NCBI GenBank assembly: GCA_003599255.1
Contig: QZJF01000017.1
Coordinates: 113,278 to 177,277 of the forward strand
Length of the DNA stretch: 64,000 bases
Origin: a candidate division WWE3 bacterium
Lineage (GTDB): Bacteria; Patescibacteriota; WWE3; UBA101185; UBA10185
Direction: 5' to 3'
Part shown: piece by piece, positions 1 to 64,000 of the stretch
How positions within the stretch are numbered: position 1 is the stretch's first letter
Layout: the number at the start of each line of letters is the position of its first letter
Made by a program: the position numbers and the translations under genes
Notes under the pieces: generated by a model
What the model was told of the DNA's origin: nothing
What the model saw: only the letters and a program-made list of their open reading frames with translations
The model's database searches: none

Positions 1-838
1 ATAGTATCCCCGACGCGGACCGCGTGGATGTCTTTTAGACCGGTTGCAACGTAACCTACTTCCCCTGTATTTAAGGTTTCCGTGGCTTTACGGGCCGGGA
101 TAAAAAATCCTATCTCTTCCGGAATGGACTCTGCTTTAGTAGCCAGAAATTTAATCTTTTCTCTTTTGTGTATTAACGCTGATTCGAGTTTACCCTCTTC
201 GATTTTTATTACAGCCACAACCCCGAGGTACTCGTGATAAAAGGAGTCGAAGACCAGAGCGCGTAAAGTAGCCTTATCACTTCCTTTAGGGGAGGGGATC
301 CTGAGTATTGTTTGTTTTAATAGTTCTTCCACGCCTTCGCCTGTTTTTGCTGATACCCGTAAGATGTCATTTTCATTAAAGCCAAAAGTTTGCACCAGTT
401 CTTTTGACAACCCTTCGGATGCTTGAGGATCGATATCTATTTTATTTAAGACGGGGATAATAGCCAGATTTGCTTCCAGAGCCTTATACACATTAGAAAC
501 CGTTTGTGCTTGTATTCCCTGCGTAACGTCTACAACAAGAATTGCGCCCTCGCAGGCAGCTAGAGACCTTGAAACTTCGTACGAAAAATCAACGTGTCCC
601 GGTGTATCTATGAGATTTAATTGATAATCTTCATTATTGAGAGAGTATGCCATGCGCACCGCCTTGAGTTTTATTGTGATGCCCTTTTCCCTTTCCAAGT
701 CCATGCTGTCTAATGTTTGCGATACCATTTTTCTTTTGTCTATAGTACGGGTTATTTCCAAAAAACGGTCAGCCAAAGTCGATTTTCCATGATCGACATG
801 GGCTATGATGCAGAAATTCCTGATATTTTCCTGTTTCA
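1..838 (-). CDS. lepA: Elongation factor 4 (LepA), N-terminal part; gene continues beyond the window edge
   Basis: Reverse translation from ATG at 838 gives MKQENIRNFCIIAHVDHGKSTLADR...DTPGHVDFSYEVSRSLAACEGAILVVD...NKID. This matches the LepA G-domain G1/G3/G4 motifs and the LepA-specific N-terminus. Absent from the ORF track because the ORF is truncated by the window edge. Confidence 0.9.
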
Positions 839-935
839 TAATGGGTATTCTACTATACTTTTATAAAAACAATACGGCTCGAGGGATAGTTAAACTGCAT
901 AATGCAATTCACTTTTCCATCGAGCCGTTGACTGA

Positions 936-1523
936 TTAGCGACTAAAGATCCACATTGATATGTGCGGACCGACAGTCAGTGCCAACCAAACGATAAGCC
1001 CATATGCGCCGCGCCTGAAGATAGGCAGGGCCGTAGGGATGTGCCGTAGCCGGCGGATGAATGCGGCGATGAAATGCCATATCCACCACACCAAGCTGAC
1101 CCACCAAAGTAATGACCTGTAGTTAGGGGCTTTGCTGCCTTCCATGCCTTCCAGAAGTTTGTTCAGATCGAGAAGGATCGCCGCATCTATCAGCAGGGTA
1201 ATAATTCCGACGGTCACCGCAACAAACATTATCGTCAATGTAGTTCTGCGTGTTTGCGGCCCGGCACCGAAGGTAATTTCGACGAGCCACACCAGAAGTG
1301 CTACGACTGCGATTCCTAGTGCGGATCCACCCACATACAACAGTGCCGTTGTTAAAGTAGGGGCTGAAAAATAGGCAATCACCGGGATGGCAATAAGTCC
1401 CATTAAAAGCGCTGCCCGTGCATTGAGACGAATTCTCCCGTTTCCGAACAAAATGCGGATCAAAATGACTAGGGCCATCGCCGTTAGGAAGAGTTTAGCC
1501 GTCTGAAGATAAAATTGTTCCAC
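936..1523 (-). CDS. Hypothetical polytopic membrane protein (GC-rich gene, about 55% GC)
   Basis: 195-aa ORF with 5-6 hydrophobic helices and no recognisable motif. GC content is clearly higher than the flanking lepA and murJ genes. Confidence 0.4.
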   Translation of the reverse strand: MEQFYLQTAKLFLTAMALVILIRILFGNGRIRLNARAALLMGLIAIPVIAYFSAPTLTTALLYVGGSALGIAVVALLVWLVEITFGAGPQTRRTTLTIMFVAVTVGIITLLIDAAILLDLNKLLEGMEGSKAPNYRSLLWWVSLVWWIWHFIAAFIRRLRHIPTALPIFRRGAYGLIVWLALTVGPHISMWIFSR

Positions 1524-1620
1524 AGTGTCCTCCTTTATGGACTAGTGTTTGGATGTATGAGATCTTTTGATGGTATCATTATACCACCCTATAGTAATAA
1601 GTGCAAGACCCCAGGGCGTG

Positions 1621-3267
1621 TTAAACGTGTGTTTCCGGAGTTTCTGTCCTTACAAGTTTTAAGTTTATATTGAGTTTACGCAGTATTTTATAAAAAAGCT
1701 CAATTTCCGCAACTTTGAAAATTTTAGTGAAGTAGAAATATGCAGACATTCCCACTGTTCCGGCTATTCCCGTAAGAAGAAGCAGGTTGAATGTTCTTGA
1801 TGTATCAAATACCACCCTGTCCAGAAGTTTGAGAGGTACGTAGAGGCCGATGCCCATTAACATTGATGCGTAGGAAATTTTAATGAAAGGTATAACAATT
1901 GTTTCAATCCTGAAGCCGCCGAGCTTTTTGCCAAGAAAGTACATGAGCAATGTCATATCAAGAAAGGATGTAACGGCAAACGTGAAAGCAACAGACCATA
2001 CCCCAAATTTTAATCCTAAGACCATAAAAAGGGATGCCGCAACGTTCATTACCAGAGTGACTGCGCTTATCTTTACCGGGGTTGAGGTGTCCTTAAGCGC
2101 ATAGAAAGCTCTTGTAATAAGATAATTTGCACTTTGAGAGAAGATGGAAAAACTGTAAAAAGCCAGCACATAAGAAGTTTTAACAGTTGCTTCCCACGGA
2201 AAGTTGGAAACTCCGTAAACCAGACGTACTACCGGTATTCGCAGGACAAGCAGTATTACGCTCAAAGGTAATACGAGATACATCATTTGATGGAAAGAAG
2301 TAATAAAAGTCTTTTTGAATTTTTCCAAATTATCATCACCGCTTTCCGACGCAAGGGTTGGCAAACTGGCTGCGGCGATAGACGCCCCGAATAGCATAAT
2401 GGGGAAAGACTGAAGCTGAAGTGCAAATTTGAGAAATATAACCGATGACGATGATATAAGAATTGCCAGGCTGTTATTAATTGTACCCAGAAGATTTGAA
2501 ATAAGAACGCTTACGAGCCTGGGAGGAATAAGACGGGAGATTTCTCTAAGTCCCTTATCTTTAAAGTTGAAGGACATAGTTTGAACGAAGCCGGTTCTTT
2601 TGATATATGGAAGTTGTATCAGGATATGAAATGCCGCCCCCAGAATCGTTCCGTATGCGGGTCCGTAAATACCGTACGTATCGGACAGAAAAATTATACC
2701 TATGAGCATCCCCATGTTATAAGCTATGGGAGCTACGGCGGGAGCAATAAAATATTTAAAAGACTGAAGGATACTTGTTACAAGACTTCCGGCTACCAAT
2801 AACATTTGGCTTATCAGCATAATTCGCATGAGGTTTGCACCCAGCGCGACGTCCTGCTGTGGAAACTTACCCAGCGCGAGCAGATCAATTAATGGTCCGG
2901 CGTATATGTAAATTATCGCGCTTACCACAAGAAAGAAAACAAATGTTGTGTTGATAATCGAAGAGGCTGTTTCGAAAGCTTTTTGTTTATTTTTTTTCAA
3001 AAGCTCCGTAAATACCGGAATAAAGACGGTAGATATGGCCCCCACAATTACGATCGAGTAGATGAGATTTGGTATTTTGTCTGCCGTATAGAATACTGCA
3101 AGTTCTTGTGACACCCCGAACTGACGGGCAAAGAATCTGTTCTTAACAAGACCTAAGATGGCATTTATGCCGCTTGCTACCGCCAACACAAAAGCCGCCG
3201 ATAGAATGCTATTTTGTGTTTCCACCAGAAAAGATGTGAACTTGTTATTCCTTATAATAGCTTTCAT
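1621..3267 (-). CDS. murJ: Lipid II flippase MurJ/MviN family
   Basis: 548 aa with about 14 TM helices. The N-terminus (SILSAAFVLAVASGINAILGLVKNRFFARQFGVS...AVFYTADKIPNLIYSIVIVGAISTVFIPVFTE) is typical of MurJ/MviN. Confidence 0.8.
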   Translation of the reverse strand: MKAIIRNNKFTSFLVETQNSILSAAFVLAVASGINAILGLVKNRFFARQFGVSQELAVFYTADKIPNLIYSIVIVGAISTVFIPVFTELLKKNKQKAFETASSIINTTFVFFLVVSAIIYIYAGPLIDLLALGKFPQQDVALGANLMRIMLISQMLLVAGSLVTSILQSFKYFIAPAVAPIAYNMGMLIGIIFLSDTYGIYGPAYGTILGAAFHILIQLPYIKRTGFVQTMSFNFKDKGLREISRLIPPRLVSVLISNLLGTINNSLAILISSSSVIFLKFALQLQSFPIMLFGASIAAASLPTLASESGDDNLEKFKKTFITSFHQMMYLVLPLSVILLVLRIPVVRLVYGVSNFPWEATVKTSYVLAFYSFSIFSQSANYLITRAFYALKDTSTPVKISAVTLVMNVAASLFMVLGLKFGVWSVAFTFAVTSFLDMTLLMYFLGKKLGGFRIETIVIPFIKISYASMLMGIGLYVPLKLLDRVVFDTSRTFNLLLLTGIAGTVGMSAYFYFTKIFKVAEIELFYKILRKLNINLKLVRTETPETHV

Positions 3268-3322
3268 TTGTTTGGTTCCCAGGGTTTACATTTAACTTTC
3301 ATATGTTATCATACGTAGCGCA

Positions 3323-3631
3323 ATGGCAAATACCAAATCTGCAAAAAAGGCTATAAGAAGCTCTGAAAGAAAAAGATCTCACAACGCAATGTGGGAGAAG
3401 AGGATAAAGGAGACCGTAAAGGTCCTTAAAACTGAGCTTGACAACAAAAACGCCAAACCGGAAATTTTGAACAGTCAATTAACTGCGGTACAAAAGGTCC
3501 TGGATAAGGCAGCTAAAGAGAAAGTTATTCATAAAAACAAGTCAAATAGGCTAAAATCTAGATATGCTAAAAGCATCGCTGCCCTTCTTTCGAAAAAAGG
3601 AACCAGAGGTTCCGCAAAATCTTCAGAATAG
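3323..3631 (+). CDS. rpsT: 30S ribosomal protein S20
   Basis: MANTKSAKKAIRSSERKRSHNAMW....VIHKNKSNRLKSRYAK closely resembles the bS20 consensus (MANIKSAKKR....IHKNKAAR.KS). Confidence 0.85.
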   Translation: MANTKSAKKAIRSSERKRSHNAMWEKRIKETVKVLKTELDNKNAKPEILNSQLTAVQKVLDKAAKEKVIHKNKSNRLKSRYAKSIAALLSKKGTRGSAKSSE

Positions 3632-4157
3632 TGCCGTTGAGGGTCTCAATCTTCTTCGTACCCAGCCGGAATTCATTACCTCACATTCACGCCAGAAGTT
3701 TATAAGATTTCTACAATCAGTTATTGCTTTCATTTGCGTTATATTTTTGGGGATGGCGGGTTTTAATTTTTTTCTTGATCTCCGTTTAAAAGAGTTAAAG
3801 AGTAAAACAGACGAATCTTTTGCGAGGATTATGTTGTTTGAAAAAGAAGCTCTCCTTTCCCGTTCTATTGACAGAAAAACTCTTTTTTACAAAGATATTC
3901 TTGATTCACGGCTTTCAGTCGGGGATAAAATGGAAGTTTTATTTGGGAATTTGGGAGGTACTATGTCCGCCTTAGAAAGTAAAGTGGACGCGGATGGCTT
4001 TAAACTCAAGGTTGAGGGCAACACTCCTCTGGATTTTGCAAAGTTGCTTAATACATACCTGGAAAGCGGCGAGATCGATCGAATAGTTATCAAGTCTGCA
4101 GATCTTCAAAGAGGGAAAAGAACCTATCAGGTGGAATTTGAAGGAGTTTTTAAATGA
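3564..4157 (+). CDS. PilN-like type IV pilus assembly protein (start uncertain; the annotated ATG overlaps rpsT by 68 nt)
   Basis: Short cytoplasmic N-terminus with an LNLLRTQP motif (compare the PilN INLLP motif), one TM helix (IAFICVIFLGMAGFNFFL), a coiled coil, then a roughly 100-aa periplasmic domain. A PilO-like gene follows with a 4-nt overlap. Confidence 0.4.
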   Translation: MLKASLPFFRKKEPEVPQNLQNSAVEGLNLLRTQPEFITSHSRQKFIRFLQSVIAFICVIFLGMAGFNFFLDLRLKELKSKTDESFARIMLFEKEALLSRSIDRKTLFYKDILDSRLSVGDKMEVLFGNLGGTMSALESKVDADGFKLKVEGNTPLDFAKLLNTYLESGEIDRIVIKSADLQRGKRTYQVEFEGVFK

Positions 4158-4726
4158 ACATAAATACGGACAGATACGTCACAAGTTTTGTTAGGTCCTA
4201 TAAGGATTCCGAGTTTGTATTAAGACTCTACACTGTTTGGGCTTTAGCTGCGATTGTAGTAATAGGATATTTTGGTATCAGGCCGGCGTTTGTATCGATT
4301 AAGGAAAAGATGCTGCTTATCAATGAGATGGAGCAGATCAACGTAAATCTTGTGGCCAATACGCAGACGTTGGAATCTCTGAAAACGGACATACACACTT
4401 ACAGCAACAATATAAAATATTTAGAGGCATTTATGCCCGCGGAACCGGAAGTTCATTCATATATTCTTGATTTAATCGGGGCGTTGGGGAAGCACGGGTT
4501 TATATTAAGAAACCTTGCTCAATACGATTATCCGGAAGAAGAAAATGCTATAGAAATTAACGTTCAGACGGACGGTACTACCTATCCCGTAGAACTTGTT
4601 AACGAGATCGAAAAACTAAAAAGAATCACAACCGTAAAAAATGTGACCTTTACAAGCCAGTCGCTTTCAACTCGGACTTCGTACAGAGTTGTCATGTCAT
4701 TATATATTTATACACAACCCAGATGA
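4154..4726 (+). CDS. PilO-like type IV pilus assembly protein
   Basis: N-terminal TM helix, a long coiled coil, and a C-terminal domain with a GxY..L..FL-like segment (HSYILDLIGALGKHGFILRNL). Translationally coupled to the PilN-like gene. Confidence 0.4.
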   Translation: MNINTDRYVTSFVRSYKDSEFVLRLYTVWALAAIVVIGYFGIRPAFVSIKEKMLLINEMEQINVNLVANTQTLESLKTDIHTYSNNIKYLEAFMPAEPEVHSYILDLIGALGKHGFILRNLAQYDYPEEENAIEINVQTDGTTYPVELVNEIEKLKRITTVKNVTFTSQSLSTRTSYRVVMSLYIYTQPR

Positions 4727-4905
4727 AGGAATTTATTGTATTAGCAGCCTTAACAACTCTAACCTTAGCGGTACTTTTTTTAAATTCGCTGGGCGATTTT
4801 TCACGTGAAAAATACCTGAATGAAAAAGTACTTGAAATGTCAGTACCAATTGATGTTAAAATAGATACAGAGTTCCTAAAGAATTTAGAACCTGCCAATG
4901 AATAG
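4723..4905 (+). CDS. Small membrane protein (60 aa), possible minor pilus/assembly component
   Basis: ATGA overlap with the upstream gene and a single N-terminal TM helix. No motif recognised. Confidence 0.3.
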   Translation: MKEFIVLAALTTLTLAVLFLNSLGDFSREKYLNEKVLEMSVPIDVKIDTEFLKNLEPANE

Positions 4906-5317
4906 TACACAGCAAGCGCAAAAAGGATTTAAAACATTTTTACTTACACTTTCTATATCCCTTATTATATTCAGTGTTATCTATTATGTGCTGACGAATC
5001 CCTCTTTTAACAAATCCGGCCTTAGCGCAGACATTGAAGACGAACAAGCTGTTTTAATAGAAGAGGAAACTGTGTTCGGAGAATTAGCGAGTCAAAAGAT
5101 GGATGTTCCACAGAGGGCGGTTTTGGCCGGTGCGGATGAAACCGAGGAAACCACACAGGGTACAGCAGCAGTACCGGACAGTGGAACTTTTGAAGTGACT
5201 GTGGGTCTAATTTTATCGGGAATTACTTTTTTGACGGGTTTGTATGTGATCATGCGCGATCCGAGAAAAATGGCTCTTATTGGATTTGAGCGTAGGATCT
5301 TTAAAGATCTGGATTAA
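4898..5317 (+). CDS. Putative sortase substrate: small surface protein with N-terminal anchor/prepilin-like segment and C-terminal sorting signal (VPDSG motif + TM helix + RDPRK tail)
   Basis: The N-terminus (KGFKTFLLTLSISLIIFSV) is pilin-like but lacks Glu5. The C-terminus (VPDSGTFEVTVGLILSGITFLTGLYVIMRDPRK) has the tripartite architecture of LPXTG-type sorting signals. It lies convergent with and adjacent to a sortase gene. Confidence 0.4.
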   Translation: MNSTQQAQKGFKTFLLTLSISLIIFSVIYYVLTNPSFNKSGLSADIEDEQAVLIEEETVFGELASQKMDVPQRAVLAGADETEETTQGTAAVPDSGTFEVTVGLILSGITFLTGLYVIMRDPRKMALIGFERRIFKDLD

Positions 5318-6039
5318 TCTCCGATCAATACCGCTTTTACGATAAGCCTTTTTGCTTTTGTGCCTGCCGGCCAGCAGGTCATTAATGTTACTGTCGATTC
5401 ATTAAGGTATTTTGGTTTATACTCCGCAAGGGGATTTATTTTTTCCGTGGGTAATATCTCAAGACCCTCTACCCGATACTTTAAAGTCTTATCCTTATAA
5501 TCTATGGTGAATTCGTCTCCGGTTTCAAGCCTATCCAGTGTGGAAAAGATAGTTTTGTAATTTTTTGGGTTATAAAACCAGGGCAAGACAGAATGTCCGT
5601 ATATAAACGCATTACCTACTTCTCCCGGCACCGATGAGCCTTTGTAATGACCCAACGCGGTATCAGGACTTAGAGTAGGCGCATTCGTTTCAACTAACGC
5701 CTTTTCTATTTTAAGTTTAGGAATTGTAATATAAGAATACTTTGGTACGTCATTTTCCTGCGCGTCGACATTGTTCTGTGTTTCGAGCTCGGTGAATTCA
5801 AAGTCACTAAAGCCGCTTGCAATCCCGAGTACGCTTGATGCTACGGGGGCGGAAATCTCGTCTTGTGTTTTGAAATAAACAAGCGGATACACTACCTGCG
5901 TTCCCAATATTATAAAACCCAAAGCTAGGAGTAATCCGGGCATAACTCTGGATTTAAACAGAAACTGTTTGTTTACGGTCCTGTAAATAGGGTCAAACGA
6001 CTCATCTTTTATATATATCTTGGGTTTAAAGGCAGCCAT
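5314..6039 (-). CDS. Sortase family transpeptidase
   Basis: N-terminal TM anchor; catalytic His in IYGHSVLP, catalytic Cys in TLMTCWPAGT, and conserved Arg in KRLIVKAV. About 240 aa, typical for sortases. Confidence 0.75.
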   Translation of the reverse strand: MAAFKPKIYIKDESFDPIYRTVNKQFLFKSRVMPGLLLALGFIILGTQVVYPLVYFKTQDEISAPVASSVLGIASGFSDFEFTELETQNNVDAQENDVPKYSYITIPKLKIEKALVETNAPTLSPDTALGHYKGSSVPGEVGNAFIYGHSVLPWFYNPKNYKTIFSTLDRLETGDEFTIDYKDKTLKYRVEGLEILPTEKINPLAEYKPKYLNESTVTLMTCWPAGTKAKRLIVKAVLIGD

Positions 6040-6042
6040 ATT

Positions 6043-6744
6043 TTATGCGATTAATATTTTTTCTATTGCAATTGTAACAGCTAAATCAGGGTTGAGTTCT
6101 CCTATCTTTATCTTTTTGTCCAATTCGTAAAGATCCTGGAAGAGTCCTGGGATGTTCCCGGCATTGAAATTTTTCGCCTGGGACAGTGCTTTGCTTCTGA
6201 CAAACGGTTTTAATTCGGAACTGCTGGGGGAATTGTACACACATGTAGCAACGGTCCTTAGCCCATACAAAATCATACTCAAGATGTGGAACGGGTCGGC
6301 ACCTTCGTCCAATAATTTTTGCAATTCCCGGTATGTTTTGACCCTATCTTTATAAAACAGATTATCCACAAATTTAAATATGCTGGATTCGGCGGTTTTG
6401 ATACTTGTTATGACCTTTGCTCCGATTTCTGTTGTTCCGGACAACAACAAGTTAGATTTAGGGAGAGCCTTTTGTGAAAATAGCACTACGGTGGTATCCT
6501 GAGGGATTTTCTTGAGAACATCAAAAAAGTTTTCGGAAGCTTGTTTGTTTAGGGACGTAACATCCAGCACTATAAAAGGGAGATTACCGAAAAGGTCGCT
6601 CGAAATGGCCATTTCATATAGTTGGGTAGGTTGTATATCTTCGGCATTAAGCTCAACCCTTGTTTCTATGCCGAGTTTTGTCTGCTGATTCAAGATTAGG
6701 GCCCGGGATTGAGCAGAGTTCTCCCCGTGGACTATGTAAATCAT
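6043..6744 (-). CDS. holA: DNA polymerase III delta subunit (HolA)-like
   Basis: MIYIVHGENSAQSRALIL start; the C-terminal half (ILYGLRTVATCV..., LYELDKKIKIG) resembles HolA clamp-loader delta domain III. Reduced size at 233 aa. Confidence 0.55.
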   Translation of the reverse strand: MIYIVHGENSAQSRALILNQQTKLGIETRVELNAEDIQPTQLYEMAISSDLFGNLPFIVLDVTSLNKQASENFFDVLKKIPQDTTVVLFSQKALPKSNLLLSGTTEIGAKVITSIKTAESSIFKFVDNLFYKDRVKTYRELQKLLDEGADPFHILSMILYGLRTVATCVYNSPSSSELKPFVRSKALSQAKNFNAGNIPGLFQDLYELDKKIKIGELNPDLAVTIAIEKILIA

Positions 6745-6747
6745 AGG

Positions 6748-7794
6748 TTATTTGTCGCCAAACACATATTTTTGTACGTACGCGTGTATCTGGGAATAAT
6801 CTCCTGTTCTTGGAATAAGGACATACCTACCACCGTAAAGACTCGTATCTTCAGGAGCATAGAGAAGTCCACCGTCGTTTGCTTCACTCCGGTCATCTAG
6901 GACTATTGCGTTTACTTTTTCAAAATTTATCTTTTGTGAAAGTAAATAAAAACTTTGAACGGTATTTATATCGATGTTTGTATCAATGCTATTAGAATAA
7001 ATATCATACAGTTCTTTAATTTTCATCGGATTAATTAAAGTTTTTAGAGACAACGCCTTATCTTTAATTGCCATTATTACCTTTTGTTGTCTTCTTGATC
7101 TTGCAAAATCAGTACCTTCATCATTGTCGCCTTTTCTCGATCTGGCATACTTAAGCGCCGTGTCTCCGTCCATTGTCTGTTTGCCAGCCTGAAAGCTCAC
7201 GACCTCATAGCGCTCATTCTCGGGAGCGTTTTCCATGCCCTCTACAGGGTAGAAGCGATCGGTAAAAGCCCGTTCTACAGTAACTTCTATACCGCCGAGC
7301 ACGTCAACAGCCTCTCTAAACAGCTCGAAAGTGACAACGGCGTGATAGTGTATGGGAATATCAAGAACCTGTTCTACCACCTTTGATATTTCTTGCGCGC
7401 CTCCGTAAGTGTAAATCTCATTTACTTTAGAATGATATCCTGCAGGGCTTTGTACCCATAAGTCCCTTGGAATTGAAATAAGAACCAAGTCGCGGTCAAC
7501 ATGCCCAATAGAAGCCACGAGAATTGTGTCAGTCAGTTCGGAAGTGACCACCCCAGCTTTTCTTTTGTCGGAGCCAAGAAGCAATACATTGGTTCTTCCG
7601 TCGGTTTCTTTAATGTCCGCCGCCGAAACGCTAGCAACAATTGAAATAGGATCCAGCCCTTTACTTAAAGGCCCTCTCAAAAGCAGAAACATACCCCCCA
7701 GAACCACTACACCAATAAAAAACACTACAAGCCCTGTGGCGCCCTTTTTCTTACCTTTGCGATCATTTGTTACTTTTACGTCCGTGTATTTCAT
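6748..7794 (-). CDS. LytR-CpsA-Psr (LCP) family cell-envelope phosphotransferase
   Basis: N-terminal TM, then LLLGSDKR...TDTILVASI...LISIPRDLWV, characteristic of the LCP domain. Confidence 0.7.
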   Translation of the reverse strand: MKYTDVKVTNDRKGKKKGATGLVVFFIGVVVLGGMFLLLRGPLSKGLDPISIVASVSAADIKETDGRTNVLLLGSDKRKAGVVTSELTDTILVASIGHVDRDLVLISIPRDLWVQSPAGYHSKVNEIYTYGGAQEISKVVEQVLDIPIHYHAVVTFELFREAVDVLGGIEVTVERAFTDRFYPVEGMENAPENERYEVVSFQAGKQTMDGDTALKYARSRKGDNDEGTDFARSRRQQKVIMAIKDKALSLKTLINPMKIKELYDIYSNSIDTNIDINTVQSFYLLSQKINFEKVNAIVLDDRSEANDGGLLYAPEDTSLYGGRYVLIPRTGDYSQIHAYVQKYVFGDK

Positions 7795-7798
7795 ACTT

Positions 7799-8473
7799 TT
7801 AATTTTGTGTTTGATATTTGGTTATGATATCAAAAAAATGATCGGGATCGGTACTGGCATTTCCGACCAAAACCCCATTTAATTCGGATATCCGGGCAAT
7901 TTCTTCTACATTATCTCTATTAACAGATCCGCCGTAGAGCACCGGGGTATCTTTTTTTAAGATTGCCCTTATTTTATTGGCTCCTTCTTGTATTTCAGCA
8001 GAGTCTTTTGGATTGTACACACCGTTTTTCGATATATTTGAGGGGTCTTCCCAGGCGAAAATAGCAGTATCCGAGAAGTTTTTATATACTTCCAAACTTG
8101 ACGTATCAACAAAACATATAATTGGAACGATATCGTTTTGGAGACACTGTTTGGCCTTTTTTGCTACGAACTCCGGAAATTCCTTGCGTTCGCTGTGACC
8201 TACAATACCATATTTACAAAAGTCCCTAATCTGAAAAGCACCGGTTTCTCCGGTATGTGCCCCCTTATCCTCCGCGGAAACATCCTGAGCGGCCAGCCTA
8301 AACCCGGCTTTCTCGGCGTAAGGAGTGGCGAAAGGCATATAAGTAAAAGTAGGGGCTACAATTATTTCGTCTTCCGTTTCTAATTTCTCAGATAGTTTAA
8401 GAAATGAAACTAACCAATCATTGACATTTATAAGGCTCATATTCATTTTCCAGTTGGCTACAATATAAGACAT
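7799..8473 (-). CDS. tpiA: Triosephosphate isomerase
   Basis: ANWKMN, GHSERK and YGGSV motifs are present. Confidence 0.9.
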   Translation of the reverse strand: MSYIVANWKMNMSLINVNDWLVSFLKLSEKLETEDEIIVAPTFTYMPFATPYAEKAGFRLAAQDVSAEDKGAHTGETGAFQIRDFCKYGIVGHSERKEFPEFVAKKAKQCLQNDIVPIICFVDTSSLEVYKNFSDTAIFAWEDPSNISKNGVYNPKDSAEIQEGANKIRAILKKDTPVLYGGSVNRDNVEEIARISELNGVLVGNASTDPDHFFDIITKYQTQN

Positions 8474-8478
8474 AGATT

Positions 8479-9351
8479 TTAACTGAGTTTTTTAAGGGTT
8501 TCTTCGATTAGACCCGGAAGATTTTCAATATCTTCGTGAGTGTAATCATACCCCAAAATATTTAAACATGAAAAAATAATTCCTACATCCGAATATATCT
8601 TTTCGGCGTATTGACAGGCTACAAGGCTGTGAATAAGCACATTTCCCCCCAGCTCTCCTGTCTTGGATCTTTCACATCCCATAGGGCAGTTTACACAAGA
8701 CGGTTGTGAACTTTCATTAACTGAAAGCTCATGCTTTCTGGCTAGCAGTGTGTGATAAAGATTTTGATATTTTTCCATGAGCAAAGGAGAAACAACCTCG
8801 GTACCTGTTAAAGAAATTGTTTTGATATTTTTTTTGGCAAATTTATTCTCCAGGAAATATTCGGGGGTAGTGAAATAGGAATCCAGAAGTGCTTTTGATT
8901 CGTCAAGTGAAAGAATACTTCTTCTGCCCGGAAGTCCTAGAGATCCGGATGATGTTTCCCCGCGTTTGAATGAGACGTCGGAATTCAGGATTTCCAGAAT
9001 TGTTTCTGATTCCGCAGTATTGTTTAAAACGATCGAGTCTATTCCTGTAAATCTCATTCTGGCAGCCATAGTTCCTCCAATATAAAAATCCTCTATTACG
9101 CCGCCGTCATTTACAACGATCGAAGTTTTGGATGCATATGGAAAAAAACCGTTTAACGGCCCTATGGAAATAATAAGAGGATCCTTTTCACCGAACATGT
9201 CCATGAGTTTCAAGCCTAATCCGACACCGCCTACATATCTTTGAAGCTCAGTGTAACTTTTAACTTCATAAGTCAGTTTTTCGAGGTCTATTAATAATAT
9301 TTTCTTACTGGTTAAATTCATCGGAATCTTCCTCTGAAATTGTAAACACAC
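8479..9351 (-). CDS. Truncated aldehyde:ferredoxin oxidoreductase (AOR)-family protein: AOR N-terminal domain plus CxxCxxxC motif, lacking most of the pterin-binding domains
   Basis: Residues 15-125 follow the AOR domain-1 pattern (KILLIDL...YVGGVGLGLKLM...IGPLNGFFPYASKTSIVVNDGG...GGTMAARMRFTGIDSIVL); compare the AOR motifs GGRGL, GP.NG and GG..A..M+.AG.D. A CVNCPMGC (C-x2-C-x3-C) motif occurs near residue 220, like the AOR [4Fe-4S] ligands. Only 290 aa, against about 600 for full AORs. Confidence 0.5.
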   Translation of the reverse strand: MCLQFQRKIPMNLTSKKILLIDLEKLTYEVKSYTELQRYVGGVGLGLKLMDMFGEKDPLIISIGPLNGFFPYASKTSIVVNDGGVIEDFYIGGTMAARMRFTGIDSIVLNNTAESETILEILNSDVSFKRGETSSGSLGLPGRRSILSLDESKALLDSYFTTPEYFLENKFAKKNIKTISLTGTEVVSPLLMEKYQNLYHTLLARKHELSVNESSQPSCVNCPMGCERSKTGELGGNVLIHSLVACQYAEKIYSDVGIIFSCLNILGYDYTHEDIENLPGLIEETLKKLS

Positions 9352-9577
9352 CGGTGGGACATATAGTTTGTAATTTTTTTATGTCCAGCTTGTTAATTCT
9401 GGGGTCCAGTTCGACGGAAAAGCCGATGCCTTTGTCCCCCCTGCCTCTCAGTACTCTGATTAGGGAGCCCTCGAAGCCCACTTTTTGAAGTTGCCGCTGT
9501 GCTTCAAGTACGCAAAGTTCACAACCTATGCATTTATTTGGAAATGTTACTTTCAAAATCATTTTAAAATTATCCAA
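9305..9577 (-). CDS. Small ferredoxin-like 4Fe-4S protein
   Basis: CIGCELCVLEA (CxxCxxC) plus a distal ICPTG (CP) motif. Overlaps the pgk stop by 8 nt and the AOR-like gene by 47 nt, indicating translational coupling. Confidence 0.6.
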   Translation of the reverse strand: MDNFKMILKVTFPNKCIGCELCVLEAQRQLQKVGFEGSLIRVLRGRGDKGIGFSVELDPRINKLDIKKLQTICPTGVFTISEEDSDEFNQ

Positions 9578-10532
9578 GTGCTTCTATGCCTGGCAGGGTT
9601 TTCTTAACCAAGAATTCCAGCATGGATCCACCTCCTGTTGAAACGAAGCTGAACTTTTCCAAGAGTCCCACTCTGTTAGCAGCTGCCACAGTGTCTCCGC
9701 CTCCTATCAAAGAAAAACAATTTGGATTTCCTGTTATTGCCTCTGCGATGGACTTAGTACCTAAGAGATATTTATCTTTTTCGTAAAATCCCATGGGACC
9801 GGCCCATAAAACTGTTTTAGCTGTGCTTATGATATCCACATATTTGCGCACGGTTTCGGGACCTATATCTAACTGGTTTTCGGCATAGTCAAGGGGAAGT
9901 ATCAGATTTTGAGGTATTTCATCTGTCCAATCAAGTCCGATCTTTCCTCCTATTAAAACGTAATCCGCAAGCTGAATAAATTTTGAAACGGTGGGTTTTT
10001 TGCTTTCCAATTTTGCTCCCCCTATAACAACAACAAACGGTTTTTCAGGGGAGTCCAGTATTTTTGTAAGGTGTTGAATTTCTGATTCAAGTCTAAACCC
10101 CGCAAAAGCAGGAAGGATTTTCGGTAGTTGCGCAATAGAAGCGTGTCTCCTGTGCGAAGTTGAGAAATTTTCGTTTACATAAATATCTGCCTTATCTGCC
10201 AATTCCCGAGCGTATTGTTCGTCATTATTTTCTTCCCGTATGTCAAACCTCAGATTTTCCAGTAAAACATAACCGCTAGTTCCAAGCTGCGTGTCAAAAA
10301 AGCTTTTTAAATGTCTTGTACTCAATATATCGTCGACTTTACCGTGTGGGCTACCCATATGACCCCCGAAAATAGGAATACCCCCCTTTTCCACTATAAA
10401 CTTAGTGGTAGGTAGCAGGCCTTCCAGTCTGTATGTTTCTTTTATCACCCCATTTTCTATTGGGACGTCCAGGTCTGCTGCAACAAAGACCCTAGTTCCT
10501 ATTTGTATAGGTGCATCTTTAATGGATTTCAT
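9570..10532 (-). CDS. pgk: Phosphoglycerate kinase (compact form)
   Basis: RVFVAADLDVP near the N-terminus; LENLRFDIREE, GGGDT and STGGGSMLEFLVKKTLPGIEAL motifs. Short at 320 aa. Confidence 0.85.
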   Translation of the reverse strand: MKSIKDAPIQIGTRVFVAADLDVPIENGVIKETYRLEGLLPTTKFIVEKGGIPIFGGHMGSPHGKVDDILSTRHLKSFFDTQLGTSGYVLLENLRFDIREENNDEQYARELADKADIYVNENFSTSHRRHASIAQLPKILPAFAGFRLESEIQHLTKILDSPEKPFVVVIGGAKLESKKPTVSKFIQLADYVLIGGKIGLDWTDEIPQNLILPLDYAENQLDIGPETVRKYVDIISTAKTVLWAGPMGFYEKDKYLLGTKSIAEAITGNPNCFSLIGGGDTVAAANRVGLLEKFSFVSTGGGSMLEFLVKKTLPGIEALG

Positions 10533-10572
10533 ATCAGCTACATTTTATCACTTTACAGTGTGTTTTATGGAT

Positions 10573-11655
10573 TTACGCGGATGCAAGAACCGCCATTTCG
10601 ACAAGACGGTTGCTATATCCCCATTCGTTATCGTACCAGGCTAAGACCTTAACCAGATCCCCGTCAATAACCTTTGTCATACTCAGATCGCAGATAGCAG
10701 AATACGGAGTTCCCACTATATCCGACGATACAAGAGGATCGTATGTGACAGAAAGGACGTTTTTGTATTTAGGATCTTTACTCGCTTTAGAAAGAGCCTC
10801 GTTAATTTCCTCGGCGGAGGTCTTCTTTTCCACCAGCATTGTTATGTCTGAAATTGATCCGGTAACAATCGGTACGCGAATTGATATCCCGTCAAATAAT
10901 CCGGAAAGCTCAGGGATTACGGATGTTGTTGCTTTGGCCGCCCCGGTTGTAGTGGGGACCATGTTAAATGAAGCGGCTCTGGCTCTTCGCATATCGGGAT
11001 GAAGTGGGGGAGGAGGGCCATCTACTACGTTTTGTTCGGCAGTAACTGCATGAACCGTTGTCATAGCAGATTTTAGTATTTTGAAATTTTCGTGAATTAC
11101 CCGAACTACCGGGGAGATGCAATTAGTTGTGCACGAAGCATTAGATATTACATTTTGGCCAAGATATTGTTCGTCGTTTACACCCATCAGGAATGTTTGT
11201 GTTGTTCCGCCTTTTGTAGGTGCGGAAACCACAACTTTTTTTGCCCCCGATTGCACATGAACGGCAGCCGCATCGTCTTTAGTGAAACGCCCGGTGCATT
11301 CAAGGACTACATCCACCTGCATGTCCTTCCAGGGAAGCAGAGCGGGGTCTTTTTCCGACAAAACTTTGATTTTTTTATTATCGACTATCAGATAGGTTTC
11401 TTTGGCGGACTGAGAGAAAAAATCTTTACTTTGATGGAGGGTGTCTTCCATTTTAACTACTTTCCCGTCCTCTTCTAAATGCACTTCCTTGGAGAAAATG
11501 CCGTATGCGGTGTCGTATTTCAAGAGATGCGCGAGAATTCGCGGGTTTGTGAGATCGTTTATGGCAACCACTTCAACGTCCTGTCTATCGGCAGCGATCT
11601 TGAAAGAGGCTCTTCCTATTCTTCCAAATCCGTTTATGGCTATTCGGGCAGTCAT
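10573..11655 (-). CDS. gap: Glyceraldehyde-3-phosphate dehydrogenase
   Basis: INGFGRIGR Rossmann motif; active-site SNASCTTNC; C-terminal WYDNEWGYS. Confidence 0.9.
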   Translation of the reverse strand: MTARIAINGFGRIGRASFKIAADRQDVEVVAINDLTNPRILAHLLKYDTAYGIFSKEVHLEEDGKVVKMEDTLHQSKDFFSQSAKETYLIVDNKKIKVLSEKDPALLPWKDMQVDVVLECTGRFTKDDAAAVHVQSGAKKVVVSAPTKGGTTQTFLMGVNDEQYLGQNVISNASCTTNCISPVVRVIHENFKILKSAMTTVHAVTAEQNVVDGPPPPLHPDMRRARAASFNMVPTTTGAAKATTSVIPELSGLFDGISIRVPIVTGSISDITMLVEKKTSAEEINEALSKASKDPKYKNVLSVTYDPLVSSDIVGTPYSAICDLSMTKVIDGDLVKVLAWYDNEWGYSNRLVEMAVLASA

Positions 11656-11921
11656 TTATTTAAATTAGAATTTATCCAGCTGCGCAATATCTCTTTAGGC
11701 ATTGCACCGACTTTTCTGTCAATCTCCTTATCTTCCTTGAGAATTACAAAGGTAGGAATGCTGAGAACGTTGAATCTGCCGGCGGAATCCGCATCCGTTT
11801 CAACATCCACTCGTTTAAATGTTACTTTACCTTGATACTCTTTTTCTAATTCTTCGAAAATGGGCTCCATTATTTTGCAGGGGCCACACCAGTCTGCATA
11901 AAAATCTACAAGTTGAATCAT
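11652..11921 (-). CDS. trxA: Thioredoxin
   Basis: WCGPCK active site in an 89-aa protein. Stop is 2 nt from the gap start. Confidence 0.85.
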   Translation of the reverse strand: MIQLVDFYADWCGPCKIMEPIFEELEKEYQGKVTFKRVDVETDADSAGRFNVLSIPTFVILKEDKEIDRKVGAMPKEILRSWINSNLNK

Positions 11922-11937
11922 AAAAAATATAGTAATT

Positions 11938-12969
11938 TTGAACTTAGACTATGATAACATAGTCCATGTAAATCAGACCATGCTTTCTCACAGATTCTTA
12001 AGTAAAATTTTATTTTTTGTATTCTTCGGACTTATTCTATTTTTTGCAGGGTCTTTTCTGAAAAAACATTCCCGAACTATTTCTTCTCTACCGCAGTTGT
12101 CCGGAAAAGTATCTTTAATTAATACCGAAACAGCCGCATATTACAATTCTTTAAATAATAAATACGATCCTGAGCTCGGGTGGGTTCTTGCAAAAAAAGA
12201 CATTCAGTACGGTGACGACATGGTTGTTGCAGAAGCCGCTTTACTTTTTAATGCGGACACTGGTGAGATTTTGTATCAAAAAAATTCTTCCGCAAAACTT
12301 AGAATAGCAAGTCTGGTAAAAATAATGACCGCTGTTGTGGCTTTAGAACATGGTAATTTAAATAAGGAGATTACTGTATCGGATAAAGCAGCATCTATTG
12401 GGGAAAACTCTATGGGCATAAGTTCAGGGGAAATCTATTCTCTGGAAGAATTGTTGTACGGTTTGTTGTTGAATTCAGGAAACGATGCAGCATACGCAAT
12501 TGCGGAGGGAATCGCGGGCGACTCACAAGAGTTTGTAAAATGGATGAATATTAAAGCAAAAGAACTAGGACTCTCAAATACATTCTTTGCAGACCCAAGC
12601 GGATTGGACGATACGACTCTAAGTACCACGGACGATTTGGGCAGATTATCCAGGTATGCCATGAAGAATCCGGATTTCAGACGGATAGTAAAAACAACCG
12701 ACATAATTCTGACTTCCGATAGTCACAAGTATCTCTATCTGGAAAATCAAACCAATCTTTTAACTACGTATCCCGGGGTGCAGGGAATAAAAACGGGCTT
12801 CACAGAAGAAGCTGGGCTATGTCTTGTAACTTACGCTGTAAATGAAGGAAAGGAATTAATAGGAGTTGTGCTTAACAGTATAGACAGAAAAGGAGATATG
12901 ATTTTAATGTTGGATCATGGTTTTTCACAGTACGGTATACACGTTGAGCATAATTTACTCGACTATTGA
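11938..12969 (+). CDS. D-alanyl-D-alanine carboxypeptidase (peptidase S11 / PBP5-like)
   Basis: SxxK (ASLVKIM), SGN (LNSGNDAA) and KTG (IKTGFTEEAG) motifs, with an N-terminal signal/anchor. Confidence 0.75.
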   Translation: MNLDYDNIVHVNQTMLSHRFLSKILFFVFFGLILFFAGSFLKKHSRTISSLPQLSGKVSLINTETAAYYNSLNNKYDPELGWVLAKKDIQYGDDMVVAEAALLFNADTGEILYQKNSSAKLRIASLVKIMTAVVALEHGNLNKEITVSDKAASIGENSMGISSGEIYSLEELLYGLLLNSGNDAAYAIAEGIAGDSQEFVKWMNIKAKELGLSNTFFADPSGLDDTTLSTTDDLGRLSRYAMKNPDFRRIVKTTDIILTSDSHKYLYLENQTNLLTTYPGVQGIKTGFTEEAGLCLVTYAVNEGKELIGVVLNSIDRKGDMILMLDHGFSQYGIHVEHNLLDY

Positions 12970-13431
12970 AATTTTATCGCCAATCTTTAAGTTATTCCTA
13001 AGAGTCCACCCACCGTTGAGCTCTAGCACGTAGAGAGCCGGTTTAACAGGTGAATACGTGGGACAGTTAGATTCCTTACATGGAGGAGTTTCCGATGAAA
13101 TGTCTACTATGGAAAATTCTCTGTCAAGCCAAATAATATCCAGCGGGATGACGGTGTTTTTCATCCAGAATGAATGGTGACCTTCGGCCTCAAATATAAA
13201 AAGCATACCTTCGTTTTCCGGTAAGTTTTGGATAAACATTAATCCCCGCGATCTTTTTTCAGGGGTGTTTGCAATTTCTGCTATAACGGATTTATCGGCA
13301 ACATTGATTGTTACGAACCTTCTTAGTTTTTGTTCCGTTTCCCGACCGTGTCCGTTTGTTAAAAAAAATATACTGAGTACAAGAACAAGAGGAACTGCCA
13401 ATGTTAATACTAATAAGTACTTAATTTTCAT
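12955..13431 (-). CDS. DUF192 family protein (secreted)
   Basis: Signal peptide, then GLMF...MLFIFE...FWMKNTVIPLDIIWLD...IV, which matches the DUF192 (COG1430) pattern. Confidence 0.55.
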   Translation of the reverse strand: MKIKYLLVLTLAVPLVLVLSIFFLTNGHGRETEQKLRRFVTINVADKSVIAEIANTPEKRSRGLMFIQNLPENEGMLFIFEAEGHHSFWMKNTVIPLDIIWLDREFSIVDISSETPPCKESNCPTYSPVKPALYVLELNGGWTLRNNLKIGDKISIVE

Positions 13432-13933
13432 TTTTTCTCTTTATGTTAAAGCGCAGAAACCAATTAGGGTTTATTTCCTTAAAAAATAAGAAGTCTTCGA
13501 CAATATCATACATATAGTGCAGACTCCATGATAAAAAAACTACTGAAAGAGAAGGGCTGTCTCTTGTCAGCCCGGCCAACCAAAACAACAAAAGCACAAA
13601 TAGGAGGGTCATTAGATTATGAGAATATATACCGGTGTTGTATTTATGATTTCTCTTTAAATATGCAACAAGTGCCTTTATTTCTCTATCAGCAATATAT
13701 TTTTTGACAGTTCTTGTGTAATCTGATTTAGCTCCATACCAAAGAAAGTAGAATAAATGATCAATATCCGGAAGAATATTTGCCAAAAAGCCGAGAGCGA
13801 GCATTTTGTTTAGATTTGATTCAGGGTAAATGGACTTTATTGCAAGTCCGCTCATCACGCCTAAAACAGCGTGTATTGACATGTGATATTTCTCGCTTTT
13901 TTGTCGCAGGAATGAAATCATTTTTTTTCGCAT
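13421..13933 (-). CDS. Membrane protein, possibly a DUF457/YdjM-like metal-dependent hydrolase
   Basis: HAVLG...LPDIDHL resembles the His/Asp signature of membrane-bound metal-dependent hydrolases. Several TM helices. Confidence 0.3.
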   Translation of the reverse strand: MRKKMISFLRQKSEKYHMSIHAVLGVMSGLAIKSIYPESNLNKMLALGFLANILPDIDHLFYFLWYGAKSDYTRTVKKYIADREIKALVAYLKRNHKYNTGIYSHNLMTLLFVLLLFWLAGLTRDSPSLSVVFLSWSLHYMYDIVEDFLFFKEINPNWFLRFNIKRKNEN

Positions 13934-13976
13934 TGACTAATTATAACTGTGGTCTCATGAATGATAAAATCGACAG

Positions 13977-14609
13977 GTGAATATTATCTTTGATTTTGAC
14001 GGAACAATTTCAGATTCCATGTTGCCTTCGATAAGACACATTGCAAAATGGGTCCCGGGGGTTGACGTGGACGAGTTTATACGAGGGGAACTGGAAGACT
14101 TTCGCGATAGAACAATTCAGGAGAATCTGTCTTTCTTTAAAATTTCAAAGATCAGATTTGCCATAATGTATTTTTTGTACAAAAACGAAATGGAGGATGG
14201 TGTGGGGGAAACAAAGATCTTCGACGGTATGCGGGCCGTTTTAGATCAACTCAGTAGGATGGGACACTCACTGTTTATTGTTACTTCCCATTCAAAAAAG
14301 AATGTTGAAGACTTTCTCATGAGAAACAATATCTCTGTTTTTAAACACGTATATTCGTCCAAAGCCTTGTTCGGAAAGCATCGTTTACTGAAAAAACTCT
14401 TCTTGGAATACAAGACCGGGGCAGATAACAGTGTGTACGTTGGGGACGAAGTGAGGGATATTCAGGCATGTAAAAAAGCCGGCGTACGCATAATTTCCGT
14501 GACGTGGGGATATAACTCAAAAAAACTGCTTGAAAGATATAGTCCGGATTTTATCGCGGAATCCCCCGCGGATATTTTGGAACTGGTAAGTCAGATGCGC
14601 ATGATATGA
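13977..14609 (+). CDS. HAD-superfamily hydrolase (phosphoglycolate phosphatase-like)
   Basis: Motif I FDFDGT at residues 5-10. The C-terminal YVGDEVRDIQACKKAGVRIISVTWGY is typical of HAD-IA. Confidence 0.7.
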   Translation: MNIIFDFDGTISDSMLPSIRHIAKWVPGVDVDEFIRGELEDFRDRTIQENLSFFKISKIRFAIMYFLYKNEMEDGVGETKIFDGMRAVLDQLSRMGHSLFIVTSHSKKNVEDFLMRNNISVFKHVYSSKALFGKHRLLKKLFLEYKTGADNSVYVGDEVRDIQACKKAGVRIISVTWGYNSKKLLERYSPDFIAESPADILELVSQMRMI

Positions 14610-14616
14610 TAGCTAC

Positions 14617-16557
14617 ATGTCCGATGCCTCCGAAATTTTTTCAGACCTGAATGACCAGCAAATAGCGGCCGCAATGCATTTGGATGGCCCTGCTCTTGTT
14701 GTTGCCGGACCTGGAAGCGGAAAAACCCGGTTACTTACCCATCGAATTGCTTATTTAATCAAGGAAAGAGAAATTTCAGAAAATCATATTTTATGTGTGA
14801 CTTTCACCAACAAAGCCGCATCGGAAATTCGCACACGCGTTGAAAATCTTCTTGAGTCAAATTTTAAATTAAGCTGGAGCGGAACGTTCCATTCCATATG
14901 CGCTAGAATCCTGAGAATTGACGGTAGAGAAATAGGTGTTCCGCAATCCTTTGTTATTTATGATAAAGACGATCAGGCAAATCTTATAAAAGGAATCATT
15001 AAAGATTTCGGAATTGATTCAAAAAAATTTTCTCCTAACGCATTGTTGTCAGCTATCTCAAGTGCAAAATCCGAACTGGTCTCCGCCGCATCATATAGGG
15101 ATTATGCTCAAGGTTATTTTCAAAAGACTGTTGCAAGTATTTATCCCGAGTACCAAAAAAGACTCCAGATGAATCAAGCTTTGGATTTTGACGACTTGTT
15201 GGTGAGAACGATTGATCTGTTTAGTAATGTGCCGGCTGTATTGAATAAGTACCAAAGAATATTTAAATATATTTTGGTGGATGAATATCAGGATACGAAC
15301 AAAGCACAATACGTATTAACAAAAATGCTGGCCGAATCCCACAAAAATCTATTTGTGGTAGGGGACATGTCGCAGGCGATTTATAGTTTTAGGGGGGCTG
15401 ATTTCAGAAACATTCTTAATTTCCAGAACGATTATCCTGAAGCAAAGGTTTACAACTTGGAGCAAAATTACAGGTCTTCTCAAAATATACTGGATGCAGC
15501 CAAAAACATTATCAAAAATAATTCCACATACATACCTCTGGATTTGTGGACCCGTAATGGCGACGGAGAAAAACTTCTGGTATTTACTGCAGGGTCGGAC
15601 AGGGAAGAAGCGGAATTTGTTTCCACAAAAGTAATTGAGGAAGTAGTTTCCGGAAAGAATTTCCGGGACATTGCAGTCTTATACAGAACTAATGCCCAAT
15701 CCAGAAACATAGAAGAAAATCTGCTTAGAAATAATATTCCGTATAGGATAGTTGGAGGACTGAGGTTTTATTCTAGAAAAGAGATCAAGGATATTATCGG
15801 TTTTTTGAGAGTCATATATAATCCAAATGATTCAGTTTCCTGGGAAAGGGTAATAAACATTCCACCAAGAGGCATAGGCCAGAAATCGGTGGAAGTATTT
15901 AAGAAAAATAACTGGAATATTACGGAAGTCGAAATGCGCACGGGTCTGCCCTTTTCGGAATGGCATAAAAGTATAGAGACTTTTTCAACACTGGAGCTTA
16001 TGGAGGAAGTCCTGGAAAAAGTAGGCTATGTAAAATGGATCGACGACGGGACAGATGAAAGTAAACAGCGGATTGAAAACATTATGGAATTAAAATCAGT
16101 CGCGGCTCAGTTTGTTGAACTTAAGGATTTTTTGGAGAACGTATCGCTGATTGAAAGCACCGACAAGCCCTCATCAGATGAATATAATGCCGTGACGTTG
16201 ATGACAGTTCATGCTTCAAAAGGCCTGGAGTTTTCTACGGTCTTTATGGTTGGTATGGAGGAAAAACTTTTTCCGCATGTACAATCACTGGGGGAGATTG
16301 ATGAACTGGAAGAAGAACGAAGATTATGCTATGTGGCCGTAACCAGAGCCAAAGAAAAGCTTTATCTTACCCACGCATCTACCAGACTTTATTTTGGGGA
16401 TATCCAAGCAAACCTGCCCAGCAGATTTTTGGCTGAAATTCCGGAACACCTTATAATGTATTTCGGTTCTACTCATGGACAGAGCAGACCGTATAAAGAC
16501 GTCGAGGATTATCTGGATGATTTGGAGTACAGCCGAAAAAATTTTAACTGGAATTAA
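14617..16557 (+). CDS. pcrA: UvrD/PcrA/Rep family ATP-dependent DNA helicase
   Basis: Walker A (GPGSGKTRLL), motif Ia (TFTNKAA), DEYQDTN and FRGA, and motifs V/VI in the C-terminal half (TVHASKGLEF, YVAVTRAK). Confidence 0.85.
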   Translation: MSDASEIFSDLNDQQIAAAMHLDGPALVVAGPGSGKTRLLTHRIAYLIKEREISENHILCVTFTNKAASEIRTRVENLLESNFKLSWSGTFHSICARILRIDGREIGVPQSFVIYDKDDQANLIKGIIKDFGIDSKKFSPNALLSAISSAKSELVSAASYRDYAQGYFQKTVASIYPEYQKRLQMNQALDFDDLLVRTIDLFSNVPAVLNKYQRIFKYILVDEYQDTNKAQYVLTKMLAESHKNLFVVGDMSQAIYSFRGADFRNILNFQNDYPEAKVYNLEQNYRSSQNILDAAKNIIKNNSTYIPLDLWTRNGDGEKLLVFTAGSDREEAEFVSTKVIEEVVSGKNFRDIAVLYRTNAQSRNIEENLLRNNIPYRIVGGLRFYSRKEIKDIIGFLRVIYNPNDSVSWERVINIPPRGIGQKSVEVFKKNNWNITEVEMRTGLPFSEWHKSIETFSTLELMEEVLEKVGYVKWIDDGTDESKQRIENIMELKSVAAQFVELKDFLENVSLIESTDKPSSDEYNAVTLMTVHASKGLEFSTVFMVGMEEKLFPHVQSLGEIDELEEERRLCYVAVTRAKEKLYLTHASTRLYFGDIQANLPSRFLAEIPEHLIMYFGSTHGQSRPYKDVEDYLDDLEYSRKNFNWN

Positions 16558-16558
16558 A

Positions 16559-17299
16559 ATGAAGCCTTATATACTTTATATAATTGCAACGCCGTTGTTT
16601 TTGTTTAGGGCACACTTTGCCGTAACCGATACGGATGTATTGGGAATCACCGATATTAGAGCAAACGCCGAAACATTTTCGGAACACGACATCGAAATTA
16701 ATACAACTTCCAGCTTCCAACAGGAAGAAATAATCGAAACCGAATCGTTACCCTTTGAAATCGTGTACAAAGACGACGATGAGACCGAGTACGGTCAGGA
16801 AGCAGTGTTGCAGGAAGGGGAGGAAGGAAGAAAGGAATACAAATATCTTGTTACTTACTGGTTTGACGAAGAAATCTATCGTAATTTGGTGGATACGCAA
16901 GTATATGAACCCAAGGACGAAATTATAGCCAAAGGCACTAAAATAGTCTGGAGGCCAGTAAATACGGATCAAGGTACGTTCAATTATTGGTACAAGCTGC
17001 GAGTGTGGGCTACAAAATACGATGGCAATTGTGATGGCTGCAGGGGTTTAACGTACAGCGGAACACCGGTGAGAAAAGGAGTTTGCGCAGTTGATCCTAA
17101 AGTGATTCCGTTGGGTACTAACTTTTATGTGGTAGGTTACGGAATGTGTCGAAGTGAAGACATAGGCGGAGCTATAAAAGGCAATAGAATTGATCTGGGA
17201 TATGAAGATGTAATGAAAGGCAGTTGGCGAACCGGTTGGACTGACGTTTACCTTTTAACCAACTCGCCGGAAGGTGATGGAGATTTTTACGATCGATAG
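16559..17299 (+). CDS. G5-domain plus 3D-domain cell-wall protein (YabE/RpfB-like architecture)
   Basis: The ATG at 16559 lies 2 nt after the helicase stop; the track's longer ORF starting at 16475 overlaps the helicase and is rejected. Signal/anchor, a G5-like segment (EIVYKDDDETEYGQEAVLQEGEEGRKEYKYLVTYWFDEE...KGTK), and a C-terminal 3D domain (DPKVIPLGTNFYVVGYG...DIGGAIKGNRIDL). Confidence 0.65.
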   Translation: MKPYILYIIATPLFLFRAHFAVTDTDVLGITDIRANAETFSEHDIEINTTSSFQQEEIIETESLPFEIVYKDDDETEYGQEAVLQEGEEGRKEYKYLVTYWFDEEIYRNLVDTQVYEPKDEIIAKGTKIVWRPVNTDQGTFNYWYKLRVWATKYDGNCDGCRGLTYSGTPVRKGVCAVDPKVIPLGTNFYVVGYGMCRSEDIGGAIKGNRIDLGYEDVMKGSWRTGWTDVYLLTNSPEGDGDFYDR

Positions 17300-17333
17300 T
17301 TTAATTTCCCGCTGAAATGAACTCTGCCCCAGT

Positions 17334-18131
17334 GTGAGATATAATTTAGCTGTGTACGAAGCAAACAAAAACCTTGGGCAAAATTTTTTGCTTGATTATG
17401 AAATAGCGCAGAAACTTATCGACTTGCTCGAGATAAATACGGGCGAAGTTGTTGTAGAAATCGGAGCCGGTTTGGGCGCTTTAACTGAACAGTTGGCAAA
17501 AAAAATGGATTCAATGGATTTTACCGCGTACGCACTGGAAATAGATTCAAGGTTTATTCCCAAGCTGGAAAGCATGTTTGTGGATAGAGAAAAATTGTTT
17601 ATTGAAGATGCTGACGTTCTTTCTTGGTTACCGGAATTTGAAACCGACAAACCGCTAAGAATTCTAGGAGCGCTTCCATTCTATATTACTTCTCCGATAC
17701 TTCACGCCACGGTTAAAATGCACACTCCCCCAAAATCTGCAGTTTTTGTTGTTCAAAAAGAAGTCGGAGAGAAGATTTCCAGTAAAGTGCCGGATGCATC
17801 CTATCTTTCCACCTTTGTTCAAACGTTTTTCGAGGTTACATACGTTGATGAAATTTCCAGAAAATTATTTGATCCCCAACCAAACGTAGACGGGGCTATT
17901 ATTGTTTTAAAATTGCTGGAAGATTACCCGTCGGATATCGATAAGGAAAAATACGAGGGATTTTTACACAGAGCCTTTTCGAATCCACGAAAAATGCTCA
18001 ACAAGGCATTTGCGGCCGAAGATCTTGAACGCGGAGGCATTGACCCTTCTTTAAGGGCAGAGGCAGTACCTGTGGAAAAATGGGTCAGTTTTTTCCGGTT
18101 TTTTTCATCCGCGGGAAGTGATAAGAAATGA
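17334..18131 (+). CDS. rsmA: 16S rRNA (adenine1518/1519-N6)-dimethyltransferase
   Basis: LGQNFL motif and the SAM-binding EIGAGLGALT motif. Confidence 0.8.
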   Translation: MRYNLAVYEANKNLGQNFLLDYEIAQKLIDLLEINTGEVVVEIGAGLGALTEQLAKKMDSMDFTAYALEIDSRFIPKLESMFVDREKLFIEDADVLSWLPEFETDKPLRILGALPFYITSPILHATVKMHTPPKSAVFVVQKEVGEKISSKVPDASYLSTFVQTFFEVTYVDEISRKLFDPQPNVDGAIIVLKLLEDYPSDIDKEKYEGFLHRAFSNPRKMLNKAFAAEDLERGGIDPSLRAEAVPVEKWVSFFRFFSSAGSDKK

Positions 18132-18964
18132 AATTAAGTGTAATAATACCCACCTTAAATGAAGAAGCTTATATTGGACTGCTTTTGGAATGTCTTACGA
18201 ATCAAACTCTTAAGGATTTTGAAGTACTTATTGTGGACGGAAATTCAACCGATGGAACTAAGGACAAGGCCTTGCAATACCAAGGTTTGCTGGATATTAA
18301 ATTTATTAACGCGGGAAAGAAAGGAGTGTCTTTACAGAGGAATCTGGGAGAAAAACACGCTAATACAGGACATCTGCTATTTATGGATGCCGACGGTTAT
18401 ATAGAAGACGATTTTCTGGAAAAAATATACAAATACATAAGACAACACACTGATGTGGACATATTGACCACTTGGGTAGCTCCCTTATCAGATAAGAAAC
18501 GGGACAAAATAATTTTCTATGCCTACAATCAGTTTTATTTGGATATCGTAAAGTATTGGAAACCTGCCGGTGGCGGCGCGTTTATGTATGTTAAAAGGAA
18601 AGCGTTTAGGGAAGTAGGGGGTTTTGACGAGAAGATAGTTTTGGCTGAAGATCATGATCTGATCGTTAGAATGCACAAAAAGGGTTACAAGTACAAATTG
18701 TTAAAGCGTCCGGATATTAAGACATCAATACGACGTTTGGAAAAACAGGGAAGACTTAAGTATATATGGAGTCTAGGAAGAAGTGCGGCATATTTTCACC
18801 TGGTGGGCCCGATTCAGGATTACAATCTTTTTAAGTATGTTATGGAGGGCGGATCGACTTATGAAGGCGTTAAAATAAATTTGGATTTCCTGAAAGACAA
18901 AAAGTTCGGGGCCCGGAAACCGGCGAAAAAATCTGAAAACGATTCTTCGGAAGGTATATCCTAG
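18128..18964 (+). CDS. Glycosyltransferase family 2
   Basis: SVIIPTLNEE...LIVDGNSTDGT...DAD, the canonical GT-A N-terminus. Confidence 0.75.
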   Translation: MKLSVIIPTLNEEAYIGLLLECLTNQTLKDFEVLIVDGNSTDGTKDKALQYQGLLDIKFINAGKKGVSLQRNLGEKHANTGHLLFMDADGYIEDDFLEKIYKYIRQHTDVDILTTWVAPLSDKKRDKIIFYAYNQFYLDIVKYWKPAGGGAFMYVKRKAFREVGGFDEKIVLAEDHDLIVRMHKKGYKYKLLKRPDIKTSIRRLEKQGRLKYIWSLGRSAAYFHLVGPIQDYNLFKYVMEGGSTYEGVKINLDFLKDKKFGARKPAKKSENDSSEGIS

Positions 18965-19095
18965 GCCCCACACCGGAGCGGATTTACCCTTCCGGTTGAA
19001 CTCTCTCTTGCCCCCGTCCATTTAGGACGCGGAAATATATTAATTTTCTTAAAAATAACCTATAAAGCCTTTAACGTCAATGTTATACTCAGGGC

Positions 19096-20034
19096 ATGGC
19101 GGTGCATATAGTACAAACTCAAAAGTGGGCGGATTTTAAAAATTCCTTTGGAACCCCGGCCGTGTCAGTCGGAGGTGTTGTTTATACCAAACATCCCATA
19201 CCATTTACAAACTTATTTTTTGGTTACAGTCCCAAAGCTAATCCGTTTGAGATAAATTTTGAAGAAGTTAAAAAATCTTTGGAAGAGAATGATTGTATAA
19301 ATATCAATTTCGATGTTCCTAATGTTGAGACTGGCACCGAGACCGCTTCTGCGGCCGGAAAAATATTTGAGGATATCGGTTGCACGCCATCTCCAAGAGA
19401 TCAGTTCGCAAAGTCAAATGTGATCCTCGATCTTACTGTTCCTGAAGAGCAACTAATGCAAAACATGCACTATAAGCACAGGTACAATATCAAATATGCC
19501 CAAAAAAAAGGGGTTACCGCTCGGTTAGCAGAGACACAGGAAGATTTTGATATCTTTTACGAACTCTTCAAAGAAACATCCATAAGGCAGAAATATTTCG
19601 TCCGCGCCAAAACTTACTATCAGAAAATATGGGAGATGTTCAAAACCGAAGGAATGGCACACATAATTACAACTTTTTATAAGGACACCCCGCTGGCATC
19701 GTGGATGCTTCTTTCCTATCAGGATATTCTCTATTATCCTTATGGAGGATCTTCAGAAAAATTCAAAAATCTGCACGGAAGCACTTTGGTGGGATGGGAA
19801 GCAATAATGTTAGGGAAACGTTTGGGGTGTCATACCTTTGATATGTGGGGAGCGGCCGAAGATATGAATGATCTAGAGGATCCGTGGTGGGGGTTCACTA
19901 ATTTTAAGTTACGTTTTGGTGGAAAATACGTAAAATATATTGATTCATATGACTACGTACTAAATCCCTCGGTTTACAAGATGTTCTCTGTTGCGAATTC
20001 AATGAGGTGGAAGTTATTGCGGATAATTAAATGA
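19096..20034 (+). CDS. FemAB-family peptidyltransferase (peptidoglycan interpeptide-bridge formation), paralogue 1
   Basis: KHRYNIKYAQKKG matches the FemAB KTRYNIR.A.KKG pattern. Length and GNAT-like C-terminal half (FYKDTPLASWMLLSY...YYPYGGS) also fit. Confidence 0.65.
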   Translation: MAVHIVQTQKWADFKNSFGTPAVSVGGVVYTKHPIPFTNLFFGYSPKANPFEINFEEVKKSLEENDCININFDVPNVETGTETASAAGKIFEDIGCTPSPRDQFAKSNVILDLTVPEEQLMQNMHYKHRYNIKYAQKKGVTARLAETQEDFDIFYELFKETSIRQKYFVRAKTYYQKIWEMFKTEGMAHIITTFYKDTPLASWMLLSYQDILYYPYGGSSEKFKNLHGSTLVGWEAIMLGKRLGCHTFDMWGAAEDMNDLEDPWWGFTNFKLRFGGKYVKYIDSYDYVLNPSVYKMFSVANSMRWKLLRIIK

Positions 20035-20936
20035 ATCACCAAATACACGACGTTCGACAAAGTGACGCATGGGCGGAGTATCTGACTGAAATAGGTTGGA
20101 AAACTGTTACGACTTCGTTCGGAGTAAAAATCTTTTTTCGTCCCTCTATTTTTGGATCTTTGGTCAAAATCCAAAGAACCACGCCACTGAATGAGGAACA
20201 TATTAAGGAGATAGAAGAAACCTGTCTTTCAAAAAGAGCCATGTTTATCAAAATTGAGCCTGGGTACGGACAGGATATAGGAATTCTTGAAAATATGGGG
20301 TATAAGACCAGTCTATTTCCAATGGTTCCTGCAACAACAATTTTTATAGACCTTACATTATCCGAGGGCGAACTTTGGAATAATGTATCAAAAAGCGGAA
20401 AATATTCCATAAAGAGGGCGGAAAGAGAAGGAGCAAAAGTAGAAGTTTACACGAATCCGGGAGATAAAGAATTTGATATTTATTACGCTATATTGAAGGA
20501 AACAGGTACGTTGAAAAAATTCTACGTTCCTCCAATTAAACAGCTGAAGAAAATGCGCAAATCATTTGGTGATAAAGGACACTTAGCAATTGTTTACGAA
20601 AAAGACGGCTCTCCGGCAGGCGCAAAGTATTTTATCGGCTCAGAAGATAATGCTTTATATGTAAACGGAGGCACTTCCGGACAGGGTAGAAACACCAAGG
20701 CAGGTTACGCTCTTTTATGGAAGTCAATATTGTTTCTTAAAAATGCCGGGTATAACCTGCTAGATTTGGAAGGAAAGGACGATCCCAGGTTTCCGAGTTT
20801 TACCAAGAACTGGGAAGGATTTTCTTATTTCAAGGAGAAATTCGGCGGGGAAGAGATTGAGTTTCCTTATCCGCATGTGAAGTATTATAGCCCGATTATT
20901 AAATCAATGGTCGCCCTGACCGGTATGGACATATAA
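20031..20936 (+). CDS. FemAB-family peptidyltransferase, paralogue 2
   Basis: KSGKYSIKRAEREGAKVEVY...HLAIVYEKDGSPAGAKYFIGSEDNALYVNGGTS. Same family as the upstream gene, with a 4-nt overlap. Confidence 0.65.
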   Translation: MNHQIHDVRQSDAWAEYLTEIGWKTVTTSFGVKIFFRPSIFGSLVKIQRTTPLNEEHIKEIEETCLSKRAMFIKIEPGYGQDIGILENMGYKTSLFPMVPATTIFIDLTLSEGELWNNVSKSGKYSIKRAEREGAKVEVYTNPGDKEFDIYYAILKETGTLKKFYVPPIKQLKKMRKSFGDKGHLAIVYEKDGSPAGAKYFIGSEDNALYVNGGTSGQGRNTKAGYALLWKSILFLKNAGYNLLDLEGKDDPRFPSFTKNWEGFSYFKEKFGGEEIEFPYPHVKYYSPIIKSMVALTGMDI

Positions 20937-23798
20937 CTAACCCTTATAAACAAATGGACAGATGTCTTTGTAATCGCACCATGTGCAGTGCATTCCCGGT
21001 GTTGCTTCGTAATCTCCTTTTTTCAGTCTCTCCACCACTTGGATGACCGTTCTTTTTGCCTGCGTTAATTCCTCAGGTGTGTGAGTCGTCGAAATTTTAA
21101 CTCCCTCTTCCAAGAAATACAGGCTTAATAATTTAGGATTCAGTTTGAGTGCTTCCCTGGCGGCTATGTCATATAGGGCCAGCTGTGTATCTTTATCTAC
21201 CTCTTTTTGTGTTTTTGTTGCCCCGGTTTTGTAATCGATAATTTCAACACCGTCCGAATATTCGTCTATTCTGTCGATACGGCCTTTAAACTGAATGCCT
21301 CCCAGATTAAGAGAGAAGCGTTTTTCCAGAGCTATATGTTTTATGGAGTCATTTTTATGCTTGCTATGATATCTTTCCAGCAGCTCCTTTCCGTTTTCAA
21401 AGCGCATCTTTCTGTGTTCTTCGTTCATATACCCAAGCGGCTGCCAGTTATTTTCGTAGGCATACAATAAATCATCCAAACTAACTTCTTTGTTAAACAT
21501 TAATTTCGTGTGGAAATCCCTAAGAGTGTCGTGAATAGTTGTTCCAAAGCTTAACGCGTGACTTGGCAGAGTCGGAAGCTTTAAGACATACTTATATTTA
21601 TATTGAAGAGGGCATGTTGTGTAATTATCAACTGCAGAAAAGCTTAGAGACTCAGGCAGTGTTCCGTTAATTTTAATTATTGCCGAATCCCTAAATCCGG
21701 AGTTTATTCCGAAAAGAGTATTAGTTTCACCGTCCGGTTTAATTTTTCCAGGATCTTTTGTATCCAAACCTATCTCTTGCAGAAATCCGCTCGGAGTCTT
21801 TTCCCGTTTTCCTCCGTAGTCTTTTCCGTAAGTCATGTACAAATATTTTTTAGCCCTGGTCATGCCGACATAAAACAGACGCCTTTCTTCCTGGATATGT
21901 TCGTCTCCCGACGGGAGAGTTTCCTTGATTAGTCTGTCAGGAATCATGATTGCATCTTTTCTGTTTCTGGTCGGGAATCTGTCAGACACAAGGTTCACTA
22001 AAAATACTACGGGGAACTCCAGACCTTTAGCCGAGTGGGCGGTAAGAAGGTTAATTGTATCAATATCTTTGATTTCTGCCTGTGCGGGGTTATCTCCGGC
22101 CTCGATAATTAGTTCCAGATAATCGACAAAGTCCAGCAATGTTGGATATTCCCTATGCTCTTGGTGAAAGTCTATCTCAAACTTTTTTACTATATTTAAG
22201 AATAAGTCCAGATTTTCAATGGCAAGCTGATTTTCTATCGTTTCTTCTTCAGTAAATTGAGATATGTAGTTAATTGAATTGACCGCAGAGAAAACGAATT
22301 CAACTGGAGTGCTTTTGGTAATATTTTTTTGAAAGTCCAAAATTCTTTGATAGAAAAACTGTAAGGAATCGCTTTTACTTTTTTTGATTGTCTCCCACAG
22401 ATCTTCTTTACCAATTCTTGATTTGGCCAAAATTGCCGCCACATCCGTGTATGGGATTTTTAAAGTACTGATATTCAAGGTTCTATACAGACTTATCGGG
22501 TCATTTGGATTTAAAACTGTTTTCAGGAGTGCGATTATGTCTCTAATTTCGTCCCGATCATATAGACCTCTGTTGCCCACCAATTGATAGGGGATTCCCT
22601 TTTGTCTAAGACCCAGCAGAAATGCATCAAGGTGATTATTTGCTCGTGCGAGAATAGCAAAGTCTTTGTAGGTGTACCCCGGTTCTTTTGCGAGTATTTC
22701 CAGAATTTTCGAAACAACAAATTCAACTTCCTCCTCAAGCGTTTCGGTTCTGATTATTTCCGGGGACTCCCCCTGTATGTTAGCCTCACTTGTTATTTTT
22801 TTGGATATTCCTAACTTTGATTCAAGCGTATCCGGGTTGTTGTTTTGGATTAGCCTGTATGCAGGATCCAAAATCTCCTGCGAAGACCGATAATTTTGCA
22901 GAAGAGTCACCATTTCCGAATCAGGGTAATCTCTCATAAATTCAAGAATGTTGGAAACGGCCGCCCCTCTGAATTTATAGATTGATTGAGAGTCATCTCC
23001 CACCGCCACCAGACTTCTCTCTCCTAAAAAAGCGGGGCATAACATTTTAATCAGAATATACTGCGCATAGTTTGTATCCTGAAACTCGTCGACTAGCACG
23101 TGCCGGAATTGTTTTTGATATTTTTTTAATATTGCCGGTCTGTCATTAAATAATTTTATTGTCCATGTAATTAAATCTCCGAAGTCGAGTCTTGATTTTT
23201 CAATTTTTATTTTCGTATATGTCTCGTAAATATGTGCCAGTTCCTGCCATCTTTGAATCTCGTCCCCGGTTTCAAAATTATCTTTGGAATTTTCCACGTA
23301 TTCCCGTAGATTATCCGGCGATATGTTTTCGTCCTGAAGTCTTGAGATAAATTTAAGCGCATCGGAAATAAATTTAGTGGGATTGCCCAAGGGTCTGAAA
23401 TAATTCATTTGCATTTTGAAAAGGCCCTTTCTCAAAAGCAGCCATTGCTCGGGTCCTGAAAGTATTTTGTATGAGGGGTCCAGACCAATCTCTATTCCTT
23501 CGGATTTTAAAATGCGATCGGCGAAGGAGTGAAAAGTGTATACCCATGGTTCTTCATAACCCAATGGCATTACATCCCCAATTCTTTCCAGCATTTCTCC
23601 TGCTGCCTTCTCAGTGAAGGTAAGCGCAAGAATTTCGTGGGGTTTTACGTTTTTATCCAGTATTAAATGGCGGATTCTTTCGGTTATAACGCGCGTTTTG
23701 CCTGTGCCGGCACCGGCAACCACAAGCAGAGGACCGTTTTCGTGCATGATTGCCTTCTTTTGATTGTCGTTCAGCTCGATTTTGGATTTGTTTGCCAT
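20937..23798 (-). CDS. UvrD-like helicase fused to a C-terminal PD-(D/E)xK (RecB/Cas4-like) nuclease domain with a Cys4 iron-sulfur motif
   Basis: N-terminus has AGAGTGKTRV (Walker A), DEFQDTN and FRGA. The C-terminus has TTCPLQYKY... GRIDRIDEYSDGVEIIDYKTG (RecB-nuclease motif) ...CTWCDYKDIC, the Cas4/AddB-type cysteine arrangement. Confidence 0.8.
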   Translation of the reverse strand: MANKSKIELNDNQKKAIMHENGPLLVVAGAGTGKTRVITERIRHLILDKNVKPHEILALTFTEKAAGEMLERIGDVMPLGYEEPWVYTFHSFADRILKSEGIEIGLDPSYKILSGPEQWLLLRKGLFKMQMNYFRPLGNPTKFISDALKFISRLQDENISPDNLREYVENSKDNFETGDEIQRWQELAHIYETYTKIKIEKSRLDFGDLITWTIKLFNDRPAILKKYQKQFRHVLVDEFQDTNYAQYILIKMLCPAFLGERSLVAVGDDSQSIYKFRGAAVSNILEFMRDYPDSEMVTLLQNYRSSQEILDPAYRLIQNNNPDTLESKLGISKKITSEANIQGESPEIIRTETLEEEVEFVVSKILEILAKEPGYTYKDFAILARANNHLDAFLLGLRQKGIPYQLVGNRGLYDRDEIRDIIALLKTVLNPNDPISLYRTLNISTLKIPYTDVAAILAKSRIGKEDLWETIKKSKSDSLQFFYQRILDFQKNITKSTPVEFVFSAVNSINYISQFTEEETIENQLAIENLDLFLNIVKKFEIDFHQEHREYPTLLDFVDYLELIIEAGDNPAQAEIKDIDTINLLTAHSAKGLEFPVVFLVNLVSDRFPTRNRKDAIMIPDRLIKETLPSGDEHIQEERRLFYVGMTRAKKYLYMTYGKDYGGKREKTPSGFLQEIGLDTKDPGKIKPDGETNTLFGINSGFRDSAIIKINGTLPESLSFSAVDNYTTCPLQYKYKYVLKLPTLPSHALSFGTTIHDTLRDFHTKLMFNKEVSLDDLLYAYENNWQPLGYMNEEHRKMRFENGKELLERYHSKHKNDSIKHIALEKRFSLNLGGIQFKGRIDRIDEYSDGVEIIDYKTGATKTQKEVDKDTQLALYDIAAREALKLNPKLLSLYFLEEGVKISTTHTPEELTQAKRTVIQVVERLKKGDYEATPGMHCTWCDYKDICPFVYKG

Positions 23799-23909
23799 GT
23801 CCAGGTAATTATAAGCATATTTGCCAAAATCCGGAAAATAGCCTATAATAAATCTTATCGTAAACCAACCTTAAAAAAAGGGTTAATGTATCAGGAAAGG
23901 AGCTTTTGG

Positions 23910-24050
23910 ATGGAAATTTTCGTAGGTCTTTTGGTAGTGGCTATCATCGTTGGAGGAGCAAAATTTTTGCACCTCTCTCCTGAGGAACGAAAAGCCGCAG
24001 GAATTGTAACACCAGAGGAATCCCGGGCTATTCACCATCCCAACCCCTGA
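23910..24050 (+). CDS. Small membrane protein (46 aa), hypothetical
   Basis: Strong SD (GGAAAGGAG) 7 nt upstream of ATG 23910, one TM helix, then SPEERKAAGIVTPEESR. The longer track ORF 23667..24050 is not credible upstream of this start. Confidence 0.3.
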   Translation: MEIFVGLLVVAIIVGGAKFLHLSPEERKAAGIVTPEESRAIHHPNP

Positions 24051-24155
24051 TTCTGTCCGGTCCGACTGCAACATATGGAGAAAAGTTTTCATGAAAACGT
24101 AAAAATACTCTTTCCATAATATAACCAGCCCCGGCCAGCCGCGCTCCGCCCGCTA

Positions 24156-24217
24156 CCCTGCAAGTAACGCTTAATCGCGTGAATCGACTAAAATCGAACT
24201 TGCAGGGTAATTTTTTG
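24156..24217 (+). terminator. Hairpin (10-bp stem CCCTGCAAGT/ACTTGCAGGG) followed by a T-run; candidate intrinsic terminator or 3' end of a small RNA
   Basis: Perfect 10-bp inverted repeat at 24156-24165 and 24198-24207, followed by TAATTTTTTG. Embedded in an unusually GC-rich intergenic segment. Confidence 0.4.
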
Positions 24218-24242
24218 CAAAAAACCGAGGAATAAGATCCGC

Positions 24243-25337
24243 CTAGTTGTTGCCGTTCTCGACAACCTCATCCGCGGAATCAAGAAGCGGCTGCTGTTCT
24301 GCCTGACCCAGCGCCTGAACACTTTCAATTTTTCCGAATAACCTCATAAATTTCACTTTTACCTTGTCCATTGACTTGTATGTATCGGATATATGTCCCT
24401 CTAAAACCCCCAAATCTCCATTGAACTTTTCAGCTTCCAGACTGATTCCCGCCAGAGACTTTAGTATTTCACCCGCGTGTTTCTGCAGCTCTTTTTGTTG
24501 AAAGGCAATAAGCAAAACTCTAAGAAAGTAGGAAATTGTATTCGGAGATGCCAACACTACACTTTTCTGTTTTGCGTACTCTTCTATTTCCGGAGTATTT
24601 ACAATTAGTTCGTAATAAATATTTTCCGAAGGGATGTACATAATTGCCTGCTCCGATGTTCCTTCTTCCGGAAGGATATATTTTGAAGTTTCGTCAATTC
24701 TTTTCTTTATATCATTAATAAAAGTTTTCTTTATTTTGTCCCTTTGTTCCTGTGTTTCCGCGACAACCATAGCCTTAAAGTTTTCGGCAGAGAATTTCGC
24801 ATCAATCGGGATAATTCCTTTATCAGTGAAAACTGCGGCGTCACATTTTGTCCCGTCTTTAAAAGCATATTGTGTTTTAAACCTGTCATTTGGTAGTGCA
24901 CTTGCCAAAATATCGTACAAGAGTTGTTCTCCAAGACCTCCTCTTAGCTTTGGTGATTTAAGAATGTTGCTTAAATCTTTGATGTCGGTTCCGAATTCCT
25001 GGATGCCCCCGATTTGTTTTTGAACATTTCTTATAACTTCCGAGGCGTTGTCCAGTCTTTCCCAGATCAATTTGGTTTGCTGAGTCATGGCATGTCTTTG
25101 ATTTTGAAGCTGTTCTTCAAGGGTACTTCTTTGATCCTTAAGTTGTTTCTCCAACACGTCGGAGTTCTTTTCGACAGACACTTTCATTTCTTTAAGCCAC
25201 TCCATAAGAATCTGATCACTGTCATTTTGCAGATCTTTTTTTAACCCACGGATTTGCGATGTAAAAATGTATATAAGAACTCCCGCGACAATAATTACCA
25301 GTAATGCTATGAATAAGAAAGTTTCGAATGTGATCAT
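24243..25337 (-). CDS. rmuC: DNA recombination protein RmuC
   Basis: N-terminal TM, a long coiled coil, and a segment (LKSPKLRGGLGEQLLYDIL) resembling the RmuC LRG.WGE conserved region. Confidence 0.7.
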   Translation of the reverse strand: MITFETFLFIALLVIIVAGVLIYIFTSQIRGLKKDLQNDSDQILMEWLKEMKVSVEKNSDVLEKQLKDQRSTLEEQLQNQRHAMTQQTKLIWERLDNASEVIRNVQKQIGGIQEFGTDIKDLSNILKSPKLRGGLGEQLLYDILASALPNDRFKTQYAFKDGTKCDAAVFTDKGIIPIDAKFSAENFKAMVVAETQEQRDKIKKTFINDIKKRIDETSKYILPEEGTSEQAIMYIPSENIYYELIVNTPEIEEYAKQKSVVLASPNTISYFLRVLLIAFQQKELQKHAGEILKSLAGISLEAEKFNGDLGVLEGHISDTYKSMDKVKVKFMRLFGKIESVQALGQAEQQPLLDSADEVVENGNN

Positions 25338-25414
25338 ACGGATATTCTACCAAGTATTTACCGTTTCGAATGGATAATAATGTAGAACGAATGAAACAGT
25401 GATAATATCTTATT

Positions 25415-25780
25415 ATGCCTAGGTTTCTTTATGCATTGATTTTCTCAACATTTATAGTTTGGTTTTGCTTAATTTGGGTTGGGAGTACCTACATGCCGGA
25501 CACCCTACTGACTATCGGGATGTTTTTAACATTATTGTTTTTTGCACTTAGTCTTACATTTACAACAATTATCTTTTTGATTTTTCACAAAACTCACAGC
25601 AGACTTTCAGCCCCCAAAAAACTTCCGGGTAGAAGTTTAAAATACGGATTTTTTATGGGCCTTGTAGTTGCAGGGACTTTAGGTTTCAAAGCTTTCGATC
25701 TCATCAACCCGCTAAATTACGGTTTATTTTTAGTATTCTGCATACTGATTTATTTTCAGCTGCGAAGTCCGAAAATTTAG
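25415..25780 (+). CDS. Hypothetical membrane protein (4 TM)
   Basis: Hydrophobic 121-aa ORF with no motif. Confidence 0.3.
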   Translation: MPRFLYALIFSTFIVWFCLIWVGSTYMPDTLLTIGMFLTLLFFALSLTFTTIIFLIFHKTHSRLSAPKKLPGRSLKYGFFMGLVVAGTLGFKAFDLINPLNYGLFLVFCILIYFQLRSPKI

Positions 25781-25794
25781 GGTATTCTTCTGAC

Positions 25795-26577
25795 ATGCTT
25801 ATAGATTCCCATTGTCATTTGACGCACAAAAAATACGCTAAATCTGTTCAGGATTTGGTTTCGGGGGCAGTTTCCGAGGGCGTTACAAAAATAATTGATA
25901 TAGGAACTTCCATAAAAGAAAATGCTCATGTGATTCATAATATTGTCGAGTTTGATGAAGTGTACGGTGCTTTGGCGATATATCCCCACGATGATATCGG
26001 TGTAGAACCAGGGCGTCTGATTGAATCATTAAGACAACAGGTTGTAGAAAATAAAAAGATTATAGGTATTGGGGAATGCGGTATTGATATTAGTTCTTGG
26101 GAGCATGGCAGGGCAGTAGAGGAGCAGAAATTTTTGTTTGAGGAACAACTTAAGTTGGCAGTGGAACTAAATTTGCCTGTAGTCATTCATAACAGAGGTG
26201 GTGATGAAATAATATTAAATTTGATCAAAAAATATCTGTCGAAAGATTTAACCGGAGTTTTTCATTGTTTTGCGTCGGAGTGGGAATTTGCTAAAAAAGT
26301 TTTGGATCTTGGTTTTCACATTTCTTTTACAGGTATGATTACTTATCCGTCTAACAAACGTTTGCTGGAATCAGTTAAAAAAGTTCCTCAGGACAGATTC
26401 CTAATTGAGACTGATGCGCCGTATTTACCGCCTCAAGATATGCGTGGGAGTGTAAATGAACCCAAAAATGTAAAATATGTAGCAATGAAGATTGCCGAAG
26501 TAAGAGGGGAGTCATTTGAAAACATCTCAGAATTGTCCTATAGTAACACCTGCGCATTATTCAAAGGAATAATATGA
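25795..26577 (+). CDS. tatD: TatD-family metal-dependent DNase/hydrolase
   Basis: MLIDSHCHL start with the His motifs and a conserved downstream glutamate (GIGECGID). 260 aa. Confidence 0.85.
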   Translation: MLIDSHCHLTHKKYAKSVQDLVSGAVSEGVTKIIDIGTSIKENAHVIHNIVEFDEVYGALAIYPHDDIGVEPGRLIESLRQQVVENKKIIGIGECGIDISSWEHGRAVEEQKFLFEEQLKLAVELNLPVVIHNRGGDEIILNLIKKYLSKDLTGVFHCFASEWEFAKKVLDLGFHISFTGMITYPSNKRLLESVKKVPQDRFLIETDAPYLPPQDMRGSVNEPKNVKYVAMKIAEVRGESFENISELSYSNTCALFKGII

Positions 26578-26617
26578 CCCGTCCCTCAAAGTTTGAAATG
26601 AGATAAACTTAATATAT

Positions 26618-28162
26618 ATGTTGGAAAATCTGGTAATTAAATACGATAAACAGGTACATAGAATGCTTGAGCTCTCTCTTGGGATGCTTACGTGGGCACT
26701 TCTGTCATCGCCTATATGGCTTGGTTTGCTATATCCTCCAGCCATTGTGTACTTGCTAACCTTCTTCACTGTCTACTGGTCATACATGGCATTCAGGCAC
26801 ACGATGGGAATGTATATCGGTTATAGGAATTACAAAAGGGAAATGGCGCAAGATTGGATGGACGAATGCAATAAGCTAAACTTTTCCTTGCTTCCCGACA
26901 CTGGTACTCTTCCGCAATCGTTGGCGGATGTGCGGCACCTGTTTCTTATTCCTGTGTATAGCGAACCCGAGGGAGTTTTAAGAGATACTATCGGGAGTAT
27001 CTTATCGCAAACTTTCCCAACGGAGCAGGTTGTACTGGTTTTTGCTGTCGAAGAAAAGTATTCCGATACCGTTGTTCCCAATATTTATAAAATAATTAAC
27101 GAATCTGAAAGAAAATTTCACAAAGTGAAGCATTACGTACACCCTGCCGGAATTCCGGGAGAGGCCATAGGAGCGGCTGCAGCAAATAGGACCTGGGGAG
27201 CAAAACATGCCGTTGATGATTTAAGAGCTGAGGGAGAAAATCTCCGCAATTATATTTTCAGCACAATCGATGCGGACCATGTGTTAAATAATCAGTACAT
27301 TGCCAGACTCACCCACCTTTATCTGACTGCCGACAGAAGGGATTACCACTATTATTCTACGGCGGTACACCTTTTTAATAACAATCTTTGGAGGGTGCCT
27401 TCAATGATGCGAATAGAGGCGAACGCTGTTACTTTAGGCAGCCTTTCGGACTGGGTAGTATCAAACAGAGAGTTTAAAGACACATTTTCTTCTTACTCCT
27501 CATCTTTGCAGACATTAATAGACGCCGATTTTTGGGATGTATCTTTGGGGGTAGACGATACTATATTTTACTGGAGAGCTTTTTTTGTGAGAAATGGAGA
27601 TTTTGACGGGGTTCCCCATTACATTCCCTATTCAGCGGATGCCGTAGAAGGAAAGAATTTCCTGGACTCGCATGTGCGTTTATACAAACAGCTTCTTCGA
27701 TGGGGGTGGGGTGCAATAGATTTTCCGTTATCGGTCAAAGAGTTTATGAAGAACAGAAAGATTGCGACTACTAAGAAGATAAAATGGATAATTAAGCATA
27801 TAGAAAAAAGAGTGATACTTATTAATATTGTATTCTTAATTACGTTCGGATTTGGCATGGTTACTCTTGTGAATCCGTATGTTAAGCAGTCAAATTTTGC
27901 CTATAGCCTTCCGAATATAATGAGTGTGATTTTGACCATCACATTGATCTTCCTGATTCCCGGCACGTACTTCAGAAACAAATTCACAAATCCCGTTCCA
28001 AAGAATTGGCCTTTATGGAGAAAGTTTATGGTGCTTATGGAGGGTCCGCTTATCATTCTCAATTTATTGACATTTTCCTTTTTCCCTTGGATAGAAGCCC
28101 AAACAAGAATGATGATGGGTAAAAAACTCAAAGACCTGTATCACACACCTAAGGTTAGGTGA
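26618..28162 (+). CDS. Membrane-embedded family-2 glycosyltransferase (processive synthase-like, QxxRW motif)
   Basis: N- and C-terminal TM bundles flank a cytoplasmic GT-A domain with DADH (DxD-like) and QLLRWGWG (QxxRW) motifs. Confidence 0.6.
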   Translation: MLENLVIKYDKQVHRMLELSLGMLTWALLSSPIWLGLLYPPAIVYLLTFFTVYWSYMAFRHTMGMYIGYRNYKREMAQDWMDECNKLNFSLLPDTGTLPQSLADVRHLFLIPVYSEPEGVLRDTIGSILSQTFPTEQVVLVFAVEEKYSDTVVPNIYKIINESERKFHKVKHYVHPAGIPGEAIGAAAANRTWGAKHAVDDLRAEGENLRNYIFSTIDADHVLNNQYIARLTHLYLTADRRDYHYYSTAVHLFNNNLWRVPSMMRIEANAVTLGSLSDWVVSNREFKDTFSSYSSSLQTLIDADFWDVSLGVDDTIFYWRAFFVRNGDFDGVPHYIPYSADAVEGKNFLDSHVRLYKQLLRWGWGAIDFPLSVKEFMKNRKIATTKKIKWIIKHIEKRVILINIVFLITFGFGMVTLVNPYVKQSNFAYSLPNIMSVILTITLIFLIPGTYFRNKFTNPVPKNWPLWRKFMVLMEGPLIILNLLTFSFFPWIEAQTRMMMGKKLKDLYHTPKVR

Positions 28163-29670
28163 TTAATATGAACTTATTTAAAAAGATTTTAAAAAGTATA
28201 GATTTTTCCGGTCCGCACAGGAAATACCCATTTATATTTATTAATGGTGCTTTAATATTATTTCAAGTCTTGTATATCTGGCTCCGCTACAAATATATAA
28301 ACACTACGATTCCTTTTTGGTACGTATTGCCCTGGGGGGATTTCCAGTTAGCATCAAAAGATGCTATCTACCTTCTGCCGCTGACATCAGCAGGAATTCT
28401 GGCGGCGGGGCTGATAATTTCATTACTCGTTAACCGATTTTATATCAGGTACTCATCAGAAATAGTGGGTATTTTTACCACCTTTAGTGTTTTTGCACTA
28501 ACTTATTCTTTAGTGAGAATCATACTCATATCTTCCGTACCATTTGATCCGATAATTAATCCAACCCTACTTTCTTTATCAGTCCCGTTTATGATAGCTT
28601 TTGCTACCGCATATTTTCTTATTCCGCTTTTCATAGAATATGCCAAAGATAAGGGACTTGTTACAAATCCTAACCTTCACATGCACCCAGCAATGGTTCT
28701 TATAAAACCTTCAGTGCGCGGAGCAGGTTTTGTTTACGCAATAATATTTCTAGCATTGACTTTGATTTTTGTTGGTTATTCGAAAAACACGGCCGGTATT
28801 TATTTGTCAGTACTTATGCTCGGAATTCTTGGGATCGTGGATGATTATCAAAATACTCATCAGAAGTCTATGTTCAGAATCCTTGAAAATCCTCTACTTA
28901 GATTATTTCTTCTTTTCTGTGGTGTTTCTGCGGTCGTACTTTCCGGAATTCAGATAGAATTTGTAAGCAATCCGTTTGCTAAGGGTACGTTTGACCTTTT
29001 AACTTTCACAATTGAGATTGGGGGCAGCGCGATACCTGTATTGGCCGATATTGTGACTATGTTATGGATAGTTTGGTTATTAAATTTGTTATCCTGGTCC
29101 AATGGTATTGATGGCCAATATAGCGGGATAATAGGTATTTCATCGATCTTTCTGTGTCTCTTAGCACTCAGATTCGTGCCTTTGGAACCGATACATTTAC
29201 AAGTTGCCACTATGGCTGCCATAAGTGCCGGTATAGCTCTTGGATTTACAAAGAAAACGTGGTATCCGTCCAGCGTGATGTGGGGCTTTGGGGCCATGTC
29301 TGCAGGGCTTGTTGTGGCAGTGTTGTCGATTCTGATAAATACCAAAGTTGTAACAACCGTTCTTTTCCTGCTAATACCTTTCTTAGACGGTGCGGTAACA
29401 ATTATACGGAGGATAATCCAAAAGAAGAATCCTTTATCCGGAGATAGGGGACATTTGCACCATCTTCTTCTTGACCGTGGGTGGAGTGTTCCAAAAATAG
29501 CGATGTTCTATTGGTTAAGTACGGCCTTGTTCGGTATTATCGGGCTGATATCCTCGGATAAGTACATAATCCAGGTTGTTCTAATATTGGGGGGAGTAGT
29601 CGCCTCTCTTATAGTGCTATTGAACTTGAGATCAATAAAAAAGCAAAAGCAGATACAAGAATCTGTGTGA
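28159..29670 (+). CDS. Polyprenyl-phosphate sugar-1-phosphate transferase (MraY/WecA family) with ~200-aa N-terminal membrane extension
   Basis: IVDDYQN (DD motif), NLLSWSNGIDGQYSG (N..N..DG.DG motif) and GDRGHLHHLLL (His-rich motif) match the MraY/WecA/WbpL superfamily signatures. Confidence 0.65.
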   Translation: MINMNLFKKILKSIDFSGPHRKYPFIFINGALILFQVLYIWLRYKYINTTIPFWYVLPWGDFQLASKDAIYLLPLTSAGILAAGLIISLLVNRFYIRYSSEIVGIFTTFSVFALTYSLVRIILISSVPFDPIINPTLLSLSVPFMIAFATAYFLIPLFIEYAKDKGLVTNPNLHMHPAMVLIKPSVRGAGFVYAIIFLALTLIFVGYSKNTAGIYLSVLMLGILGIVDDYQNTHQKSMFRILENPLLRLFLLFCGVSAVVLSGIQIEFVSNPFAKGTFDLLTFTIEIGGSAIPVLADIVTMLWIVWLLNLLSWSNGIDGQYSGIIGISSIFLCLLALRFVPLEPIHLQVATMAAISAGIALGFTKKTWYPSSVMWGFGAMSAGLVVAVLSILINTKVVTTVLFLLIPFLDGAVTIIRRIIQKKNPLSGDRGHLHHLLLDRGWSVPKIAMFYWLSTALFGIIGLISSDKYIIQVVLILGGVVASLIVLLNLRSIKKQKQIQESV

Positions 29671-30085
29671 GTAAACCGAAAATAACCGGCGCAGAAAATT
29701 GGAGTGCACTTTGTATTTTTCCAAGTAGTTTTGAGATAAAGTTAGGATTTTTACTAAACATGACCGGTGCCGTAAGTGCATCAGGCAAGACTGCAGCTAT
29801 CCCGCACAAAAATATGTTCAAAGCTAAGGACGCATCTCCCGCTATCCAGAGCGCATACAAAGTGAAAAACGTTCCGGTTGCTATCCCCAAACCGAAATCT
29901 GCCATAACGGCAATCGGCCTCCATCCGGTTTGTCTCTGCTCGATCGTAGTATCAGTGTAAAAATCCCAATGCGGAACCATATCCCCCATAAAATGCATCA
30001 CAAACGCAAGGGGAACCGCAATTTGAGGGTTGGGTATCGACGCACCTATAGCTATTCCGACCAATGTATGTGGTGTCAGCAACAT
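29609..30085 (-). CDS. Hypothetical membrane protein (possible DUF457-like hydrolase)
   Basis: HTLVGIAIG...MHFMGDMVPHWD His/Asp cluster and four TM helices. Convergently overlaps the MraY-like gene's 3' end by 62 nt. Confidence 0.3.
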   Translation of the reverse strand: MLLTPHTLVGIAIGASIPNPQIAVPLAFVMHFMGDMVPHWDFYTDTTIEQRQTGWRPIAVMADFGLGIATGTFFTLYALWIAGDASLALNIFLCGIAAVLPDALTAPVMFSKNPNFISKLLGKIQSALQFSAPVIFGLLTQILVSAFAFLLISSSIAL

Positions 30086-30217
30086 GACATCAAGGATACT
30101 ACAGTTTTTTCGAGCAGTAAATTTTGTATTAGCCGCCGGGTTTTTCTTTTTTTTAATTTTCTTTTAACATAAAATAAGTAAAACTTTTGTAATATAGTAT
30201 TTAGTAAGGGGTCTGCC

Positions 30218-30883
30218 GTGCGAATGTTACTTATCGAAGATGAGACAGAATATATTGAACCCTTTATAACGGAAATCGAAAAGCAATACGTTGTTGACGT
30301 GGCCTATAACGGAATTGAAGGTTCTTATTTGTCGTCGATAAATGAATACGATGTAATTATTCTGGACACCAGTCTCCCGGATATGGATCCCGTAGTACTG
30401 TGCAGTGACGCCAGGGCGTGTAATATATCAAGTCCGATATTACTATTGTCCGACAGAGGGACCTCTAACAGTGCGATAAAATCTCTTGAGGCGGGGGCGG
30501 ACGCACTGCTTTATAAGCCGGTAAAATCCCACGAACTTTCGGCGCAGGTTTCTGCGCTCATAAGAAGATCCAACGGTCTTCCGGTCCCTCAAATAAAAAT
30601 TGGTGAATTCGTGATCAATATTTTTTCAAAAACCGTCTTTTGCCAGGGAAAGCCAATTAAGATTAGGCGTAAGGAATACGATATTTTAGAATATTTGTGT
30701 GTAAATTTGAACGAGACCGTTACTAAAGAAAAACTGCTCGAGCACATTTGGGGAGACGGAATTTATATGCAGTCAAATACTTTGGAAGTGCATGTTAGAA
30801 ATTTAAGAAAGACATTAAGTAACTTTTGTGACAAAGAGCTAATTAAGACTGTACGCGGTTACGGATACAGAATTGAATCCTAA
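30218..30883 (+). CDS. OmpR-family response regulator (orphan in this window)
   Basis: Receiver domain (LLIEDE...IILDTSLPDMD...LYKPV) plus a winged-helix output ending in TVRGYGYRI. GTG start inferred from the track. Confidence 0.8.
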   Translation: MRMLLIEDETEYIEPFITEIEKQYVVDVAYNGIEGSYLSSINEYDVIILDTSLPDMDPVVLCSDARACNISSPILLLSDRGTSNSAIKSLEAGADALLYKPVKSHELSAQVSALIRRSNGLPVPQIKIGEFVINIFSKTVFCQGKPIKIRRKEYDILEYLCVNLNETVTKEKLLEHIWGDGIYMQSNTLEVHVRNLRKTLSNFCDKELIKTVRGYGYRIES

Positions 30884-30947
30884 AACAAAGGCGTTCGCTC
30901 CCCAAAATTTTGGAAAATTGAACGCCCTCTTGCATTGCGGCAGGTCT

Positions 30948-31268
30948 TTAGTTGCGTGTTTGCTTTACGCCCTTGATTACACTGCCTTTGGTTGCCGAGA
31001 TGGTTTGTGATCCTGATCCGGTTCCGGTGGATTCCTGTTCCACAATTGTTTTTCCGTCAGAATCGATCACGCGAATTGATCCCCGTCCCGTTAAAGACTG
31101 ATCTACAACCTGGTTGTTCTCGATAATCAGGCGGGCCAGTCCTTTCCATCTGACCAAGTGGGTAGTGGTATCAATGGGAATTACGTCCGGCGCACCCATG
31201 TCTTTTTGGTACAGAATTGTCAGGCGCTGCACTTCAAGAACGTCCATCTCAACAGAATCCGCATCCAT
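30948..31268 (-). CDS. Hypothetical protein (106 aa) in a GC-rich island
   Basis: Strong SD (AAGGAGG) upstream of the ATG at 31268 and a hairpin plus T-run downstream. No recognisable motif. About 45-50% GC against a genome background near 37%. Confidence 0.35.
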   Translation of the reverse strand: MDADSVEMDVLEVQRLTILYQKDMGAPDVIPIDTTTHLVRWKGLARLIIENNQVVDQSLTGRGSIRVIDSDGKTIVEQESTGTGSGSQTISATKGSVIKGVKQTRN

Positions 31269-31431
31269 TTGTGTGCCTCCTTTTTTCTAAAGAGTCCGAT
31301 GAGTTTCCATATTATATATCCCATAGCCAGTCATGTAAAATGGCGCGGTTTAAACAAAGTTGCTCATTTTATCCTAATTGATACAATACCTTAACCCCGA
31401 ACTAGCACAACTAAAAAGGAAGGAGGTAGCC

Positions 31432-31668
31432 GTGAGCAAAGGTAAAGGACACAAGGCCAGGCCAAACATTCCCAAGAAAAAGACTGCCCAATGTGCACTA
31501 TGCGTTGAAGCACAAGGGATCATTAAGGGCACACGTCCGGAATCCTGGGGTAGAACCGTCGGGTGGGCATGGGATCATATTGATACCTGCAAGACCGAAT
31601 ATGCCGCGCAGATTAAAAGGAAAATGCGTGCCAGTACCCCAAAAATTCATTTCGTTAAGAAAGGGTAA
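31432..31668 (+). CDS. Small basic Cys/His-containing protein (about 78 aa), hypothetical
   Basis: Likely GTG start at 31432 with SD GGAAGGAGG 8 nt upstream; the track's ATG at 31378 has no SD. C-x2-C...H-x3-C arrangement (QCALC...HIDTC). Followed by a strong terminator. Confidence 0.35.
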   Translation: MSKGKGHKARPNIPKKKTAQCALCVEAQGIIKGTRPESWGRTVGWAWDHIDTCKTEYAAQIKRKMRASTPKIHFVKKG

Positions 31669-31697
31669 AGGAATGTTCGGAGAATGCACTCGGCTAT

Positions 31698-31755
31698 GGG
31701 GCAGGTCCGTTAATATCACTTAACCTATGATATGCGAACCTGCCCTTTTGTTTTT
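31698..31755 (+). terminator. Rho-independent terminator
   Basis: GGGCAGGT ... ACCTGCCC stem (8 bp, with an internal ATATCA/TGATAT sub-stem) followed by TTTTGTTTTT. Confidence 0.5.
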
Positions 31756-31797
31756 AAGTTGTGAAAATCACAAAAACCTAATAATATTCTAATTGTA

Positions 31798-32751
31798 ATG
31801 ATAAATATCCTCTATCAAATAATCCGTACGGCCCGTCCGAGACAATGGCTAAAAAATTTCAGTCTTTTTGCTGCGGCTTTGTTTTCGGGCAGAATACTGA
31901 TGCAATCAGTATTTTTCAACAGCGTTGATGCTTTTCTTGCTTTCTGCGCCATATCTTCCGGGGCCTATTTTATTAATGATATTATCGATGCACCTAAAGA
32001 CAGGCAGCACCCTGTAAAAAAGAACAGGCCAATTGCCTCAGGAAAACTACCTGTCTGGATAGCATGGGTATCCGCAATAGTTTTGATAGCGTGGTCTTTG
32101 TTTTTTTCCGCAAATAATATTGGCAGCTATTTCACGTTTACCCTTGTTGTTTATATAGTCATGCAGTTGTCTTATTCGCTGTATTTTAGGAACGTGATAA
32201 TAATGGATTCACTTGTTGTCGCGTCAGGTTTTGTTATCCGCGTTTTTGCGGGGGGTTTCGCTTCAAATACGTCAATTTCTTCGTGGCTTGCTTTAACTAC
32301 AATCGGTATTTCACTGCTCCTTGCATTTGGCAAAAGACGCTCAGAGAAAACACTGGTTTCTAAATACAGTGAAAGCAACGATAACGCTACCAGAAAAACA
32401 CTTCGTCATTACCCTGATAATCTTTTGGACAGCATGATTTCTATGGCCGCAACTTATACAATAATCACTTATTCACTGTTTACTTTTCAGGCGTCGCCTC
32501 AATACGTCAGCAGCGAATTGTCTTCTATTCTCCCTTCGATTTTAAGAAGTCCCAAATGGATGATGCTTACAATACCTTTTGTGATTTATGGTGTAGCACG
32601 ATATTTGTATATCATTTACGAAAAACAAGAAGGTGAGTCACCTGAAAGAGTTCTGCTATCCGATAGGCCTTTACTTCTAACGGTTGTACTGTGGTCGCTG
32701 GCGGTATTTGCGATAACCTATTTAATTCCCGGCGGGATCCAAAACGGCTGA
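31798..32751 (+). CDS. UbiA-family prenyltransferase (decaprenyl-phosphate phosphoribosyltransferase-like)
   Basis: RPRQWLKN near the N-terminus and NDIIDAPKDRQHPVKKNRPIASG (the Asp-rich UbiA motif), in a polytopic membrane protein. Confidence 0.65.
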   Translation: MINILYQIIRTARPRQWLKNFSLFAAALFSGRILMQSVFFNSVDAFLAFCAISSGAYFINDIIDAPKDRQHPVKKNRPIASGKLPVWIAWVSAIVLIAWSLFFSANNIGSYFTFTLVVYIVMQLSYSLYFRNVIIMDSLVVASGFVIRVFAGGFASNTSISSWLALTTIGISLLLAFGKRRSEKTLVSKYSESNDNATRKTLRHYPDNLLDSMISMAATYTIITYSLFTFQASPQYVSSELSSILPSILRSPKWMMLTIPFVIYGVARYLYIIYEKQEGESPERVLLSDRPLLLTVVLWSLAVFAITYLIPGGIQNG

Positions 32752-33006
32752 TTCGGTGGATTCTTCAACAGTTTCCTTATAGTCTTTAACCCCTGTAGTT
32801 TTCAGTTTAGGTTTTGGGATATCTGATGTGTTTTCAGGAGCAACATACTTTTGAGTATTGGTGTCTTGTGTGGATAACACTTCCTGATTTTGTATATTTC
32901 CTACTTTCATTAGCCCAAAAGAGCCAATAGGGATTACAAGCATACCCAAAAGAACTAAAAGAAGCATGGCGTCAAAGATTACCTTCGATATTTTATGCAT
33001 ATTCAT
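32722..33006 (-). CDS. Small secreted/membrane-anchored protein, hypothetical
   Basis: One N-terminal TM helix; 94 aa. Confidence 0.25.
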   Translation of the reverse strand: MNMHKISKVIFDAMLLLVLLGMLVIPIGSFGLMKVGNIQNQEVLSTQDTNTQKYVAPENTSDIPKPKLKTTGVKDYKETVEESTESAVLDPAGN

Positions 33007-33578
33007 ATCAGGTGCGTATCCTTTCCTGTTTCCAAATATTCCAGTGTATCGTCGTAAACAGCCTCTCCCTCGTCGTTTACCTTTATTTCGTTTTCCACAT
33101 CTATTACTAATAAGACTGTGGATATAAGTGTTAAAGCCAGAGCACTATAAAATACCCACGGATACATAAGTTTAAAAAGATACATAAACCCTGTGGCAAA
33201 AGTAATCAGATATGAGTACGAGAGCCAAATTGAACCTTGTGAGTACAGGTCGAACGAAGATTGAATAAAACTGGATAATTTCAGTGTAAATAATTTAGCT
33301 GTCATACCCGGAGTTATATGTGATTCGTGAAACATATACGATTTAAGCAATATATACAATAGTCCCACGGTTAGAATTACCACCATTACAAAAGTGGAAT
33401 ACGAGTTAACAAGAATGTAATCCTCCTGGGAATTAAAAACAAAACCTCCGGGTCCGATTCTGAAGTTGATGTCAAAGTATCTGGAAATCATCACTACGGA
33501 AATAAGTCTGGTCGACAATAAAAGAATTGCCGGTGTAATAGATTGGTCTACAAGTTTGACTAATATCCTAGAAAACAT
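33003..33578 (-). CDS. Hypothetical polytopic membrane protein
   Basis: 191 aa with about 5 TM helices and an acidic C-terminus. Confidence 0.3.
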   Translation of the reverse strand: MFSRILVKLVDQSITPAILLLSTRLISVVMISRYFDINFRIGPGGFVFNSQEDYILVNSYSTFVMVVILTVGLLYILLKSYMFHESHITPGMTAKLFTLKLSSFIQSSFDLYSQGSIWLSYSYLITFATGFMYLFKLMYPWVFYSALALTLISTVLLVIDVENEIKVNDEGEAVYDDTLEYLETGKDTHLI

Positions 33579-33616
33579 AGGCAGGTAATTTAAACTACTT
33601 ACATTATAATACTAGC

Positions 33617-34891
33617 ATGAAACTTTTAAATCTTGTTGAAAACAAGTATTTCTACATTTTATCTGTTTTGGTATTTTTTCTTCCTTTAACTTACTCTAGA
33701 AGTACAAACGAATTGTTTGAATTTCCCAAGATGTTTTTTGTTTATTTTGCAGGGACAATTTTGGTCACCGCTTTCGCTGTTGAAGTAATCCTAAGAAGCA
33801 CAAAAATCAAAAAAATAGCCTTTTTACCATTGGTATATTTATTTACATTTCTTTTGTCAGTAATATTTTCTTCGCACATATACACTTCTTTGTGGGGGTA
33901 CTACACAAGATTTAATGACGGACTTTTATCGGTTTGCTTTTTTATTTTTATATATTTCGTCATAAAAAACGTTTTGTCGAAAACTCAAACAGACGCATTA
34001 CTGAAGATATCCGTAACAACACTGATTCCTGCAGGGATAATTTCTATTGCCCAGCATTATGGTATTAGTGCATTGTGGAGCAGTACTCCGGTTGAGAGGG
34101 CATTTTCTACATTCGGTCAACCCAACTGGTTTGCGCAATACGTTGTTTTGATCCTTCCTCTAAGTATTTATTATTACGTTTTTGATCGCAATTCCCTGTT
34201 TTGGTTTACGACTTCAGTCATTGGGTTTGCCGGAACGTGGTTTTCTTATTCTTTATCTGGATTGCTGGGACTGTTGATAAGTTTGTTAATATTTGCCCTT
34301 TTATTAACTGGAAAAATTTTAACCGATAGGGGTAAGTTTAAAAAAATTGTAATTTTATTCACAATATATTTTTTAATAGGGGTACTAAATCCGGGGTTAC
34401 TCACAGACAGATTTCACGATTTAAATCAGGATATCCACAAATTCTTTGTAATCACACCAAAAGTGTATGCGCAGGAGTTATCCGGCACTTCAGAATATAG
34501 GGTTTCGGACCCAGGGTTTATCAGGTCGGGATTGTGGCAGGGGACATTGAATCTGATCTTTTCTTCACCAAAAGTATTTTTGATTGGCACCGGTCCTGAA
34601 ACATACCCTTACGAATTTCAACCTTTTAGAACCGGAGATATTAATTATTCTTCGGAGTGGAATTTTGTAATGAACAAACCTCACAATTATTATCTTGAGA
34701 TATGGTCGGAACAAGGGATACTTGGTCTATTTACGTACATATTGCTTATCTTTTGGCTGTATATGAAAACCCCTTATAAATATAAACCGGGTTTGGCCGG
34801 GTTTTATGTGACTAATATATTTGGGTGGCCGACGGTAGCAACAAGTCTGCTGTTTTGGATTTTATTGGCCGGAACGGAGGCAGATAAATGA
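33617..34891 (+). CDS. O-antigen ligase/polymerase-like (Wzy_C-type) membrane protein
   Basis: About 10-12 TM helices with one larger external loop in the C-terminal half (YAQELSGTSEYRVSDPGFIRSGLWQGTL...), resembling the O-antigen ligase domain. Confidence 0.5.
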   Translation: MKLLNLVENKYFYILSVLVFFLPLTYSRSTNELFEFPKMFFVYFAGTILVTAFAVEVILRSTKIKKIAFLPLVYLFTFLLSVIFSSHIYTSLWGYYTRFNDGLLSVCFFIFIYFVIKNVLSKTQTDALLKISVTTLIPAGIISIAQHYGISALWSSTPVERAFSTFGQPNWFAQYVVLILPLSIYYYVFDRNSLFWFTTSVIGFAGTWFSYSLSGLLGLLISLLIFALLLTGKILTDRGKFKKIVILFTIYFLIGVLNPGLLTDRFHDLNQDIHKFFVITPKVYAQELSGTSEYRVSDPGFIRSGLWQGTLNLIFSSPKVFLIGTGPETYPYEFQPFRTGDINYSSEWNFVMNKPHNYYLEIWSEQGILGLFTYILLIFWLYMKTPYKYKPGLAGFYVTNIFGWPTVATSLLFWILLAGTEADK

Positions 34892-35481
34892 AAAAATTAC
34901 TTTTGACAATGCTTGTTATGTTTGTCGGTTTTTACATGATTAAATATTTTTCTTCAGTTTATTCAGCGGACGTTGCATTTGAGGAGGGGCAAAAATATAT
35001 GTCTGCTGGAGATTATGAAACTGCTTTGTTAAAGGCTAATAAGTCAATTCGTCTTAATCCCATGGAACCGAATTATTACAGGGGACGCGCTAAAGTATAC
35101 CTTGCGTATCTTGTCGAGGTGAACAACAGAGACTCACAGAAGATTCTGAAACAGGCCGCACTAGAAGACTTAAAAACCGCATATTCTCTGAATCCTCACA
35201 ACCTGGTGACTATCAGAAATTCTATTCCTCTATATTATTTTCTAGCCGCCGAGGATTTAACAAGACCGGGAAATGAGGACAATGTTGATGAAGAATTTCT
35301 ACCCGAGACGATTTATTTTTATAAATTAGTGAAAGACATTTCTCCAGATGATGTCGGTGTTTATGTATTACTAGCAAAATATGAAAAAAGATTAGGTTTG
35401 TTTGAAGCTTATCAGGAGAGTGTAGAAAAGGTGAGGGAATTACGACCGGACCTTTTGGAATGGCACGAGTCGTTTAAGTAA
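34888..35481 (+). CDS. TPR-repeat protein with N-terminal signal/anchor
   Basis: Repeated 34-residue helical pattern (YETALLKANKSIRLNP..., NYYRGRAKVY...). 4-nt overlap with the upstream gene. Confidence 0.55.
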   Translation: MKKLLLTMLVMFVGFYMIKYFSSVYSADVAFEEGQKYMSAGDYETALLKANKSIRLNPMEPNYYRGRAKVYLAYLVEVNNRDSQKILKQAALEDLKTAYSLNPHNLVTIRNSIPLYYFLAAEDLTRPGNEDNVDEEFLPETIYFYKLVKDISPDDVGVYVLLAKYEKRLGLFEAYQESVEKVRELRPDLLEWHESFK

Positions 35482-35601
35482 CACTACAAAGTTACATTGG
35501 CACCTACTTCTTTTTCCGGAAAAAAACTACTAACGGAAGTGCTAAACCCCAGCGATTCTAATAATTCAAAAAAAATTTGATTTGTAACTTGACATATAGG
35601 C

Positions 35602-36786
35602 TTACTCTGTCACTTCGACATAATCTGCAGAGACCCAGCCTTCTACTGTATCCGAAACCCTGATTTTTACCCAGCCTGTTGTTTCTTCCAGGACAGGATA
35701 ATCGGTGCCGACGTTCACACGAGCTATCTCGGTTCCGTTAAGGCCGGCAATGTCACGGACTCGCAGCCACCCGGTACCTGTTTCTATTACCTTTGCCTTT
35801 TTACCACCAATTCCTGCCGCGGTTTGAAATGTCTGCAATGTCGTCTTAGCTTCAGGAGTTAGCCCAGCCCCATCTGACATTCGCCCGAGATACGCTCCTT
35901 TATCAACGTCTTTGAAGTTTTTATAGTCGTCTTTGTTTTCTACAATATTGCCCTCGTTATCAAAGATATTTCCTTTAAAATCTAAGAAGTAATCAAATAA
36001 AGGTTCCTTATTTACGCCAAGATCAGCAATGCTTATTCCCCGGGTCTTGTTCCAGTAATATACTGCACTCGCCCAGCTTTGGGTGTCAGAGACAACGTTT
36101 ACATTGTCTGAGGAAAGATCGTATAAATTGTCGCTTCCTTCAAAAGCCCTTACCTTTGACGGCACAGGTACGGGAAATAGTTTCATAGAAATATTCAGAG
36201 TGTACCCTTTTTTAATGTTAATTCTCGCAGTTTGAGACTCATATCCCGGGAATTCAACCCGTAAATCATATTCACCTTCAGACAATTTGTCTGAAGAGTA
36301 AGGAGTATTATCAACTTCTGAATTATCAATAAATACCATTGCGTCAGATGGTTCGGACAATATTCTTATCACATTGTCTGATTTTTCCTTTTCAAACCAG
36401 AACAACTGGCCGGAAGAGAACATATCGGAAATGCCCAGATCCCGGAAAATCCCAACGGTGTGTATATATTTTTTGTCGTTGGGTATGAAATCAATGGTAG
36501 TTTCATATGTTCTTCCGCCTGCGGAAATGGTAATTTTATTCTCGCCCGGGGCGATTTCTTTGTTGCTATAGGGGGTTGTTCCTACCTTTTCTCCGTTTAG
36601 CGACACATCCGCTTCTGTGTTAAGTACATCTACAGTTAAGGCAGCTTTGCCTTTTAAGTTATCAAGATTCTTAAGGACCTCGGTTCCAAAGTAAATGACA
36701 AGACCTATTCCGGCAATAGCCAGTACATAAAGTATGATGTTAGAAAGCTTATTTGAATTGTTGTTTGAGATTGTTGATACAGACAT
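35602..36786 (-). CDS. PEGA-domain surface protein with C-terminal bacterial SH3 (SH3b) domain
   Basis: Start revised to the ATG at 36786; the track ORF extends to 36939 only by translating the antisense of a tRNA. N-terminal TM, repeated PEGA-like segments (SEPSDAMVFIDNSEVDNTPY, VEFPGYESQT), and a C-terminal GWLRVRDIAGLNGTEIARVNVGTDYPVLEETTGWVKIRV (SH3b-like). Confidence 0.6.
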   Translation of the reverse strand: MSVSTISNNNSNKLSNIILYVLAIAGIGLVIYFGTEVLKNLDNLKGKAALTVDVLNTEADVSLNGEKVGTTPYSNKEIAPGENKITISAGGRTYETTIDFIPNDKKYIHTVGIFRDLGISDMFSSGQLFWFEKEKSDNVIRILSEPSDAMVFIDNSEVDNTPYSSDKLSEGEYDLRVEFPGYESQTARINIKKGYTLNISMKLFPVPVPSKVRAFEGSDNLYDLSSDNVNVVSDTQSWASAVYYWNKTRGISIADLGVNKEPLFDYFLDFKGNIFDNEGNIVENKDDYKNFKDVDKGAYLGRMSDGAGLTPEAKTTLQTFQTAAGIGGKKAKVIETGTGWLRVRDIAGLNGTEIARVNVGTDYPVLEETTGWVKIRVSDTVEGWVSADYVEVTE

Positions 36787-36845
36787 TCCGCTAGTATATA
36801 AGGTATCATGTTGATGGTACAATATCAATTGTCCTTTGGGCACCC

Positions 36846-36919
36846 GGCCTGGTCGCCAAGTGGTAAGGCAAGGGTCTGCAAAACCCTTATCAGGGGTTCG
36901 ATTCCCCTCCAGGCCTCCA
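36846..36919 (+). tRNA. tRNA-Cys (anticodon GCA)
   Basis: 74-nt cloverleaf read by hand: acceptor GGCCTGG/CCAGGCC, D-arm GCC-AAGTGGTAA-GGC, anticodon stem AGGGT/ACCCT with loop CTGCAAA (anticodon GCA), T-arm AGGGG-TTCGATT-CCCCT, discriminator T, encoded CCA. Confidence 0.85.
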
Positions 36920-36962
36920 ATGTTTATCTTGTAAAACACGTATTATTACCTATAATAACAAC

Positions 36963-38786
36963 ATGACCACGCAGGAAATACTGACAAAATATTTAGAATT
37001 TTATAAAAAAAGAGGGCACAAACAGGTTCCGAATGTTTCTCTCGTTCCCGAAGGTGATTCTACTCTTTTATTTGTAAATAGCGGAATGTTTCCGTTGGTT
37101 CCTTATCTTTCCGGGGAGTCTCATCCTTTGGGAAAAAGGCTGGTTAACGTACAAAGAGCCGGCAGGTTTGCTACGGATTTAGATGAAGTGGGAGACAGAA
37201 CTCATACCGTAGCATTTCATATGATTGGTAACTGGAGTTTGGGAGATTATTTTAAAGATGAACAGCTTCCGTGGGCGTATGAGTTTTTGATTGAGGAGAT
37301 CAAACTTGATCCCAACAGATTAATCGCGACGGTTTTCGAAGGGGACGAGAGTGCTCCTAAAGATGATGAATCAATAAAAATCATTCAGGAAATATTTAAG
37401 AAATACGGAATAGACGCCAAGGAAGGAGTAAGAATTTTCCCACGTCCAAAAGAGGATAACTGGTGGCAGCGAGGCGAAGCAGTGGGCGAACTGGGCGGAC
37501 CAGATAGTGAGGTCCATTACTTCCTTGGTGAAGGTTCCCCTGAGGGGAAAGACCCGATTGAAAATGAAAGTGAATTTATCGAGATAGGAAATTCGGTTTT
37601 TATGCAATATCGAAAGACAGAAACCGGATGGGAGGAGCTGCCTCAGAAAAATGTGGATTTTGGCGGAGGTCTGGAGCGATTAGCCATGGTTGTGCAAGGC
37701 AAGAATGATATTTTTGAAACCGACAGCTTCTGGCCAATCATCGAAAAAGCGCAGGAAATTACAGGAAAACGATACGGGGAAAGCGAGGAAGTTACTATAG
37801 CAATGCGAATATTGGCCGACCACATGAGGGCATGTGTGCTTCTGGCTATGGACGGTGTGCGTCCAAGCAACAAAGATCAGGGATATATGCTGCGCAGACT
37901 GATTAGGAGAATGGTACGTGCTGCAAGGAAACTTGGTTTTGAAAAAGATTTATCTACAAGGTTGGTGGGAGTGGTGACCGAAACATTGTCCTGGTTGTAT
38001 CCTGACTTGCCCGGCATGGAATCGGAAATAAAAACGGTGTTTGAGAATGAAGAAGTTAAGTTTTTGAAGACTCTGGAAAAGGGAACAAAAGAAGTTGATA
38101 AAAGTTTAAAAAAACTTACCGGAAACAATTTGGACGATTTGGTAAATATTGCTTTTGATTTGTATCAGTCGCTGGGATACCCGGCGGAAATTTTTATTGA
38201 GGACGTAAAAGATAAGGGAATCTCTGTTAATCAAAATGATTTTACAAAGGCTTTTGACGAAAAGTTTGAGCAACATCAGGCACAGTCCCGTGCCGGTTCG
38301 GAGCAGAAATTCAAGGGAGGACTTGCCGACCATAGTGACACCGTTGTCAAATACCACACAACTACGCATTTACTTCAGCGAGCGCTTAAAAATATTTTAG
38401 GAGATCATGTAAGACAGATCGGAAGTAATATTACATCTGAAAGGCTTCGTTTCGATTTTGTTCACGATAAGAAACTTACTGATGAGGAGATAACCCGGGT
38501 AGAGAAATTTATTGCCGAATCCGTTGAACAGAAATACCCCGTCAATTTTGTGATGCTGCCAAGAGAGGGCGCTATGCAGAGTGGGGCGTTATATCTTGCA
38601 GGAGAAACATATCCTGAAGAGGTCAAGGTTTATTACATAGGAGAAAGCTTGGAACGGGCACTTAGCAAAGAATTTTGCGGTGGCCCACATGTAAGTAATA
38701 CTTCTGAATTAAGCGAAGTTGAAATTTATAAGCAGGAAACCTTAGGTGACGGAAAACAAAGAGTTTACGTCCGATTTATTAATTAA
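36963..38786 (+). CDS. alaS: Alanine--tRNA ligase, short form (catalytic + tRNA-recognition + editing domains, no C-Ala domain)
   Basis: The N-terminus (FYKKRGHKQVPNVSLVPEGDSTLLFVNSGM...FHMIGNWSLGDYFK) matches AlaRS motifs. Editing-site HTTTHLL...H and CGGPHV motifs are present. 607 aa. Confidence 0.85.
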   Translation: MTTQEILTKYLEFYKKRGHKQVPNVSLVPEGDSTLLFVNSGMFPLVPYLSGESHPLGKRLVNVQRAGRFATDLDEVGDRTHTVAFHMIGNWSLGDYFKDEQLPWAYEFLIEEIKLDPNRLIATVFEGDESAPKDDESIKIIQEIFKKYGIDAKEGVRIFPRPKEDNWWQRGEAVGELGGPDSEVHYFLGEGSPEGKDPIENESEFIEIGNSVFMQYRKTETGWEELPQKNVDFGGGLERLAMVVQGKNDIFETDSFWPIIEKAQEITGKRYGESEEVTIAMRILADHMRACVLLAMDGVRPSNKDQGYMLRRLIRRMVRAARKLGFEKDLSTRLVGVVTETLSWLYPDLPGMESEIKTVFENEEVKFLKTLEKGTKEVDKSLKKLTGNNLDDLVNIAFDLYQSLGYPAEIFIEDVKDKGISVNQNDFTKAFDEKFEQHQAQSRAGSEQKFKGGLADHSDTVVKYHTTTHLLQRALKNILGDHVRQIGSNITSERLRFDFVHDKKLTDEEITRVEKFIAESVEQKYPVNFVMLPREGAMQSGALYLAGETYPEEVKVYYIGESLERALSKEFCGGPHVSNTSELSEVEIYKQETLGDGKQRVYVRFIN

Positions 38787-38837
38787 TTAAGTTCCAAGTT
38801 AAATCCGACGCTGGTATTTTGCGTATAATCAAAGTAC

Positions 38838-39842
38838 ATGTCGGAAAAAATAAATTCTTTAATCCCCGCGGAAGATATCCCAGAAATATACATTGAGCCT
38901 AATGAGTTTGAGAAGAGGACCAATCTTGAAGGGCTCGCTTCTGCTTTGGACAAAGCGTACAGCGCGGGAACTTATATTTCAAAAGCTGCCTTAGAGGCCG
39001 CCGGCTACGAACATCCGGAACACTATATTTTTGCCCGAAGATTTGAAGGTAAGGGCGTTCCGGACTTAACGAAGGAAAGATTGGAAAGAGTAAAGTTCGC
39101 AATAGAAGAAAATTTTAAGTTGGACTATCCCGAACAATTAAAAGAAGCAATTGTAGGAATTGAGGAATATTTTAAAAGTTTGAGTATGCCGGAACCCGGT
39201 GCCGGAGAGACATCCGCACAGGTAATTGCAAGAGAAAAAACATTGAGGGAGATAGATCTAATTCATCTTAGACACGAATCAACCCATTGGCAGCAGGATA
39301 AAGAATTAGATTATATTAAAGCAGTAATAGCTCTGGAAGAAGCAAGGGTAACCATTGTAAATAATGTTGATTTGTCCCAGCACCCGGGTGGTGAGGCATT
39401 AGATATGTTAACGCGCCAAGTTAACGCAACGCTTGCATATACGGAACTAGAGGCATTTCTGGCCCAATATATAGGTAGGGAAAACTCTTCCGAGGCGGCA
39501 TTAAGATTTACAGCATCGGAGCTGGCAACATTAGGAGTGGTTTATCTTTATAATCAGAGTGGTTACAAATCCGAAGAGATGAAAAGAACTATGTTTTTAA
39601 TGAATGACAGCCATGTACTTGCAGCTTTGGCGATTTTGACAGAGGACGTTAGTTTGGTGGAGAAAGCCCGCCACGGAGAAGTAGATATTGGTGCAATCGA
39701 TGAGAAAGTTGCATCTGCCCTGGAAAAGTTTATTCAGGGGGATAATTTAGTACCGGAAAATTTGTTGAACGAAAGTACTCATTCAAGGGTTCATAAGCAT
39801 TTAGTCGAAAATGCCGCTATCTGCCAAAATTTAGCCTACTAA
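38838..39842 (+). CDS. Hypothetical cytoplasmic protein (334 aa)
   Basis: No recognisable motif; moderately elevated GC. Confidence 0.4.
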   Translation: MSEKINSLIPAEDIPEIYIEPNEFEKRTNLEGLASALDKAYSAGTYISKAALEAAGYEHPEHYIFARRFEGKGVPDLTKERLERVKFAIEENFKLDYPEQLKEAIVGIEEYFKSLSMPEPGAGETSAQVIAREKTLREIDLIHLRHESTHWQQDKELDYIKAVIALEEARVTIVNNVDLSQHPGGEALDMLTRQVNATLAYTELEAFLAQYIGRENSSEAALRFTASELATLGVVYLYNQSGYKSEEMKRTMFLMNDSHVLAALAILTEDVSLVEKARHGEVDIGAIDEKVASALEKFIQGDNLVPENLLNESTHSRVHKHLVENAAICQNLAY

Positions 39843-39930
39843 ACTATAGGTTGCCGAAATAAGCGTTTGGCGCTATAATCGTGCTTATCTAACCGATCCA
39901 CAAATCATAATACAGAAGGGATGAGGAGAA

Positions 39931-40668
39931 ATGAAAACGCTGATAGCTTGGTTGTCATTTTTTGCAATGTTGGCGTCGTTTCAGTTTTGGCTGAAGGACT
40001 GGGCACTGACCGCTCTCGTGATGTCAGCCGTGGTGTTGCATGAGTTTGGGCACGCTATCGTCCTTTGGTCCAGAGGTGTACAGATAGGGATGATATTTGT
40101 CCCGTTTCTCGCAGCGGCGGTGTATTATACGCCCGAACAAGCCAAAAAGCTGAACGACTTTGAGGACGCAATTACATCTCTGGCGGGCCCGCTTGTCAAC
40201 ATCGGTTTGGCTGTCCTTGGTGCCGTCTTACTGGCCGCAGGATATGAGCCAAAATACACGTTGGCCATGATCAGTCTCAACGTGGGGCTGGCTTTCTTTA
40301 ACCTGCTACCGATTCCCGGGCTTGACGGCGGAAGATTCCAGGCCAGCATCTTTAAGAGTCTGGACGAGTCCGAAGACAGGCAAGTGGTTATGATCGTGTC
40401 CGTACTTGCCGTAAGCTTTGCCGTCATCATGCTTCTTATGGGCGCTTATTCAGTAACGTATATTTTGGTGATTTTCCTGACCAGAATGAACTCGAATAAA
40501 GACAACCCTGCGGATGCTAGGAGCAGCAAGGCAATGAGCCGCGATACGGCATTTAGTCTTGTAAGAGTCTATGCCGTGGTACTATTTGTGCTCATGATTG
40601 CTAATTCGGCAGTTCCTGTGTGGACCGAATTTTTTGAAATTTGGCCCTTTTACCTGATCGGAAAGTAA
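39931..40668 (+). CDS. Site-2 protease-like M50 family membrane metalloprotease
   Basis: HEFGH zinc motif in TM helix 2 and a downstream NLLPIPGLDGG motif. About 53% GC. Confidence 0.7.
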   Translation: MKTLIAWLSFFAMLASFQFWLKDWALTALVMSAVVLHEFGHAIVLWSRGVQIGMIFVPFLAAAVYYTPEQAKKLNDFEDAITSLAGPLVNIGLAVLGAVLLAAGYEPKYTLAMISLNVGLAFFNLLPIPGLDGGRFQASIFKSLDESEDRQVVMIVSVLAVSFAVIMLLMGAYSVTYILVIFLTRMNSNKDNPADARSSKAMSRDTAFSLVRVYAVVLFVLMIANSAVPVWTEFFEIWPFYLIGK

Positions 40669-40682
40669 TTTCGAAAGGCGCT

Positions 40683-40737
40683 TCCTTTTGGTTGAACTTT
40701 AACCATTTGGCAGCGCCTTTTTGCTTTGCTCATATAT
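40683..40737 (+). terminator. Hairpin terminator after the M50 protease gene
   Basis: AAAGGCGCT ... AGCGCCTTT inverted repeat followed by TTGCTTTGC. Confidence 0.4.
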
Positions 40738-40754
40738 TATTTTTTATTTTGGAA

Positions 40755-40800
40755 ATAAAAAAACAGGGTCTGATGTTGAAATTAAATTCACCAGGACCCT
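40755..40800 (-). terminator. Rho-independent terminator for the minus-strand gene 40832..41326
   Basis: Minus strand reads CAGGGTC...(loop)...GACCCTG followed by TTTTTTTATTT. Confidence 0.55.
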
Positions 40801-40831
40801 GTTATAAGGTTTATTAGGACGGACACACCAA

Positions 40832-41326
40832 TCAAAGAAGATATGAAAGATCCAAGTCTTCGTTGATGGCATCCCACGAGGGGATTTCCGGAATATGCAT
40901 GCCCCAGTTGCCGCCCTTTTCGTAGAGCATCCACAGTTCGCTGAATCTTAACTTTGCAATCTGCAGAGCATAGGTACCGAGCGGTTCTTCAACAGCATGT
41001 TGGGCCAGTAAATCTTTCATGACGATGAGGCCATGTTTAAGTTCTGAAAGACTTAGGCCGGGGCAAACCACAAATACCAGGCCGATATCCCAATGTGAAA
41101 GACCAACGTATCTGTTAAAGCGATGCTTGCCGAACACCTCTTTCAGTGTAGCCAGCAGGTACCAGAGATACGCAGTATCAGCTTTCACATGAGCCATCCC
41201 GCGGGGAATCTTTTTCCAGTTTCCAAATCTTGCGCGGGGCATTCGATTCAGCAGATCCAGTCTGGATTGGAGATCACGGCCGTAGTTCACATATTTGCCC
41301 ACACTATCGTAACGACTTGCGCACAT
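40832..41326 (-). CDS. Hypothetical protein (164 aa), GC-rich
   Basis: No motif recognised; about 50% GC. Confidence 0.35.
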   Translation of the reverse strand: MCASRYDSVGKYVNYGRDLQSRLDLLNRMPRARFGNWKKIPRGMAHVKADTAYLWYLLATLKEVFGKHRFNRYVGLSHWDIGLVFVVCPGLSLSELKHGLIVMKDLLAQHAVEEPLGTYALQIAKLRFSELWMLYEKGGNWGMHIPEIPSWDAINEDLDLSYLL

Positions 41327-41437
41327 TTATGCCTCCTTACTTTTATATAGAGGGCTACTGTTTAGGATGAGAGGATTGTAGCATATAGGACCTATAGGAA
41401 GCAATGCGCTCCCGCGGTTGTGATAGAATAAACAGGC

Positions 41438-41464
41438 TTGACACTCTAAATGTCTGAGTGCTAT
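41438..41464 (+). promoter_or_regulatory. CIRCE (HrcA operator) inverted repeat overlapping a sigma-A-type promoter upstream of groES
   Basis: TTGACACTC-N9-GAGTGCTAT against the CIRCE consensus TTAGCACTC-N9-GAGTGCTAA (15/18 matches, 9-nt spacer). TTGACA is the left half and TATAAA follows 18 nt later, about 45 nt upstream of groES. Confidence 0.6.
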
Positions 41465-41509
41465 AAATTTTAACGTTATAAAATTAGTTTAGGAGGAATA
41501 TAAGAAGAT

Positions 41510-41815
41510 ATGACAACTACAGTAAACAAAGTAAGGCCTCTTTCAGATTACATATTAATAGAGCCCCTGGAGAAGGAAACAACTTTGCCCTCGGGTATTG
41601 TTATCCCCGACACAGCTAAGGAAAAACCCCAGGAAGGAAAAGTTGTTTCGGTCGGACCGGGACGCAGAGATGATGATGGTGACCGTGTCCCGATGGAAAT
41701 TAAAGCCGGGGATATAATCATGTACAAAAAGTGGGGCGGCACTGAGATAAAAGTTGAAGGAAAAGAATATCTTTTAGTTAAAGAGGAAGATATTCTTGCA
41801 GTAATAGAGAGTTAA
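41510..41815 (+). CDS. groES: Co-chaperonin GroES
   Basis: VRPLSDYILIEP...TLPSGIVIPDTAKEKPQEGKVVSVGPG...; about 100 aa. SD AGGAGG upstream. Confidence 0.9.
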   Translation: MTTTVNKVRPLSDYILIEPLEKETTLPSGIVIPDTAKEKPQEGKVVSVGPGRRDDDGDRVPMEIKAGDIIMYKKWGGTEIKVEGKEYLLVKEEDILAVIES

Positions 41816-41839
41816 TTTTTTAGTTTATTTAAAGGAGGT

Positions 41840-43501
41840 ATGCATATGTCAGCAAAGATGATTATTTACGGGGAACAGGCCCGACAAAAACTCAAGAAGG
41901 GTGTGGACGATCTGGCGAAAGCGGTAGCAACTACCCTGGGTCCAAAGGGAGGAAATGTTGCTTTGGAAAAGAGTTGGGGAGCCCCTCAGGTTGTTCATGA
42001 CGGTGTTACCGTCGCAAAGGAGATAGAACTCCAGGACAAATTTGAAAATATGGGAGCTCAGCTCGTAAGGGAAGCCGCATCCAAGACAAATGAAAAGGCA
42101 GGAGACGGAACTACTACGGCTACTGTTTTGGCGCAGGCTTTGGTGGAATCCGGTTTAAAGAATGTATCCGCCGGTGCTAATCCGATGATTATCAGAAGAG
42201 GGCTAGAAAAGGCATACAACGTTGCAGCCGAAGAAATAAAGAAGCTGGCAAAGCAGATCACTACCAAAGAAGAAAAAATTCAGGTGGCCACAATCTCGGC
42301 ACAAAATGATGAGATAGGCAACCTGATTGCTGATGCCATGGAGAAAGTCGGAGATAGCGGGGTAATAACAGTCGACGAATCAAAAGGTTTCGATATTGAG
42401 CTAGAGTACAAAGAGGGTATGCAGTTTGATAAAGGATATGCTTCGGCATATTTTGTTACCAATTCTGAGAGAATGGAAGCAGTTATTGAGAACCCATACA
42501 TTCTTGTTACTGATTCTAAGGTATCCAGTATCAATGAACTTCTTCCCATGCTTGAAAATTTTGTGAAGATTTCAAAGAATTTGGTGATTATAGCCGAGGA
42601 CGTTGATGGTGAAGCTCTTGCGACACTGGTGCTAAACAAGTTAAGAGGAACATTTAACGTTTTAGCTGTGAAAGCTCCAGGTTTTGGCGACAGAAGAAAA
42701 TCTATGCTTCAGGATATAGCCGTATTGACTGGCGCAACATTTATCAGTGAAGAAACAGGAAGGAAACTCGATTCCGCTACTGTAGATGATTTAGGCACTG
42801 CAGAAAGAGTGATTTCCGACAAAGACAACACGACTATCGTTGGCGGTAAAGGTAAGGAAGATGAAATCAATAAACGTATAGAACAAATCAAAAACGAATA
42901 TGATTCCTCAACATCTGATTACGACAAAGAAAAACTACAGGAAAGATTAGCTAAAATGACAGGCGGAGTAGCTGTCATAAAAGTGGGTGCGGCAACTGAA
43001 TCTGAACTCAAAGAGAAGAAACTAAGAGTCGAAGATGCGGTGCACGCAACCAAGGCAGCAGTAGAAGAAGGTATAGTCCCGGGTGGCGGTGTTACATTTT
43101 TGAGAGTTAGAGAAGCTATAAAGGACATGAAACTTGAGGGTGACGAGAAAACCGGAGCCAAGATCTTATACGAAGCTTTGGAAAAACCTACAAGGGTTAT
43201 AGTTACCAATGCAGGTGTTGATGCGGGTATGGTTTTGGGCGAACTCGACAGAAGATACAAAGATCAAGGCAACCCCAATCTTGGATTTAACGTTATTTCC
43301 ATGGATTATGTGGATATGGTAGTCGATGGTATTACCGATCCCGCAAAGGTTGCAAGAACAGCACTGCAAAACGCAGTATCAGTTGCCACAATGATTTTAA
43401 CTACGGAGTCACTGGTCGCAGAAGCTCCAAAGGAAGAGTCGAAAGAAGTACCAGGAATGCCTGGGGGTATGGGCGGCATGGACATGGGCGGTATGATGTA
43501 A
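41840..43501 (+). CDS. groEL: Chaperonin GroEL
   Basis: [11 protein letters not shown]..., [13 protein letters not shown], and the C-terminal [12 protein letters not shown] tail. Confidence 0.95.
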
Positions 43502-43515
43502 CGATGTTGCTGAAC

Positions 43516-43546
43516 AAAAGGCCCCCTCCGAGAGGGGGCCTTTTCG
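43516..43546. terminator. Bidirectional rho-independent terminator between groEL and hsp20
   Basis: GGCCCCCTC-CGA-GAGGGGGCC (9-bp GC stem) flanked by A-run and T-run on both sides. Confidence 0.7.
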
Positions 43547-43566
43547 TTAGTGGAGACCCGGTTGAT

Positions 43567-44007
43567 TTAAGACTTCTTTGAAACCTCAATTCTCTTTGGT
43601 TTATCAGCTTCAGTCTTTGGTACTGTTACGGTAACTACTCCATTTTCCACTTCAGCTTTGGCCTTGGTAGAATCTACAGCTCTAGGAAGACTGGTTGAAT
43701 AATTGAAACTTGTTTGTCGTGTGCTTTTGTATACAGTCTTTTTCTTTTCTTTCTTTTCCTCTACTTCTTTGGCCTCGGCAGCTATCGTAAGAACATTTCC
43801 CTCTACGGTAACCTCGACATCGGAATCTTTGATTCCCGGAACTTGCGCTTCCACGACAACCGCTTCGTCTGTTTCATATATATCAAGCCCTGTATTTGAG
43901 GAGGAAAGATCCGGCCAATTGAACAGTTCATTTGTTGATTCGTCGTCAAACATTGCAGGCCACATAGGACCCCATCTTCGCCATTTTACTATTGCCATAT
44001 GATTCAC
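43567..44007 (-). CDS. Small heat-shock protein (Hsp20/alpha-crystallin family)
   Basis: Alpha-crystallin domain pattern: DIYETDEAVVVEAQVPGIKDSDVEVTVEGNVLTI...SFNYSTSLP...AEVENGVVTVTVPK. Start at M1 or M4. Confidence 0.85.
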   Translation of the reverse strand: MNHMAIVKWRRWGPMWPAMFDDESTNELFNWPDLSSSNTGLDIYETDEAVVVEAQVPGIKDSDVEVTVEGNVLTIAAEAKEVEEKKEKKKTVYKSTRQTSFNYSTSLPRAVDSTKAKAEVENGVVTVTVPKTEADKPKRIEVSKKS

Positions 44008-44087
44008 CTCCTTTTCTATTAATAATTATTTGGATTAAAAGTTATTAAAGTATCTCACTGTCACTTTATCACCGCGAGTGCCAGACG

Positions 44088-44942
44088 TCAATATTTTTTA
44101 AAAGCTTCAAGAATTCTTGGACCGTTGTCATGTTTGTTGAAGTGTATTATGTGTTTTTCGGTAATTTCTTTTGTTTTCTTTTTGCGCATGTAGCTGATTT
44201 GCAGTCCCATCACGTACTTTTCTATTTCATCAACGATGCTTTTTTTACTTTTTACTTTAAATGCTTCCGGGTAGTCGAGTACAAAGTTAGGGAAATATTT
44301 TTTCACCCAATCATTGGCTTTCAAGAATCGGAAATAAGCATCGTCCCGTTGAAATATTGGCTGTAACATGCAAATTTCATGGGCAGTATAGACATTTCTT
44401 TTTTCCGGAGGCCAGGTCAGATATGACTCGTCAATAAATAAGTTCGGGCAGATTTTTCCGGGTTCGGCATCCACACGCACGTACGCGTTCACGATCTTCA
44501 AAAGTAGTGCCGTAAACCCTCTGGTTAACCACAATCTATTTTTCGAAGTAATTATAAATATGTCGATATCCGACCTTTTATCTGCGTTATATGCCGCTAC
44601 AGAACCTGTAACACCGAGGAGTTTTATCCACGGTATTGTCTTCAAAAGATCAAAAATGTGCTTATTCTCTGCGAGTATTTGTTCGGTATATTTTTTTCTT
44701 AATTCCCAGCTCACAGGTTTTATGCTATTGAGATAGAACTTTCCGCCTTTTGTCTGAATGTAATTCTTTTTTGCCATTTTTTGCAATTCGTTTTTGAAAA
44801 AGACATAATCAAAAGTTTTACTCGAGATCAAAAAGGTTGAGAGTTGATAGAAAGTCAGTGGATATTTAAATATGGACCTATAAGTGAGGGTAGTTTTGAT
44901 TGCCTTATCACATGCTCTTTCATTTGCACGTTGTCTTGGCAT
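44088..44942 (-). CDS. Pol-beta-superfamily nucleotidyltransferase-domain protein of unknown specificity
   Basis: LLGVTGSVAAYNADKRSDIDIFIIT (GS...D.D NTase signature) around residue 110 of 284, with a C-terminal helical region. Confidence 0.45.
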   Translation of the reverse strand: MPRQRANERACDKAIKTTLTYRSIFKYPLTFYQLSTFLISSKTFDYVFFKNELQKMAKKNYIQTKGGKFYLNSIKPVSWELRKKYTEQILAENKHIFDLLKTIPWIKLLGVTGSVAAYNADKRSDIDIFIITSKNRLWLTRGFTALLLKIVNAYVRVDAEPGKICPNLFIDESYLTWPPEKRNVYTAHEICMLQPIFQRDDAYFRFLKANDWVKKYFPNFVLDYPEAFKVKSKKSIVDEIEKYVMGLQISYMRKKKTKEITEKHIIHFNKHDNGPRILEAFKKY

Positions 44943-44944
44943 TG

Positions 44945-45349
44945 TTAGTTCAGGGAATCCAATACTTGGTTGACGATTTTATCGGCTTCTTTGTTTTTAT
45001 CTCTAAGAATGTGGGTATAGGAGACCGTTTTAAATTTTTTCTCAATTGATTTAGTCTTTTCCCAAAGCACCTGCATCCGCTCGTTTTTAACTTTATATAC
45101 CCCTTTCAATTGATTTACTACAAATTCGCTGTCAAGGTAACAATCAACTATCGAAGCCTTCTTTTCCAGAGCGGCGGATAAGCCCTCGATAATTGCTTCA
45201 TACTCGGCTTCGTTGTTAGTTTTCTCCCCGATGTATTTCCCGATTTCCTTAATAACTGTACCCTCGTGATTTTTGATGACAACTCCTATTGCGGCTGGTC
45301 CGGGATTACCCCTTGCTCCGCCGTCAGTGTTAAGTACTAATCTGATCAT
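44945..45349 (-). CDS. rnhA: Ribonuclease HI
   Basis: TDGGARGNPGPAAIGVVI, NNEAEYEAIIEGL, DSEFVVNQ and DKNKEAD match the DEDD catalytic motifs of type-1 RNase H. Confidence 0.8.
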   Translation of the reverse strand: MIRLVLNTDGGARGNPGPAAIGVVIKNHEGTVIKEIGKYIGEKTNNEAEYEAIIEGLSAALEKKASIVDCYLDSEFVVNQLKGVYKVKNERMQVLWEKTKSIEKKFKTVSYTHILRDKNKEADKIVNQVLDSLN

Positions 45350-45951
45350 TTTTTAAAATACTCCTTGAATGAAATAAACAAAATACCTGCTATCAATCCC
45401 AATCCAAACCCGGCGGATAAGTTAATCCAGATAGATTTGTATTCTTTTTTTACTACCGGTTCGTCGGTGATCTTGGATATGCTTAAATTTGCGTCACCAG
45501 ATTTATTTATGTCGACCGTTGTATCAATTAATGATGATGAGAGGGATTCCCAAAGACCTTTTGACTCCTCATGTGTATTGCCTTTAACTGTAAGTGAGAT
45601 TAACTGGGGGCCGTCCTTATTAACCGAGATAAAACGCTGATATTTTCTAAGGGTAACTTCATTTACTGGGACATTAAGTTTAGCTAAAGCCAAGGTTCTT
45701 AAATCTACGCTTTCGAGCAAAGCCGCTACGGTGTTTGTATAAGAAAGTGCGGTTTGTTGTCCGTAATATCCTTCATACGTAAAATAATTGCTGCTGTTTT
45801 CAGTAGTTCTTTGTATGTAAAAGGATCCTGTAGAAATATATTTGGCGGGTATGTTGTAAAGTACTAATCCGAGGCCCGTTCCGACCAATACGAACATAAC
45901 CAAAGACCTTATTTCTTTTTTTAATTTTTTTATCAGATCTTTCAGTTCCAT
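45346..45951 (-). CDS. Wzz-like / polysaccharide chain-length-determinant-like bitopic membrane protein
   Basis: TM helices near both termini flank a roughly 150-aa external domain. Assigned by topology alone. Confidence 0.35.
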   Translation of the reverse strand: MELKDLIKKLKKEIRSLVMFVLVGTGLGLVLYNIPAKYISTGSFYIQRTTENSSNYFTYEGYYGQQTALSYTNTVAALLESVDLRTLALAKLNVPVNEVTLRKYQRFISVNKDGPQLISLTVKGNTHEESKGLWESLSSSLIDTTVDINKSGDANLSISKITDEPVVKKEYKSIWINLSAGFGLGLIAGILFISFKEYFKK

Positions 45952-46042
45952 AGAAAATCAGGTCCATTATACCACCGAGGCAAGTTTATCCTTGTAAAAA
46001 CTGCATTTAAAAAATATACTAAACATAGCAAAAACTGCCCAT

Positions 46043-49000
46043 ATGCCGAAGAAAAATGTAATTAAAAAATCTGCCATGGTACCTACTGCGCTTATTGCGG
46101 GTGGCGCCGGTTTCATAGGGTCTCACTTATGCGAAGCACTTCTTTCACGTGGGGCACGTGTAATTGTTCTTGACAATTTCAACACCGGCAAAGAAATTCA
46201 TATAAATCACCTTTTGCAAAATCCTAATTTTGCCCTTTATAACGTCGATATAAATACTGGGCTTCCGCCCGAAATCGAAAGTGTGGATTACATATTTCAT
46301 CTGGCGGGATTAGAAGAATATCTATATAGCAAGGAAAGTGTGAACTTGAACTCGCTTCTGACCAATGCTCTCGGCACTAAAAACTTATTGGATCTTGCCC
46401 AGAGATCTCAAGCAAAATTCCTTTTGGTCTCCAGCATTGACGTATACGAAGGTAGGATGTCACAACTTGAACTCGAAGAATACTTCGGTAGCACAAAAAT
46501 TGATGAGAACAAGTACATGCTCACTGAGGCAAAGAGGTATGCCGAAGCGCTTGTTTGGGAGTATTACAAGAAAAATGATACGGACTTGAGAATTGTCCGG
46601 TTGCCGGAAATTTTTGGTCCCAGAATGGATTTGTCCGCCAGCGGCAGCTTGGGCATGTTTCTAAAAGACCTGATTGAGCATCGCGATATCACAGTTTACG
46701 GGGAGGGATCTAACAAGGAATATTACCTTTACATTACAGATGCGATTTCCGGGATTTTGAAGACATTGTTCGGCGATAAATCCAAGGGAAATATTTATTC
46801 GTTGGTCTGGAATGTTCCGACAACGGTTCTTCAACTTGCTTATGTTGTAAAATCTGTTGCCGATAGAGAAGTAAATATTGTATTTAAAAACAATACTTCG
46901 AAAGATAACTACAGACCGAATCCCAAAATACCAGACTCATTCAACCTCCGCCAGCTCGGTTGGGAACCACGCATGGATATAAAGGACGGAATAGTCAAGT
47001 CGCTAGAATATTTCGGATATAAACCAAACGCGCACAGTTTCAAACCGGCGGAACTGATTGAAAAAAAGACCTCAATCACTCAGGAGTTACCGAAAGAGGA
47101 AACAGGTGAGATTTTTACTTTGCAAGATGTAAAGGAACCAGAGAAGGAAATTGCAGTTCCGGTTCTTCACGAGATTTCCGAGCCCGCACCCCCGGCGGGC
47201 CCGTCCGAACCGGTTCAGTCGATCCAGAGCGCTCCGGTGACCGCTGAAAATCCTTACGGTAATCTTCAAAGTTTTCACACCGGACAGCCTGAGATAGCAG
47301 TGAAACAAAAACAAAAAATTAAGCTGCTGAATTTTGGAAAATTATTCTCAGTAAAAGTCTTAAGTATTTTCGGCGTATTGTTTTCGGCAATGCTAATATT
47401 TTTTGCTCTTCCCGGTGTACAGACATATTTCTATACCAGAGCAAGTATGAACTCAATGTCAGCACTGGCAACATCGGCCGGCCAACTCGATTCGGCGGGT
47501 GTACGGTCAAACGCACGCAGTTCTTATCAAAATCTTGTAAAAGCTAAAAATTCATTCGCCAATCTCAAGTGGTTCTTTTTAGTATCGGGAAAACAAAGCC
47601 AATTTGAAAGTATGGATAAACTTTATAGCTCGTTGGCTTACTTCTCAAAATCCGGATATCAGATGGCGGAGACCATAGAACCGTTTGAAAATCTTTGGGA
47701 AGTTGTGCGTCCGGACACGGCGGAGGAACTCGATCCCGCGAGCTTTGAAAGTGTTAAATCCAATGTAGATCAGGCAAAAAACACTTTCCAGCTTGCCCTG
47801 GCTGATTTTAAGCAGGTTAACATTCAGGATTTGCCCGTACAAGTCAGGGAAAAAGCTGTTGAATATCAGAAAGTTTTAGACATAACTTCGAAAGGTTTAG
47901 ATATGGCCGCTCCTGTGCTTTCTTCTTTTCCAAACATATTGGGTGCGGATGAATCTAAAAAATACATGATCCTGTTTCAAAACTCTAACGAAATAAGACC
48001 TACCGGTGGATTCATCGGGTCATATGGTTTGTTGACTTTTGAAAAGGGAAAAATAAAAGATCTATTGATAGACGATATATACAATCCGGATGGACAAATA
48101 GAATTGCGGAATATAAATGTTGCACCCCCTGAACAAATTAAAGAATTTCTTAACGAAGAAAGATTGTATATAAGAAATGCAAATTGGGATCCGGATTTTC
48201 CGGTCTCAGCCAATACGATTTCTGATCTTTATTTTAAAGTAACAGGAGAGAGTCTCGACGGGGTTATCGCAGTTGATCTATATTTTGTTCAGAATATTCT
48301 AAAAGCTACCGGGCCAATATTTTTAACTGCCTATAATGAAGAAATTAATGCCGAAAATCTTTATGAACGGGCTGAGTTTCACAGCGAGTTCAATTACGAG
48401 AACGGTTCGGACAGCAAACGATCTTTTCTGACTGTTTTAGGAAGCAAGCTTCTTGAAAAAATATTCTCGTTATCAAGAGAACAACTTCCGCAGCTATTTA
48501 CCGAAATGGGGTACGCACTCAATGACAGACATTTACTAATAACGCTGGCAAACGACCCCCTAAACGCTTTATTGGAGGAACAGCATTGGAATGGAGGTGT
48601 TGTTGACACAACAAGTGATTATCTCTATGTGGTAAATGCAAATGTGGGCGGAACCAAAGCAAATTATTATGTAAAAAATAAAATGAATTACCACGTGAAG
48701 TCTCTAACCAGGGATGGACTATTGAGAGGGGTTCTCGTTTTGGAATACGTACATACCGGTACAGACGATGCTTGGCCTGGGGGACCTTATGAAAACTATG
48801 TTAGAGTGTTGACCCAGGAAGGATCCAAGTTAACAGGTGCGACATTGAAAGTAAACGATGGAGAGGAAAAAGATGTTCTAAATGAAATAAGGGTATCTAC
48901 TTTGAGTAAGTATAATGTTTTTGGCACAAGTTTTACGCTTAATCCGACTGAAAAAATAACCCTGACAATAGAATATGATTTGCCTGCAGCATTCACATTG

Positions 49001-49198
49001 ACTAAGGAGCAAAAAGAATACGCATTGTATTGGCAGAAACAATCCGGGACTCATCATGACGAATATGAATTTTCGTTTGACGTGCCGTTCGGTTTTGAGA
49101 TCTCAACAACCACGGAAGGTTTAGTTAGGGAGGATGGTACGTTAAAGTCCATTGGGTCTCTTAATGAAGACAAAAAGTTTTATGCTAAACTTCAGTGA
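46043..49198 (+). CDS. Giant fusion protein: N-terminal NAD-dependent sugar epimerase/dehydratase (UDP-glucuronate decarboxylase-like) + Pro-rich linker + TM helix + ~600-aa extracytoplasmic domain of unknown function
   Basis: Residues 15-330 carry GGAGFIGSHL (Rossmann), YSKES-type and Y..AK catalytic positions typical of extended SDRs. Then a PAPPAGPSEPVQSIQSAPV linker, a TM helix (LFSVKVLSIFGVLFSAMLIFFAL), and a large external domain with a conserved-looking QNSNEIRPTGGFIGSYG segment. Confidence 0.6.
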   Translation: MPKKNVIKKSAMVPTALIAGGAGFIGSHLCEALLSRGARVIVLDNFNTGKEIHINHLLQNPNFALYNVDINTGLPPEIESVDYIFHLAGLEEYLYSKESVNLNSLLTNALGTKNLLDLAQRSQAKFLLVSSIDVYEGRMSQLELEEYFGSTKIDENKYMLTEAKRYAEALVWEYYKKNDTDLRIVRLPEIFGPRMDLSASGSLGMFLKDLIEHRDITVYGEGSNKEYYLYITDAISGILKTLFGDKSKGNIYSLVWNVPTTVLQLAYVVKSVADREVNIVFKNNTSKDNYRPNPKIPDSFNLRQLGWEPRMDIKDGIVKSLEYFGYKPNAHSFKPAELIEKKTSITQELPKEETGEIFTLQDVKEPEKEIAVPVLHEISEPAPPAGPSEPVQSIQSAPVTAENPYGNLQSFHTGQPEIAVKQKQKIKLLNFGKLFSVKVLSIFGVLFSAMLIFFALPGVQTYFYTRASMNSMSALATSAGQLDSAGVRSNARSSYQNLVKAKNSFANLKWFFLVSGKQSQFESMDKLYSSLAYFSKSGYQMAETIEPFENLWEVVRPDTAEELDPASFESVKSNVDQAKNTFQLALADFKQVNIQDLPVQVREKAVEYQKVLDITSKGLDMAAPVLSSFPNILGADESKKYMILFQNSNEIRPTGGFIGSYGLLTFEKGKIKDLLIDDIYNPDGQIELRNINVAPPEQIKEFLNEERLYIRNANWDPDFPVSANTISDLYFKVTGESLDGVIAVDLYFVQNILKATGPIFLTAYNEEINAENLYERAEFHSEFNYENGSDSKRSFLTVLGSKLLEKIFSLSREQLPQLFTEMGYALNDRHLLITLANDPLNALLEEQHWNGGVVDTTSDYLYVVNANVGGTKANYYVKNKMNYHVKSLTRDGLLRGVLVLEYVHTGTDDAWPGGPYENYVRVLTQEGSKLTGATLKVNDGEEKDVLNEIRVSTLSKYNVFGTSFTLNPTEKITLTIEYDLPAAFTLTKEQKEYALYWQKQSGTHHDEYEFSFDVPFGFEISTTTEGLVREDGTLKSIGSLNEDKKFYAKLQ

Positions 49199-49216
49199 AC
49201 AATGTAGAATTAATGT

Positions 49217-50818
49217 ATGCCTTTAGCTGATTTACCACAAACAAATAAACAGCACGCGGTCCCTCAAAACATAATGGATGTTGAATTCAAGCTGATAGGG
49301 GATTTGACGATGAGACAATTTGCTTATCTGATGATTTGCGGCGGTATTAGTTATTTGGCCGCAGTCTCCGTAATAGGATTGTTCAAATGGCCTATTGTGG
49401 TGTTTTTTACATTACTGGGTTTAGGACTGGCTTTTGTTCCGATACAGGAAAGAGGTCTGGACGAATGGATAGTCAACTTTTTTAAAGCAATATATTCACC
49501 TACACAACGGATATGGCGAAAAGAGCCTTCGGTGCCTTCCGCGTTTATGTACGAAAATATTCAGTTAGTACGTCAGGAAATGATAACGCTGGCACCGACA
49601 TCCAGCAGAAGAAAACTGGAAGATTATTTGGAATACCAGCTTAAAGAGGAAAAAGAAGACCCTCTTGATATTCCGGAGAAGGAGTACATTATGAAAGTAA
49701 GGGAAATGGTAGGTATTATAGAGCCTGCGGAGCCTGCTGTTTCAGTTACATATGAGGAAGAGGAAGTGCAGGAAGTTGAAGAGCCCTCTGCTTTACCGCC
49801 GCAGGAACAACCTCAGTTCCAAGGAGAACCTCAAAAGCCAGGTGAGGAAACAAAACCCGAAAAACCGATAGTTCAAAAACCGGAACCGGCTTCTGATGAA
49901 AAGAAAAAAACTCCGGAAGAATTTGAAAAGAAATCTCACAGGATTAAAAGAGCGCGTGAGAGAGAAGCAAGAAGACAGCAAAGCGTTTCGGTAACACCGC
50001 TGACTCCGGATATGCATTCCGGAAGAAAGTTTGTAAACCTTCTGCCGTATGGCGGGGAACTCATTCTACCGATTCGTGGCGAAAAAGTATTACAAACTTC
50101 CGAACAGTTGGAGATTGAGGATGATATTCAGGAAAAAGCCGACAAACTTCAGAAACTTCTCGAACAAATAAAAGGCAGCGGTGCTATTAAGAAAGAAATT
50201 ACACCGGAGGTCCGGGTAGAACCCGAAAAGCTGGATGTTCAGCAAGGCGGAGAAGTCAATGTCGAAGCAGTTGAGGTAATAGAAGGTTTGAAACAAGAAA
50301 AGGATAGACTTTCCCAGGAGATCGAAAATCTTAGGATATCTAAAGAAACCGAGACTACTCCGAGTGTGGCAGAAGCAAAAGAAGAAATGATCAGGAGACT
50401 TCAGGCTGAGAAAGAAAAGACCCAATCTGAGTACGAGTCCCTGCAAAGACAGATTCTTGATTTACAAAATAAACTTAAAGAAAAACAAGAATTCGATTCC
50501 GGTCCCCAGGCCCCTTCAAAACCTGTGTATGCAAAAATACAGCCATTAACAAATAGGCCAAATGTGGTTTCGGGGGTTGTTAAGAAACAGGACGGAACCG
50601 TACTTGAGGGTGTATTATTAATCATTAAGAATCAAAAAGGAGAGGCGGTTAGGGCTTTGAAGTCAAATACCTTAGGACAGTTTACTCTTACAACGCCTTT
50701 ATCTAACGGAGTTTATACGGTAGAAGTTAGCTCTAATAATGGCACTGCATCCTTTGATATAATTTCTGTAGAGGCAAAAGGAGAAATAATCCCTCCAATT
50801 GAATTGGTGGGCAAATAA
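49217..50818 (+). CDS. PrgI/VirB3-like membrane protein with a long coiled-coil/Pro-Glu-rich extension and C-terminal carboxypeptidase-regulatory-like beta domain
   Basis: Residues 20-110 (MDVEFKLIGDLTMRQFAYLMICGGISYLAAV... two TM helices ...IYSPTQRIW) resemble the PrgI family of Gram-positive conjugation systems. These are followed by an E/P/K-rich segment, heptad-like coiled coils, and a C-terminal VVSGVVKKQDGTVLEGVLLIIKNQKGEAV...GVYTVEVSS segment. Confidence 0.5.
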   Translation: MPLADLPQTNKQHAVPQNIMDVEFKLIGDLTMRQFAYLMICGGISYLAAVSVIGLFKWPIVVFFTLLGLGLAFVPIQERGLDEWIVNFFKAIYSPTQRIWRKEPSVPSAFMYENIQLVRQEMITLAPTSSRRKLEDYLEYQLKEEKEDPLDIPEKEYIMKVREMVGIIEPAEPAVSVTYEEEEVQEVEEPSALPPQEQPQFQGEPQKPGEETKPEKPIVQKPEPASDEKKKTPEEFEKKSHRIKRAREREARRQQSVSVTPLTPDMHSGRKFVNLLPYGGELILPIRGEKVLQTSEQLEIEDDIQEKADKLQKLLEQIKGSGAIKKEITPEVRVEPEKLDVQQGGEVNVEAVEVIEGLKQEKDRLSQEIENLRISKETETTPSVAEAKEEMIRRLQAEKEKTQSEYESLQRQILDLQNKLKEKQEFDSGPQAPSKPVYAKIQPLTNRPNVVSGVVKKQDGTVLEGVLLIIKNQKGEAVRALKSNTLGQFTLTTPLSNGVYTVEVSSNNGTASFDIISVEAKGEIIPPIELVGK

Positions 50819-51521
50819 TATGGCGGAAAAGATTGTATCTACATCGCAAGATCACTTGGATATACTTGAAATCAAGAATGATATGGTAGTTTTGAAAAAT
50901 GGGGTGGTTTGTGCTGTTCTGCAGACTACGGCGGTTAACTTTGATCTCCTTTCTGAAATCGAACAAGACGCAATTATTGCCGCGTTTTCTATGCTGCTTA
51001 ACTCAATAACATTTCCGGTCCAAGTAGTGTTGCGATCTAAAAAACTCGACATCTCAAAATATATCGAAAAAATACAGAGAGTAGAAAGCAAAATCAGCGA
51101 TCCTTTAATGAAACATCAAGCTGAGGCATACAGGAAGTTTGTTCAGGAAGTTATAAGACAGAACGATGTTCTTGATAAAAAATTCTATGTGGTTGTTCCT
51201 TCGGGTGGGGGAGTTGACGGAGACCCAAACAGCGGTGCCTTTGATTGGCTCGCACGCCTTGCGGGTACACATAATAAGAGGATTGATGTAAATGTAGATA
51301 AAACCCTTAAAGACGCATCAATTCAGTTAGTTCCAAAAGTAGATCACGTCATAAAAGAGTTTAATAGAATAGGCGTCAGATCCAGGCAACTGACAACCCA
51401 GGAGTTAGTGGAAATTTATTTTGATATTTACAATCCAAGCAGTATTCATGGACAAAGAATCCGAACAAATATAGATGATTATACGACGGCGGTTGTAAAT
51501 CCGGCGATTATTGAGGAATAA
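50799..51521 (+). CDS. VirB4/TraE N-terminal-domain-like protein (possibly a detached first segment of the downstream ATPase)
   Basis: HLDILEIKNDMVVLKNGVVCAVLQTTAVNFDLLSEIEQDAIIAAFSMLLNSITFPVQV resembles the N-terminal segment of Gram-positive VirB4 homologues. The stop lies 2 nt before the next ATG, in another frame. Confidence 0.45.
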   Translation: MNWWANNMAEKIVSTSQDHLDILEIKNDMVVLKNGVVCAVLQTTAVNFDLLSEIEQDAIIAAFSMLLNSITFPVQVVLRSKKLDISKYIEKIQRVESKISDPLMKHQAEAYRKFVQEVIRQNDVLDKKFYVVVPSGGGVDGDPNSGAFDWLARLAGTHNKRIDVNVDKTLKDASIQLVPKVDHVIKEFNRIGVRSRQLTTQELVEIYFDIYNPSSIHGQRIRTNIDDYTTAVVNPAIIEE

Positions 51522-51523
51522 GA

Positions 51524-53938
51524 ATGGCAAAAAAGAAATTTAATTTATTTACAATGTTCAAAAAAAATAAACCCGTGGAAGGTCAGGAAGGCTCTCCGGA
51601 AGGAGCTACTTCCGGTGGAAAAACGCCTGCACAGATCCTCGCCGAAGGGATGGTTAATGTACGCGATATCATTGCGCCATCTGCGATGGAAATTGACTTT
51701 AATCATGTAAAGATCGGAAACACTTTTTACAGAACTCTTTTTGTCTCAGGGTACCCTAGGTTTGTTGGTGCCAACTGGATGTCTCCCGTCATAAATTTTG
51801 ATCACTCTTTGGACATTTCGATGTTTTATTATCCGGTTAAATCCAAGATGATTCTCGATGACCTTAGAAAGAAAATTACCGAGTTGGAAGCAACTATAAT
51901 GACCACCAGGGAAAAAGGGAGAATAATTGACCCTGTTGTTACCGCAGCATTGGAAGATGCTAATGCTCTTCAAGAACAGTTGGTCAAGGGTGTTGAAAAA
52001 TATTTTAAATTTTCCTTTTATATAACTATACCCGCGGCTTCTCAGGAGGAACTTGAAACGGTTACAGCCAGGCTGGAATCCACATTGGGTTCGCTGCTGT
52101 TAATCTCGAAAACAGCTTCGCTCCAAATGGAAGAAGCATTTCAGTCTACTATTCCTGCGGGATTGGACAAGCTTTTGATTACACGAAACATGGATACTAC
52201 CAGTTTGGCTACCACTTTTCCTTTCACTTCTTCGGACCTTACCATGGAGGAGGGAATTATGTACGGAATCAATCGACACAATGGTTCCCTTGTTATTTTC
52301 GAGCGGTTCTCAATGGAAAACGCGAACACAGTTGTCTTTGCGAAATCCGGTTCAGGTAAATCTTATTTCGTTAAATTAGAAGCTTTGCGACTAATGGTTT
52401 TTGGTGCGGAGGTCATGATCATTGACCCGGAGGAGGAATACAGATCTTTGTGTGACGCCGTCGGCGGCAATTATATAGACTTTTCGGCTAATTCACCTGC
52501 TAAAATTAACCCTTTTGACTTGTCGGGAATTGCAGTCGAGGGCGAGAACGAACTTGGCCAGAAACTTATTGCGTTAATTACGTTGTTTAAACTGATGTTG
52601 GGAGGTTTAACTCCTACCGAAGAAGCAATTCTGGACCGTGCACTTATTGAAACTTACAGAATAAAGGGTATTACCACAGATCCGGATACGCAGTCTACAA
52701 AAGAGCCTCCGGTTATGGAAGATCTGTACAAGATACTTTTGGGAAGTGATGAACCTGAAGCCAGGAGCATGGCAGAGAGACTGGAAAAATTCATTAAAGG
52801 TTCAATGACCGGTATTTTTGATGCCCAATCCAATATTGATTTAAACAGCAAGATGACCGTTTTCTCTACCAAAAATCTTGAAGAAGCATTGAGACCCATC
52901 GCGTTTTATATGATCCTCGATTTTATTTGGACAAGAATCAGAAAGGATCTAAGAAAGAGGATTTTGATTGTTGAAGAGGCCTGGTATCTTATGCAGAACG
53001 AAGATAGTGCCCGCTTTATTTACGGTATAGCAAAGAGAGCAAGAAAATATTATCTAGGATTAACTACGATTTCACAGGATGTTGACGATTTCTTAACGTC
53101 CGAGTACGGCAAGGCGATTGTTACCAACTCATCAATTCAGGTTTTGCTTAAACAGCACCCTGCGGCAATTGATAAAGTAGCGGAAACATTTTATTTATCG
53201 GAGGGAGAAAAAAGATTACTTCTTTCGGCTGCAGTAGGTGAAGGGCTTTTCTTTGCGGGGGCAAATCACGTGGCAATCAAGGTTATGGCTTCCGATGCGG
53301 AGCATAAGCTGATTACAACAAACCCGGAGGAGATTTTAAGACTCAAAGCGGAAGGGAAGATTCAGTCGAAGCAGCCAACAAAACCTGTATACAAACCCTA
53401 TACCCCACCGTCAGATCCCGGTAAATATACAACTTATGATTCTGAAGGTAATGTAAGACCAGAGTTTAAACCCGGTGCCGTTCCTCCGACACCCGCCCCG
53501 ATTCCCGCTCAACCAAAGCCGGAAGAACAAACGGTACAAAATCAGAATAAGGACACCGTTGAATCTGTAGCGCAACCTTTACCGAAAGAGGAAGAGACTC
53601 AGGAAGAAAAAATGCCCACAGCGGAACAGATTTTAAGTTCCGTTCAAGCAACAAAGGCAGAGAATTCACAACCTCCTGCCACTTCTCCTCAGGAGAACAA
53701 GAGTACTCCGAATCAGGGAACTCAGGGTAATGAACAAATAATAAAAAGTACGTTGACCGGTGAATCGATGCAGAAGAACCCACCGCAGGTTCCTCCGGCC
53801 AAACCTTCCTGGTTAAATTCCTCAAATCAACAGGTTGTCCAGAACAAGCCGCAGGAACAGCAGAGTCCTACTAACGAACAAAACAAAGAATCGGAAAAGA
53901 ACATGGATTCTCCTCAGGGTACGATAAGTCTCACCTAG
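51524..53938 (+). CDS. VirB4/TrbE/PrgJ-family type IV secretion ATPase with ~200-aa Pro/Gln/Asn-rich C-terminal tail
   Basis: Walker A (VVFAKSGSGKSYFV) and Walker B (ILIVEEAWYLMQ) are present. The N-terminal region (GNTFYRTLFVSGYPRFVGANWMSPV) is like the VirB4 membrane-proximal domain. Residues from about 600 to 804 are low-complexity (PTKPVYKPYTPPSDPGK...QPKPEEQTVQNQNK...). Confidence 0.75.
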   Translation: MAKKKFNLFTMFKKNKPVEGQEGSPEGATSGGKTPAQILAEGMVNVRDIIAPSAMEIDFNHVKIGNTFYRTLFVSGYPRFVGANWMSPVINFDHSLDISMFYYPVKSKMILDDLRKKITELEATIMTTREKGRIIDPVVTAALEDANALQEQLVKGVEKYFKFSFYITIPAASQEELETVTARLESTLGSLLLISKTASLQMEEAFQSTIPAGLDKLLITRNMDTTSLATTFPFTSSDLTMEEGIMYGINRHNGSLVIFERFSMENANTVVFAKSGSGKSYFVKLEALRLMVFGAEVMIIDPEEEYRSLCDAVGGNYIDFSANSPAKINPFDLSGIAVEGENELGQKLIALITLFKLMLGGLTPTEEAILDRALIETYRIKGITTDPDTQSTKEPPVMEDLYKILLGSDEPEARSMAERLEKFIKGSMTGIFDAQSNIDLNSKMTVFSTKNLEEALRPIAFYMILDFIWTRIRKDLRKRILIVEEAWYLMQNEDSARFIYGIAKRARKYYLGLTTISQDVDDFLTSEYGKAIVTNSSIQVLLKQHPAAIDKVAETFYLSEGEKRLLLSAAVGEGLFFAGANHVAIKVMASDAEHKLITTNPEEILRLKAEGKIQSKQPTKPVYKPYTPPSDPGKYTTYDSEGNVRPEFKPGAVPPTPAPIPAQPKPEEQTVQNQNKDTVESVAQPLPKEEETQEEKMPTAEQILSSVQATKAENSQPPATSPQENKSTPNQGTQGNEQIIKSTLTGESMQKNPPQVPPAKPSWLNSSNQQVVQNKPQEQQSPTNEQNKESEKNMDSPQGTISLT

Positions 53939-53946
53939 ATTAAAGA

Positions 53947-55056
53947 TTAAATCTGCATAGGCATTATTATATGTATGAAGTTCTCGTGTGCGTCTGAGAG
54001 AAGTAGGCATGGGGAGATATTTCCGTTAGTTCTAAAGTGAATTCTCTCGGTTTTTATGTTGTTCAGGTAGTCCAAAAGATATCTGGAACTAAAGGCAATT
54101 TCCAGCAGATCCCCCTCTATTTCCGCTCCCAGTTCACTAATGTGTTCCCCGGCCTCTTCTGCAAGAGAAGAGATTCTAATTAAGTTTTCTTCGGGGTCAA
54201 ATCTGACTTTAATCGCATTATTGCCCTCTTTAGCAAACACATTTGTTAATTTTACGGCTTCAACAAACTCGTCGGTTGAAAAAGAGGCGCTTAAGACTTT
54301 TTCTGAAGGGATAATTTTTTTATAATCAGGATACTGTCCGTCCAAGATTCTCGTGGCAACAGTAGTGTCCTCCGAACTAAACAAAGCAAGATTCTCACCT
54401 TCATTAAGAGCGAATTTTATTTTTTCCTGGGAGCCGGCAAAGATTTTGCTTACTTCAAGCATGGTTCTTGCCGGTATAACTGCCGAAAAATTTCCGACGG
54501 AGCTTTCAATTTTTAGTATCTTTTCTGAAAGTCTAAAACCGTCAGTGGATGCAATTGTGAGTACTCCTTCCTGATAATTCAAGAATATTCCGGTAAAAAT
54601 CGGCCTACTCTCGTCATTTCCGGAAGCGAATGCAACATATGCAACGTCATCACCGAATTCCTTAGGATCAAGTTCAAAATATGAAACATCTTCCGGAAAC
54701 ACAGGCAATTCCGGATATTCATCGGCGCTGATACCGTTGAATTTAGATTTGGTTTTTTCCGATGTTATGTGGAGTACATCGTGGTTGAGGGATGCTTTGA
54801 TTGTCCCAGGTCTTAATGTGGAGACAAAGTCTTTTATCAGTTTTGCAGGTATTGTAACGCTACCCTCTTCTTCGACCGAGCACGGGACATAGGTTGTAAC
54901 GGCGGTTTCAAGATTGGTTGCGGCGAGTTTGAGTCTGCCGTTTTCCGCAACAAATAAAATATTCGAAAGTATAGGAAGGGAACCCTTGTTAGGTACTGCA
55001 CGGCTGACGATCTGCAGACCTTTTTCTAAATTTTCCTGTAGGCATGTAAATTTCAT
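53947..55056 (-). CDS. dnaN: DNA polymerase III beta subunit (sliding clamp)
   Basis: MKFTCLQENLEKGLQIVSRAV...LPILSNILFVAENGRLKLAATNLE and the three-domain length (369 aa). Confidence 0.85.
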   Translation of the reverse strand: MKFTCLQENLEKGLQIVSRAVPNKGSLPILSNILFVAENGRLKLAATNLETAVTTYVPCSVEEEGSVTIPAKLIKDFVSTLRPGTIKASLNHDVLHITSEKTKSKFNGISADEYPELPVFPEDVSYFELDPKEFGDDVAYVAFASGNDESRPIFTGIFLNYQEGVLTIASTDGFRLSEKILKIESSVGNFSAVIPARTMLEVSKIFAGSQEKIKFALNEGENLALFSSEDTTVATRILDGQYPDYKKIIPSEKVLSASFSTDEFVEAVKLTNVFAKEGNNAIKVRFDPEENLIRISSLAEEAGEHISELGAEIEGDLLEIAFSSRYLLDYLNNIKTERIHFRTNGNISPCLLLSDAHENFIHIIMPMQI

Positions 55057-55514
55057 GACGTTTTATTTTTTGGTTTTAGGTGAACTCTTCTGTTGCGTCC
55101 CTCACCTTGACTCTCTGATATTACATCGTCGTATTCGGAAATTAAAGTGTGAACTTGACGTCTTTCCCAGGGGTTCATATACGGAAGAATCACCTCGCTT
55201 TGAAAGAATCTTACTTTATCAATGGATCTTCGCGCTATGCTGTGTAATCTTTCAATTCTTTGACTGTTGTAATCATTAATGTCTAACAAAAGTACGGGCC
55301 ACTCGTTACTCTTTTTGTAGTAAATATGGGTAAGAATGCTTTGAAGTGCATCCAGCGATTGTCCTCGATACCCGATGAGAAAACTCAAATCGTCTCCTTG
55401 AATACTAATTTTTATGTTTTCATCACCATCTACCGATATGTCCGTTTGCGGTTTGATATCAAAATGGTGGAGCAAGTCGTCCAGTATTGATTTAACTAAT
55501 TCTTTTTTATCCAT
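55053..55514 (-). CDS. jag: Jag/KhpB-like RNA-binding protein (KH + R3H domains)
   Basis: KH-like GYRGQSLDALQ and the R3H motif region (MNPWERRQVH). Lies immediately downstream of yidC. Confidence 0.75.
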   Translation of the reverse strand: MDKKELVKSILDDLLHHFDIKPQTDISVDGDENIKISIQGDDLSFLIGYRGQSLDALQSILTHIYYKKSNEWPVLLLDINDYNSQRIERLHSIARRSIDKVRFFQSEVILPYMNPWERRQVHTLISEYDDVISESQGEGRNRRVHLKPKNKTS

Positions 55515-56291
55515 TTATTTTGCAAATTTCAGCTTTTTTAACAGAGGGGTTAATCCGCCCCATCCGCTGCTAAAATAATTTTGTACTATTGTAAATAGTG
55601 TTGTAACTACTATATAAAGCACAACACCCGCGGGCAGAGTAATGCCTATTATCACATTCATGACCGGCATCATATATAAAGATTGCTGTTGCATTTGAAA
55701 TGCGATGTCATCCGATTTGGGCTCGGTTGCTTTTGCCGCTTTCTCTGCTTTCTCAACGTAGGGCAGTGTCATCTTTGAGGCTATGAACTGCAGTATACCC
55801 GATAAAACCGCCAAAATAAAGTAAGGGTCGGGTTTTGACAAATCCATATATAGAAAATTTGTATTTACGGTTTCTCCGGCACTGATCTTGAACTGATCCG
55901 AATATATTTTACTGTTGATTAAGGAATAATCCCCATTAATTGTGAAAAGGCGAATTACATTGAACAACGCTATAAGAACAATAAGCATGGCAATTTGAGA
56001 CAGACATCCTGATGCCGGATTAATCCCGTGTTTTTTAAACAATGCCATCTGCATCTCAGCCATCTTTTGCTTGTCGTGTTTGTATTTTTTCTTCAGTTCA
56101 TCTAGTTCAGGCTGAAGATCCCTCTGTTTCTTCATGCTTTTAAGGGAAGGGTTCATAACAGGAACAAGAATAAACCTTATTAATATTGTTAAAACTATGA
56201 TTGCTACACCGAGATCTCCTGCCACTCTATAAAGTACAACAAGAACATTTAACATCGGATTCACAAGTAATGTGTTCCAGAGTAATGACAT
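55515..56291 (-). CDS. yidC: Membrane protein insertase YidC/Oxa1 (short Gram-positive/CPR type)
   Basis: LVPVMNPSLKSMKKQRDLQPELDELKKKYKHDKQKMAEMQMALFKKHGINP and five TM helices. rnpA-yidD-yidC-jag synteny. Confidence 0.8.
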   Translation of the reverse strand: MSLLWNTLLVNPMLNVLVVLYRVAGDLGVAIIVLTILIRFILVPVMNPSLKSMKKQRDLQPELDELKKKYKHDKQKMAEMQMALFKKHGINPASGCLSQIAMLIVLIALFNVIRLFTINGDYSLINSKIYSDQFKISAGETVNTNFLYMDLSKPDPYFILAVLSGILQFIASKMTLPYVEKAEKAAKATEPKSDDIAFQMQQQSLYMMPVMNVIIGITLPAGVVLYIVVTTLFTIVQNYFSSGWGGLTPLLKKLKFAK

Positions 56292-56312
56292 AACTTTACC
56301 ATTGTAGGACTT

Positions 56313-56528
56313 TTACTCTACAGGATCAAATCCTCCTTCAGATAATGGATTACATCTTAAGATGCGGTACCCTCCCATTATGCTTCCTTTTAGTACGCCA
56401 TATTTTTCAATAGCCTCATAAGTATAATCAGAACAACTCGGCACAAAACGGCAGGTATGTATTCCGAAGTTAACGGGTGACAAGAATTTCTTGTAAAGTT
56501 TTATTAATGTCAGTGCTAATTTCCGCAT
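56313..56528 (-). CDS. yidD: Membrane protein insertion efficiency factor YidD
   Basis: [19 protein letters not shown]...[19 protein letters not shown] matches the YidD/DUF37 signature. Start taken at the internal Met (56528); the track's start at 56567 overlaps rnpA more extensively. Confidence 0.7.
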
Positions 56529-56829
56529 AACTTTTTTCCAGAATACCCTTTTTAGCGTAGATGACAAGCCATAGATTCTCAGGCACTTCTATATCAGAAT
56601 TTTTCAGCATATTCCTGATAGACTCTCTGATTAATCTTTTGGGTCTGTTTCGTTTTACTGCTTTGTTATGTACCGAGTTAGGCACGACTATGCCTATTTT
56701 TAAAGGCCCCTTATAATTCCTTGGAACAACGGCAAATACAGTAATAAACTCCCCGGTAAATTTTTTGCCGTATTTTTTTGTAACGTTAAATTCAAAGTTA
56801 GAGGTAAGTCTGTTAGATTTTTTTAGCAT
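56470..56829 (-). CDS. rnpA: RNase P protein component
   Basis: 119-aa basic protein with [13 protein letters not shown]...[24 protein letters not shown], the RnpA RNR-motif region. Positioned between rpmH and yidD. Confidence 0.75.
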
Positions 56830-56849
56830 CAGGGTGTGCTGCGCGAGGC

Positions 56850-57002
56850 TTATTTGCCGTTATACTGTACAACCAAGGCCTTTCGCCCCTTTTGACGTCG
56901 TCTTTTTAATACATTCTTTCCGCCCGGACTCTGCATTTTCTTAAGAAATCCGTGCTTCTTTACTCTTTTTCTTTTTTTTGGTTGCCAGGTTCTTTTAGGC
57001 AT
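56850..57002 (-). CDS. rpmH: 50S ribosomal protein L34
   Basis: [43 protein letters not shown] matches the bL34 consensus (MKRT.QPS..KR.R.HGFR.RM.T..GR.VL..RR.KGRK.L). Only the last 50 codons of the 158-aa track ORF are real. Confidence 0.75.
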
Positions 57003-57084
57003 AACAAGGTTGATCTTAGAGCAAAAAGTCCGAAGCGTCAACCCCGGCGTTAACATTTCCGGTAAATATATTATAATCTCACGT

Positions 57085-57405
57085 ATGATTAAGTTTGATG
57101 ATTTTGCAAAGGTGGACATCCGGGCCGGAAAAGTTCTGATTTGTGAAAAGGTTGAAAAATCCAATAAATTGCTCCGAATGGTAGTTGACTTCGGAGAACT
57201 GGGTGAAAAACAGATTCTGACCGGTTTGGGCGAATTTATCCAACCGGAAGAAATTAGCGGAATAACAGCACTCTTTGTGGTAAATCTGGAGCCAAGAAAG
57301 CTGATGGGATTCGAGTCGGAAGGCATGATAATGGGTACAGATGACGAAACTCCAAAAATCGTGCAGGCTCCTCAAGGTACTTTGCCGGGTACACGAGTAA
57401 TTTAA
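57085..57405 (+). CDS. tRNA-binding domain protein (Trbp111/CsaA-like)
   Basis: [42 protein letters not shown]...[22 protein letters not shown] matches the OB-fold tRNA-binding domain (MetRS C-terminal/EMAP-like). Start chosen at the ATG at 57085; the upstream part of the track ORF overlaps rpmH. Confidence 0.6.
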
Positions 57406-57425
57406 TCATTTTAATTCCTAAGATT

Positions 57426-58643
57426 ATGAATATTTACATACCCAGGAAATATCACATTAAAACATTTGGTTGTCAGGCAAATATAGCCGACTCCGGCACG
57501 CTTTCCGGAATACTGGAGTCTTTAGGATATGAATATTCATCAGTAGAGGATGCAGAAAATGAAAATCTTGCGCTGATCAGAACATTGTCTGATGTAGATC
57601 TCTTTGTCATAAATACGTGTTCCGTCAGACAAAAAAGCGAAGATAAAGTTTATGGTATTGGAAAGGCTGTGAATCATGTGCAAAAGGAAAAGGGAAGCAG
57701 ACCTTTTATTGTAATGGCAGGTTGTATGGTCGGTTCTGTTACCGGGGAACGCCAGAGATATGAATTTGACGAATTAAGAAAAAAGACTCCTTGGGTTGAT
57801 TTGTATATAAATCCCTCTCAGATTTTTGATCTTCCTTTGAAATTACAAGAAAGTCATGTGCTGGATGAATGGGCCGTCCAAAAATTCGACCCCGCCGGGA
57901 TAAACTCAAAACAGGAAGATTCGAGACGCGCTTTTGTAAATATATCCTATGGATGTGATAATTTTTGTACTTTTTGTGTAGTGCCCTATGCTCGGGGAAG
58001 GGAAGTATCCCGAACAGAGGCTGATATACTTGCTGAGATTAATCACCTTGTTAAGCGAGGGAAGTCCGAATTTACGTTATGCGGTCAGAATGTTAATTCC
58101 TGGGGTTTGAGCATGAGTGACAAATTCGAAATCAGGACAGGAAGTGACGATAAAACGCCTTTTGCCGACCTCCTAAGGAAGATACACTCACTGGAAGAGG
58201 TAGAGAAGATTGACTTTATCTCGTCAAACCCATTCGATTTTACCTCCGATCTTATTGAAACCCTAAAATTACAAAAAATATCAAATTATCTCCATATTGC
58301 GGTGCAATCGGGGAATAACGACGTTCTGAAAAAAATGAACAGAAGACATTCCATTGAGGACTTTTATTCGCTTGTAGAGTCAATAAAACAGGCACGTCCG
58401 GAAATTGAGCTTGGAACGGATCTGATTGTAGGCTTTCCCGGAGAAACCGAGGAACAGTTTTTGGATACCATTGAATTGGTCAAAAAAATTAAATTCAACG
58501 TTGCTTTTATTGCCATGTACTCACCAAGGAAAGGAACCCCGGCGCAAAAGTTTTACCCCGACGATGTTCCAGCGAAAGAAAAAAAAAGAAGACATAAGCT
58601 TCTGACCGAAGCCTGGAAAAAATCAAAAGATGAGAATAACTAA
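57426..58643 (+). CDS. miaB: tRNA methylthiotransferase (MiaB-like radical-SAM enzyme)
   Basis: UPF0004 N-terminal domain (IKTFGCQANIADSG), radical-SAM CDNFCTFC (CxxxCxxC), and location directly upstream of miaA. Confidence 0.75.
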   Translation: MNIYIPRKYHIKTFGCQANIADSGTLSGILESLGYEYSSVEDAENENLALIRTLSDVDLFVINTCSVRQKSEDKVYGIGKAVNHVQKEKGSRPFIVMAGCMVGSVTGERQRYEFDELRKKTPWVDLYINPSQIFDLPLKLQESHVLDEWAVQKFDPAGINSKQEDSRRAFVNISYGCDNFCTFCVVPYARGREVSRTEADILAEINHLVKRGKSEFTLCGQNVNSWGLSMSDKFEIRTGSDDKTPFADLLRKIHSLEEVEKIDFISSNPFDFTSDLIETLKLQKISNYLHIAVQSGNNDVLKKMNRRHSIEDFYSLVESIKQARPEIELGTDLIVGFPGETEEQFLDTIELVKKIKFNVAFIAMYSPRKGTPAQKFYPDDVPAKEKKRRHKLLTEAWKKSKDENN

Positions 58644-59583
58644 AATATACAATGGAAAAAGGCCCATTCCTGTTATTGTAGGCCCTACTTCCTCAGGAAA
58701 AACATCACTAGCTTTAGAATTGGCAAAAGTAACGGAGGGTGTAATCATTTCCGCGGACTCGCGCCAGATATACAGGGGAATGGATATTGGGACGGGAAAA
58801 TTGCCCGTAGAATCAGATCTCGATGTTATAAAGGGAGATTCCCTGTGGAAACTGAATGGTATTGAAGTGTGGGGATATGATCTTGCAGATCCGGACGAGT
58901 ACTTTTCCGCTTATGATTACGCCAAGTTTGCATGGAGGAAGCTTGAAGAGTTGGGAAGTACTGAAAAAACGACGTTTATAGCCGGCGGAACCGGTTTTTA
59001 TGCGGATATTTTAACCGGCCGGTCAAAACTTTCGGAAATAAAACCTGATTTGGAACTTAGAAAAACATTGGAAAACGAATCACTGGAAAATCTCCAGAAA
59101 AAGCTAATGTCGTTAAACCCATCACCCATGAATATCAGTGACACAAGCAACAAGGTCAGATTAATAAGGGCAATTGAAAGAGAATTAGGTCCCCGAGACG
59201 TCGACGATCCCCTACCCTTCCCCGAGTTTAAATATGTTTATATAGGACTTAAGGCTCCGAACGATTTTCTTTATAAACGTGCGGATGATTGGCTTAAAAA
59301 GATATGGCATAACGGACTTATTGAAGAAGTTGAAAGTCTAATTGAGTCAGGATATTCCGGTTCCCCCAAGCTTCAAGGTTTGATATACAAATCGGTTTTG
59401 GCATATCTAAATTCATATATGACGGAAGAGGATGCACAACAGCGGGCAATATTCGATTTGCATGCTTATGTTCGTAGGCAGTTAACTTGGTTTAAACGTA
59501 ATAAGAATATTGACTGGTTCGACATATCCGATCTTCCATCCAAAGAAATTACATCGATTATTCTTGATAAGTATTTATCATGA
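58630..59583 (+). CDS. miaA: tRNA dimethylallyltransferase
   Basis: P-loop GPTSSGKT; ISADSRQIYRGMDIGTGK. Confidence 0.85.
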   Translation: MRITKIYNGKRPIPVIVGPTSSGKTSLALELAKVTEGVIISADSRQIYRGMDIGTGKLPVESDLDVIKGDSLWKLNGIEVWGYDLADPDEYFSAYDYAKFAWRKLEELGSTEKTTFIAGGTGFYADILTGRSKLSEIKPDLELRKTLENESLENLQKKLMSLNPSPMNISDTSNKVRLIRAIERELGPRDVDDPLPFPEFKYVYIGLKAPNDFLYKRADDWLKKIWHNGLIEEVESLIESGYSGSPKLQGLIYKSVLAYLNSYMTEEDAQQRAIFDLHAYVRRQLTWFKRNKNIDWFDISDLPSKEITSIILDKYLS

Positions 59584-59610
59584 GTTTGAAAAACATATAT
59601 AATAATCTCA

Positions 59611-60600
59611 ATGGATAAACAGGTTGTGATTTCGACTAGAACTATAATTACTACTCTACTGCTGGTTTTAGCAGGTTTTGTGGTTTATCGTCTGGGAACG
59701 GTTATTAGTATATTTCTTATTGCTTTGCTTATTGTCTTTGCATTGGAGCCGGTAATCCGCTATATGATGAGGGGAGTGATTCTTAATAGACAAGTTTCCC
59801 GGGGTCTCGCCGTCATTGTTACGTATGTGGTTATGCTTTTACTTTTGGCCGGTGTGATTTCGGTTGGATTACCTCCATTTATAATCGAGTCGCAGAAACT
59901 TTTGAAATCACTGGGAACTATTCTTCAAAGCTTCCAGCTTACAGACAATACGGCAGTGAAATTGCCGGACATTTTGCCGGAAGCCTCCAAACTTTCGGGA
60001 GGTGTTTTGTCTGCCACATTATCCATATTCTCAAATCTTGCCACGATTTTCAGCATATTTATTATGTCATTGTATATGTCACTTGATTGGGAAAATCTCA
60101 AGATCAAGTTTGCTTCTATGTTTCCGGATAAAACTAAGGAAGCAGTGGCAGATACGATAAATGAGATTGAGACCAGCATAGGACACTGGGTAAAAGGCGA
60201 AATGGTGTTAATGGTAGTTGTTGGGCTACTCAGTTTGATTGGACTTTTGGCTTTGGAGGTCAAGTATCCGTTGGCATTGGCACTAATATCGGGTCTTTTG
60301 GAAATTGTACCTATGCTGGGGCCAATTCTAGCTGCTATTCTGGCTGCAATTATTGGTTTTGCCGATGCCCCCGTGAAAGGTATAGGGGTAATTGTAATGT
60401 ATACGGTAATACAACAATTCGAGAACAACATTCTGGTTCCCAAGGTGATGCAAAAAGTCTCAGGTTTCAGTCCTCTTATAATCCTGCTGGCCCTGCTTAT
60501 TGGCAGTGAGTTTTTTGGTGTTGTCGGAGCAATAATGTCCGTTCCTTTTACTATGATCCTTACTATCTTGCTTAAGCGTTTTCTCCGCAATCAGGTTTAG
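59611..60600 (+). CDS. AI-2E family transporter (UPF0118/PerM-like)
   Basis: Eight TM helices with the characteristic conserved LSLIPMLGP-like segment (GLLEIVPMLGPILAAI). Confidence 0.75.
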   Translation: MDKQVVISTRTIITTLLLVLAGFVVYRLGTVISIFLIALLIVFALEPVIRYMMRGVILNRQVSRGLAVIVTYVVMLLLLAGVISVGLPPFIIESQKLLKSLGTILQSFQLTDNTAVKLPDILPEASKLSGGVLSATLSIFSNLATIFSIFIMSLYMSLDWENLKIKFASMFPDKTKEAVADTINEIETSIGHWVKGEMVLMVVVGLLSLIGLLALEVKYPLALALISGLLEIVPMLGPILAAILAAIIGFADAPVKGIGVIVMYTVIQQFENNILVPKVMQKVSGFSPLIILLALLIGSEFFGVVGAIMSVPFTMILTILLKRFLRNQV

Positions 60601-60615
60601 CGGATGTTTTGTTCT

Positions 60616-60940
60616 TTAGAAGGAAGCTCATAAGCCAGGTTCTGTTCGTGTCGATCATCTATCTACGCCCCATCTTCTTGCCTCGCCGAACAAGCTAATA
60701 ACGGCAAATTCGTGGGTTGCTGCAGGTAGGATTGCCCGTTTCATACTTTTCCCATAGTTAGAAACCTTAGGGTTAAGCTCGTCTCTGTTGCTCTCAAACG
60801 ACGTCATTCGCCGTCTGTTCCTCCGCTTTTCAGCTTCGGACACTGGCAGTTGCCTGCCGGAGGTTGCCCTCCGTCCCCTGTTCTGTGCAGCCTGGACTTT
60901 CCTCCCGTTGTGCGGGCGATCGACCGGCTTCCTTCATATG
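60616..60940 (-). ncRNA. rnpB: RNase P RNA (bacterial type A)
   Basis: The minus strand carries both universally conserved P4 strands: GGGAGGAAAGTCCAGGC near 60908..60892 and ACAGAACCTGGCTTA near 60645..60631. A P1 pairing (GAAGGAAGC at the 5' end with GCTTCCTTC at the 3' end) encloses about 325 nt. The region is GC-rich, and the overlapping 62-aa ORF is an artefact. Confidence 0.8.
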
Positions 60941-60973
60941 AGATTTTACCACACAATGTGATATCATAACTGC

Positions 60974-62053
60974 ATGTCTGAGCCGTTGGACCCGCAAAAA
61001 TTTCATATCTTTACAACTGAAAAAAAGATTTCGGCCGCAATTATCATAGGACTAATATTGTTAATTATCCTTCCCCCTTTAGCGTTTACGTACTACAGGT
61101 TCAGCATAGGCAGACCGTCGCAAACGTCGGATGAAGTTACTTTCGAAATTAAGAACGGTCAGCCGATTTCGGAAACGGCTAGTCTTTTATATTCCGAGGG
61201 TGCTATTAACTCGGAATTTCTCTTTACACTCTACGTTTTTTTGAATAATTACGATAAAAATATTCAGGCAGGTACCTACCGCATTCCGGCGGGTATTTCG
61301 ATAGTTGATCTTGTTGAAATGTTCCAGCACGGTGTCAATGATATATCTATTACCTTTCTTGAAGGATGGCGTGTAGAAGAAATTGCTAGAGAGGCCAGCA
61401 GAAAACTGGATAAGATTGACTACACGGATTTTGTCACTAGAGCCAAGAACCTGGAAGGATATCTTTTCCCTGATACTTATCTGGTTAACAAAGATATAAC
61501 GGAAGAAGAATTGGTAAAACTTTTGAATGACACGTTTTACAATAAAACGTCAGAATTATTAAATGAGGAGAGGGTTAAATCTACAGGGCTGACTCCGGAT
61601 GAAATTGTTAAGTTTGCCTCTATTGTTGAACGCGAGGTTTTTAAGCTTGAAGATAGACGTATAGTTGCCGGTATTCTTATTAAGAGATACAAAGAGGGTA
61701 TGAAAATAGACGCTGATGCGACTACTCAGTACGTCGCTGCTGCATATGATGTGTGTGGAAGTATGCCGTCCCCGGATTGTATACCTACTGTGGAGGACTA
61801 TTATGAATTAGAGTGGTGGCCCAAAGAACTGACGTTTGAAGACTTGGAAATTGATAGTCCCTACAACACAAGAAAGGTTGTGGGTCTGCCTCCAACTCCT
61901 ATTAGCAATCCGGGACTGGATGCTATCTCCTCGGTTCTTGAGTATGAGGATACCGTATATTATTACTATTTAAATGACAAATTCGGCAACACGTATTTTG
62001 CGGTAAATTTGGACGAACATAACGCGAACATCTCAAGATATTTATCCAATTAA
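60974..62053 (+). CDS. mltG: Endolytic murein transglycosylase MltG (YceG-like)
   Basis: N-terminal TM; GTYRIPAGISIVDLV, LEGYLFPDTY, ASIVEREV, TTQY and SPYNTRKVVGLPPTPISNPG match the YceG family signature. Confidence 0.8.
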   Translation: MSEPLDPQKFHIFTTEKKISAAIIIGLILLIILPPLAFTYYRFSIGRPSQTSDEVTFEIKNGQPISETASLLYSEGAINSEFLFTLYVFLNNYDKNIQAGTYRIPAGISIVDLVEMFQHGVNDISITFLEGWRVEEIAREASRKLDKIDYTDFVTRAKNLEGYLFPDTYLVNKDITEEELVKLLNDTFYNKTSELLNEERVKSTGLTPDEIVKFASIVEREVFKLEDRRIVAGILIKRYKEGMKIDADATTQYVAAAYDVCGSMPSPDCIPTVEDYYELEWWPKELTFEDLEIDSPYNTRKVVGLPPTPISNPGLDAISSVLEYEDTVYYYYLNDKFGNTYFAVNLDEHNANISRYLSN

Positions 62054-62511
62054 TCAATAGCAAGAGAATTTTCAAGTAATTCCTTTGTGATTTTTATGCC
62101 CTGAAAAGTTAGGATGTTCTCCTCTATCATTATTGGAATCTTAAGATTTGCAGCTAATTTTATACTCTCAAAGAAGTCGGTTTGTATTTTTGATAATTCG
62201 GAGTTTATTTCTGCTATTAAATATGTGTTTGGTTTGTCCTCTGACATAGATCCGCTAATCTGAATGCCTACGATGTGAATACCGGCAACTGAAAGGACAC
62301 CCAGCAAAATTTTTACCGGCTCTGAAATACAGTCGTAAACTTTGTCCACGTCTACAGGAAAAACAATTTTATTTTCCCTATTGTAAAAGTACATTGTTGT
62401 ATAAAACTCGTGTCTAATGCATGTAAGAAGCTGAATCTCTTTTAATATTGAACTTGGACTGTGGAATTTATTAACGGTATAATAACTTTGATTCATGTTT
62501 GATCTGCTCAA
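62050..62511 (-). CDS. Hypothetical protein (153 aa)
   Basis: No motif recognised. Confidence 0.3.
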   Translation of the reverse strand: MSRSNMNQSYYTVNKFHSPSSILKEIQLLTCIRHEFYTTMYFYNRENKIVFPVDVDKVYDCISEPVKILLGVLSVAGIHIVGIQISGSMSEDKPNTYLIAEINSELSKIQTDFFESIKLAANLKIPIMIEENILTFQGIKITKELLENSLAID

Positions 62512-62926
62512 AAAAACTTACAACAATATTGAGAACATCCGGGGAAAAAAACTCGTATATACTCTTTTTGGGGTGTTCGTTTCCTTTGTATTTATAGGCA
62601 TACTGATAGGTTATTATAGAGAAACGAGATTAAACGGGAATGAAGCGGTTCCTACTGAAATTATCAGTGAGAACGTAAATGAGGATGTTTCGTATGAGGG
62701 TATCGTCAGGTATATTGGCGATGGATTTTACACTGACGACGGGATTTCCTATGTGCTCACCGATATTTCGGGAAACGAAATAATCCTTTTGAAAGCCACG
62801 GATGATAAACTTACTATTGTGGAAGGGTTAAGCGTGGAAGCCGTAGGAAGGCTCGGTAAGACACAAGATGGCCAAAACGAAGTTTTATTTGTAAAGGAGC
62901 TTTTATTTAAAAATGCCACAGATTGA
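62495..62926 (+). CDS. Hypothetical membrane-anchored protein (143 aa)
   Basis: Single N-terminal TM; no motif. Confidence 0.3.
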   Translation: MFDLLKKTYNNIENIRGKKLVYTLFGVFVSFVFIGILIGYYRETRLNGNEAVPTEIISENVNEDVSYEGIVRYIGDGFYTDDGISYVLTDISGNEIILLKATDDKLTIVEGLSVEAVGRLGKTQDGQNEVLFVKELLFKNATD

Positions 62927-63599
62927 GTTTATAAATGTAACAAAAGAATATGAAAGCGGTAATATTGCCTTGGACAACGTTTCTTTTCAAATAGAACCTG
63001 GGGAATTTGTATTTGTGGTAGGGCCTTCGGGGGCGGGAAAATCCACACTGGTAAAACTTCTAATAAGAGAAGAGTATCCTAATTCCGGGCAAATTCTATT
63101 CAACGGAGCGGATATATTATCCATAGACCCGGAGAACGTGCATGCATACAGAAGGCGTATAGGTGTAGTTTTTCAGGATTTTAAACTTTTGGAATCCAGA
63201 AATGTGTTTGAAAATATCTCAATTGCGTTAGAGGTGTCGGATGCTACTGATCACGAAATTAAGAATATTGTCCCTAATGTATTGAATATGGTGGGTCTTT
63301 CAGCAAAAATGTTTAAGTACCCAAGACAATTATCGGGGGGTGAAAAACAAAGGGTATCCATTGCGCGGGCACTTGCGCACGAACCCGACATTTTGGTAGC
63401 AGATGAGGCAACAGGAATGATTGATCCCGATTCATCCAACAGTGTCGTTGAGATACTGGAAAAAATCAACGCTTTGGGTACCACTGTTTTTATGGCAACA
63501 CATGATGAGAAGATTGTGGATAAGCTAAAAAAAAGAGTAATCAGAATTGAAGACGGAAAGCTTATTTCCGATAAAAAAGGAGGTAAATATCGTGGGTAA
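62913..63599 (+). CDS. ftsE: Cell-division ABC transporter ATP-binding protein FtsE
   Basis: Walker A GPSGAGKST, ABC signature LSGGEKQRVSIARAL, and Walker B ILVADEATG. Confidence 0.85.
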   Translation: MPQIEFINVTKEYESGNIALDNVSFQIEPGEFVFVVGPSGAGKSTLVKLLIREEYPNSGQILFNGADILSIDPENVHAYRRRIGVVFQDFKLLESRNVFENISIALEVSDATDHEIKNIVPNVLNMVGLSAKMFKYPRQLSGGEKQRVSIARALAHEPDILVADEATGMIDPDSSNSVVEILEKINALGTTVFMATHDEKIVDKLKKRVIRIEDGKLISDKKGGKYRG

Positions 63600-64000
63600 A
63601 ATCTGGAAAAATTTAAAGGCTAATTTAAGAAGAGAGCGTCTTCTGACAATCGCGAATATATTTGTAATGACTATTACGTTTTTGCTTTTAGGGACACTAA
63701 TTTTCATAATTTCAGGTTCCCAGACGGCTTTGAGATACCTCGAAGAACAGGCACAAATTACTGTTTTCTTTAAAGATGATTTTCCGGAAGAGAATATATT
63801 GACTTTTAAATCGCAGATCGAAGGGGATCAAAGAATATCCGGTGTCAAATACGTTTCGAAAAATGACGCATTTGAGATCTTTTCTCAGTTAAACAAAGAC
63901 GAACCCGTGTTGCTTGAAAATATATCTCCAAATATTTTACCTGCAAGTCTTGAGGTTAAGGCATTGAATATTGGTGACCTCGATACTTTAGCCGATGAGT
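63592..64000 (+). CDS. ftsX: Cell-division permease FtsX (5' part; continues past the window end)
   Basis: GTG at 63592 with AAGGAGG 7 nt upstream. N-terminal TM, then a periplasmic domain beginning IISGSQTALRYLEEQAQITVFFKDD, typical of FtsX. Absent from the track because it has no ATG start and no stop within the window. Confidence 0.6.
   Translation, partial: MGKIWKNLKANLRRERLLTIANIFVMTITFLLLGTLIFIISGSQTALRYLEEQAQITVFFKDDFPEENILTFKSQIEGDQRISGVKYVSKNDAFEIFSQLNKDEPVLLENISPNILPASLEVKALNIGDLDTLADE

What the first reader, a model, noticed from the sequence alone, without database searches (positions are those of the whole stretch)
8479..9577. Half-size aldehyde:ferredoxin-oxidoreductase-like protein plus a ferredoxin wedged between pgk and tpiA in the glycolytic operon
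The 290-aa ORF carries a recognisable AOR domain-1 (GG.GLG.KLM / GPLNG / GGT.A..M+..G.D pattern) and a C-x2-C-x3-C motif spaced like the AOR [4Fe-4S] ligands. It is only about half the length of a tungsten/molybdenum AOR (roughly 600 aa) and so cannot carry a complete pterin-binding fold. It overlaps a single-cluster ferredoxin (CxxCxxC...CP) and sits in a tightly coupled trxA-gap-pgk-fdx-AORlike-tpiA operon, the position a GAP:ferredoxin oxidoreductase would occupy. It could be a degraded GAPOR remnant or a new small redox module partnering glycolysis with ferredoxin. Either would be unusual for a bacterium.
Basis: partly seen in the sequence, partly recalled or inferred. Interest (0 to 1): 0.7.

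Follow-up and report, generated by a model that had tools for sequence, protein, structure and literature searches.

The report
Pterin-less mini-AOR with partner ferredoxin
A candidate-phylum (WWE3) bacterium keeps, inside its glycolysis gene cluster, a strongly conserved half-size relative of tungsten aldehyde:ferredoxin oxidoreductases that has lost the tungsten-cofactor domains but kept its iron-sulfur site and a small partner ferredoxin, so it is probably a small electron-transfer module and not a sugar-oxidising enzyme or a dead gene.

The parts
8479..9321 (-). Mini-AOR gene, 280 aa from the ATG at 9321. The longest ORF, 290 aa, starts at the GTG at 9351. It comprises a trimmed AOR domain 1, the [4Fe-4S] cradle and short C-terminal helices.
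8956..9303 (-). Segment matching Pfam AFOR_N (profile positions 2-130 of 199), which is AOR domain 1.
   Evidence: The translation was verified. K65 occupies the position of AOR Arg76 and Y80 the position of Asn93, read by hand from the 1aor alignment.
8674..8697 (-). CVNCPMGC: three [4Fe-4S] ligands (C209, C212, C216 in 280-aa numbering).
   Evidence: Aligns with 1aor C288/C291/C295. Invariant in 120 of 120 homologs and at least 93% conserved across all 32 reduced forms.
8614..8628 (-). SLVAC: remnant of the second (domain-3) pterin motif, carrying the fourth cluster ligand C236.
   Evidence: BLASTP aligns residues 229-268 to residues 483-521 of the Methanothrix 580-aa AOR. The motif aligns with NSLVxCLF/TSLVICLF in archaeal AORs. 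C236 is invariant.
8566..8568 (-). Fifth conserved cysteine (C252, in FSCLN), of unknown role.
   Evidence: Nearly invariant in the 280-aa clade. It is Ala in the 215-aa forms and in full-length P0165 and P0169, so it is not a universal ligand.
8536..8538 (-). H262, in YTHEDIE. It is the only polar non-Cys residue, other than the motif-adjacent S208, that is conserved across all reduced forms.
   Evidence: Archaeal AORs have no His at this position.
9305..9562 (-). Partner ferredoxin, 85 aa from the ATG at 9562 (the ORF from the TTG at 9577 gives 90 aa). CIGCELC lies at 9512-9532 and the distal CP at 9356-9361, giving one predicted [4Fe-4S] cluster.
   Evidence: CxxCxxC is present in 77 of 77 loci and the distal CP cysteine in 76 of 77. 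The gene lies upstream of the mini-AOR in 75 of 75 species loci. hhalign to the N-terminal part of the archaeal polyferredoxins gives 95.7% probability, E 8.5e-9, over 76 columns. It overlaps the mini-AOR start by 17 nt.
9570..10532 (-). pgk (320 aa), the upstream neighbour.
   Evidence: Pfam PGK 266 bits. It lies directly upstream of the pair in 57 of 69 loci, with gap there instead in 6.
10573..11655 (-). gap, an NAD-type phosphorylating GAPDH (360 aa, SCTTNC active-site motif).
   Evidence: Pfam Gp_dh_N and Gp_dh_C. Present within 5 kb in 44 of 55 loci.
11652..11921 (-). trxA (89 aa), the first gene of the co-directional cluster.
   Evidence: Pfam Thioredoxin 89.8 bits. Present within 5 kb in 44 of 55 loci, but absent from the loci with a full-length AOR-like gene.
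7799..8473 (-). tpiA (224 aa), which starts 5 nt after the mini-AOR stop.
   Evidence: Pfam TIM 143 bits. Adjacent downstream in 70 of 70 loci. Sequence.

Best explanation
What it is (high confidence, about 0.9). It is a miniaturised two-gene derivative of the polyferredoxin + AOR module. An ancestral full-length AOR-like gene, still 538-554 aa in sister Patescibacteria at the same locus, lost several segments by in-frame deletion. These are about 50 residues before the Cys motif, the roughly 190-residue tungstopterin-binding core of domains 2 and 3, the C-terminal roughly 45 residues, and the GRxGLGA phosphate/Mg loop of domain 1. What remains is domain 1 and the cradle of the [4Fe-4S] cluster, with all four canonical cysteine ligands. 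The partner polyferredoxin shrank in parallel to an 85-aa protein with one cluster.

How it most likely works (inferred, about 0.45-0.5). The two translationally coupled proteins form a heterodimer that carries two [4Fe-4S] clusters. This corresponds to the middle of the electron wire of WOR5, AorAB or BamBC, without the tungsten active site and without the distal clusters. The pair would act as a dedicated low-potential electron carrier or relay, a ferredoxin surrogate, co-expressed with lower glycolysis. The most plausible role is to accept electrons from the two-subunit pyruvate:ferredoxin oxidoreductase of WWE3 and pass them on, for example towards the cytoplasmic [NiFe] hydrogenase. It would not itself oxidise glyceraldehyde-3-phosphate or any other aldehyde.

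For: Cluster ligands retained: CxxCxxxC aligns with 1aor C288/C291/C295. SLVxC aligns with the domain-3 Cys motif of archaeal AORs. All four Cys are invariant, and they are among the few residues conserved across all 32 reduced forms.

Pterin site lost: there is no AFOR_C hit. The YDYE, GxD, GYHTG and RHSHLDNxGYS blocks and the GRxGLGAxxGSK loop are absent. The full-length Patescibacteria relatives already have degenerate AFOR_C, at 41-92 bits against 202-219 bits in the archaeal relatives, and they lack the RHSH block.

Functional and selected: the ferredoxin is upstream in 75 of 75 loci and tpiA is adjacent downstream in 70 of 70. No disrupted copies were found. dN/dS is 0.016-0.17. In the closest WWE3 genome pairs dN is 0.031-0.051, against 0.108-0.147 for tpiA, 0.043-0.073 for pgk and 0.051-0.063 for gap.

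Derivation in place: full-length forms sit in the same slot, small ORF then AOR-like gene then LytR-holA-sortase. The 215-217 aa forms sit there too. The reduced forms make one clade at 84% bootstrap, sister to the Cys-bearing full-length P0165/P0169.

Partner: hhalign of the small ferredoxin to archaeal polyferredoxins gives 95.7% probability. The gene order polyferredoxin then AOR is seen in the archaeal relatives. The 17-nt overlap is shown.

Physiological fit: the complete WWE3 genome is reported to have a PFOR with alpha and beta subunits, an ADP-forming acetyl-CoA synthetase and a type-3b hydrogenase. Its listed electron carriers include only 'a ferredoxin oxidoreductase-like protein', cytochrome b5 and a cupredoxin, with no ferredoxin (PMC3812714). 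Two divergent loci place a 3b-type hydrogenase operon next to pgk-fdx-miniAOR-TIM.
Against: No biochemical data exist. Cluster binding, heterodimer formation and absence of pterin are all inferred from sequence and from one monomer model. The main 280-aa clade has many invariant polar residues (K65, E77, D78, Y80, E223, N227, H262, E263, E266) and very low dN. That is more than a simple electron carrier seems to need, and it hints at a specific binding or catalytic site. Some full-length relatives (P0164, P0168, P0174) have lost all four cluster cysteines yet are retained with the ferredoxin, so the family's conserved role may not be purely cluster-based. The PFOR and hydrogenase link rests on one paper's gene inventory and on two related loci. 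I could not check whether WWE3 genomes encode other ferredoxins or any molybdopterin synthesis genes.
Confidence: 0.5

Rival explanations
1. It is an iron-sulfur sensor or a regulatory or scaffolding partner. In this reading the cluster reports redox state, O2 or iron status, and the protein binds and modulates a glycolytic enzyme (GAPDH, PGK or TIM) or another protein, without carrying net electron flux.
For: Very strong sequence constraint, with many invariant surface-type polar residues. The gene stays within gap-pgk-tpiA across three size classes. Some full-length relatives lack the cluster cysteines yet persist, which suggests a protein-protein role for domain 1 and the C-terminal helices.
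Against: A dedicated, translationally coupled ferredoxin partner with conserved ligands is present in every reduced-form locus examined (75 of 75 species loci) and in three of the four full-length loci, including those next to Cys-less forms. That points to electron transfer. There is no DNA-binding or known sensor domain. The conserved block also contains unrelated genes, so the link to glycolysis may reflect synteny and not function.
Confidence: 0.2
2. It is a new cluster-only enzyme. The remodelled former pterin pocket beside the [4Fe-4S] cluster would have acquired a new catalytic activity on a triose-phosphate-related or other small substrate, with the ferredoxin as redox partner.
For: There is an invariant polar set (E77, D78, Y80, K65, E223, N227, H262, E263, E266), and H262 is specific to the Patescibacteria clade. 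dN is lower than for the neighbouring enzymes. K65 sits where AOR Arg76 contacts the pterin phosphate, read by hand from the alignment, so a phosphate-binding role is conceivable.
Against: All four cluster ligands are cysteines, so there is no open iron site of the aconitase or IspH type. No known catalytic motif is present. There is no Pfam, NCBIfam or PDB similarity outside the AOR family.
Confidence: 0.1
3. It is still a tungsten or molybdenum pterin aldehyde or GAP:ferredoxin oxidoreductase. The missing pterin-binding parts would be supplied by homo-oligomerisation or by a separately encoded AFOR_C-like subunit (a split AOR).
For: The position next to gap and pgk is where a GAPOR would make sense. 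The closest archaeal relative sits beside FBP aldolase/phosphatase. The remnant of the second pterin motif and the Arg76-equivalent Lys are retained.
Against: No AFOR_C. The catalytic Glu and His blocks and both Mg/phosphate loops are absent. The missing core has no match in the window or in about 0.93 Mb of WWE3 loci. There is no GAPOR_Arch match. GAPDH and PGK are both present. No Moco or W genes were found among the window ORFs scanned. Even the full-length Patescibacteria forms have degenerate pterin regions. The global search for a stand-alone core was uninformative, so the idea is not formally excluded.
Confidence: 0.07
4. It is a ferredoxin-dependent thioredoxin or disulfide reductase analog. 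The cluster plus the extra conserved cysteine would reduce the thioredoxin encoded at the head of the cluster, for example to keep the GAPDH catalytic cysteine reduced.
For: trxA heads the cluster in 44 of 55 loci. There is a fifth nearly invariant Cys (C252) in the 280-aa clade.
Against: There is only one extra Cys, and no CPC or CHC motifs of the FTR type. C252 is absent from the 215-aa forms and from P0165 and P0169. trxA is absent from the loci with full-length forms.
Confidence: 0.05
5. It is a decaying remnant or pseudogene of a GAPOR or AOR.
For: It is half the normal length, and a full-length homolog sits at the same locus in relatives.
Against: dN/dS is 0.016-0.17 with dN at or below the neighbouring glycolytic genes. 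The ORF is intact in all 75 species loci at a conserved length of 278-305 aa. The AlphaFold2 model is compact and confident. The partner gene is conserved.
Confidence: 0.01

Closest known systems
Tungsten aldehyde:ferredoxin oxidoreductase family: AOR 1aor, FOR 1b25, WOR5 6x1o, BamB 4z3w, AorB 8c0z, bifurcating AOR 9mqx
   Different: It is about 280 aa instead of about 600. The AFOR_C pterin-binding core is missing, including the first DxxGLD motif, the catalytic Glu313 and His448 regions, and the Arg182/Ala183 loop. A tungsten-bis-pyranopterin site is therefore not expected.
Two-subunit AOR systems with a polyferredoxin partner: WOR5-L/S, AorAB(C), BamBC, and the archaeal polyFd-AOR pairs in L079 and L081
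   Same: The gene order is ferredoxin subunit then AOR subunit. The small protein is homologous to the N-terminal part of the polyferredoxin (hhalign 95.7%). A contact between the AOR cluster and the proximal ferredoxin cluster is presumed.
   Different: The partner keeps one cluster instead of four, and there is no catalytic subunit chemistry. Only the central two clusters of the electron wire would remain.
GAPOR: glyceraldehyde-3-phosphate:ferredoxin oxidoreductase, NCBIfam NF040818
   Same: It belongs to the AOR superfamily, it has a glycolytic gene neighbourhood, and it is linked to ferredoxin.
   Different: There is no match to the GAPOR model. The nearest full-length relative scores 29 bits against a cutoff of 1300. 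The pterin domains are absent. GAPDH and PGK are both present, so nothing is being bypassed.
Full-length AOR-like proteins of sister Patescibacteria: P0165, P0169, P0176, and the Cys-less P0164, P0168, P0174
   Same: They are orthologous by position (small ORF, then AOR-like gene, then LytR-holA-sortase, next to pgk or gap) and by phylogeny. The C-terminal IY.D...F..L.SLG..HE block is shared.
   Different: They are 538-554 aa and still have a weak AFOR_C of 41-92 bits. Some have lost the cluster cysteines. No tpiA follows them.

Membership tests
AOR superfamily (Pfam AFOR_N + AFOR_C tungstoenzymes) | N-terminal domain 1 (AFOR_N) | tested here: met
AOR superfamily (Pfam AFOR_N + AFOR_C tungstoenzymes) | One [4Fe-4S] cluster bound by CxxCxxxC plus a distal Cys in the second DxxGLC motif | tested here: met
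   Tested at sequence level only. The motif aligns with 1aor C288/291/295. SLVAC aligns with the domain-3 Cys motif. All four Cys are invariant. Metal content cannot be tested with these tools.
AOR superfamily (Pfam AFOR_N + AFOR_C tungstoenzymes) | Domains 2 and 3 (AFOR_C), with two pterin-binding motifs and the catalytic Glu and His | tested here: not met
   No PF01314 hit. About 190 core residues, the first GxD motif, and the YDYE, GYHTG and RHSH blocks are absent.
AOR superfamily (Pfam AFOR_N + AFOR_C tungstoenzymes) | Tungsten or molybdenum bis-pyranopterin cofactor, and a genomic pathway to make it | not testable with these tools
   No whole-genome access was available. No Moco or W genes were found among the window ORFs scanned. 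The literature search found nothing specific.
GAPOR (NCBIfam NF040818 GAPOR_Arch) | Equivalog-level sequence match (cutoff 1300 bits) | tested here: not met
   No GAPOR_Arch hit for the 290-aa ORF. The closest full-length archaeal relative scores 29 bits.
GAPOR (NCBIfam NF040818 GAPOR_Arch) | Replaces or bypasses the GAPDH + PGK step | tested here: not met
   Phosphorylating GAPDH and PGK are both encoded in the same cluster. gap lies within 5 kb in 44 of 55 loci, and pgk is adjacent in at least 57 of 69.
Single-cluster [4Fe-4S] ferredoxin (for the 85-aa partner) | CxxCxxC ... CP ligand pattern | tested here: met
   CIGCELC plus CP. Present in 77 of 77 and 76 of 77 loci respectively. Pfam Fer4 is just below gathering, at 20.4 against 21.1 bits.
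Polyferredoxin subunit of two-subunit AOR enzymes | Homology to the partner polyferredoxin, and gene order ferredoxin then AOR | tested here: met
   hhalign 95.7% probability, E 8.5e-9, 76 columns against archaeal polyferredoxins that precede the related AORs. Only one of the four cluster motifs is retained.
Polyferredoxin subunit of two-subunit AOR enzymes | Physical complex with the AOR subunit | not testable with these tools
   No multimer prediction was available. A complex is inferred from the 17-nt overlap and strict co-occurrence.

The most novel reading that the evidence does not exclude
The ferredoxin and mini-AOR pair is a previously unrecognised, cofactor-minimal redox device that is specific to WWE3-type Patescibacteria. 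One version is that it is the missing ferredoxin system, wiring the two-subunit PFOR and possibly a glycolytic step to hydrogenase in these ultra-small fermenters. The other is that it is a new cluster-only enzyme built on the emptied tungstopterin pocket of an AOR. Either way it would show how a complex tungstoenzyme was stripped to a functional Fe-S core when the organism could no longer make the pterin cofactor.
Probability: 0.15. Interest if true: 0.85.

Novelty: new variant of a known kind. Interest (0 to 1): 0.6.

Why it matters
AOR-family proteins are treated as obligate tungsten or molybdenum pterin enzymes. Here a whole bacterial lineage keeps, under selection at least as strong as on its glycolytic enzymes, an AOR reduced to domain 1 plus the [4Fe-4S] site, together with a similarly reduced partner ferredoxin. 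Three size classes (about 550, 280 and 215 aa) at one syntenic position give a natural series of stepwise enzyme miniaturisation in organisms thought to lack cofactor biosynthesis. Databases currently name the protein 'aldehyde:ferredoxin oxidoreductase', which would wrongly credit WWE3 with aldehyde or GAP oxidation in metabolic reconstructions. If the pair is the electron acceptor of PFOR, it would fill a gap in models of CPR fermentation. It would also give a tractable minimal model of the AOR cluster environment and its docking to the ferredoxin subunit.

Tried and rejected
1. Pseudogene or decaying remnant: rejected by dN/dS, intact ORFs and the confident fold.

3. GAPOR orthology: rejected.

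4. Split AOR with the core encoded nearby: tblastn of the missing core against the window and all fetched loci (0.93 Mb) found nothing. The global profile search was uninformative. It scored only 8000 word-sharing candidates, returned one partial hit and did not recover the query proteins, so it counts neither way.

5. A second, independent mini-AOR family (P0209, 295 aa, next to a MogA/MoaB-like gene): it is a singleton from one 3.3-kb contig, so I gave it no weight.

6. Archaeal origin of the adjacent tpiA. Jaffe et al. 2020 (PMC7304191) report that some Katanobacteria TIMs cluster with archaeal references. My PDB search gave 7r7m (216 aa) and then ordinary ~250-aa TIMs, with nothing identified as archaeal among the top hits, so this is left open.

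8. A heterodimer structure prediction could not be run, because the tool handles single chains only.

9. Literature: five searches combining WWE3, Patescibacteria or CPR with AOR, ferredoxin, tungsten or molybdopterin found no description of this protein. One query was rejected for syntax.

10. The first attempt at a bootstrap tree timed out and was redone.

11. Some ferredoxin dN/dS pairs were nonsensical because of crude start-site extraction, and I ignored them.
Full report
**Observation**

The minus strand of the window carries a tightly packed, co-directional cluster. In order it holds:
- trxA, 11921-11652
- gap, 11655-10573
- pgk, 10532-9570
- a small Cys-rich ORF, 9577-9305
- the ORF in question, 9351-8479
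- tpiA, 8473-7799
- LytR, holA and sortase, separated by only a few nucleotides

Pfam confirms Thioredoxin, Gp_dh_N/C, PGK and TIM for the flanking genes. For the ORF it gives AFOR_N at E 1.2e-18, 68 bits against a cutoff of 29.8. The match covers only residues 17-132 and profile positions 2-130 of 199, and there is no AFOR_C hit. NCBIfam gives only a sub-threshold hit to a generic AOR model and nothing to GAPOR. The small ORF has CIGCELC...CP and a Fer4 score just under gathering. A 100%-identical protein is deposited as C4561_03960 from a candidate division WWE3 bacterium, so the window comes from a WWE3 (Katanobacteria, Patescibacteria/CPR) genome.

**Gene boundaries**

The 120 best homologs listed are almost all 278-287 aa and begin at the equivalent of MNLTSKK. 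The gene is therefore most likely 9321-8479 (280 aa), not the 290-aa GTG ORF. The ferredoxin homologs begin at the equivalent of MILKV, giving 9562-9305 (85 aa). Reading the DNA directly:
- pgk ends with TAA, and the ferredoxin ATG follows 7 nt later.
- The mini-AOR ATG lies inside the last 17 nt of the ferredoxin gene, behind a GAGGAAG Shine-Dalgarno-like site.
- tpiA starts 5 nt after the mini-AOR stop.

**Anatomy**

The protein is not simply the N-terminal half of an AOR. BLASTP against the closest full-length relative found, a 580-aa Methanothrix AOR (L079), aligns residues 6-192 with AOR residues 3-220. It separately aligns residues 229-268 with AOR residues 483-521. The latter is the domain-3 segment that carries the fourth [4Fe-4S] cysteine in AORs. 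A profile search of the PDB aligns YPSCxNCPxGC with NKPC288YAC291PIGC295 of P. furiosus AOR.

An E-INS-i alignment of half-size, Patescibacteria full-length and archaeal full-length proteins shows in-frame losses of:
- two short loops in domain 1, and its GRxGLGAxxGSK loop, which is the Arg182/Ala183 region that binds the pterin phosphate and Mg in AOR (established knowledge of 1aor)
- about 50 residues before the Cys motif
- about 190 residues containing the YDYE (Glu313), first GxD pterin motif, GYHTG and RHSHLDNxGYS blocks
- the last roughly 45 residues

Retained are CxxCxxxC, SLVxC and the following helices.

**Distribution, context and selection**

The family has 360 members at E <= 1e-3 in the 90%-clustered database. 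An exhaustive profile search of 1.84 billion representatives finds roughly 30 near-full-length clusters of 270-302 aa before it reaches full-length AORs.

A scan of one genome per species recovered 75 WWE3/Patescibacteria loci:
- The small ferredoxin is upstream in 75 of 75.
- tpiA is directly downstream in 70 of 70 with enough flank.
- pgk is directly upstream in 57 of 69 (two more overlap by 1-2 nt), and gap is there instead in 6.
- gap and trxA each lie within 5 kb in 44 of 55.

Every near-full-length copy examined is an intact ORF of 278-305 aa. Two apparent stops were artefacts of my start extrapolation.

Nei-Gojobori dN/dS is 0.016-0.17. In the four closest WWE3 genome pairs, the mini-AOR dN (0.031-0.051) is below that of tpiA (0.108-0.147), pgk (0.043-0.073) and gap (0.051-0.063). 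dS is near saturation in many pairs, so the ratios are approximate. The within-pair comparison of dN is robust. This is a functional gene under strong constraint, not a remnant.

**Origin**

The nearest full-length proteins (538-554 aa, AFOR_N plus a weak AFOR_C of 41-92 bits) are themselves from WWE3/Patescibacteria. They sit in the same syntenic slot:
- pgk, small ferredoxin, AOR-like, LytR, holA (L084)
- UvrD, gap, ..., small ferredoxin, AOR-like, LytR, holA, sortase (L083, L086)
- pgk, AOR-like, LytR, holA, sortase (L085)

Two of them (P0165, P0169) keep all four cluster cysteines and share the C-terminal IY.D.G..F.AL.SLG..HE block with the mini form. Three (P0164, P0168, P0174) have lost the cysteines, while their upstream ferredoxin keeps its own. 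All of them have already lost the RHSH... block that is conserved in the archaeal relatives.

Still smaller forms of 215-217 aa occupy the same slot, as pgk, fdx, mini, TIM, LytR.

A neighbour-joining tree on the shared columns puts all reduced forms in one clade at 84% bootstrap. That clade is sister to P0165/P0169, and the whole Patescibacteria group separates from the archaeal-type AORs at 83%. The simplest history is a resident polyferredoxin + AOR module whose pterin site degenerated. It then suffered one major in-frame deletion in the WWE3 stem, and a further reduction in one sub-lineage.

The positions at least 93% conserved across all 32 reduced forms are the four cluster cysteines, several Gly/Pro, S208, L233, F250 and H262.

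**The partner**

The small protein has CxxCxxC in 77 of 77 loci and the distal CP cysteine in 76 of 77. By hhalign it aligns over 76 columns with the N-terminal part of the polyferredoxins that precede the related archaeal AORs (95.7% probability, E 8.5e-9). The first CIGCxxC motif and a distal CP are kept. The intervening CRGC cluster motif is replaced by DPRI. In the 215-aa lineage the motif is still CxGCxxCxxACSRK, as in the archaeal polyferredoxins. Both genes are therefore reduced versions of the two subunits of a WOR5-, AorAB- or BamBC-type enzyme.

**Mechanism**

*Shown:* AOR ancestry, loss of the pterin core, retention of all cluster ligands, an obligate and translationally coupled ferredoxin partner, strong purifying selection, and a fixed position in the gap-pgk-[ ]-tpiA block.

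*Inferred:* each protein binds one [4Fe-4S] cluster and they form a heterodimer. With no tungstopterin site, the pair would act as a low-potential two-cluster electron relay or carrier.

The published inventory of the complete WWE3 genome (PMC3812714) lists a PFOR with alpha and beta subunits, an ADP-forming acetyl-CoA synthetase and a type-3b hydrogenase. The electron carriers it names do not include a ferredoxin; it lists only 'a ferredoxin oxidoreductase-like protein' (possibly this gene), cytochrome b5 and a cupredoxin. In two divergent loci a 3b-type hydrogenase operon abuts the cluster. I therefore favour the role of electron acceptor for PFOR within fermentative glycolysis. I give about 0.45-0.5 to the electron-relay mechanism and about 0.2 to PFOR and hydrogenase as the specific partners.

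*Against this reading:* the main clade has an unusually large invariant polar set, and Cys-less full-length orthologs exist. Both keep a regulatory or scaffolding role (0.2) and a new cluster-only catalytic role (0.1) alive. A still-tungsten-dependent GAPOR or AOR, completed by oligomerisation or by a separate subunit, is unlikely (0.07). An FTR-like thioredoxin reductase role is unlikely (0.05). A pseudogene is effectively excluded.

**Comparison with what is known**

The protein belongs to the AOR superfamily by descent and by fold, but it fails the defining AFOR_C/pterin feature. It should not be annotated as aldehyde:ferredoxin oxidoreductase, as JGI does. NCBI's name, 'AFOR N-terminal domain-containing protein', is safer. 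It is not a GAPOR. Five literature searches found no description of it.

I rate it a new variant of a known kind, with interest 0.6. A specialist in tungstoenzymes or CPR metabolism would find a pterin-less AOR core conserved across a whole lineage surprising. Its function remains inferred.

**Limits**

- There is no whole-genome access, so the absence of Moco and W genes and of other ferredoxins is untested.
- No multimer prediction was available, and no model coordinates were returned.
- The global search for a stand-alone pterin core was uninformative.
- The correlation of tpiA with the reduced forms (70 of 70, plus L087, L088 and L092, against 0 of 4 full-length loci) is a single phylogenetic contrast.

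Noticed in passing
window 7799-8473 (-); loci L083-L086 compared with L004-L077, L087, L088, L092: tpiA is short (224 aa), and its best PDB match is a 216-aa TIM, 7r7m (E 9e-72). It follows the reduced AOR forms in every locus with enough flank, but it is absent from that slot in all four loci that carry a full-length AOR-like gene. This is one phylogenetic contrast, so it may be coincidence. Jaffe 2020 (PMC7304191) reports that some Katanobacteria TIMs group with archaeal references, which my PDB search did not obviously reproduce.
   Followed up: partly
P0164, P0168, P0174 (loci L086, L083): Full-length AOR-like proteins of sister Patescibacteria have lost all four [4Fe-4S] cysteines, while the small ferredoxin encoded just upstream keeps its CxxCxxC...CP ligands. 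So different sub-lineages discarded different cofactor sites of the same protein.
   Followed up: partly
L087 176-4656 and L088 804-4622: A four-gene group-3b-like [NiFe] hydrogenase operon (large subunit, small subunit, FAD/NAD subunit, Fe-S subunit) lies divergently next to pgk-fdx-miniAOR-TIM in two divergent members of the family.
   Followed up: no
L079 3301-6737 (Methanothrix): The closest archaeal full-length relative sits in the order FBP aldolase/phosphatase (572 bits), polyferredoxin, AOR (580 aa). That is an AOR of unknown substrate next to a gluconeogenic enzyme. It is not a GAPOR ortholog (29 bits against a cutoff of 1300).
   Followed up: partly
L091 503-1390 (P0209): A 295-aa AOR with a complete domain 1, CxxCxxxC, a 38-residue linker and NSLVMCLFAEKIYD has the same 'core-only' architecture but archaeal-type motifs. 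It lies next to a MogA/MoaB-like gene. It is a singleton from one 3.3-kb contig, so it may be a recent deletion or an assembly artefact.
   Followed up: yes
window 9570-10532 (-) and 10573-11655 (-): PGK is only 320 aa against a Pfam model of 379 positions, and it matches in three stretches. GAPDH (360 aa) matches Gp_dh_N in two stretches, which suggests an insertion in the NAD domain.
   Followed up: no
window 46043-53938 (+): There is a 1051-aa fusion of an NAD-dependent epimerase/dehydratase with DUF4012. It is followed by a PrgI-like protein (533 aa) and a TraG/VirB4-like P-loop ATPase (804 aa), which looks like a type-IV-secretion-like cluster.
   Followed up: no
window 20937-23798 (-), 26618-28162 (+), 36963-38786 (+): An AddA-like UvrD helicase fused to a PD-(D/E)XK nuclease (953 aa), a 514-aa ORF with no Pfam match, and an alanyl-tRNA synthetase of only 607 aa. 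The only Rfam hit in the 64-kb window is a tRNA at 36846-36916.
   Followed up: no

What the first reader, a model, noticed from the sequence alone, without database searches (positions are those of the whole stretch)
30948..31755. GC-rich mini-island with two divergently transcribed small proteins, strong SD sequences and their own terminators
The two small genes run at about 45-50% GC against a local background near 37%. Both have near-perfect SD sequences and clean hairpin plus T-run terminators, so they look like real, well-expressed genes. Their composition suggests horizontal acquisition. Neither matches a family I can recognise. The 78-aa protein is lysine-rich with C-x2-C...H-x3-C, which could be a zinc ribbon or a nucleic-acid-binding function. 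The pair lies between an orphan response regulator and envelope-biosynthesis genes.
Basis: seen in the sequence. Interest (0 to 1): 0.5.

Follow-up and report, generated by a model that had tools for sequence, protein, structure and literature searches.

The report
Variable two-gene islet in WWE3 bacterium
Two small, divergently transcribed genes of unknown function form a real, GC-rich accessory module that sits in a variable slot of a cell-envelope gene cluster in an uncultured WWE3 (CPR) bacterium; it is a lineage-restricted curiosity, not a housekeeping function or a recognisable system.

Summary
Gene A (30948-31268, minus strand, 106 aa) and gene B (31432-31668, plus strand, 78 aa, GTG start) each have a Shine-Dalgarno site, a promoter-like site and a hairpin plus T-run terminator. 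Both are under purifying selection (dN/dS 0.08 and 0.12). Their GC is 0.49 and 0.48, but the window mean is 0.405, not 0.37. After correcting for amino-acid composition, only A is a clear outlier (z=3.0); B is not (z=1.6).

Comparative data support the island reading. Three relatives (UbiA 73-74% identical) have an empty slot between the response regulator and UbiA. A closer lineage (UbiA 85%) holds a strongly diverged version at the same slot: B' at 40% identity, a remote A homologue X116, and an unrelated 107-aa gene. All of these are also about 50% GC, against flanks of 35-42%.

Both families are tiny: a search of 1.84 billion representative proteins returned five hits, including B itself. 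No Pfam, NCBIfam, PHROG, PADLOC, PDB, phage or plasmid match was found.

B keeps an invariant CxxC-x24-HxxxC, but its model is three helices, not a zinc ribbon, and has no fold neighbour.

Function is unknown. My best guess, at low confidence, is that B is a zinc-stabilised nucleic-acid-binding regulator acting at the shared promoter region and A is variable cargo.

The parts
30882..30929 (-). Intrinsic terminator of gene A: hairpin 30887-30929 followed by UUUGUUUU. It lies tail-to-tail with the response-regulator gene that ends at 30883.
   Evidence: Fold gives -22.1 kcal/mol, z=-2.2. The GGCGTTCG/CGAACGCC stem is kept in L001 and L009 while the loop varies.
30948..31268 (-). Gene A: 106 aa, acidic (pI 5.3), no Cys, predicted all-beta. 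It carries conserved 'MG.P' and 'G.G.IRV.D.DG' motifs and a C-terminal 'GS.I.GVKQTRN' tail.
   Evidence: ORF. Identical protein on record as RJR26927.1, a hypothetical protein of candidate division WWE3. dN/dS is 0.08 against the 83%-identical relative. Family members are P0003, P0129, P0131 and the remote X116. The single-sequence AF2 model is unusable, pLDDT 46.
31276..31282 (-). Shine-Dalgarno AAGGAGG of gene A, 7 nt before the ATG.
   Evidence: Read from the sequence. Conserved in L001 and L009.
31311..31339 (-). Promoter-like site for gene A: TTTACA-17-TATAAT, 11 of 12 matches.
   Evidence: The -10 block is alignable in L001 and L009.
31269..31431 (.). Divergent control region of 163 nt holding back-to-back promoters. 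The palindrome GTTTAAAC (31348-31355) lies between the two -35 boxes.
   Evidence: 90% identical to L001, against 78% for the flanking coding DNA. Blocks are still alignable with L009. No stable RNA fold: z=0.13 for 31340-31434, z=-1.27 for 31266-31315 on the minus strand, and z=0.87 for 31394-31600.
31360..31387 (+). Promoter-like site for gene B: TTGCTC-16-TACAAT, with TG one base before the -10 hexamer, giving the extended -10 TGATACAAT (31379-31387).
   Evidence: Read from the sequence. It is below the scan's -35 threshold. The extended -10 is kept as TGGTAAAAT in L009.
31418..31426 (+). Shine-Dalgarno GGAAGGAGG of gene B, 5 nt before the GTG.
   Evidence: Conserved in L001 and L009, where the start is an ATG at the aligned position.
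31432..31668 (+). Gene B: 78 aa, basic (pI 10.3). Lys/Arg/Pro-rich tails flank a three-helix core with invariant C21-x2-C24 ... H49-x3-C53, W39, W45 and D48.
   Evidence: ORF and start. RJR26928.1, hypothetical protein, is a member of its 90%-identity cluster. Homologues are the L001 partial at 89%, P0130 at 49% and P0124 at 39-40%. AF2 model: mean pLDDT 77, about 90 for residues 21-60; helices H22-32, H43-52 and H56-68. No fold neighbour.
31698..31757 (+). Intrinsic terminator of gene B: long hairpin 31698-31746 followed by TTTTGTTTTT.
   Evidence: Inverted repeat I1. Fold gives -26.8 kcal/mol, z=-2.5.
30930..31753 (.). Extent of the variable islet between conserved flanks.
   Evidence: blastn of window against L009: homology ends at 30877 (end of the response regulator) and resumes at 31754 (UbiA upstream region), with nothing alignable between.

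Best explanation
This is a lineage-restricted accessory module of two independently transcribed small protein genes. It occupies a variable slot between the OmpR-type response regulator and the UbiA (decaprenyl-phosphate phosphoribosyltransferase-like) gene, inside an envelope-glycan cluster of a candidate division WWE3 (Katanobacteria, CPR) genome.

**Shown.**
- Both genes are real and under purifying selection.
- The module is compositionally distinct, about 0.49 GC against 0.40.
- The slot is empty in more distant relatives.
- A sister lineage carries a very diverged version of the same module, with the same back-to-back promoter layout.
- Both protein families are tiny, confined to the few WWE3-type contigs recovered here, and match nothing described.

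**Inferred.**
- The module behaves as a small replacement-type flexible genomic islet. It was probably gained once in this sub-clade and then exchanged or diversified by recombination between the conserved flanks.
- Divergence is not clock-like. B is 89% identical to its copy in one relative whose response regulator is 82% identical. It is only 40% identical in another whose response regulator is 67% and UbiA 85% identical.

**Mechanistic guess, about 0.3.**
- B is a zinc-stabilised three-helix protein with a CCHC site and basic disordered tails. It binds nucleic acid and acts at the highly conserved 163-nt divergent promoter region.
- It thereby controls itself and the oppositely transcribed A-type gene.
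- A-type proteins are fast-evolving beta-rich cargo that also occur without B elsewhere in these genomes.
For: **Coding and selection.** Third-position-dominated differences and dN/dS of 0.08 (A) and 0.12 (B), against 0.05 for the response regulator.

**Expression signals.** Shine-Dalgarno sites, promoter-like sites and terminators.

**Composition.** A has z=3.0 after amino-acid correction. In L009 the slot genes have GC 0.50 and GC3 0.51-0.54, against flanks of GC 0.35-0.42. The same holds in L001 and L006.

**Slot variability.**
- Empty in L007 (192-nt gap), L008 (27 nt) and L019 (about 320 nt).
- Different occupants on two contigs for which no DNA was available.
- A+B in L001.
- X116+X107+B' in L009-L012, with full flank synteny at 53-86% amino-acid identity.
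- Sharp boundaries at 30877 and 31754.

**Homology within the module.**
- B against B': 39% identity, E 1e-20.
- The A profile against X116: hhalign probability 92.5%, E 4.8e-7.
- Promoter blocks are alignable.

**Rarity.** Five hits with E<=1e-3 among 1.84e9 representatives. Nothing in the genome, metagenome, viral, phage or plasmid scans.

**B features.** Invariant CxxC...HxxxC, pI 10.3 and a confident helical core.

**Control region.** The intergenic region is 90% conserved against 78% for coding DNA.
Against: - Zinc binding is inferred from the ligand pattern only. I could not inspect the model coordinates.
- No conserved operator-like repeat is shared by the window and L009. GTTTAAAC is kept only in L001.
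- B's own codon usage is not significantly atypical.
- No donor, integrase, att repeat or mobile-element gene was found, so acquisition is inferred from presence/absence and composition only. Loss in the other lineages is not excluded.
- Only a handful of relatives could be examined, and several are short contigs.
Confidence: 0.55

Rival explanations
1. This is an ancestral, fast-evolving pair and not an acquired islet. A and B arose or were present early in this WWE3 clade, evolve quickly in place, and were deleted in other lineages. The elevated GC reflects amino-acid composition and gene-specific constraints.
For: - About half of the GC excess is explained by amino-acid composition, and B is not a codon-usage outlier.
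- The module sits at exactly the same slot, with the same promoter architecture, in the window, L001 and L009.
- No mobility genes or flanking repeats were seen.
- Flank proteins themselves range down to 53% identity.
Against: - A's synonymous GC shift (z=3.0) exceeds every core gene.
- The same +10-point GC shift marks the non-homologous X107 and many other ORFan islets in these genomes.
- Rates are inconsistent. Against L001, A and B diverge no faster than the response regulator. Against L009 they diverge far more.
- Three relatives have a clean empty slot.
Confidence: 0.25
2. This is a two-component conflict system, such as a toxin-antitoxin pair, an abortive-infection or defence system, or an immunity pair. 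One small protein would neutralise the other, and the pair would sit in a hotspot as defence islets do.
For: - One partner is small and basic and the other small and acidic.
- The locus is strain-variable with rapid diversification.
- The genes are ORFans confined to a narrow clade.
Against: - The genes are divergent, each with its own promoter and terminator, not a co-transcribed operon.
- No PADLOC, Pfam or NCBIfam hit.
- A-type genes occur without B (L013, L017).
- L009 has an extra unrelated gene between the A-like gene and B'.
Confidence: 0.1
3. This is a remnant of a mobile element's regulatory switch, a cI/cro-like divergent pair left by a degraded prophage, plasmid or integrative element.
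For: - Two small genes are transcribed back-to-back from a compact, highly conserved control region.
- Composition is atypical.
- Presence is patchy.
Against: - No PHROG hit.
- No match in viral contigs, the phage collection or plasmids.
- No BFVD fold match.
- No integrase, att repeats or other element genes nearby.
- Both genes are under strong purifying selection, not decaying.
Confidence: 0.07
4. The genes are housekeeping small proteins (ribosomal or similar), or the GC-rich stretch is a structured non-coding RNA and not genes.
For: B is small, Lys-rich and has a strong Shine-Dalgarno site. GC-rich patches in AT-rich genomes are often RNA genes.
Against: - Only five hits among 1.84e9 proteins, and the module is absent from close relatives.
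- No Rfam match at gathering thresholds across the window, and none at E<=1 locally apart from one spurious lncRNA hit.
- No tRNA or tmRNA here.
- The codon-position substitution pattern fits the two ORFs.
- No excess RNA folding.
Confidence: 0.02

Closest known systems
Replacement-type flexible genomic islands or islets in envelope-glycan clusters of streamlined bacteria. This concept comes from my own knowledge of the population-genomics literature, not from a paper retrieved here.
   Same: The chromosomal slot is the same and lies between conserved syntenic flanks. Gene content differs between close relatives: empty, A+B, X116+X107+B', and others. Composition is atypical. The location is within a surface-polysaccharide cluster that is itself variable: Wzy is only 53% identical, and L007 has an extra PMT_2 gene.
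   Different: It is tiny, about 0.8 kb with two genes. The cargo is not glycosyltransferases but two ORFan small proteins. GC is higher than the core, not lower. The B component is retained across versions.
Zinc-binding anti-sigma (ZAS, zf-HC2) domains
   Same: Both are small helical domains with a His/Cys zinc site that includes an H-x3-C element at a helix end.
   Different: ZAS has H-x3-C-x2-C preceded by a distal ligand, whereas B has C-x2-C ... H-x3-C. There is no Pfam hit at E<=10, no adjacent sigma-factor gene, and no structural match.
Phage P2 Ogr/Delta-type small zinc-finger transcription activators. The resemblance is recalled from knowledge and is a lead only.
   Same: Both are basic proteins of about 75 aa with C-x2-C, then about 22-24 residues, then a second ligand pair.
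   Different: The second pair is H-x3-C, not C-x4-C. There is no Pfam or PHROG hit, no phage context, and the predicted fold is helical.
Zinc ribbon
   Same: Four potential ligands are arranged as two pairs.
   Different: The zinc ribbon is a beta fold with two knuckles. B's ligands sit at the N-cap of helix 1 and within helix 2 of a three-helix core.

Membership tests
Zinc ribbon | Two CxxC/CxxH zinc knuckles borne on beta-hairpins that form a small beta-sheet | tested here: not met
   The AF2 model of B from a 3-sequence alignment has pLDDT 89-93 over residues 21-60. It shows helices 22-32, 43-52 and 56-68 with only a 2-residue bridge. H49 and C53 lie in helix 2.
ZAS anti-sigma factor (zf-HC2) | H-x3-C-x2-C motif and a profile match to PF13490 | tested here: not met
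   The motif is C21-x2-C24 ... H49-x3-C53. No Pfam hit for any of the 4 members at E<=10.
ZAS anti-sigma factor (zf-HC2) | Co-located or co-transcribed ECF sigma factor | tested here: not met
   The neighbours are the response regulator, A and UbiA. There is no sigma-70 family gene within +/-10 kb.
Ogr/Delta zinc-finger activators | Profile match (PF04606 or a PHROG family) and phage or satellite context | tested here: not met
   No Pfam or PHROG hits. No phage or viral-contig matches.
Type II toxin-antitoxin or known defence systems | Co-transcribed gene pair with recognised toxin, antitoxin or defence domains | tested here: not met
   The genes are divergent with separate promoters and terminators. 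No PADLOC, Pfam or NCBIfam hits.
Flexible genomic islet (strain-variable accessory locus) | Same slot between conserved syntenic flanks, with different content or empty in relatives | tested here: met
   L007, L008 and L019 are empty. L009-L012 carry X116+X107+B'. L001 carries A+B. Flanks are syntenic. blastn boundaries are 30877 and 31754.
Flexible genomic islet (strain-variable accessory locus) | Compositional deviation from the core genome | tested here: met
   GC is 0.485-0.495 against a core of 0.40. A has z=3.0 after amino-acid correction, but B only 1.6. The shift is the same in L001, L006 and L009.
Flexible genomic islet (strain-variable accessory locus) | Identifiable transfer mechanism or donor (integrase, att sites, mobile-element genes) | tested here: not met
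   No flanking direct repeats, no integrase nearby, and no phage or plasmid match. Homologous recombination through the flanks is inferred, not shown.
Ribosomal or housekeeping small proteins | Broad phylogenetic distribution and a profile match | tested here: not met
   Five hits in 1.84e9 representatives. Absent in close relatives. No Pfam or NCBIfam match.
Zinc-binding protein (generic) | Four conserved Cys/His ligands brought together in space, with bound metal | tested here: inconclusive
   The ligands are invariant in 4 of 4 sequences at 39-89% identity. Metal content cannot be tested in silico.

The most novel reading that the evidence does not exclude
B would be the founding member of a new zinc-stabilised three-helix nucleic-acid-binding fold. 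Together with the fast-diversifying A-type beta proteins, it would form a previously unrecognised kind of exchangeable module in CPR episymbionts. GC-rich ORFan islets scattered through WWE3 genomes would be swapped between lineages and would mediate host, phage or cell-surface interactions.
Probability: 0.1. Interest if true: 0.6.

Novelty: new member of a known kind. Interest (0 to 1): 0.3.

Why it matters
If the reading is right, this is a clean, minimal example of how very small CPR genomes carry strain-variable accessory genes. It is an 0.8-kb cassette with its own expression signals, swapped or diversified between conserved envelope genes.

It also marks a wider pattern of GC-rich ORFan islets in WWE3 genomes. 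Those islets could be mined as a class for functions in symbiont-host or phage interaction.

B adds a candidate new small zinc-binding protein family. None of this bears on a long-standing open question, and the functions remain unknown.

Tried and rejected
- **Profile libraries.** Pfam, NCBIfam, PHROGs and PADLOC scans of A and B, and of all family members at E<=10, gave only noise: ArlS_N at E 0.06, Por_Secre_tail at 0.1, bPH_6 at 0.046.
- **PDB by sequence.** Single-sequence and profile searches gave nothing significant. The best hits were uS12 at E 0.055 and DUF3992 at 0.32.
- **Word-indexed homology search.** It found only the proteins themselves plus one 83% relative of A.
- **Back-translated pattern scans.** Scans of genome contigs (two), metagenome contigs (two) and viral contigs (two) found nothing. 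They did not even recover the source contig, so these negatives are weak.
- **Phage and plasmid collections.** No match.
- **Structure of A.** The single-sequence AF2 model had pLDDT 46 and was unusable, so no fold search was attempted.
- **Rfam.** No RNA family.
- **RNA-structure explanation for the low synonymous divergence in B.** Rejected, z=+0.87.
- **Relation of A to other ORFs.** hhalign of the A profile against X107 and against two other GC-rich ORFans in the window showed no relation.
- **High GC3 as a mark of high expression.** Rejected, because GroES and GroEL have GC3 of 0.37-0.39.
- **Literature.** Two searches returned nothing relevant.

Full report
**1. What is there**

The window is a contig of an uncultured candidate division WWE3 bacterium (Katanobacteria, CPR). 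Gene A's product is identical to RJR26927.1 (locus C4561_04075). RJR26928.1 (C4561_04080) is a member of gene B's 90%-identity cluster. Both lie on a 254,712-bp JGI contig.

- Gene A runs 30948-31268 on the minus strand and encodes 106 aa from an ATG. AAGGAGG lies 7 nt upstream.
- Gene B runs 31432-31668 on the plus strand and encodes 78 aa from a GTG. GGAAGGAGG lies 5 nt upstream.
- The longer 96-aa ORF from TTG 31378 is unlikely to be the true B. The Shine-Dalgarno site and the aligned ATG start of the L009 homologue both point to 31432.

A has a near-consensus promoter, TTTACA-17-TATAAT, at 31339-31311. B has TTGCTC-16-TACAAT, with TG one base before the -10 hexamer, giving an extended -10 (TGATACAAT) at 31360-31387. 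I read this from the sequence; it falls below the scan's -35 threshold. The two promoters lie back to back, about 20 bp apart.

Both terminators fold well.
- B's hairpin is 31698-31746, followed by TTTTGTTTTT (-26.8 kcal/mol, z=-2.5).
- A's hairpin is 30887-30929, followed by UUUGUUUU (-22.1 kcal/mol, z=-2.2).

No Rfam family, tRNA or tmRNA lies in this region.

**2. Are they genes?**

Yes. A 1.3-kb contig from another sample (L001) carries the response regulator, then A (83% amino-acid identity), then the first 53 codons of B (89% identity), in the same arrangement.

Differences fall mainly at third codon positions: 13/5/40 for A and 3/4/12 for B. The response regulator shows 30/13/90. Nei-Gojobori dN/dS is 0.08 for A, 0.12 for B and 0.05 for the response regulator.

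**3. Composition**

The window is 40.5% GC, and gene GC has mean 0.404 and sd 0.035.

A is 0.489 GC. B is 0.485 GC over its 77 codons from the GTG start. I resampled synonymous codons from core usage for each protein's own amino-acid sequence.
- For A, expected GC is 0.442 against 0.495 observed (z=3.0; GC3 z=2.5). That is beyond every core gene, whose maximum is 2.3.
- For B, expected GC is 0.457 against 0.485 observed (z=1.6; GC3 z=1.4). That is inside the core range.

So about half of the excess comes from amino-acid composition.

High GC3 is not a mark of high expression here, because GroES and GroEL have GC3 of 0.37-0.39.

**4. Comparative evidence**

This evidence is decisive for the island reading. 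I used the adjacent UbiA/DPPR-synthase-like protein to find relatives and then read their contigs.

- Three lineages with UbiA at 73-74% identity have an empty slot between the response regulator and UbiA. The gaps are 192 nt in L007, 27 nt in L008 and about 320 nt in L019.
One has a 134-aa receiver-only gene, and the other has three co-directional small genes.
- The lineage with UbiA at 85% identity (WWE3 RIFOXYC1_FULL_39_7 type; L006, L009-L012) is fully syntenic over 16 kb, and its flank proteins are 53-86% identical to the window.
- In that lineage the slot holds X116 (minus strand), X107 (minus strand) and a 78-aa B' (plus strand).

Within that diverged module:
- B' is a true B homologue: 39% identity, E 1e-20, with CxxC...WAWDHIxxC kept.
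- X116 is a remote A homologue: hhalign probability 92.5%, E 4.8e-7, 26% identity over A residues 11-71.
- X107 is unrelated to A.
- All three genes are about 50% GC with GC3 of 0.51-0.54, against flanks of GC 0.35-0.42.

At the nucleotide level, homology between the window and L009 stops at 30877 and resumes at 31754. The response-regulator terminator stem and the UbiA upstream region are shared flank. Promoter and Shine-Dalgarno blocks of the divergent control region can still be aligned with L009. The module is therefore homologous as a unit but far more diverged than its surroundings.

**5. Non-clock-like divergence**

Against L001, the response regulator is 82% identical, A 83% and B 89%. 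Against L009, the response regulator is 67%, UbiA 85%, B 40% and A-to-X116 26%.

Against L001, the tract from the intergenic region into B is also half as diverged as A and the response regulator on either side. The intergenic region is 90% identical, and B's dS is 0.47 against 1.5-1.8 for A and the response regulator. RNA structure does not explain this (z=+0.87).

I read both facts as signs of recombinational exchange of the cassette or parts of it. Episodic selection is not excluded.

**6. The two protein families**

A full HMMER pass over 1.84 billion representative proteins returned five hits.
- For A: P0003 at 83%, P0129 at 44%, and P0131, which is a tandem duplication of the A-type domain.
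- For B: itself and P0130 at 49%.

P0129 lies elsewhere in the RIFOXYC1-type genome. It is followed by a 254-aa GC-rich ORFan, and no B gene is nearby. P0131 stands alone beside a NYN-domain gene. A-type proteins therefore do not need B.

B, in every case where context is visible, lies about 130-140 nt upstream of the next gene and on the same strand. That gene is UbiA in the window and in L006 and L009-L012. On the 1.1-kb P0130 contig it is an unidentified 206-aa partial ORF.

No Pfam, NCBIfam, PHROG, PADLOC, PDB-sequence, phage, plasmid or viral-contig match exists for either family.

**7. Structure**

B is basic (pI 10.3), with Lys/Arg/Pro-rich tails. C21, C24, H49, C53, W39, W45 and D48 are invariant in all four sequences.

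AlphaFold2 with the three-sequence alignment gives a confident core, with pLDDT about 90 for residues 21-60. It shows helices 22-32, 43-52 and 56-68. CxxC sits at the N-cap of helix 1, and HxxxC sits in helix 2. This is not a zinc ribbon.

A is acidic (pI 5.3) and was predicted all-beta. The single-sequence model had pLDDT 46 and is unusable.

**8. Interpretation**

Shown: this is a real, selected, independently expressed two-gene accessory module in a strain-variable slot of an envelope-glycan cluster.

Inferred: it is a small replacement-type flexible islet, probably exchanged by recombination through its conserved flanks. No integrase, att repeats or donor were found.

Mechanism, at low confidence of about 0.3: B is a zinc-stabilised small nucleic-acid-binding protein acting at the unusually conserved divergent control region, and A-type proteins are diversifying cargo.

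The rivals are in-situ fast evolution with loss elsewhere (0.25), a conflict or TA-like pair (0.1) and a mobile-element switch remnant (0.07). A housekeeping or ncRNA reading is rejected.

**9. Novelty and score**

Both families are undescribed, and B may have a new small fold. The kind of thing is familiar, though: lineage-specific ORFans in a variable genomic islet.

Interest is modest at 0.3. The wider pattern of GC-rich ORFan islets in WWE3 genomes is the more interesting lead.

Noticed in passing
window 936-1523(-), 16748-16972(-), 23883-24092(-), 39931-40668(+), 40832-41326(-): Five other ORFs are GC outliers as strong as A or stronger after correcting for amino-acid composition (z = 5.0, 4.3, 2.8, 5.8 and 3.9). 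Only 39931-40668 has a Pfam hit, to an M50 peptidase; the rest are ORFans. GC-rich islets appear to be a general feature of this genome.
   Followed up: partly
L013 8001-9106 (also L014-L016): The A-type paralogue P0129 (99 aa, 44% identical to A) sits elsewhere in a related WWE3 genome. A 254-aa ORFan with GC 0.527 follows it after a 41-nt gap, and no B gene is nearby. The same locus has further GC-rich ORFans at 3160-3597, 4547-5317 and 10026-10271.
   Followed up: partly
L017 79-669: P0131 is a 196-aa protein made of two tandem A-type domains. It has its own promoter-like sequence and terminator and lies next to a NYN-domain gene.
   Followed up: partly
window 31269-31590 versus L001: The intergenic region and the first 53 codons of B are about half as diverged as A and the response regulator on either side. 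Nucleotide identity is 88-90% against 78%, and dS is 0.47 against 1.5-1.8. No RNA structure explains it, so it may be a recent recombination tract.
   Followed up: partly
L009 15482-15898: A 138-aa ORF with GC 0.54 and GC3 0.62 lies after AlaRS and has no counterpart in the window. It is another variable GC-rich islet at a second slot.
   Followed up: no
L007 3438-5030; window 33617-34891: The envelope cluster is itself variable. L007 carries an extra PMT_2 glycosyltransferase between the 158-aa membrane gene and the response regulator. The Wzy_C protein is the most diverged flank gene, at 53% identity between the window and L009.
   Followed up: no
window 29609-30085(-): A 158-aa predicted membrane ORF has no Pfam family. 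It overlaps the 3' end of the GT4 gene by 62 nt on the opposite strand, and it is conserved at 73% identity and syntenic in relatives.
   Followed up: no
window 31348-31355: The 8-bp palindrome GTTTAAAC lies exactly between the two -35 boxes of the divergent promoters. It is kept in L001 but not in L009, and is a candidate operator.
   Followed up: no

Follow-up and report, generated by a model that had tools for sequence, protein, structure and literature searches.

In the T4SSs surveyed in Patescibacteria (CPR), TrsD is the commonest partner of VirB4, PrgI is adjacent and relaxases are almost absent, and the genes dnaN, dnaA, rnpA and rpmH are enriched near the T4SS genes (Quiñonero-Coronel et al. 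2025, PMC12102498). Southlakia epibionticum cannot grow as an epibiont without its T4SS, which has neither a coupling protein nor a relaxase (Wang et al. 2023, PMC10633639). The same three-gene logic is seen in pGO1/pSK41-type staphylococcal TrsC (VirB3-like), TrsD and TrsE (VirB4), that is, a small membrane protein, a separate homologue of the VirB4 N-terminus and then VirB4 itself (PMC12102498).

We found that the ORF2-ORF3-ORF4 triad of a WWE3 locus, analysed within a 64-kb window (the whole stretch of DNA under study), is exactly the system described by Quiñonero-Coronel et al. and Wang et al. The locus is thus a member of a known Patescibacteria system and not a new four-gene machine. The preliminary description had suggested that it could be a minimal translocation apparatus, but it is not a newly recognised one; the gene arrangement, the absent relaxase and the proximity to dnaN/rpmH/rnpA had already been described (PMC12102498). 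With a probability of roughly 85%, the block represents two separate things, a Patescibacteria chromosomal T4SS core (ORF2-ORF3-ORF4) and an unrelated envelope gene (ORF1). The features are:

46043..49198, + strand: ORF1, envelope-glycopolymer gene, no T4SS component (Epimerase and DUF4012 domains)
49217..50818, + strand: ORF2, VirB3/PrgI-family membrane anchor (PF12666, TM hairpin)
50820..51521, + strand: ORF3, TrsD-like, detached N-terminal part of VirB4 (match to full-length monoderm VirB4)
51524..53938, + strand: ORF4, VirB4 ATPase (NF045971, 4ag5, P-loop motifs)
45346..45951, - strand: Wzz-like two-TM protein, polysaccharide co-polymerase-like (PF02706, TM helices)
53947..55056, - strand: dnaN, context only, outside the system (three DNA_pol3_beta domains)

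ORF calling in the window placed all four ORFs on the + strand, and the encoded proteins comprise 1051, 533, 233 (from the ATG at 50820) and 804 amino acids, respectively. The observation of four co-directional genes holds because the ORFs are real and conserved: ~50 species-level genomes carry orthologues in unchanged order, at 50-93% amino-acid identity. The domain content reported earlier (Epimerase and DUF4012; PrgI; a P-loop VirB4-like ATPase) was likewise correct according to Pfam. The 20-nt overlap between ORF2 and ORF3, in contrast, was an artefact of choosing the longest ORF, which starts at the TTG at 50799. Homologues of ORF3 are 229-235 aa long in all 120 close homologues and 230-238 aa in the related loci; these lengths fit a start at ATG 50820, 1 nt past the ORF2 stop, and therefore there is no overlap.

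ORF2 scored 31.1 bits against the Pfam PrgI profile PF12666 (cut-off 27), in agreement with its proposed PrgI-like character. Its two TM helices form a hairpin (~residues 35-78). Behind the hairpin comes an extension of ~430 residues that is rich in E/K/P/Q and has a CarboxypepD_reg-like beta-sandwich at its end (residues 451-509; 31.1 bits, slightly under the cut-off of 32.3). This extension is present in all WWE3 loci, where the protein has 448-654 aa. No further TM helix was predicted in it, and the positive-inside rule predicts that it is cytoplasmic.

The proposed split of VirB4 was borne out, as ORF3 aligns with full-length monoderm VirB4 over the N-terminal part of the latter and there is also a natural fusion of ORF3 with ORF4. 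ORF3 matches NCBIfam TrsD/TraD, although the TrsD score (30.5 bits) is far below the cut-off of 200, and its family has 2042 representatives at the 50% identity level. A profile-profile comparison of ORF3 with the ORF4 N-terminus gave a weak match (E 0.0065, probability 5.8%). ORF4 is a genuine VirB4: it scored 380.5 bits (cut-off 325) against NF045971 (NCBIfam, "VirB4-like conjugal transfer ATPase, CD1110 family"), with query residues 43-586 aligned to profile positions 184-735 of 752, and among solved structures its best match is the VirB4 C-terminal domain 4ag5 (E 3.9e-51). It is not an FtsK/HerA protein; further Pfam matches were to P-loop_TraG, AAA_10 and DUF87. The protein begins with the remainder of the VirB4 N-terminal domain and continues with the P-loop domain (~residues 237-600), which contains Walker A (AKSGSGKS, ~272-279) and Walker B (ILIVEEAW, 488-495), and a ~190-residue P/Q/S/T-rich disordered tail forms the C-terminus. 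The Walker B Asp is replaced by Glu (IVEEAW) in every WWE3 VirB4 examined.

Like the other Patescibacteria T4SSs, the locus is chromosomal, lies beside dnaN/rnpA/rpmH, has monoderm (MPF-FATA-like) ancestry and combines VirB4 with an adjacent TrsD-like protein and PrgI/VirB3, with no relaxase or coupling protein nearby. It differs from the surveyed systems in the long extension of the VirB3 homologue, in the EE of Walker B and in adjoining a DUF4012 gene. The lack of VirB6, VirB8, VirD4/coupling protein and relaxase noted earlier holds for the 64-kb window by Pfam, and tblastn with the VirB6-like proteins of relatives as queries gave no match in it either. While the S. epibionticum cluster has VirB6, a VirB2-like pilin array and a wall hydrolase, we found none of these within the 64 kb; as VirB6, pilin, wall hydrolase and coupling protein are missing from the window, the evidence for this genome stops short of a complete machine. 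TrsC, TrsD and TrsE differ in being part of a plasmid transfer operon with a relaxase, a coupling protein, a hydrolase and channel proteins. In the CD1110-family locus of a Bacillota megaplasmid (Pontibacillus sp., NZ_CP062975), VirB4 is 38% identical to ORF4. Upstream of it lie the gene of a 274-aa protein with 28% identity to ORF3 (E 2e-30) and a 116-aa ORF with no BLAST similarity to the ORF2 N-terminus. The operon there adds a pilin-like gene, a 779-aa protein and a 1050-aa M23 endopeptidase, which this window lacks; the fuller, Pontibacillus-like layout is retained in WWE3 loci L032, L039-41 and L052. The R388 TrwK/VirB4-TrwM/VirB3 inner-membrane complex (PDB 7o41, 8rtb) shares only ~10-13% sequence identity. 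It is part of a diderm conjugative machine in which VirB4 is unsplit and which also has an outer-membrane core, VirB6/8/10, a coupling protein and a relaxase.

Taken as a T4SS core, the triad would provide the cytoplasmic-membrane and ATPase parts of the chromosomal, non-conjugative T4SS characteristic of Patescibacteria, a system descended from monoderm conjugation machinery (MPF-FATA type). The PrgI/VirB3 hairpin of ORF2 would be seated in the membrane. The VirB4 N-terminal domain would begin with ORF3 and be completed by ORF4, which also brings the P-loop motor, and the two proteins may reconstitute a VirB4 hexamer docked beneath the membrane. Such a hexamer would spend ATP on assembling and powering a channel, and probably also a VirB2-type pilus, with the remaining subunits encoded at other sites in the genome. 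If Saccharibacteria are a guide, the most likely role of the system is contact-dependent exchange with a host cell (effector export or uptake of host macromolecules) and not plasmid transfer.

Could the VirB4 core instead be a motor for DNA or nucleic-acid uptake, which like H. pylori ComB or archaeal Ced would feed a nucleotide-auxotrophic cell? This is a variant of the explanation given above that differs in direction and substrate. We regard it as possible, if somewhat doubtful. Uptake has been proposed for Saccharibacteria (PMC11665869), a 2026 preprint ties VirB4 to the transfer of macromolecules and describes tubular structures at the interface with the host, and the relaxase and coupling protein of DNA export are absent from the window. 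ORF4 also matched the archaeal DNA-import proteins CedB (E 5e-11) and CedD (E 1.5e-6) in NCBIfam, but these weak matches are far under the cut-off and reflect the shared P-loop fold. Moreover, the window contains no ComEC-like channel or DNA-binding partner and nothing that bears on direction.

With respect to its position, the block had been described as inserted at the site where dnaA would normally lie. However, dnaN is on the opposite strand and converges on ORF4 with an 8-nt gap, and therefore the block lies at the dnaN 3' end and not at a dnaA site; dnaA is absent anywhere in the 64-kb window. On its upstream side dnaN adjoins jag/khpB, yidC, rnpA and rpmH, as the last gene of an rpmH-rnpA-yidC-jag-dnaN string that is kept in ~45 loci. 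Insertion was not supported either: the G+C of the block (0.40-0.43) is like that of the remaining window, no att-like repeats flank it, no integrase was found by Pfam in the 64 kb, and synteny across WWE3 extends to the whole neighbourhood. Inheritance of the locus is vertical, and as relaxase, coupling protein and integrase are all absent from the window, we agree that this is not a standard conjugation system. Among 56 related loci, nearly all from WWE3, the triad is kept in every one with enough flank and usually adjoins dnaN-jag-yidC-rnpA; its order is invariant and its genes are tightly packed, with gaps that have medians of 2 and 3 nt in 45-52 loci.

ORF1 is a separate envelope-glycopolymer gene, unrelated to the triad. 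Its N-terminus is a UXS-like SDR domain (residues 1-~330), which a linker connects to a single TM helix (about residues 428-470); the DUF4012 ectodomain (residues 480-1051) comes last and was modelled as a helical bundle, an LCP-like alpha/beta core and a beta-sandwich. It has no sequence-level match to the LCP (LytR-CpsA-Psr) glycopolymer transferases, and catalysis is putative. Compared with LCP/DUF4012 proteins of Gram-positive EPS/CPS clusters, the modelled protein has the helical bundle, the beta-sandwich and the fused cytoplasmic SDR domain in addition. ORF1 would thus join a cytoplasmic nucleotide-sugar SDR domain through a single TM helix to an extracellular domain, and its probable role is in the synthesis of a cell-surface polysaccharide or in the attachment of this polymer to the wall. 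The Wzz-like gene, divergently transcribed from ORF1, is its conserved partner: the protein has a TM helix at either end and matches PF02706 Wzz (E 0.0033; 28.6 bits for the L002 orthologue, above the cut-off of 25.5), and a 188-aa small ORF upstream of the ORF1 orthologue in L057 and L058 corresponds to it by size and position. DUF4012 also adjoins wzz in the Bifidobacterium longum EPS cluster (PMC5412050).

The four genes might nevertheless form one functional operon, as the preliminary description proposed, in which the epimerase-DUF4012 protein is an integral translocon accessory that links surface-glycan modification or wall remodelling to T4SS assembly. ORF1 and ORF2 are separated by 18 nt on the same strand with no terminator-like site seen between them, and their adjacency occurs in 35 loci (gaps 3-75 nt, median 22 nt); since the gap is short and so widely kept, a functional link within this clade is possible. 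Monoderm T4SSs require a wall-remodelling partner, the ectodomain core is wall-enzyme-like, and WWE3 loci without ORF1 upstream carry a large M23-peptidase protein and a VirB6-like protein beside the triad instead. The adjacency alone tells little, however, because the entire groEL-to-dnaN region is syntenic in the same 35 loci. Nine WWE3 loci have the triad without ORF1 but with other genes upstream, and a tRNA synthetase or a VirB6-like membrane protein precedes it in other WWE3 genomes. In the distant loci L057 and L059, ribosomal protein L25 comes after the ORF1 orthologue and no T4SS gene lies within 8 kb, while the upstream RNase H-like gene is retained (L057 also retains groES-groEL and the small ORF). 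The neighbours that ORF1 retains across lineages lie upstream; they are the RNase H-like gene and, in the case of WWE3 loci, also the Wzz-like gene. In addition, DUF4012 occurs in EPS clusters of bacteria without this T4SS, and the main text and two supplementary files of PMC12102498 never mention DUF4012 or an epimerase. The single-operon proposal is thus improbable, and we favour the reading in which ORF1 lies upstream of the T4SS core in one WWE3 clade by happenstance and may share a transcript with it.

Finally, the triad could be what is left of an ICE or plasmid transfer region after loss of the relaxase, coupling protein and channel genes, and be non-functional. Such decay could account for the CD1110 family name of ORF4, its closest non-CPR relatives on plasmids of monoderm bacteria (Bacillota and Actinomycetota, 30-38% identity), the mere three T4SS genes in 64 kb and the altered Walker B, but is very improbable, as conservation argues strongly against it (three intact genes in fixed order, a large ORF3 family), no mobile-element traces were found, the locus has a fixed chromosomal position in a window of otherwise housekeeping genes, and a cultured relative cannot do without the homologous system (PMC10633639). 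ORF4 itself was 100% identical to a "candidate division WWE3" protein.

The genes at 46043-53938 of the window include the core of a type IV secretion system (T4SS) with a split VirB4 ATPase, not an integrative conjugative element (ICE). They comprise an epimerase-DUF4012 fusion gene (ORF1) followed by a triad of T4SS genes (ORF2, ORF3 and ORF4):

46043-49198, plus strand: ORF1, 1051 aa; Pfam Epimerase at residues 16-243 and DUF4012 at residues 636-775
49217-50818, plus strand: ORF2, 533 aa; Pfam PrgI at residues 15-99 and a CarboxypepD_reg-like domain at residues 451-509
50799 (TTG, as the longest ORF) to 51521, plus strand: ORF3; no Pfam family above threshold
51524-53938, plus strand: ORF4, 804 aa; Pfam P-loop_TraG, AAA_10 and DUF87

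The four co-directional ORFs of the preliminary description were largely borne out, with corrections to the start of ORF3 and to the geometry at dnaN. ORF3 is 229-235 aa long in all 120 of 120 close homologues and 230-238 aa in related loci. Therefore we place its start at the ATG at 50820, 1 nt past the ORF2 stop; the 20-nt overlap between ORF2 and ORF3 reported earlier is artefactual and arose because the longest ORF had been chosen. The intergenic gaps in the window are 1 nt (ORF2-ORF3) and 2 nt (ORF3-ORF4).

One genome per species was scanned, which yielded 56 loci, nearly all from WWE3, onto which the window proteins were mapped. The triad was found in every locus with enough flanking sequence (median gaps of 2 and 3 nt), and in ∼45 loci a convergent dnaN-jag-yidC-rnpA string lay downstream of it. 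ORF1 stood directly upstream of the triad in 35 loci, with gaps of 3-75 nt, and in the same 35 loci the entire groEL-hsp20-NTase-rnhA-hyp201 stretch was also syntenic. In nine other WWE3 loci the triad was preceded by something other than ORF1: in some by a tRNA synthetase, in others by a ∼460-aa polytopic membrane protein together with a divergent M23-peptidase protein of ∼1100 aa. The polytopic protein is weakly similar to a protein that Pfam recognises as TrbL/VirB6 in the related locus L049, and a VirB6-like protein directly upstream of PrgI, with the divergent M23-peptidase protein, was present in loci L032, L039, L040, L041 and L052. Distant orthologues of ORF1 were found in L057 and L059, where an RNase H-like gene lies immediately upstream (in L057 also groES-groEL and a small ORF), the gene for ribosomal protein L25 follows, and no T4SS gene occurs within 8 kb. 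Because the triad exists without ORF1 and ORF1 without a T4SS gene within 8 kb, the two are separable units. Conservation in relatives holds for the triad, with ORF1 directly upstream of it in 35 loci, and the four-gene unit that had been proposed to include the epimerase fusion is not supported. A scan for promoters and terminators gave counts equal to those in shuffled sequence and was therefore uninformative on co-transcription of ORF1 with the triad.

ORF2 passes the gathering threshold of the PrgI family PF12666 (31.1 bits versus 27) and contains a two-TM hairpin (helices at residues 38-56 and 58-76), which upholds its assignment as PrgI-like. Its length is atypical for the PrgI/VirB3 family. 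Residues ∼100-533 (window 49517-50818) form a ∼430-residue extension rich in E, K, P and Q that ends in the CarboxypepD_reg-like beta-sandwich, a match slightly under the Pfam threshold. VirB3 homologues measure 448-654 aa across WWE3, where the extension is kept, whereas the homologue in the more distant L049 has 205 aa and no extension. Past the hairpin we found a K/R-rich flank, an E/K-rich linker and no additional TM helix; from the flank and the lack of a further helix the extension is predicted to be cytoplasmic. No tandem repeats were found in the low-complexity regions, and BLASTP gave no alignment between the ORF2 N-terminus and the 116-aa ORF that precedes the TrsD-like gene of Pontibacillus.

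One alternative is a two-way rewiring of the system in this WWE3 clade, in which the ORF2 extension would stand in for the missing coupling protein and co-transcription with ORF1 would couple envelope remodelling to T4SS assembly. The extension with its terminal beta-sandwich may then be a built-in cytoplasmic docking platform, and the LCP-like ORF1 may take the place of the VirB6 and M23-hydrolase genes found beside the triad in sister clades. We regard this scheme as very improbable. The most economical reading is that ORF1 has a predicted envelope-glycopolymer function, independent of the T4SS.

The window is otherwise ordinary chromosome, with murJ, a sortase gene, holA, a gene for an LCP protein, tpiA, pgk, gap, trx, dacA, two UvrD-type helicase genes, ksgA, FemAB-type genes, rmuC, tatD, alaS, groES/EL, hsp20 and rnhA; downstream of the block, on the minus strand, lie dnaN, jag, yidC, rnpA and rpmH, then miaB, miaA and mltG. 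A protein from a 'candidate division WWE3 bacterium' matches ORF4 at 100% identity, and the best 100 homologues of ORF4 come from Patescibacteria, either WWE3 or other lineages. When every ORF in the 64-kb window was scanned with Pfam, there was no relaxase, VirD4/TcpA-type coupling protein, VirB6/TrbL, VirB8, integrase or dnaA. Likewise, Pfam and NCBIfam detected no VirB6, VirB2-like pilins or wall hydrolase in the window (further T4SS components, variable between classes; PMC12102498), and tblastn of the relatives' VirB6-like and M23 proteins against the window gave no match to such components. The lack of relaxase, VirB6, VirB8 and VirD4 noted at first sight thus holds within the 64 kb. G+C is uniform across the window, and the search for att-like repeats flanking the block returned only chance-level short matches inside genes. 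With no relaxase, coupling protein, integrase or att sites in 64 kb, the block is indeed not a standard conjugation system. The suggested insertion next to dnaN is not supported, given the uniform G+C, the lack of flanking att-like repeats and of an integrase in the window, and the fixed position in WWE3. An ICE remnant or MPF-FATA conjugative element was rejected, as the hallmark genes are absent in 64 kb and the position is fixed across WWE3.

The block had also been assigned to the site of dnaA. dnaN and ORF4 converge, 8 nt apart, with jag on the upstream side of dnaN, so this placement is geometrically wrong. The string rpmH-rnpA-yidC-jag-dnaN (window 53947-57326, minus strand) is co-directional and has the same layout in ∼45 WWE3 loci, unlike the relative L059, in which a canonical dnaN-dnaA pair is divergent from rpmH-rnpA-yidD-yidC-jag. 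As there is also no dnaA in the 64 kb, dnaA and dnaN are uncoupled in this WWE3 lineage.

Judged by its sequence, ORF4 is a genuine VirB4 ATPase. It scored above the cut-offs of NCBIfam NF045971 ('VirB4-like conjugal transfer ATPase, CD1110 family'; 380.5 versus 325 bits), Pfam AAA_10 (37.8 versus 27.5) and P-loop_TraG (111.3 versus 25.8), and it matched TIGR00929 VirB4_CagE and TIGR02746 TraC-F-type, both under cut-off. Among solved structures it is closest to 4ag5, the C-terminal domain of VirB4 (E 3.9e-51), with a further match to TrwK. A HerA/FtsK identity was ruled out: the strong matches are all to VirB4/TraC and the sole HerA/FtsK-type match is a DUF87 P-loop of 64 residues (30.5 bits), so the original classification as VirB4 stands. 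The Walker A motif reads AKSGSGKS (AKPGAGKS in 4ag5). Walker B (residues 488-495, window 52985-53008) reads ILIVEEAW, with Glu at the position of the usual VirB4 Asp; this substitution is kept in 120 of 120 close homologues and in 48 loci, IVEEAW being the reading throughout WWE3 VirB4s, while two more distant loci have DE. The tail (∼residues 610-804) is rich in P, Q, S and T and poorly conserved. ORF4 covers positions 184-735 of the 752 in NF045971, and the N-terminal domain is incomplete in the same polypeptide.

ORF3 is the detached N-terminal part of VirB4, and the 'split VirB4' of the preliminary description is correct on several grounds. On the full-length profile of the Mbov_0397 VirB4 (VirB4_plasma), ORF3 occupies positions 112-233 (E 1.8e-10) and ORF4 positions 292-893. 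The best 14 Foldseek matches of ORF3 in the PDB are all chains of the R388 T4SS, TrwK/VirB4 in size and description. Residues 8-125 align with residues 26-143 of an unsplit 831-aa VirB4 from a Bacillus mycoides plasmid (locus L061, 8278-10773; E 1e-9), and in Pontibacillus a 274-aa protein upstream of a CD1110-type VirB4 shares 28% identity with ORF3 (E 2e-30). Finally, the metagenomic protein P0412 (787 aa), a natural TrsD-like/VirB4 fusion, has an ORF3-like N-terminus followed directly by the equivalent of ORF4 residues 50-610 at 64% identity. Profile tiling, fold matches and this natural fusion are clear evidence for TrsD-like proteins being a VirB4 N-terminus that has become detached. Clustered at 50% identity, the ORF3 family comprises 2042 representatives; the split is ancient and family-wide. 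Against the TrsD/TraD family NF041427, ORF3 scored 30.5 bits with a cut-off of 200 (E 2.8e-7, residues 11-84 only); it is TrsD-like, and probably TrsD-like in working, though outside this family by score. In Pfam only a sub-threshold match to TraC_F_IV appeared (E 0.034), and PF26593 is precomputed for ORF3 homologues. An hhalign comparison of ORF3 with the N-terminal domain of ORF4 was not significant with WWE3-only alignments and weak with a deeper ORF3 profile (E 0.0065, probability 5.8%), and we counted it neither for nor against the split. The ORF3 family HMM gave low-complexity matches only among PDB sequences, because C-terminal tails of longer homologues had entered the profile. ORF3 also aligned a second time, more weakly, with residues 226-355 of the unsplit Bacillus VirB4, which hints at an internal duplication in the VirB4 N-terminal domain.

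Quiñonero-Coronel et al. (2025, PMC12102498) grouped the VirB4s of Patescibacteria in a clade that is related to MPF-FATA. PrgI/VirB3 is usually adjacent to these virB4 genes, relaxases are nearly absent, coupling proteins are seldom nearby, and dnaN, dnaA, rnpA, ksgA and rpmH are enriched around them (PMC12102498). The window locus is of this type: virB4 adjoins TrsD-like and PrgI/VirB3 genes, and the cluster is chromosomal, near dnaN, rnpA and rpmH, with no relaxase or coupling protein in 64 kb. For epibiotic growth S. epibionticum requires a homologous T4SS cluster that has neither coupling protein nor relaxase (Wang et al. 2023, PMC10633639), and the Patescibacteria T4SS is one of a small number of machines demonstrated to be indispensable to these ultrasmall bacteria in their epibiotic lifestyle. 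Since the triad matches this described system (PMC12102498, PMC10633639), it is a rediscovery of the T4SS in a WWE3 lineage, and the novelty first ascribed to the module is not supported. The locus offers nothing categorically new; it documents the WWE3 version with its invariant VirB3-TrsD-VirB4 triad, in which the length of the VirB3 extension and the Glu that replaces Asp in Walker B are lineage-specific features relevant to modelling the complex. The available part of the supplementary text of PMC12102498 makes no mention of DUF4012, WWE3 or PF01370. The cluster on a Pontibacillus megaplasmid (L060) consists of a pilin-like gene, a gene for a 779-aa protein, the 116-aa ORF, a TrsD-like gene, VirB4 and an M23 endopeptidase gene. 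Loci L032, L039, L040, L041 and L052 resemble it in gene content, with the difference that the Pontibacillus peptidase is downstream in the same operon whereas that of WWE3 is divergent; their VirB6-like and M23-peptidase layout may be ancestral. The role of the Patescibacteria T4SS has been called 'completely unknown' (PMC11665869), and both effector export and macromolecule uptake have been proposed (PMC11665869 and others). The remaining interest lies in its function, substrate and transport direction, and in the model of DUF4012.

The N-terminal domain of ORF1 scored 107 bits against Pfam Epimerase, and the best PDB match of its family profile was UDP-glucuronate decarboxylase (E 2.6e-50). 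In this UXS-like SDR domain (window 46043-47060, plus strand) GGAGFIG, Ser130 and Lys164 are present. In an alignment made without a reference enzyme, the Tyr position of YxxxK is occupied by Leu in ORF1 and by L, H or T in the fusion family as a whole; ∼40% of members have Gln in place of the Lys, and in about one third the Gly-rich NAD motif is degenerate. Some members of the family may carry a non-catalytic domain. The DUF4012 ectodomain (residues 480-1051, window 47480-49198, plus strand) was predicted with a pLDDT of 94.5 as a helical bundle, an LCP-like alpha/beta core and a beta-sandwich. Its 24 invariant residues are mainly polar or Gly (e.g. the motif QNxxEIRPTGGFIGSYG), and the model suggests an uncharacterised extracellular enzyme. 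By sequence the ectodomain does not qualify as a LytR-CpsA-Psr (LCP) transferase, for which a PF03816 match together with the conserved Arg/Asp pyrophosphate-Mg site was required, and its LCP resemblance is one of fold, not of family membership. Divergent from ORF1 lies a gene for a 201-aa Wzz-like protein (45346-45951, minus strand) with a TM helix at each end; it matches PF02706 Wzz with E 0.0033, and its orthologue in locus L002 is above the cut-off. The same pairing, DUF4012 beside wzz, is found in the EPS cluster of Bifidobacterium longum (PMC5412050), and DUF4012 was noted earlier as a family common to CPR and Gram-positive bacteria. For this family, which is enriched both in CPR and in the EPS clusters of Gram-positives, the analysis provides a high-confidence structural model whose core is LCP-like; it can be tested as a lead in envelope biology, separately from the T4SS.

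Elsewhere in the window, the longest ORF of a PEGA and SH3_3 protein (35602-36939, minus strand) overlaps tRNA-Cys (36846-36919, plus strand); translation probably begins downstream of that tRNA. Three unusual ORFs lie between tpiA and gap (8479-10532, minus strand): a 290-aa ORF with the N-terminal domain alone of aldehyde:ferredoxin oxidoreductase, a 90-aa Fer4-like ORF, and a pgk that is unusually short (320 aa) and whose family match falls into three pieces. Truncation or frameshifting may account for these ORFs, or the glycolytic module may be a reduced one. A 121-aa protein that has 3-4 TM helices and matches no family (25415-25780, plus strand) is weakly similar (E 0.003) to the 128-aa membrane protein whose gene immediately precedes PrgI in locus L044. 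At 3564-6039, ∼40 kb from the T4SS core, a PilO-like protein (weak match), adjoining single-TM ORFs and a sortase are, by their predicted products, envelope and pilus-related.
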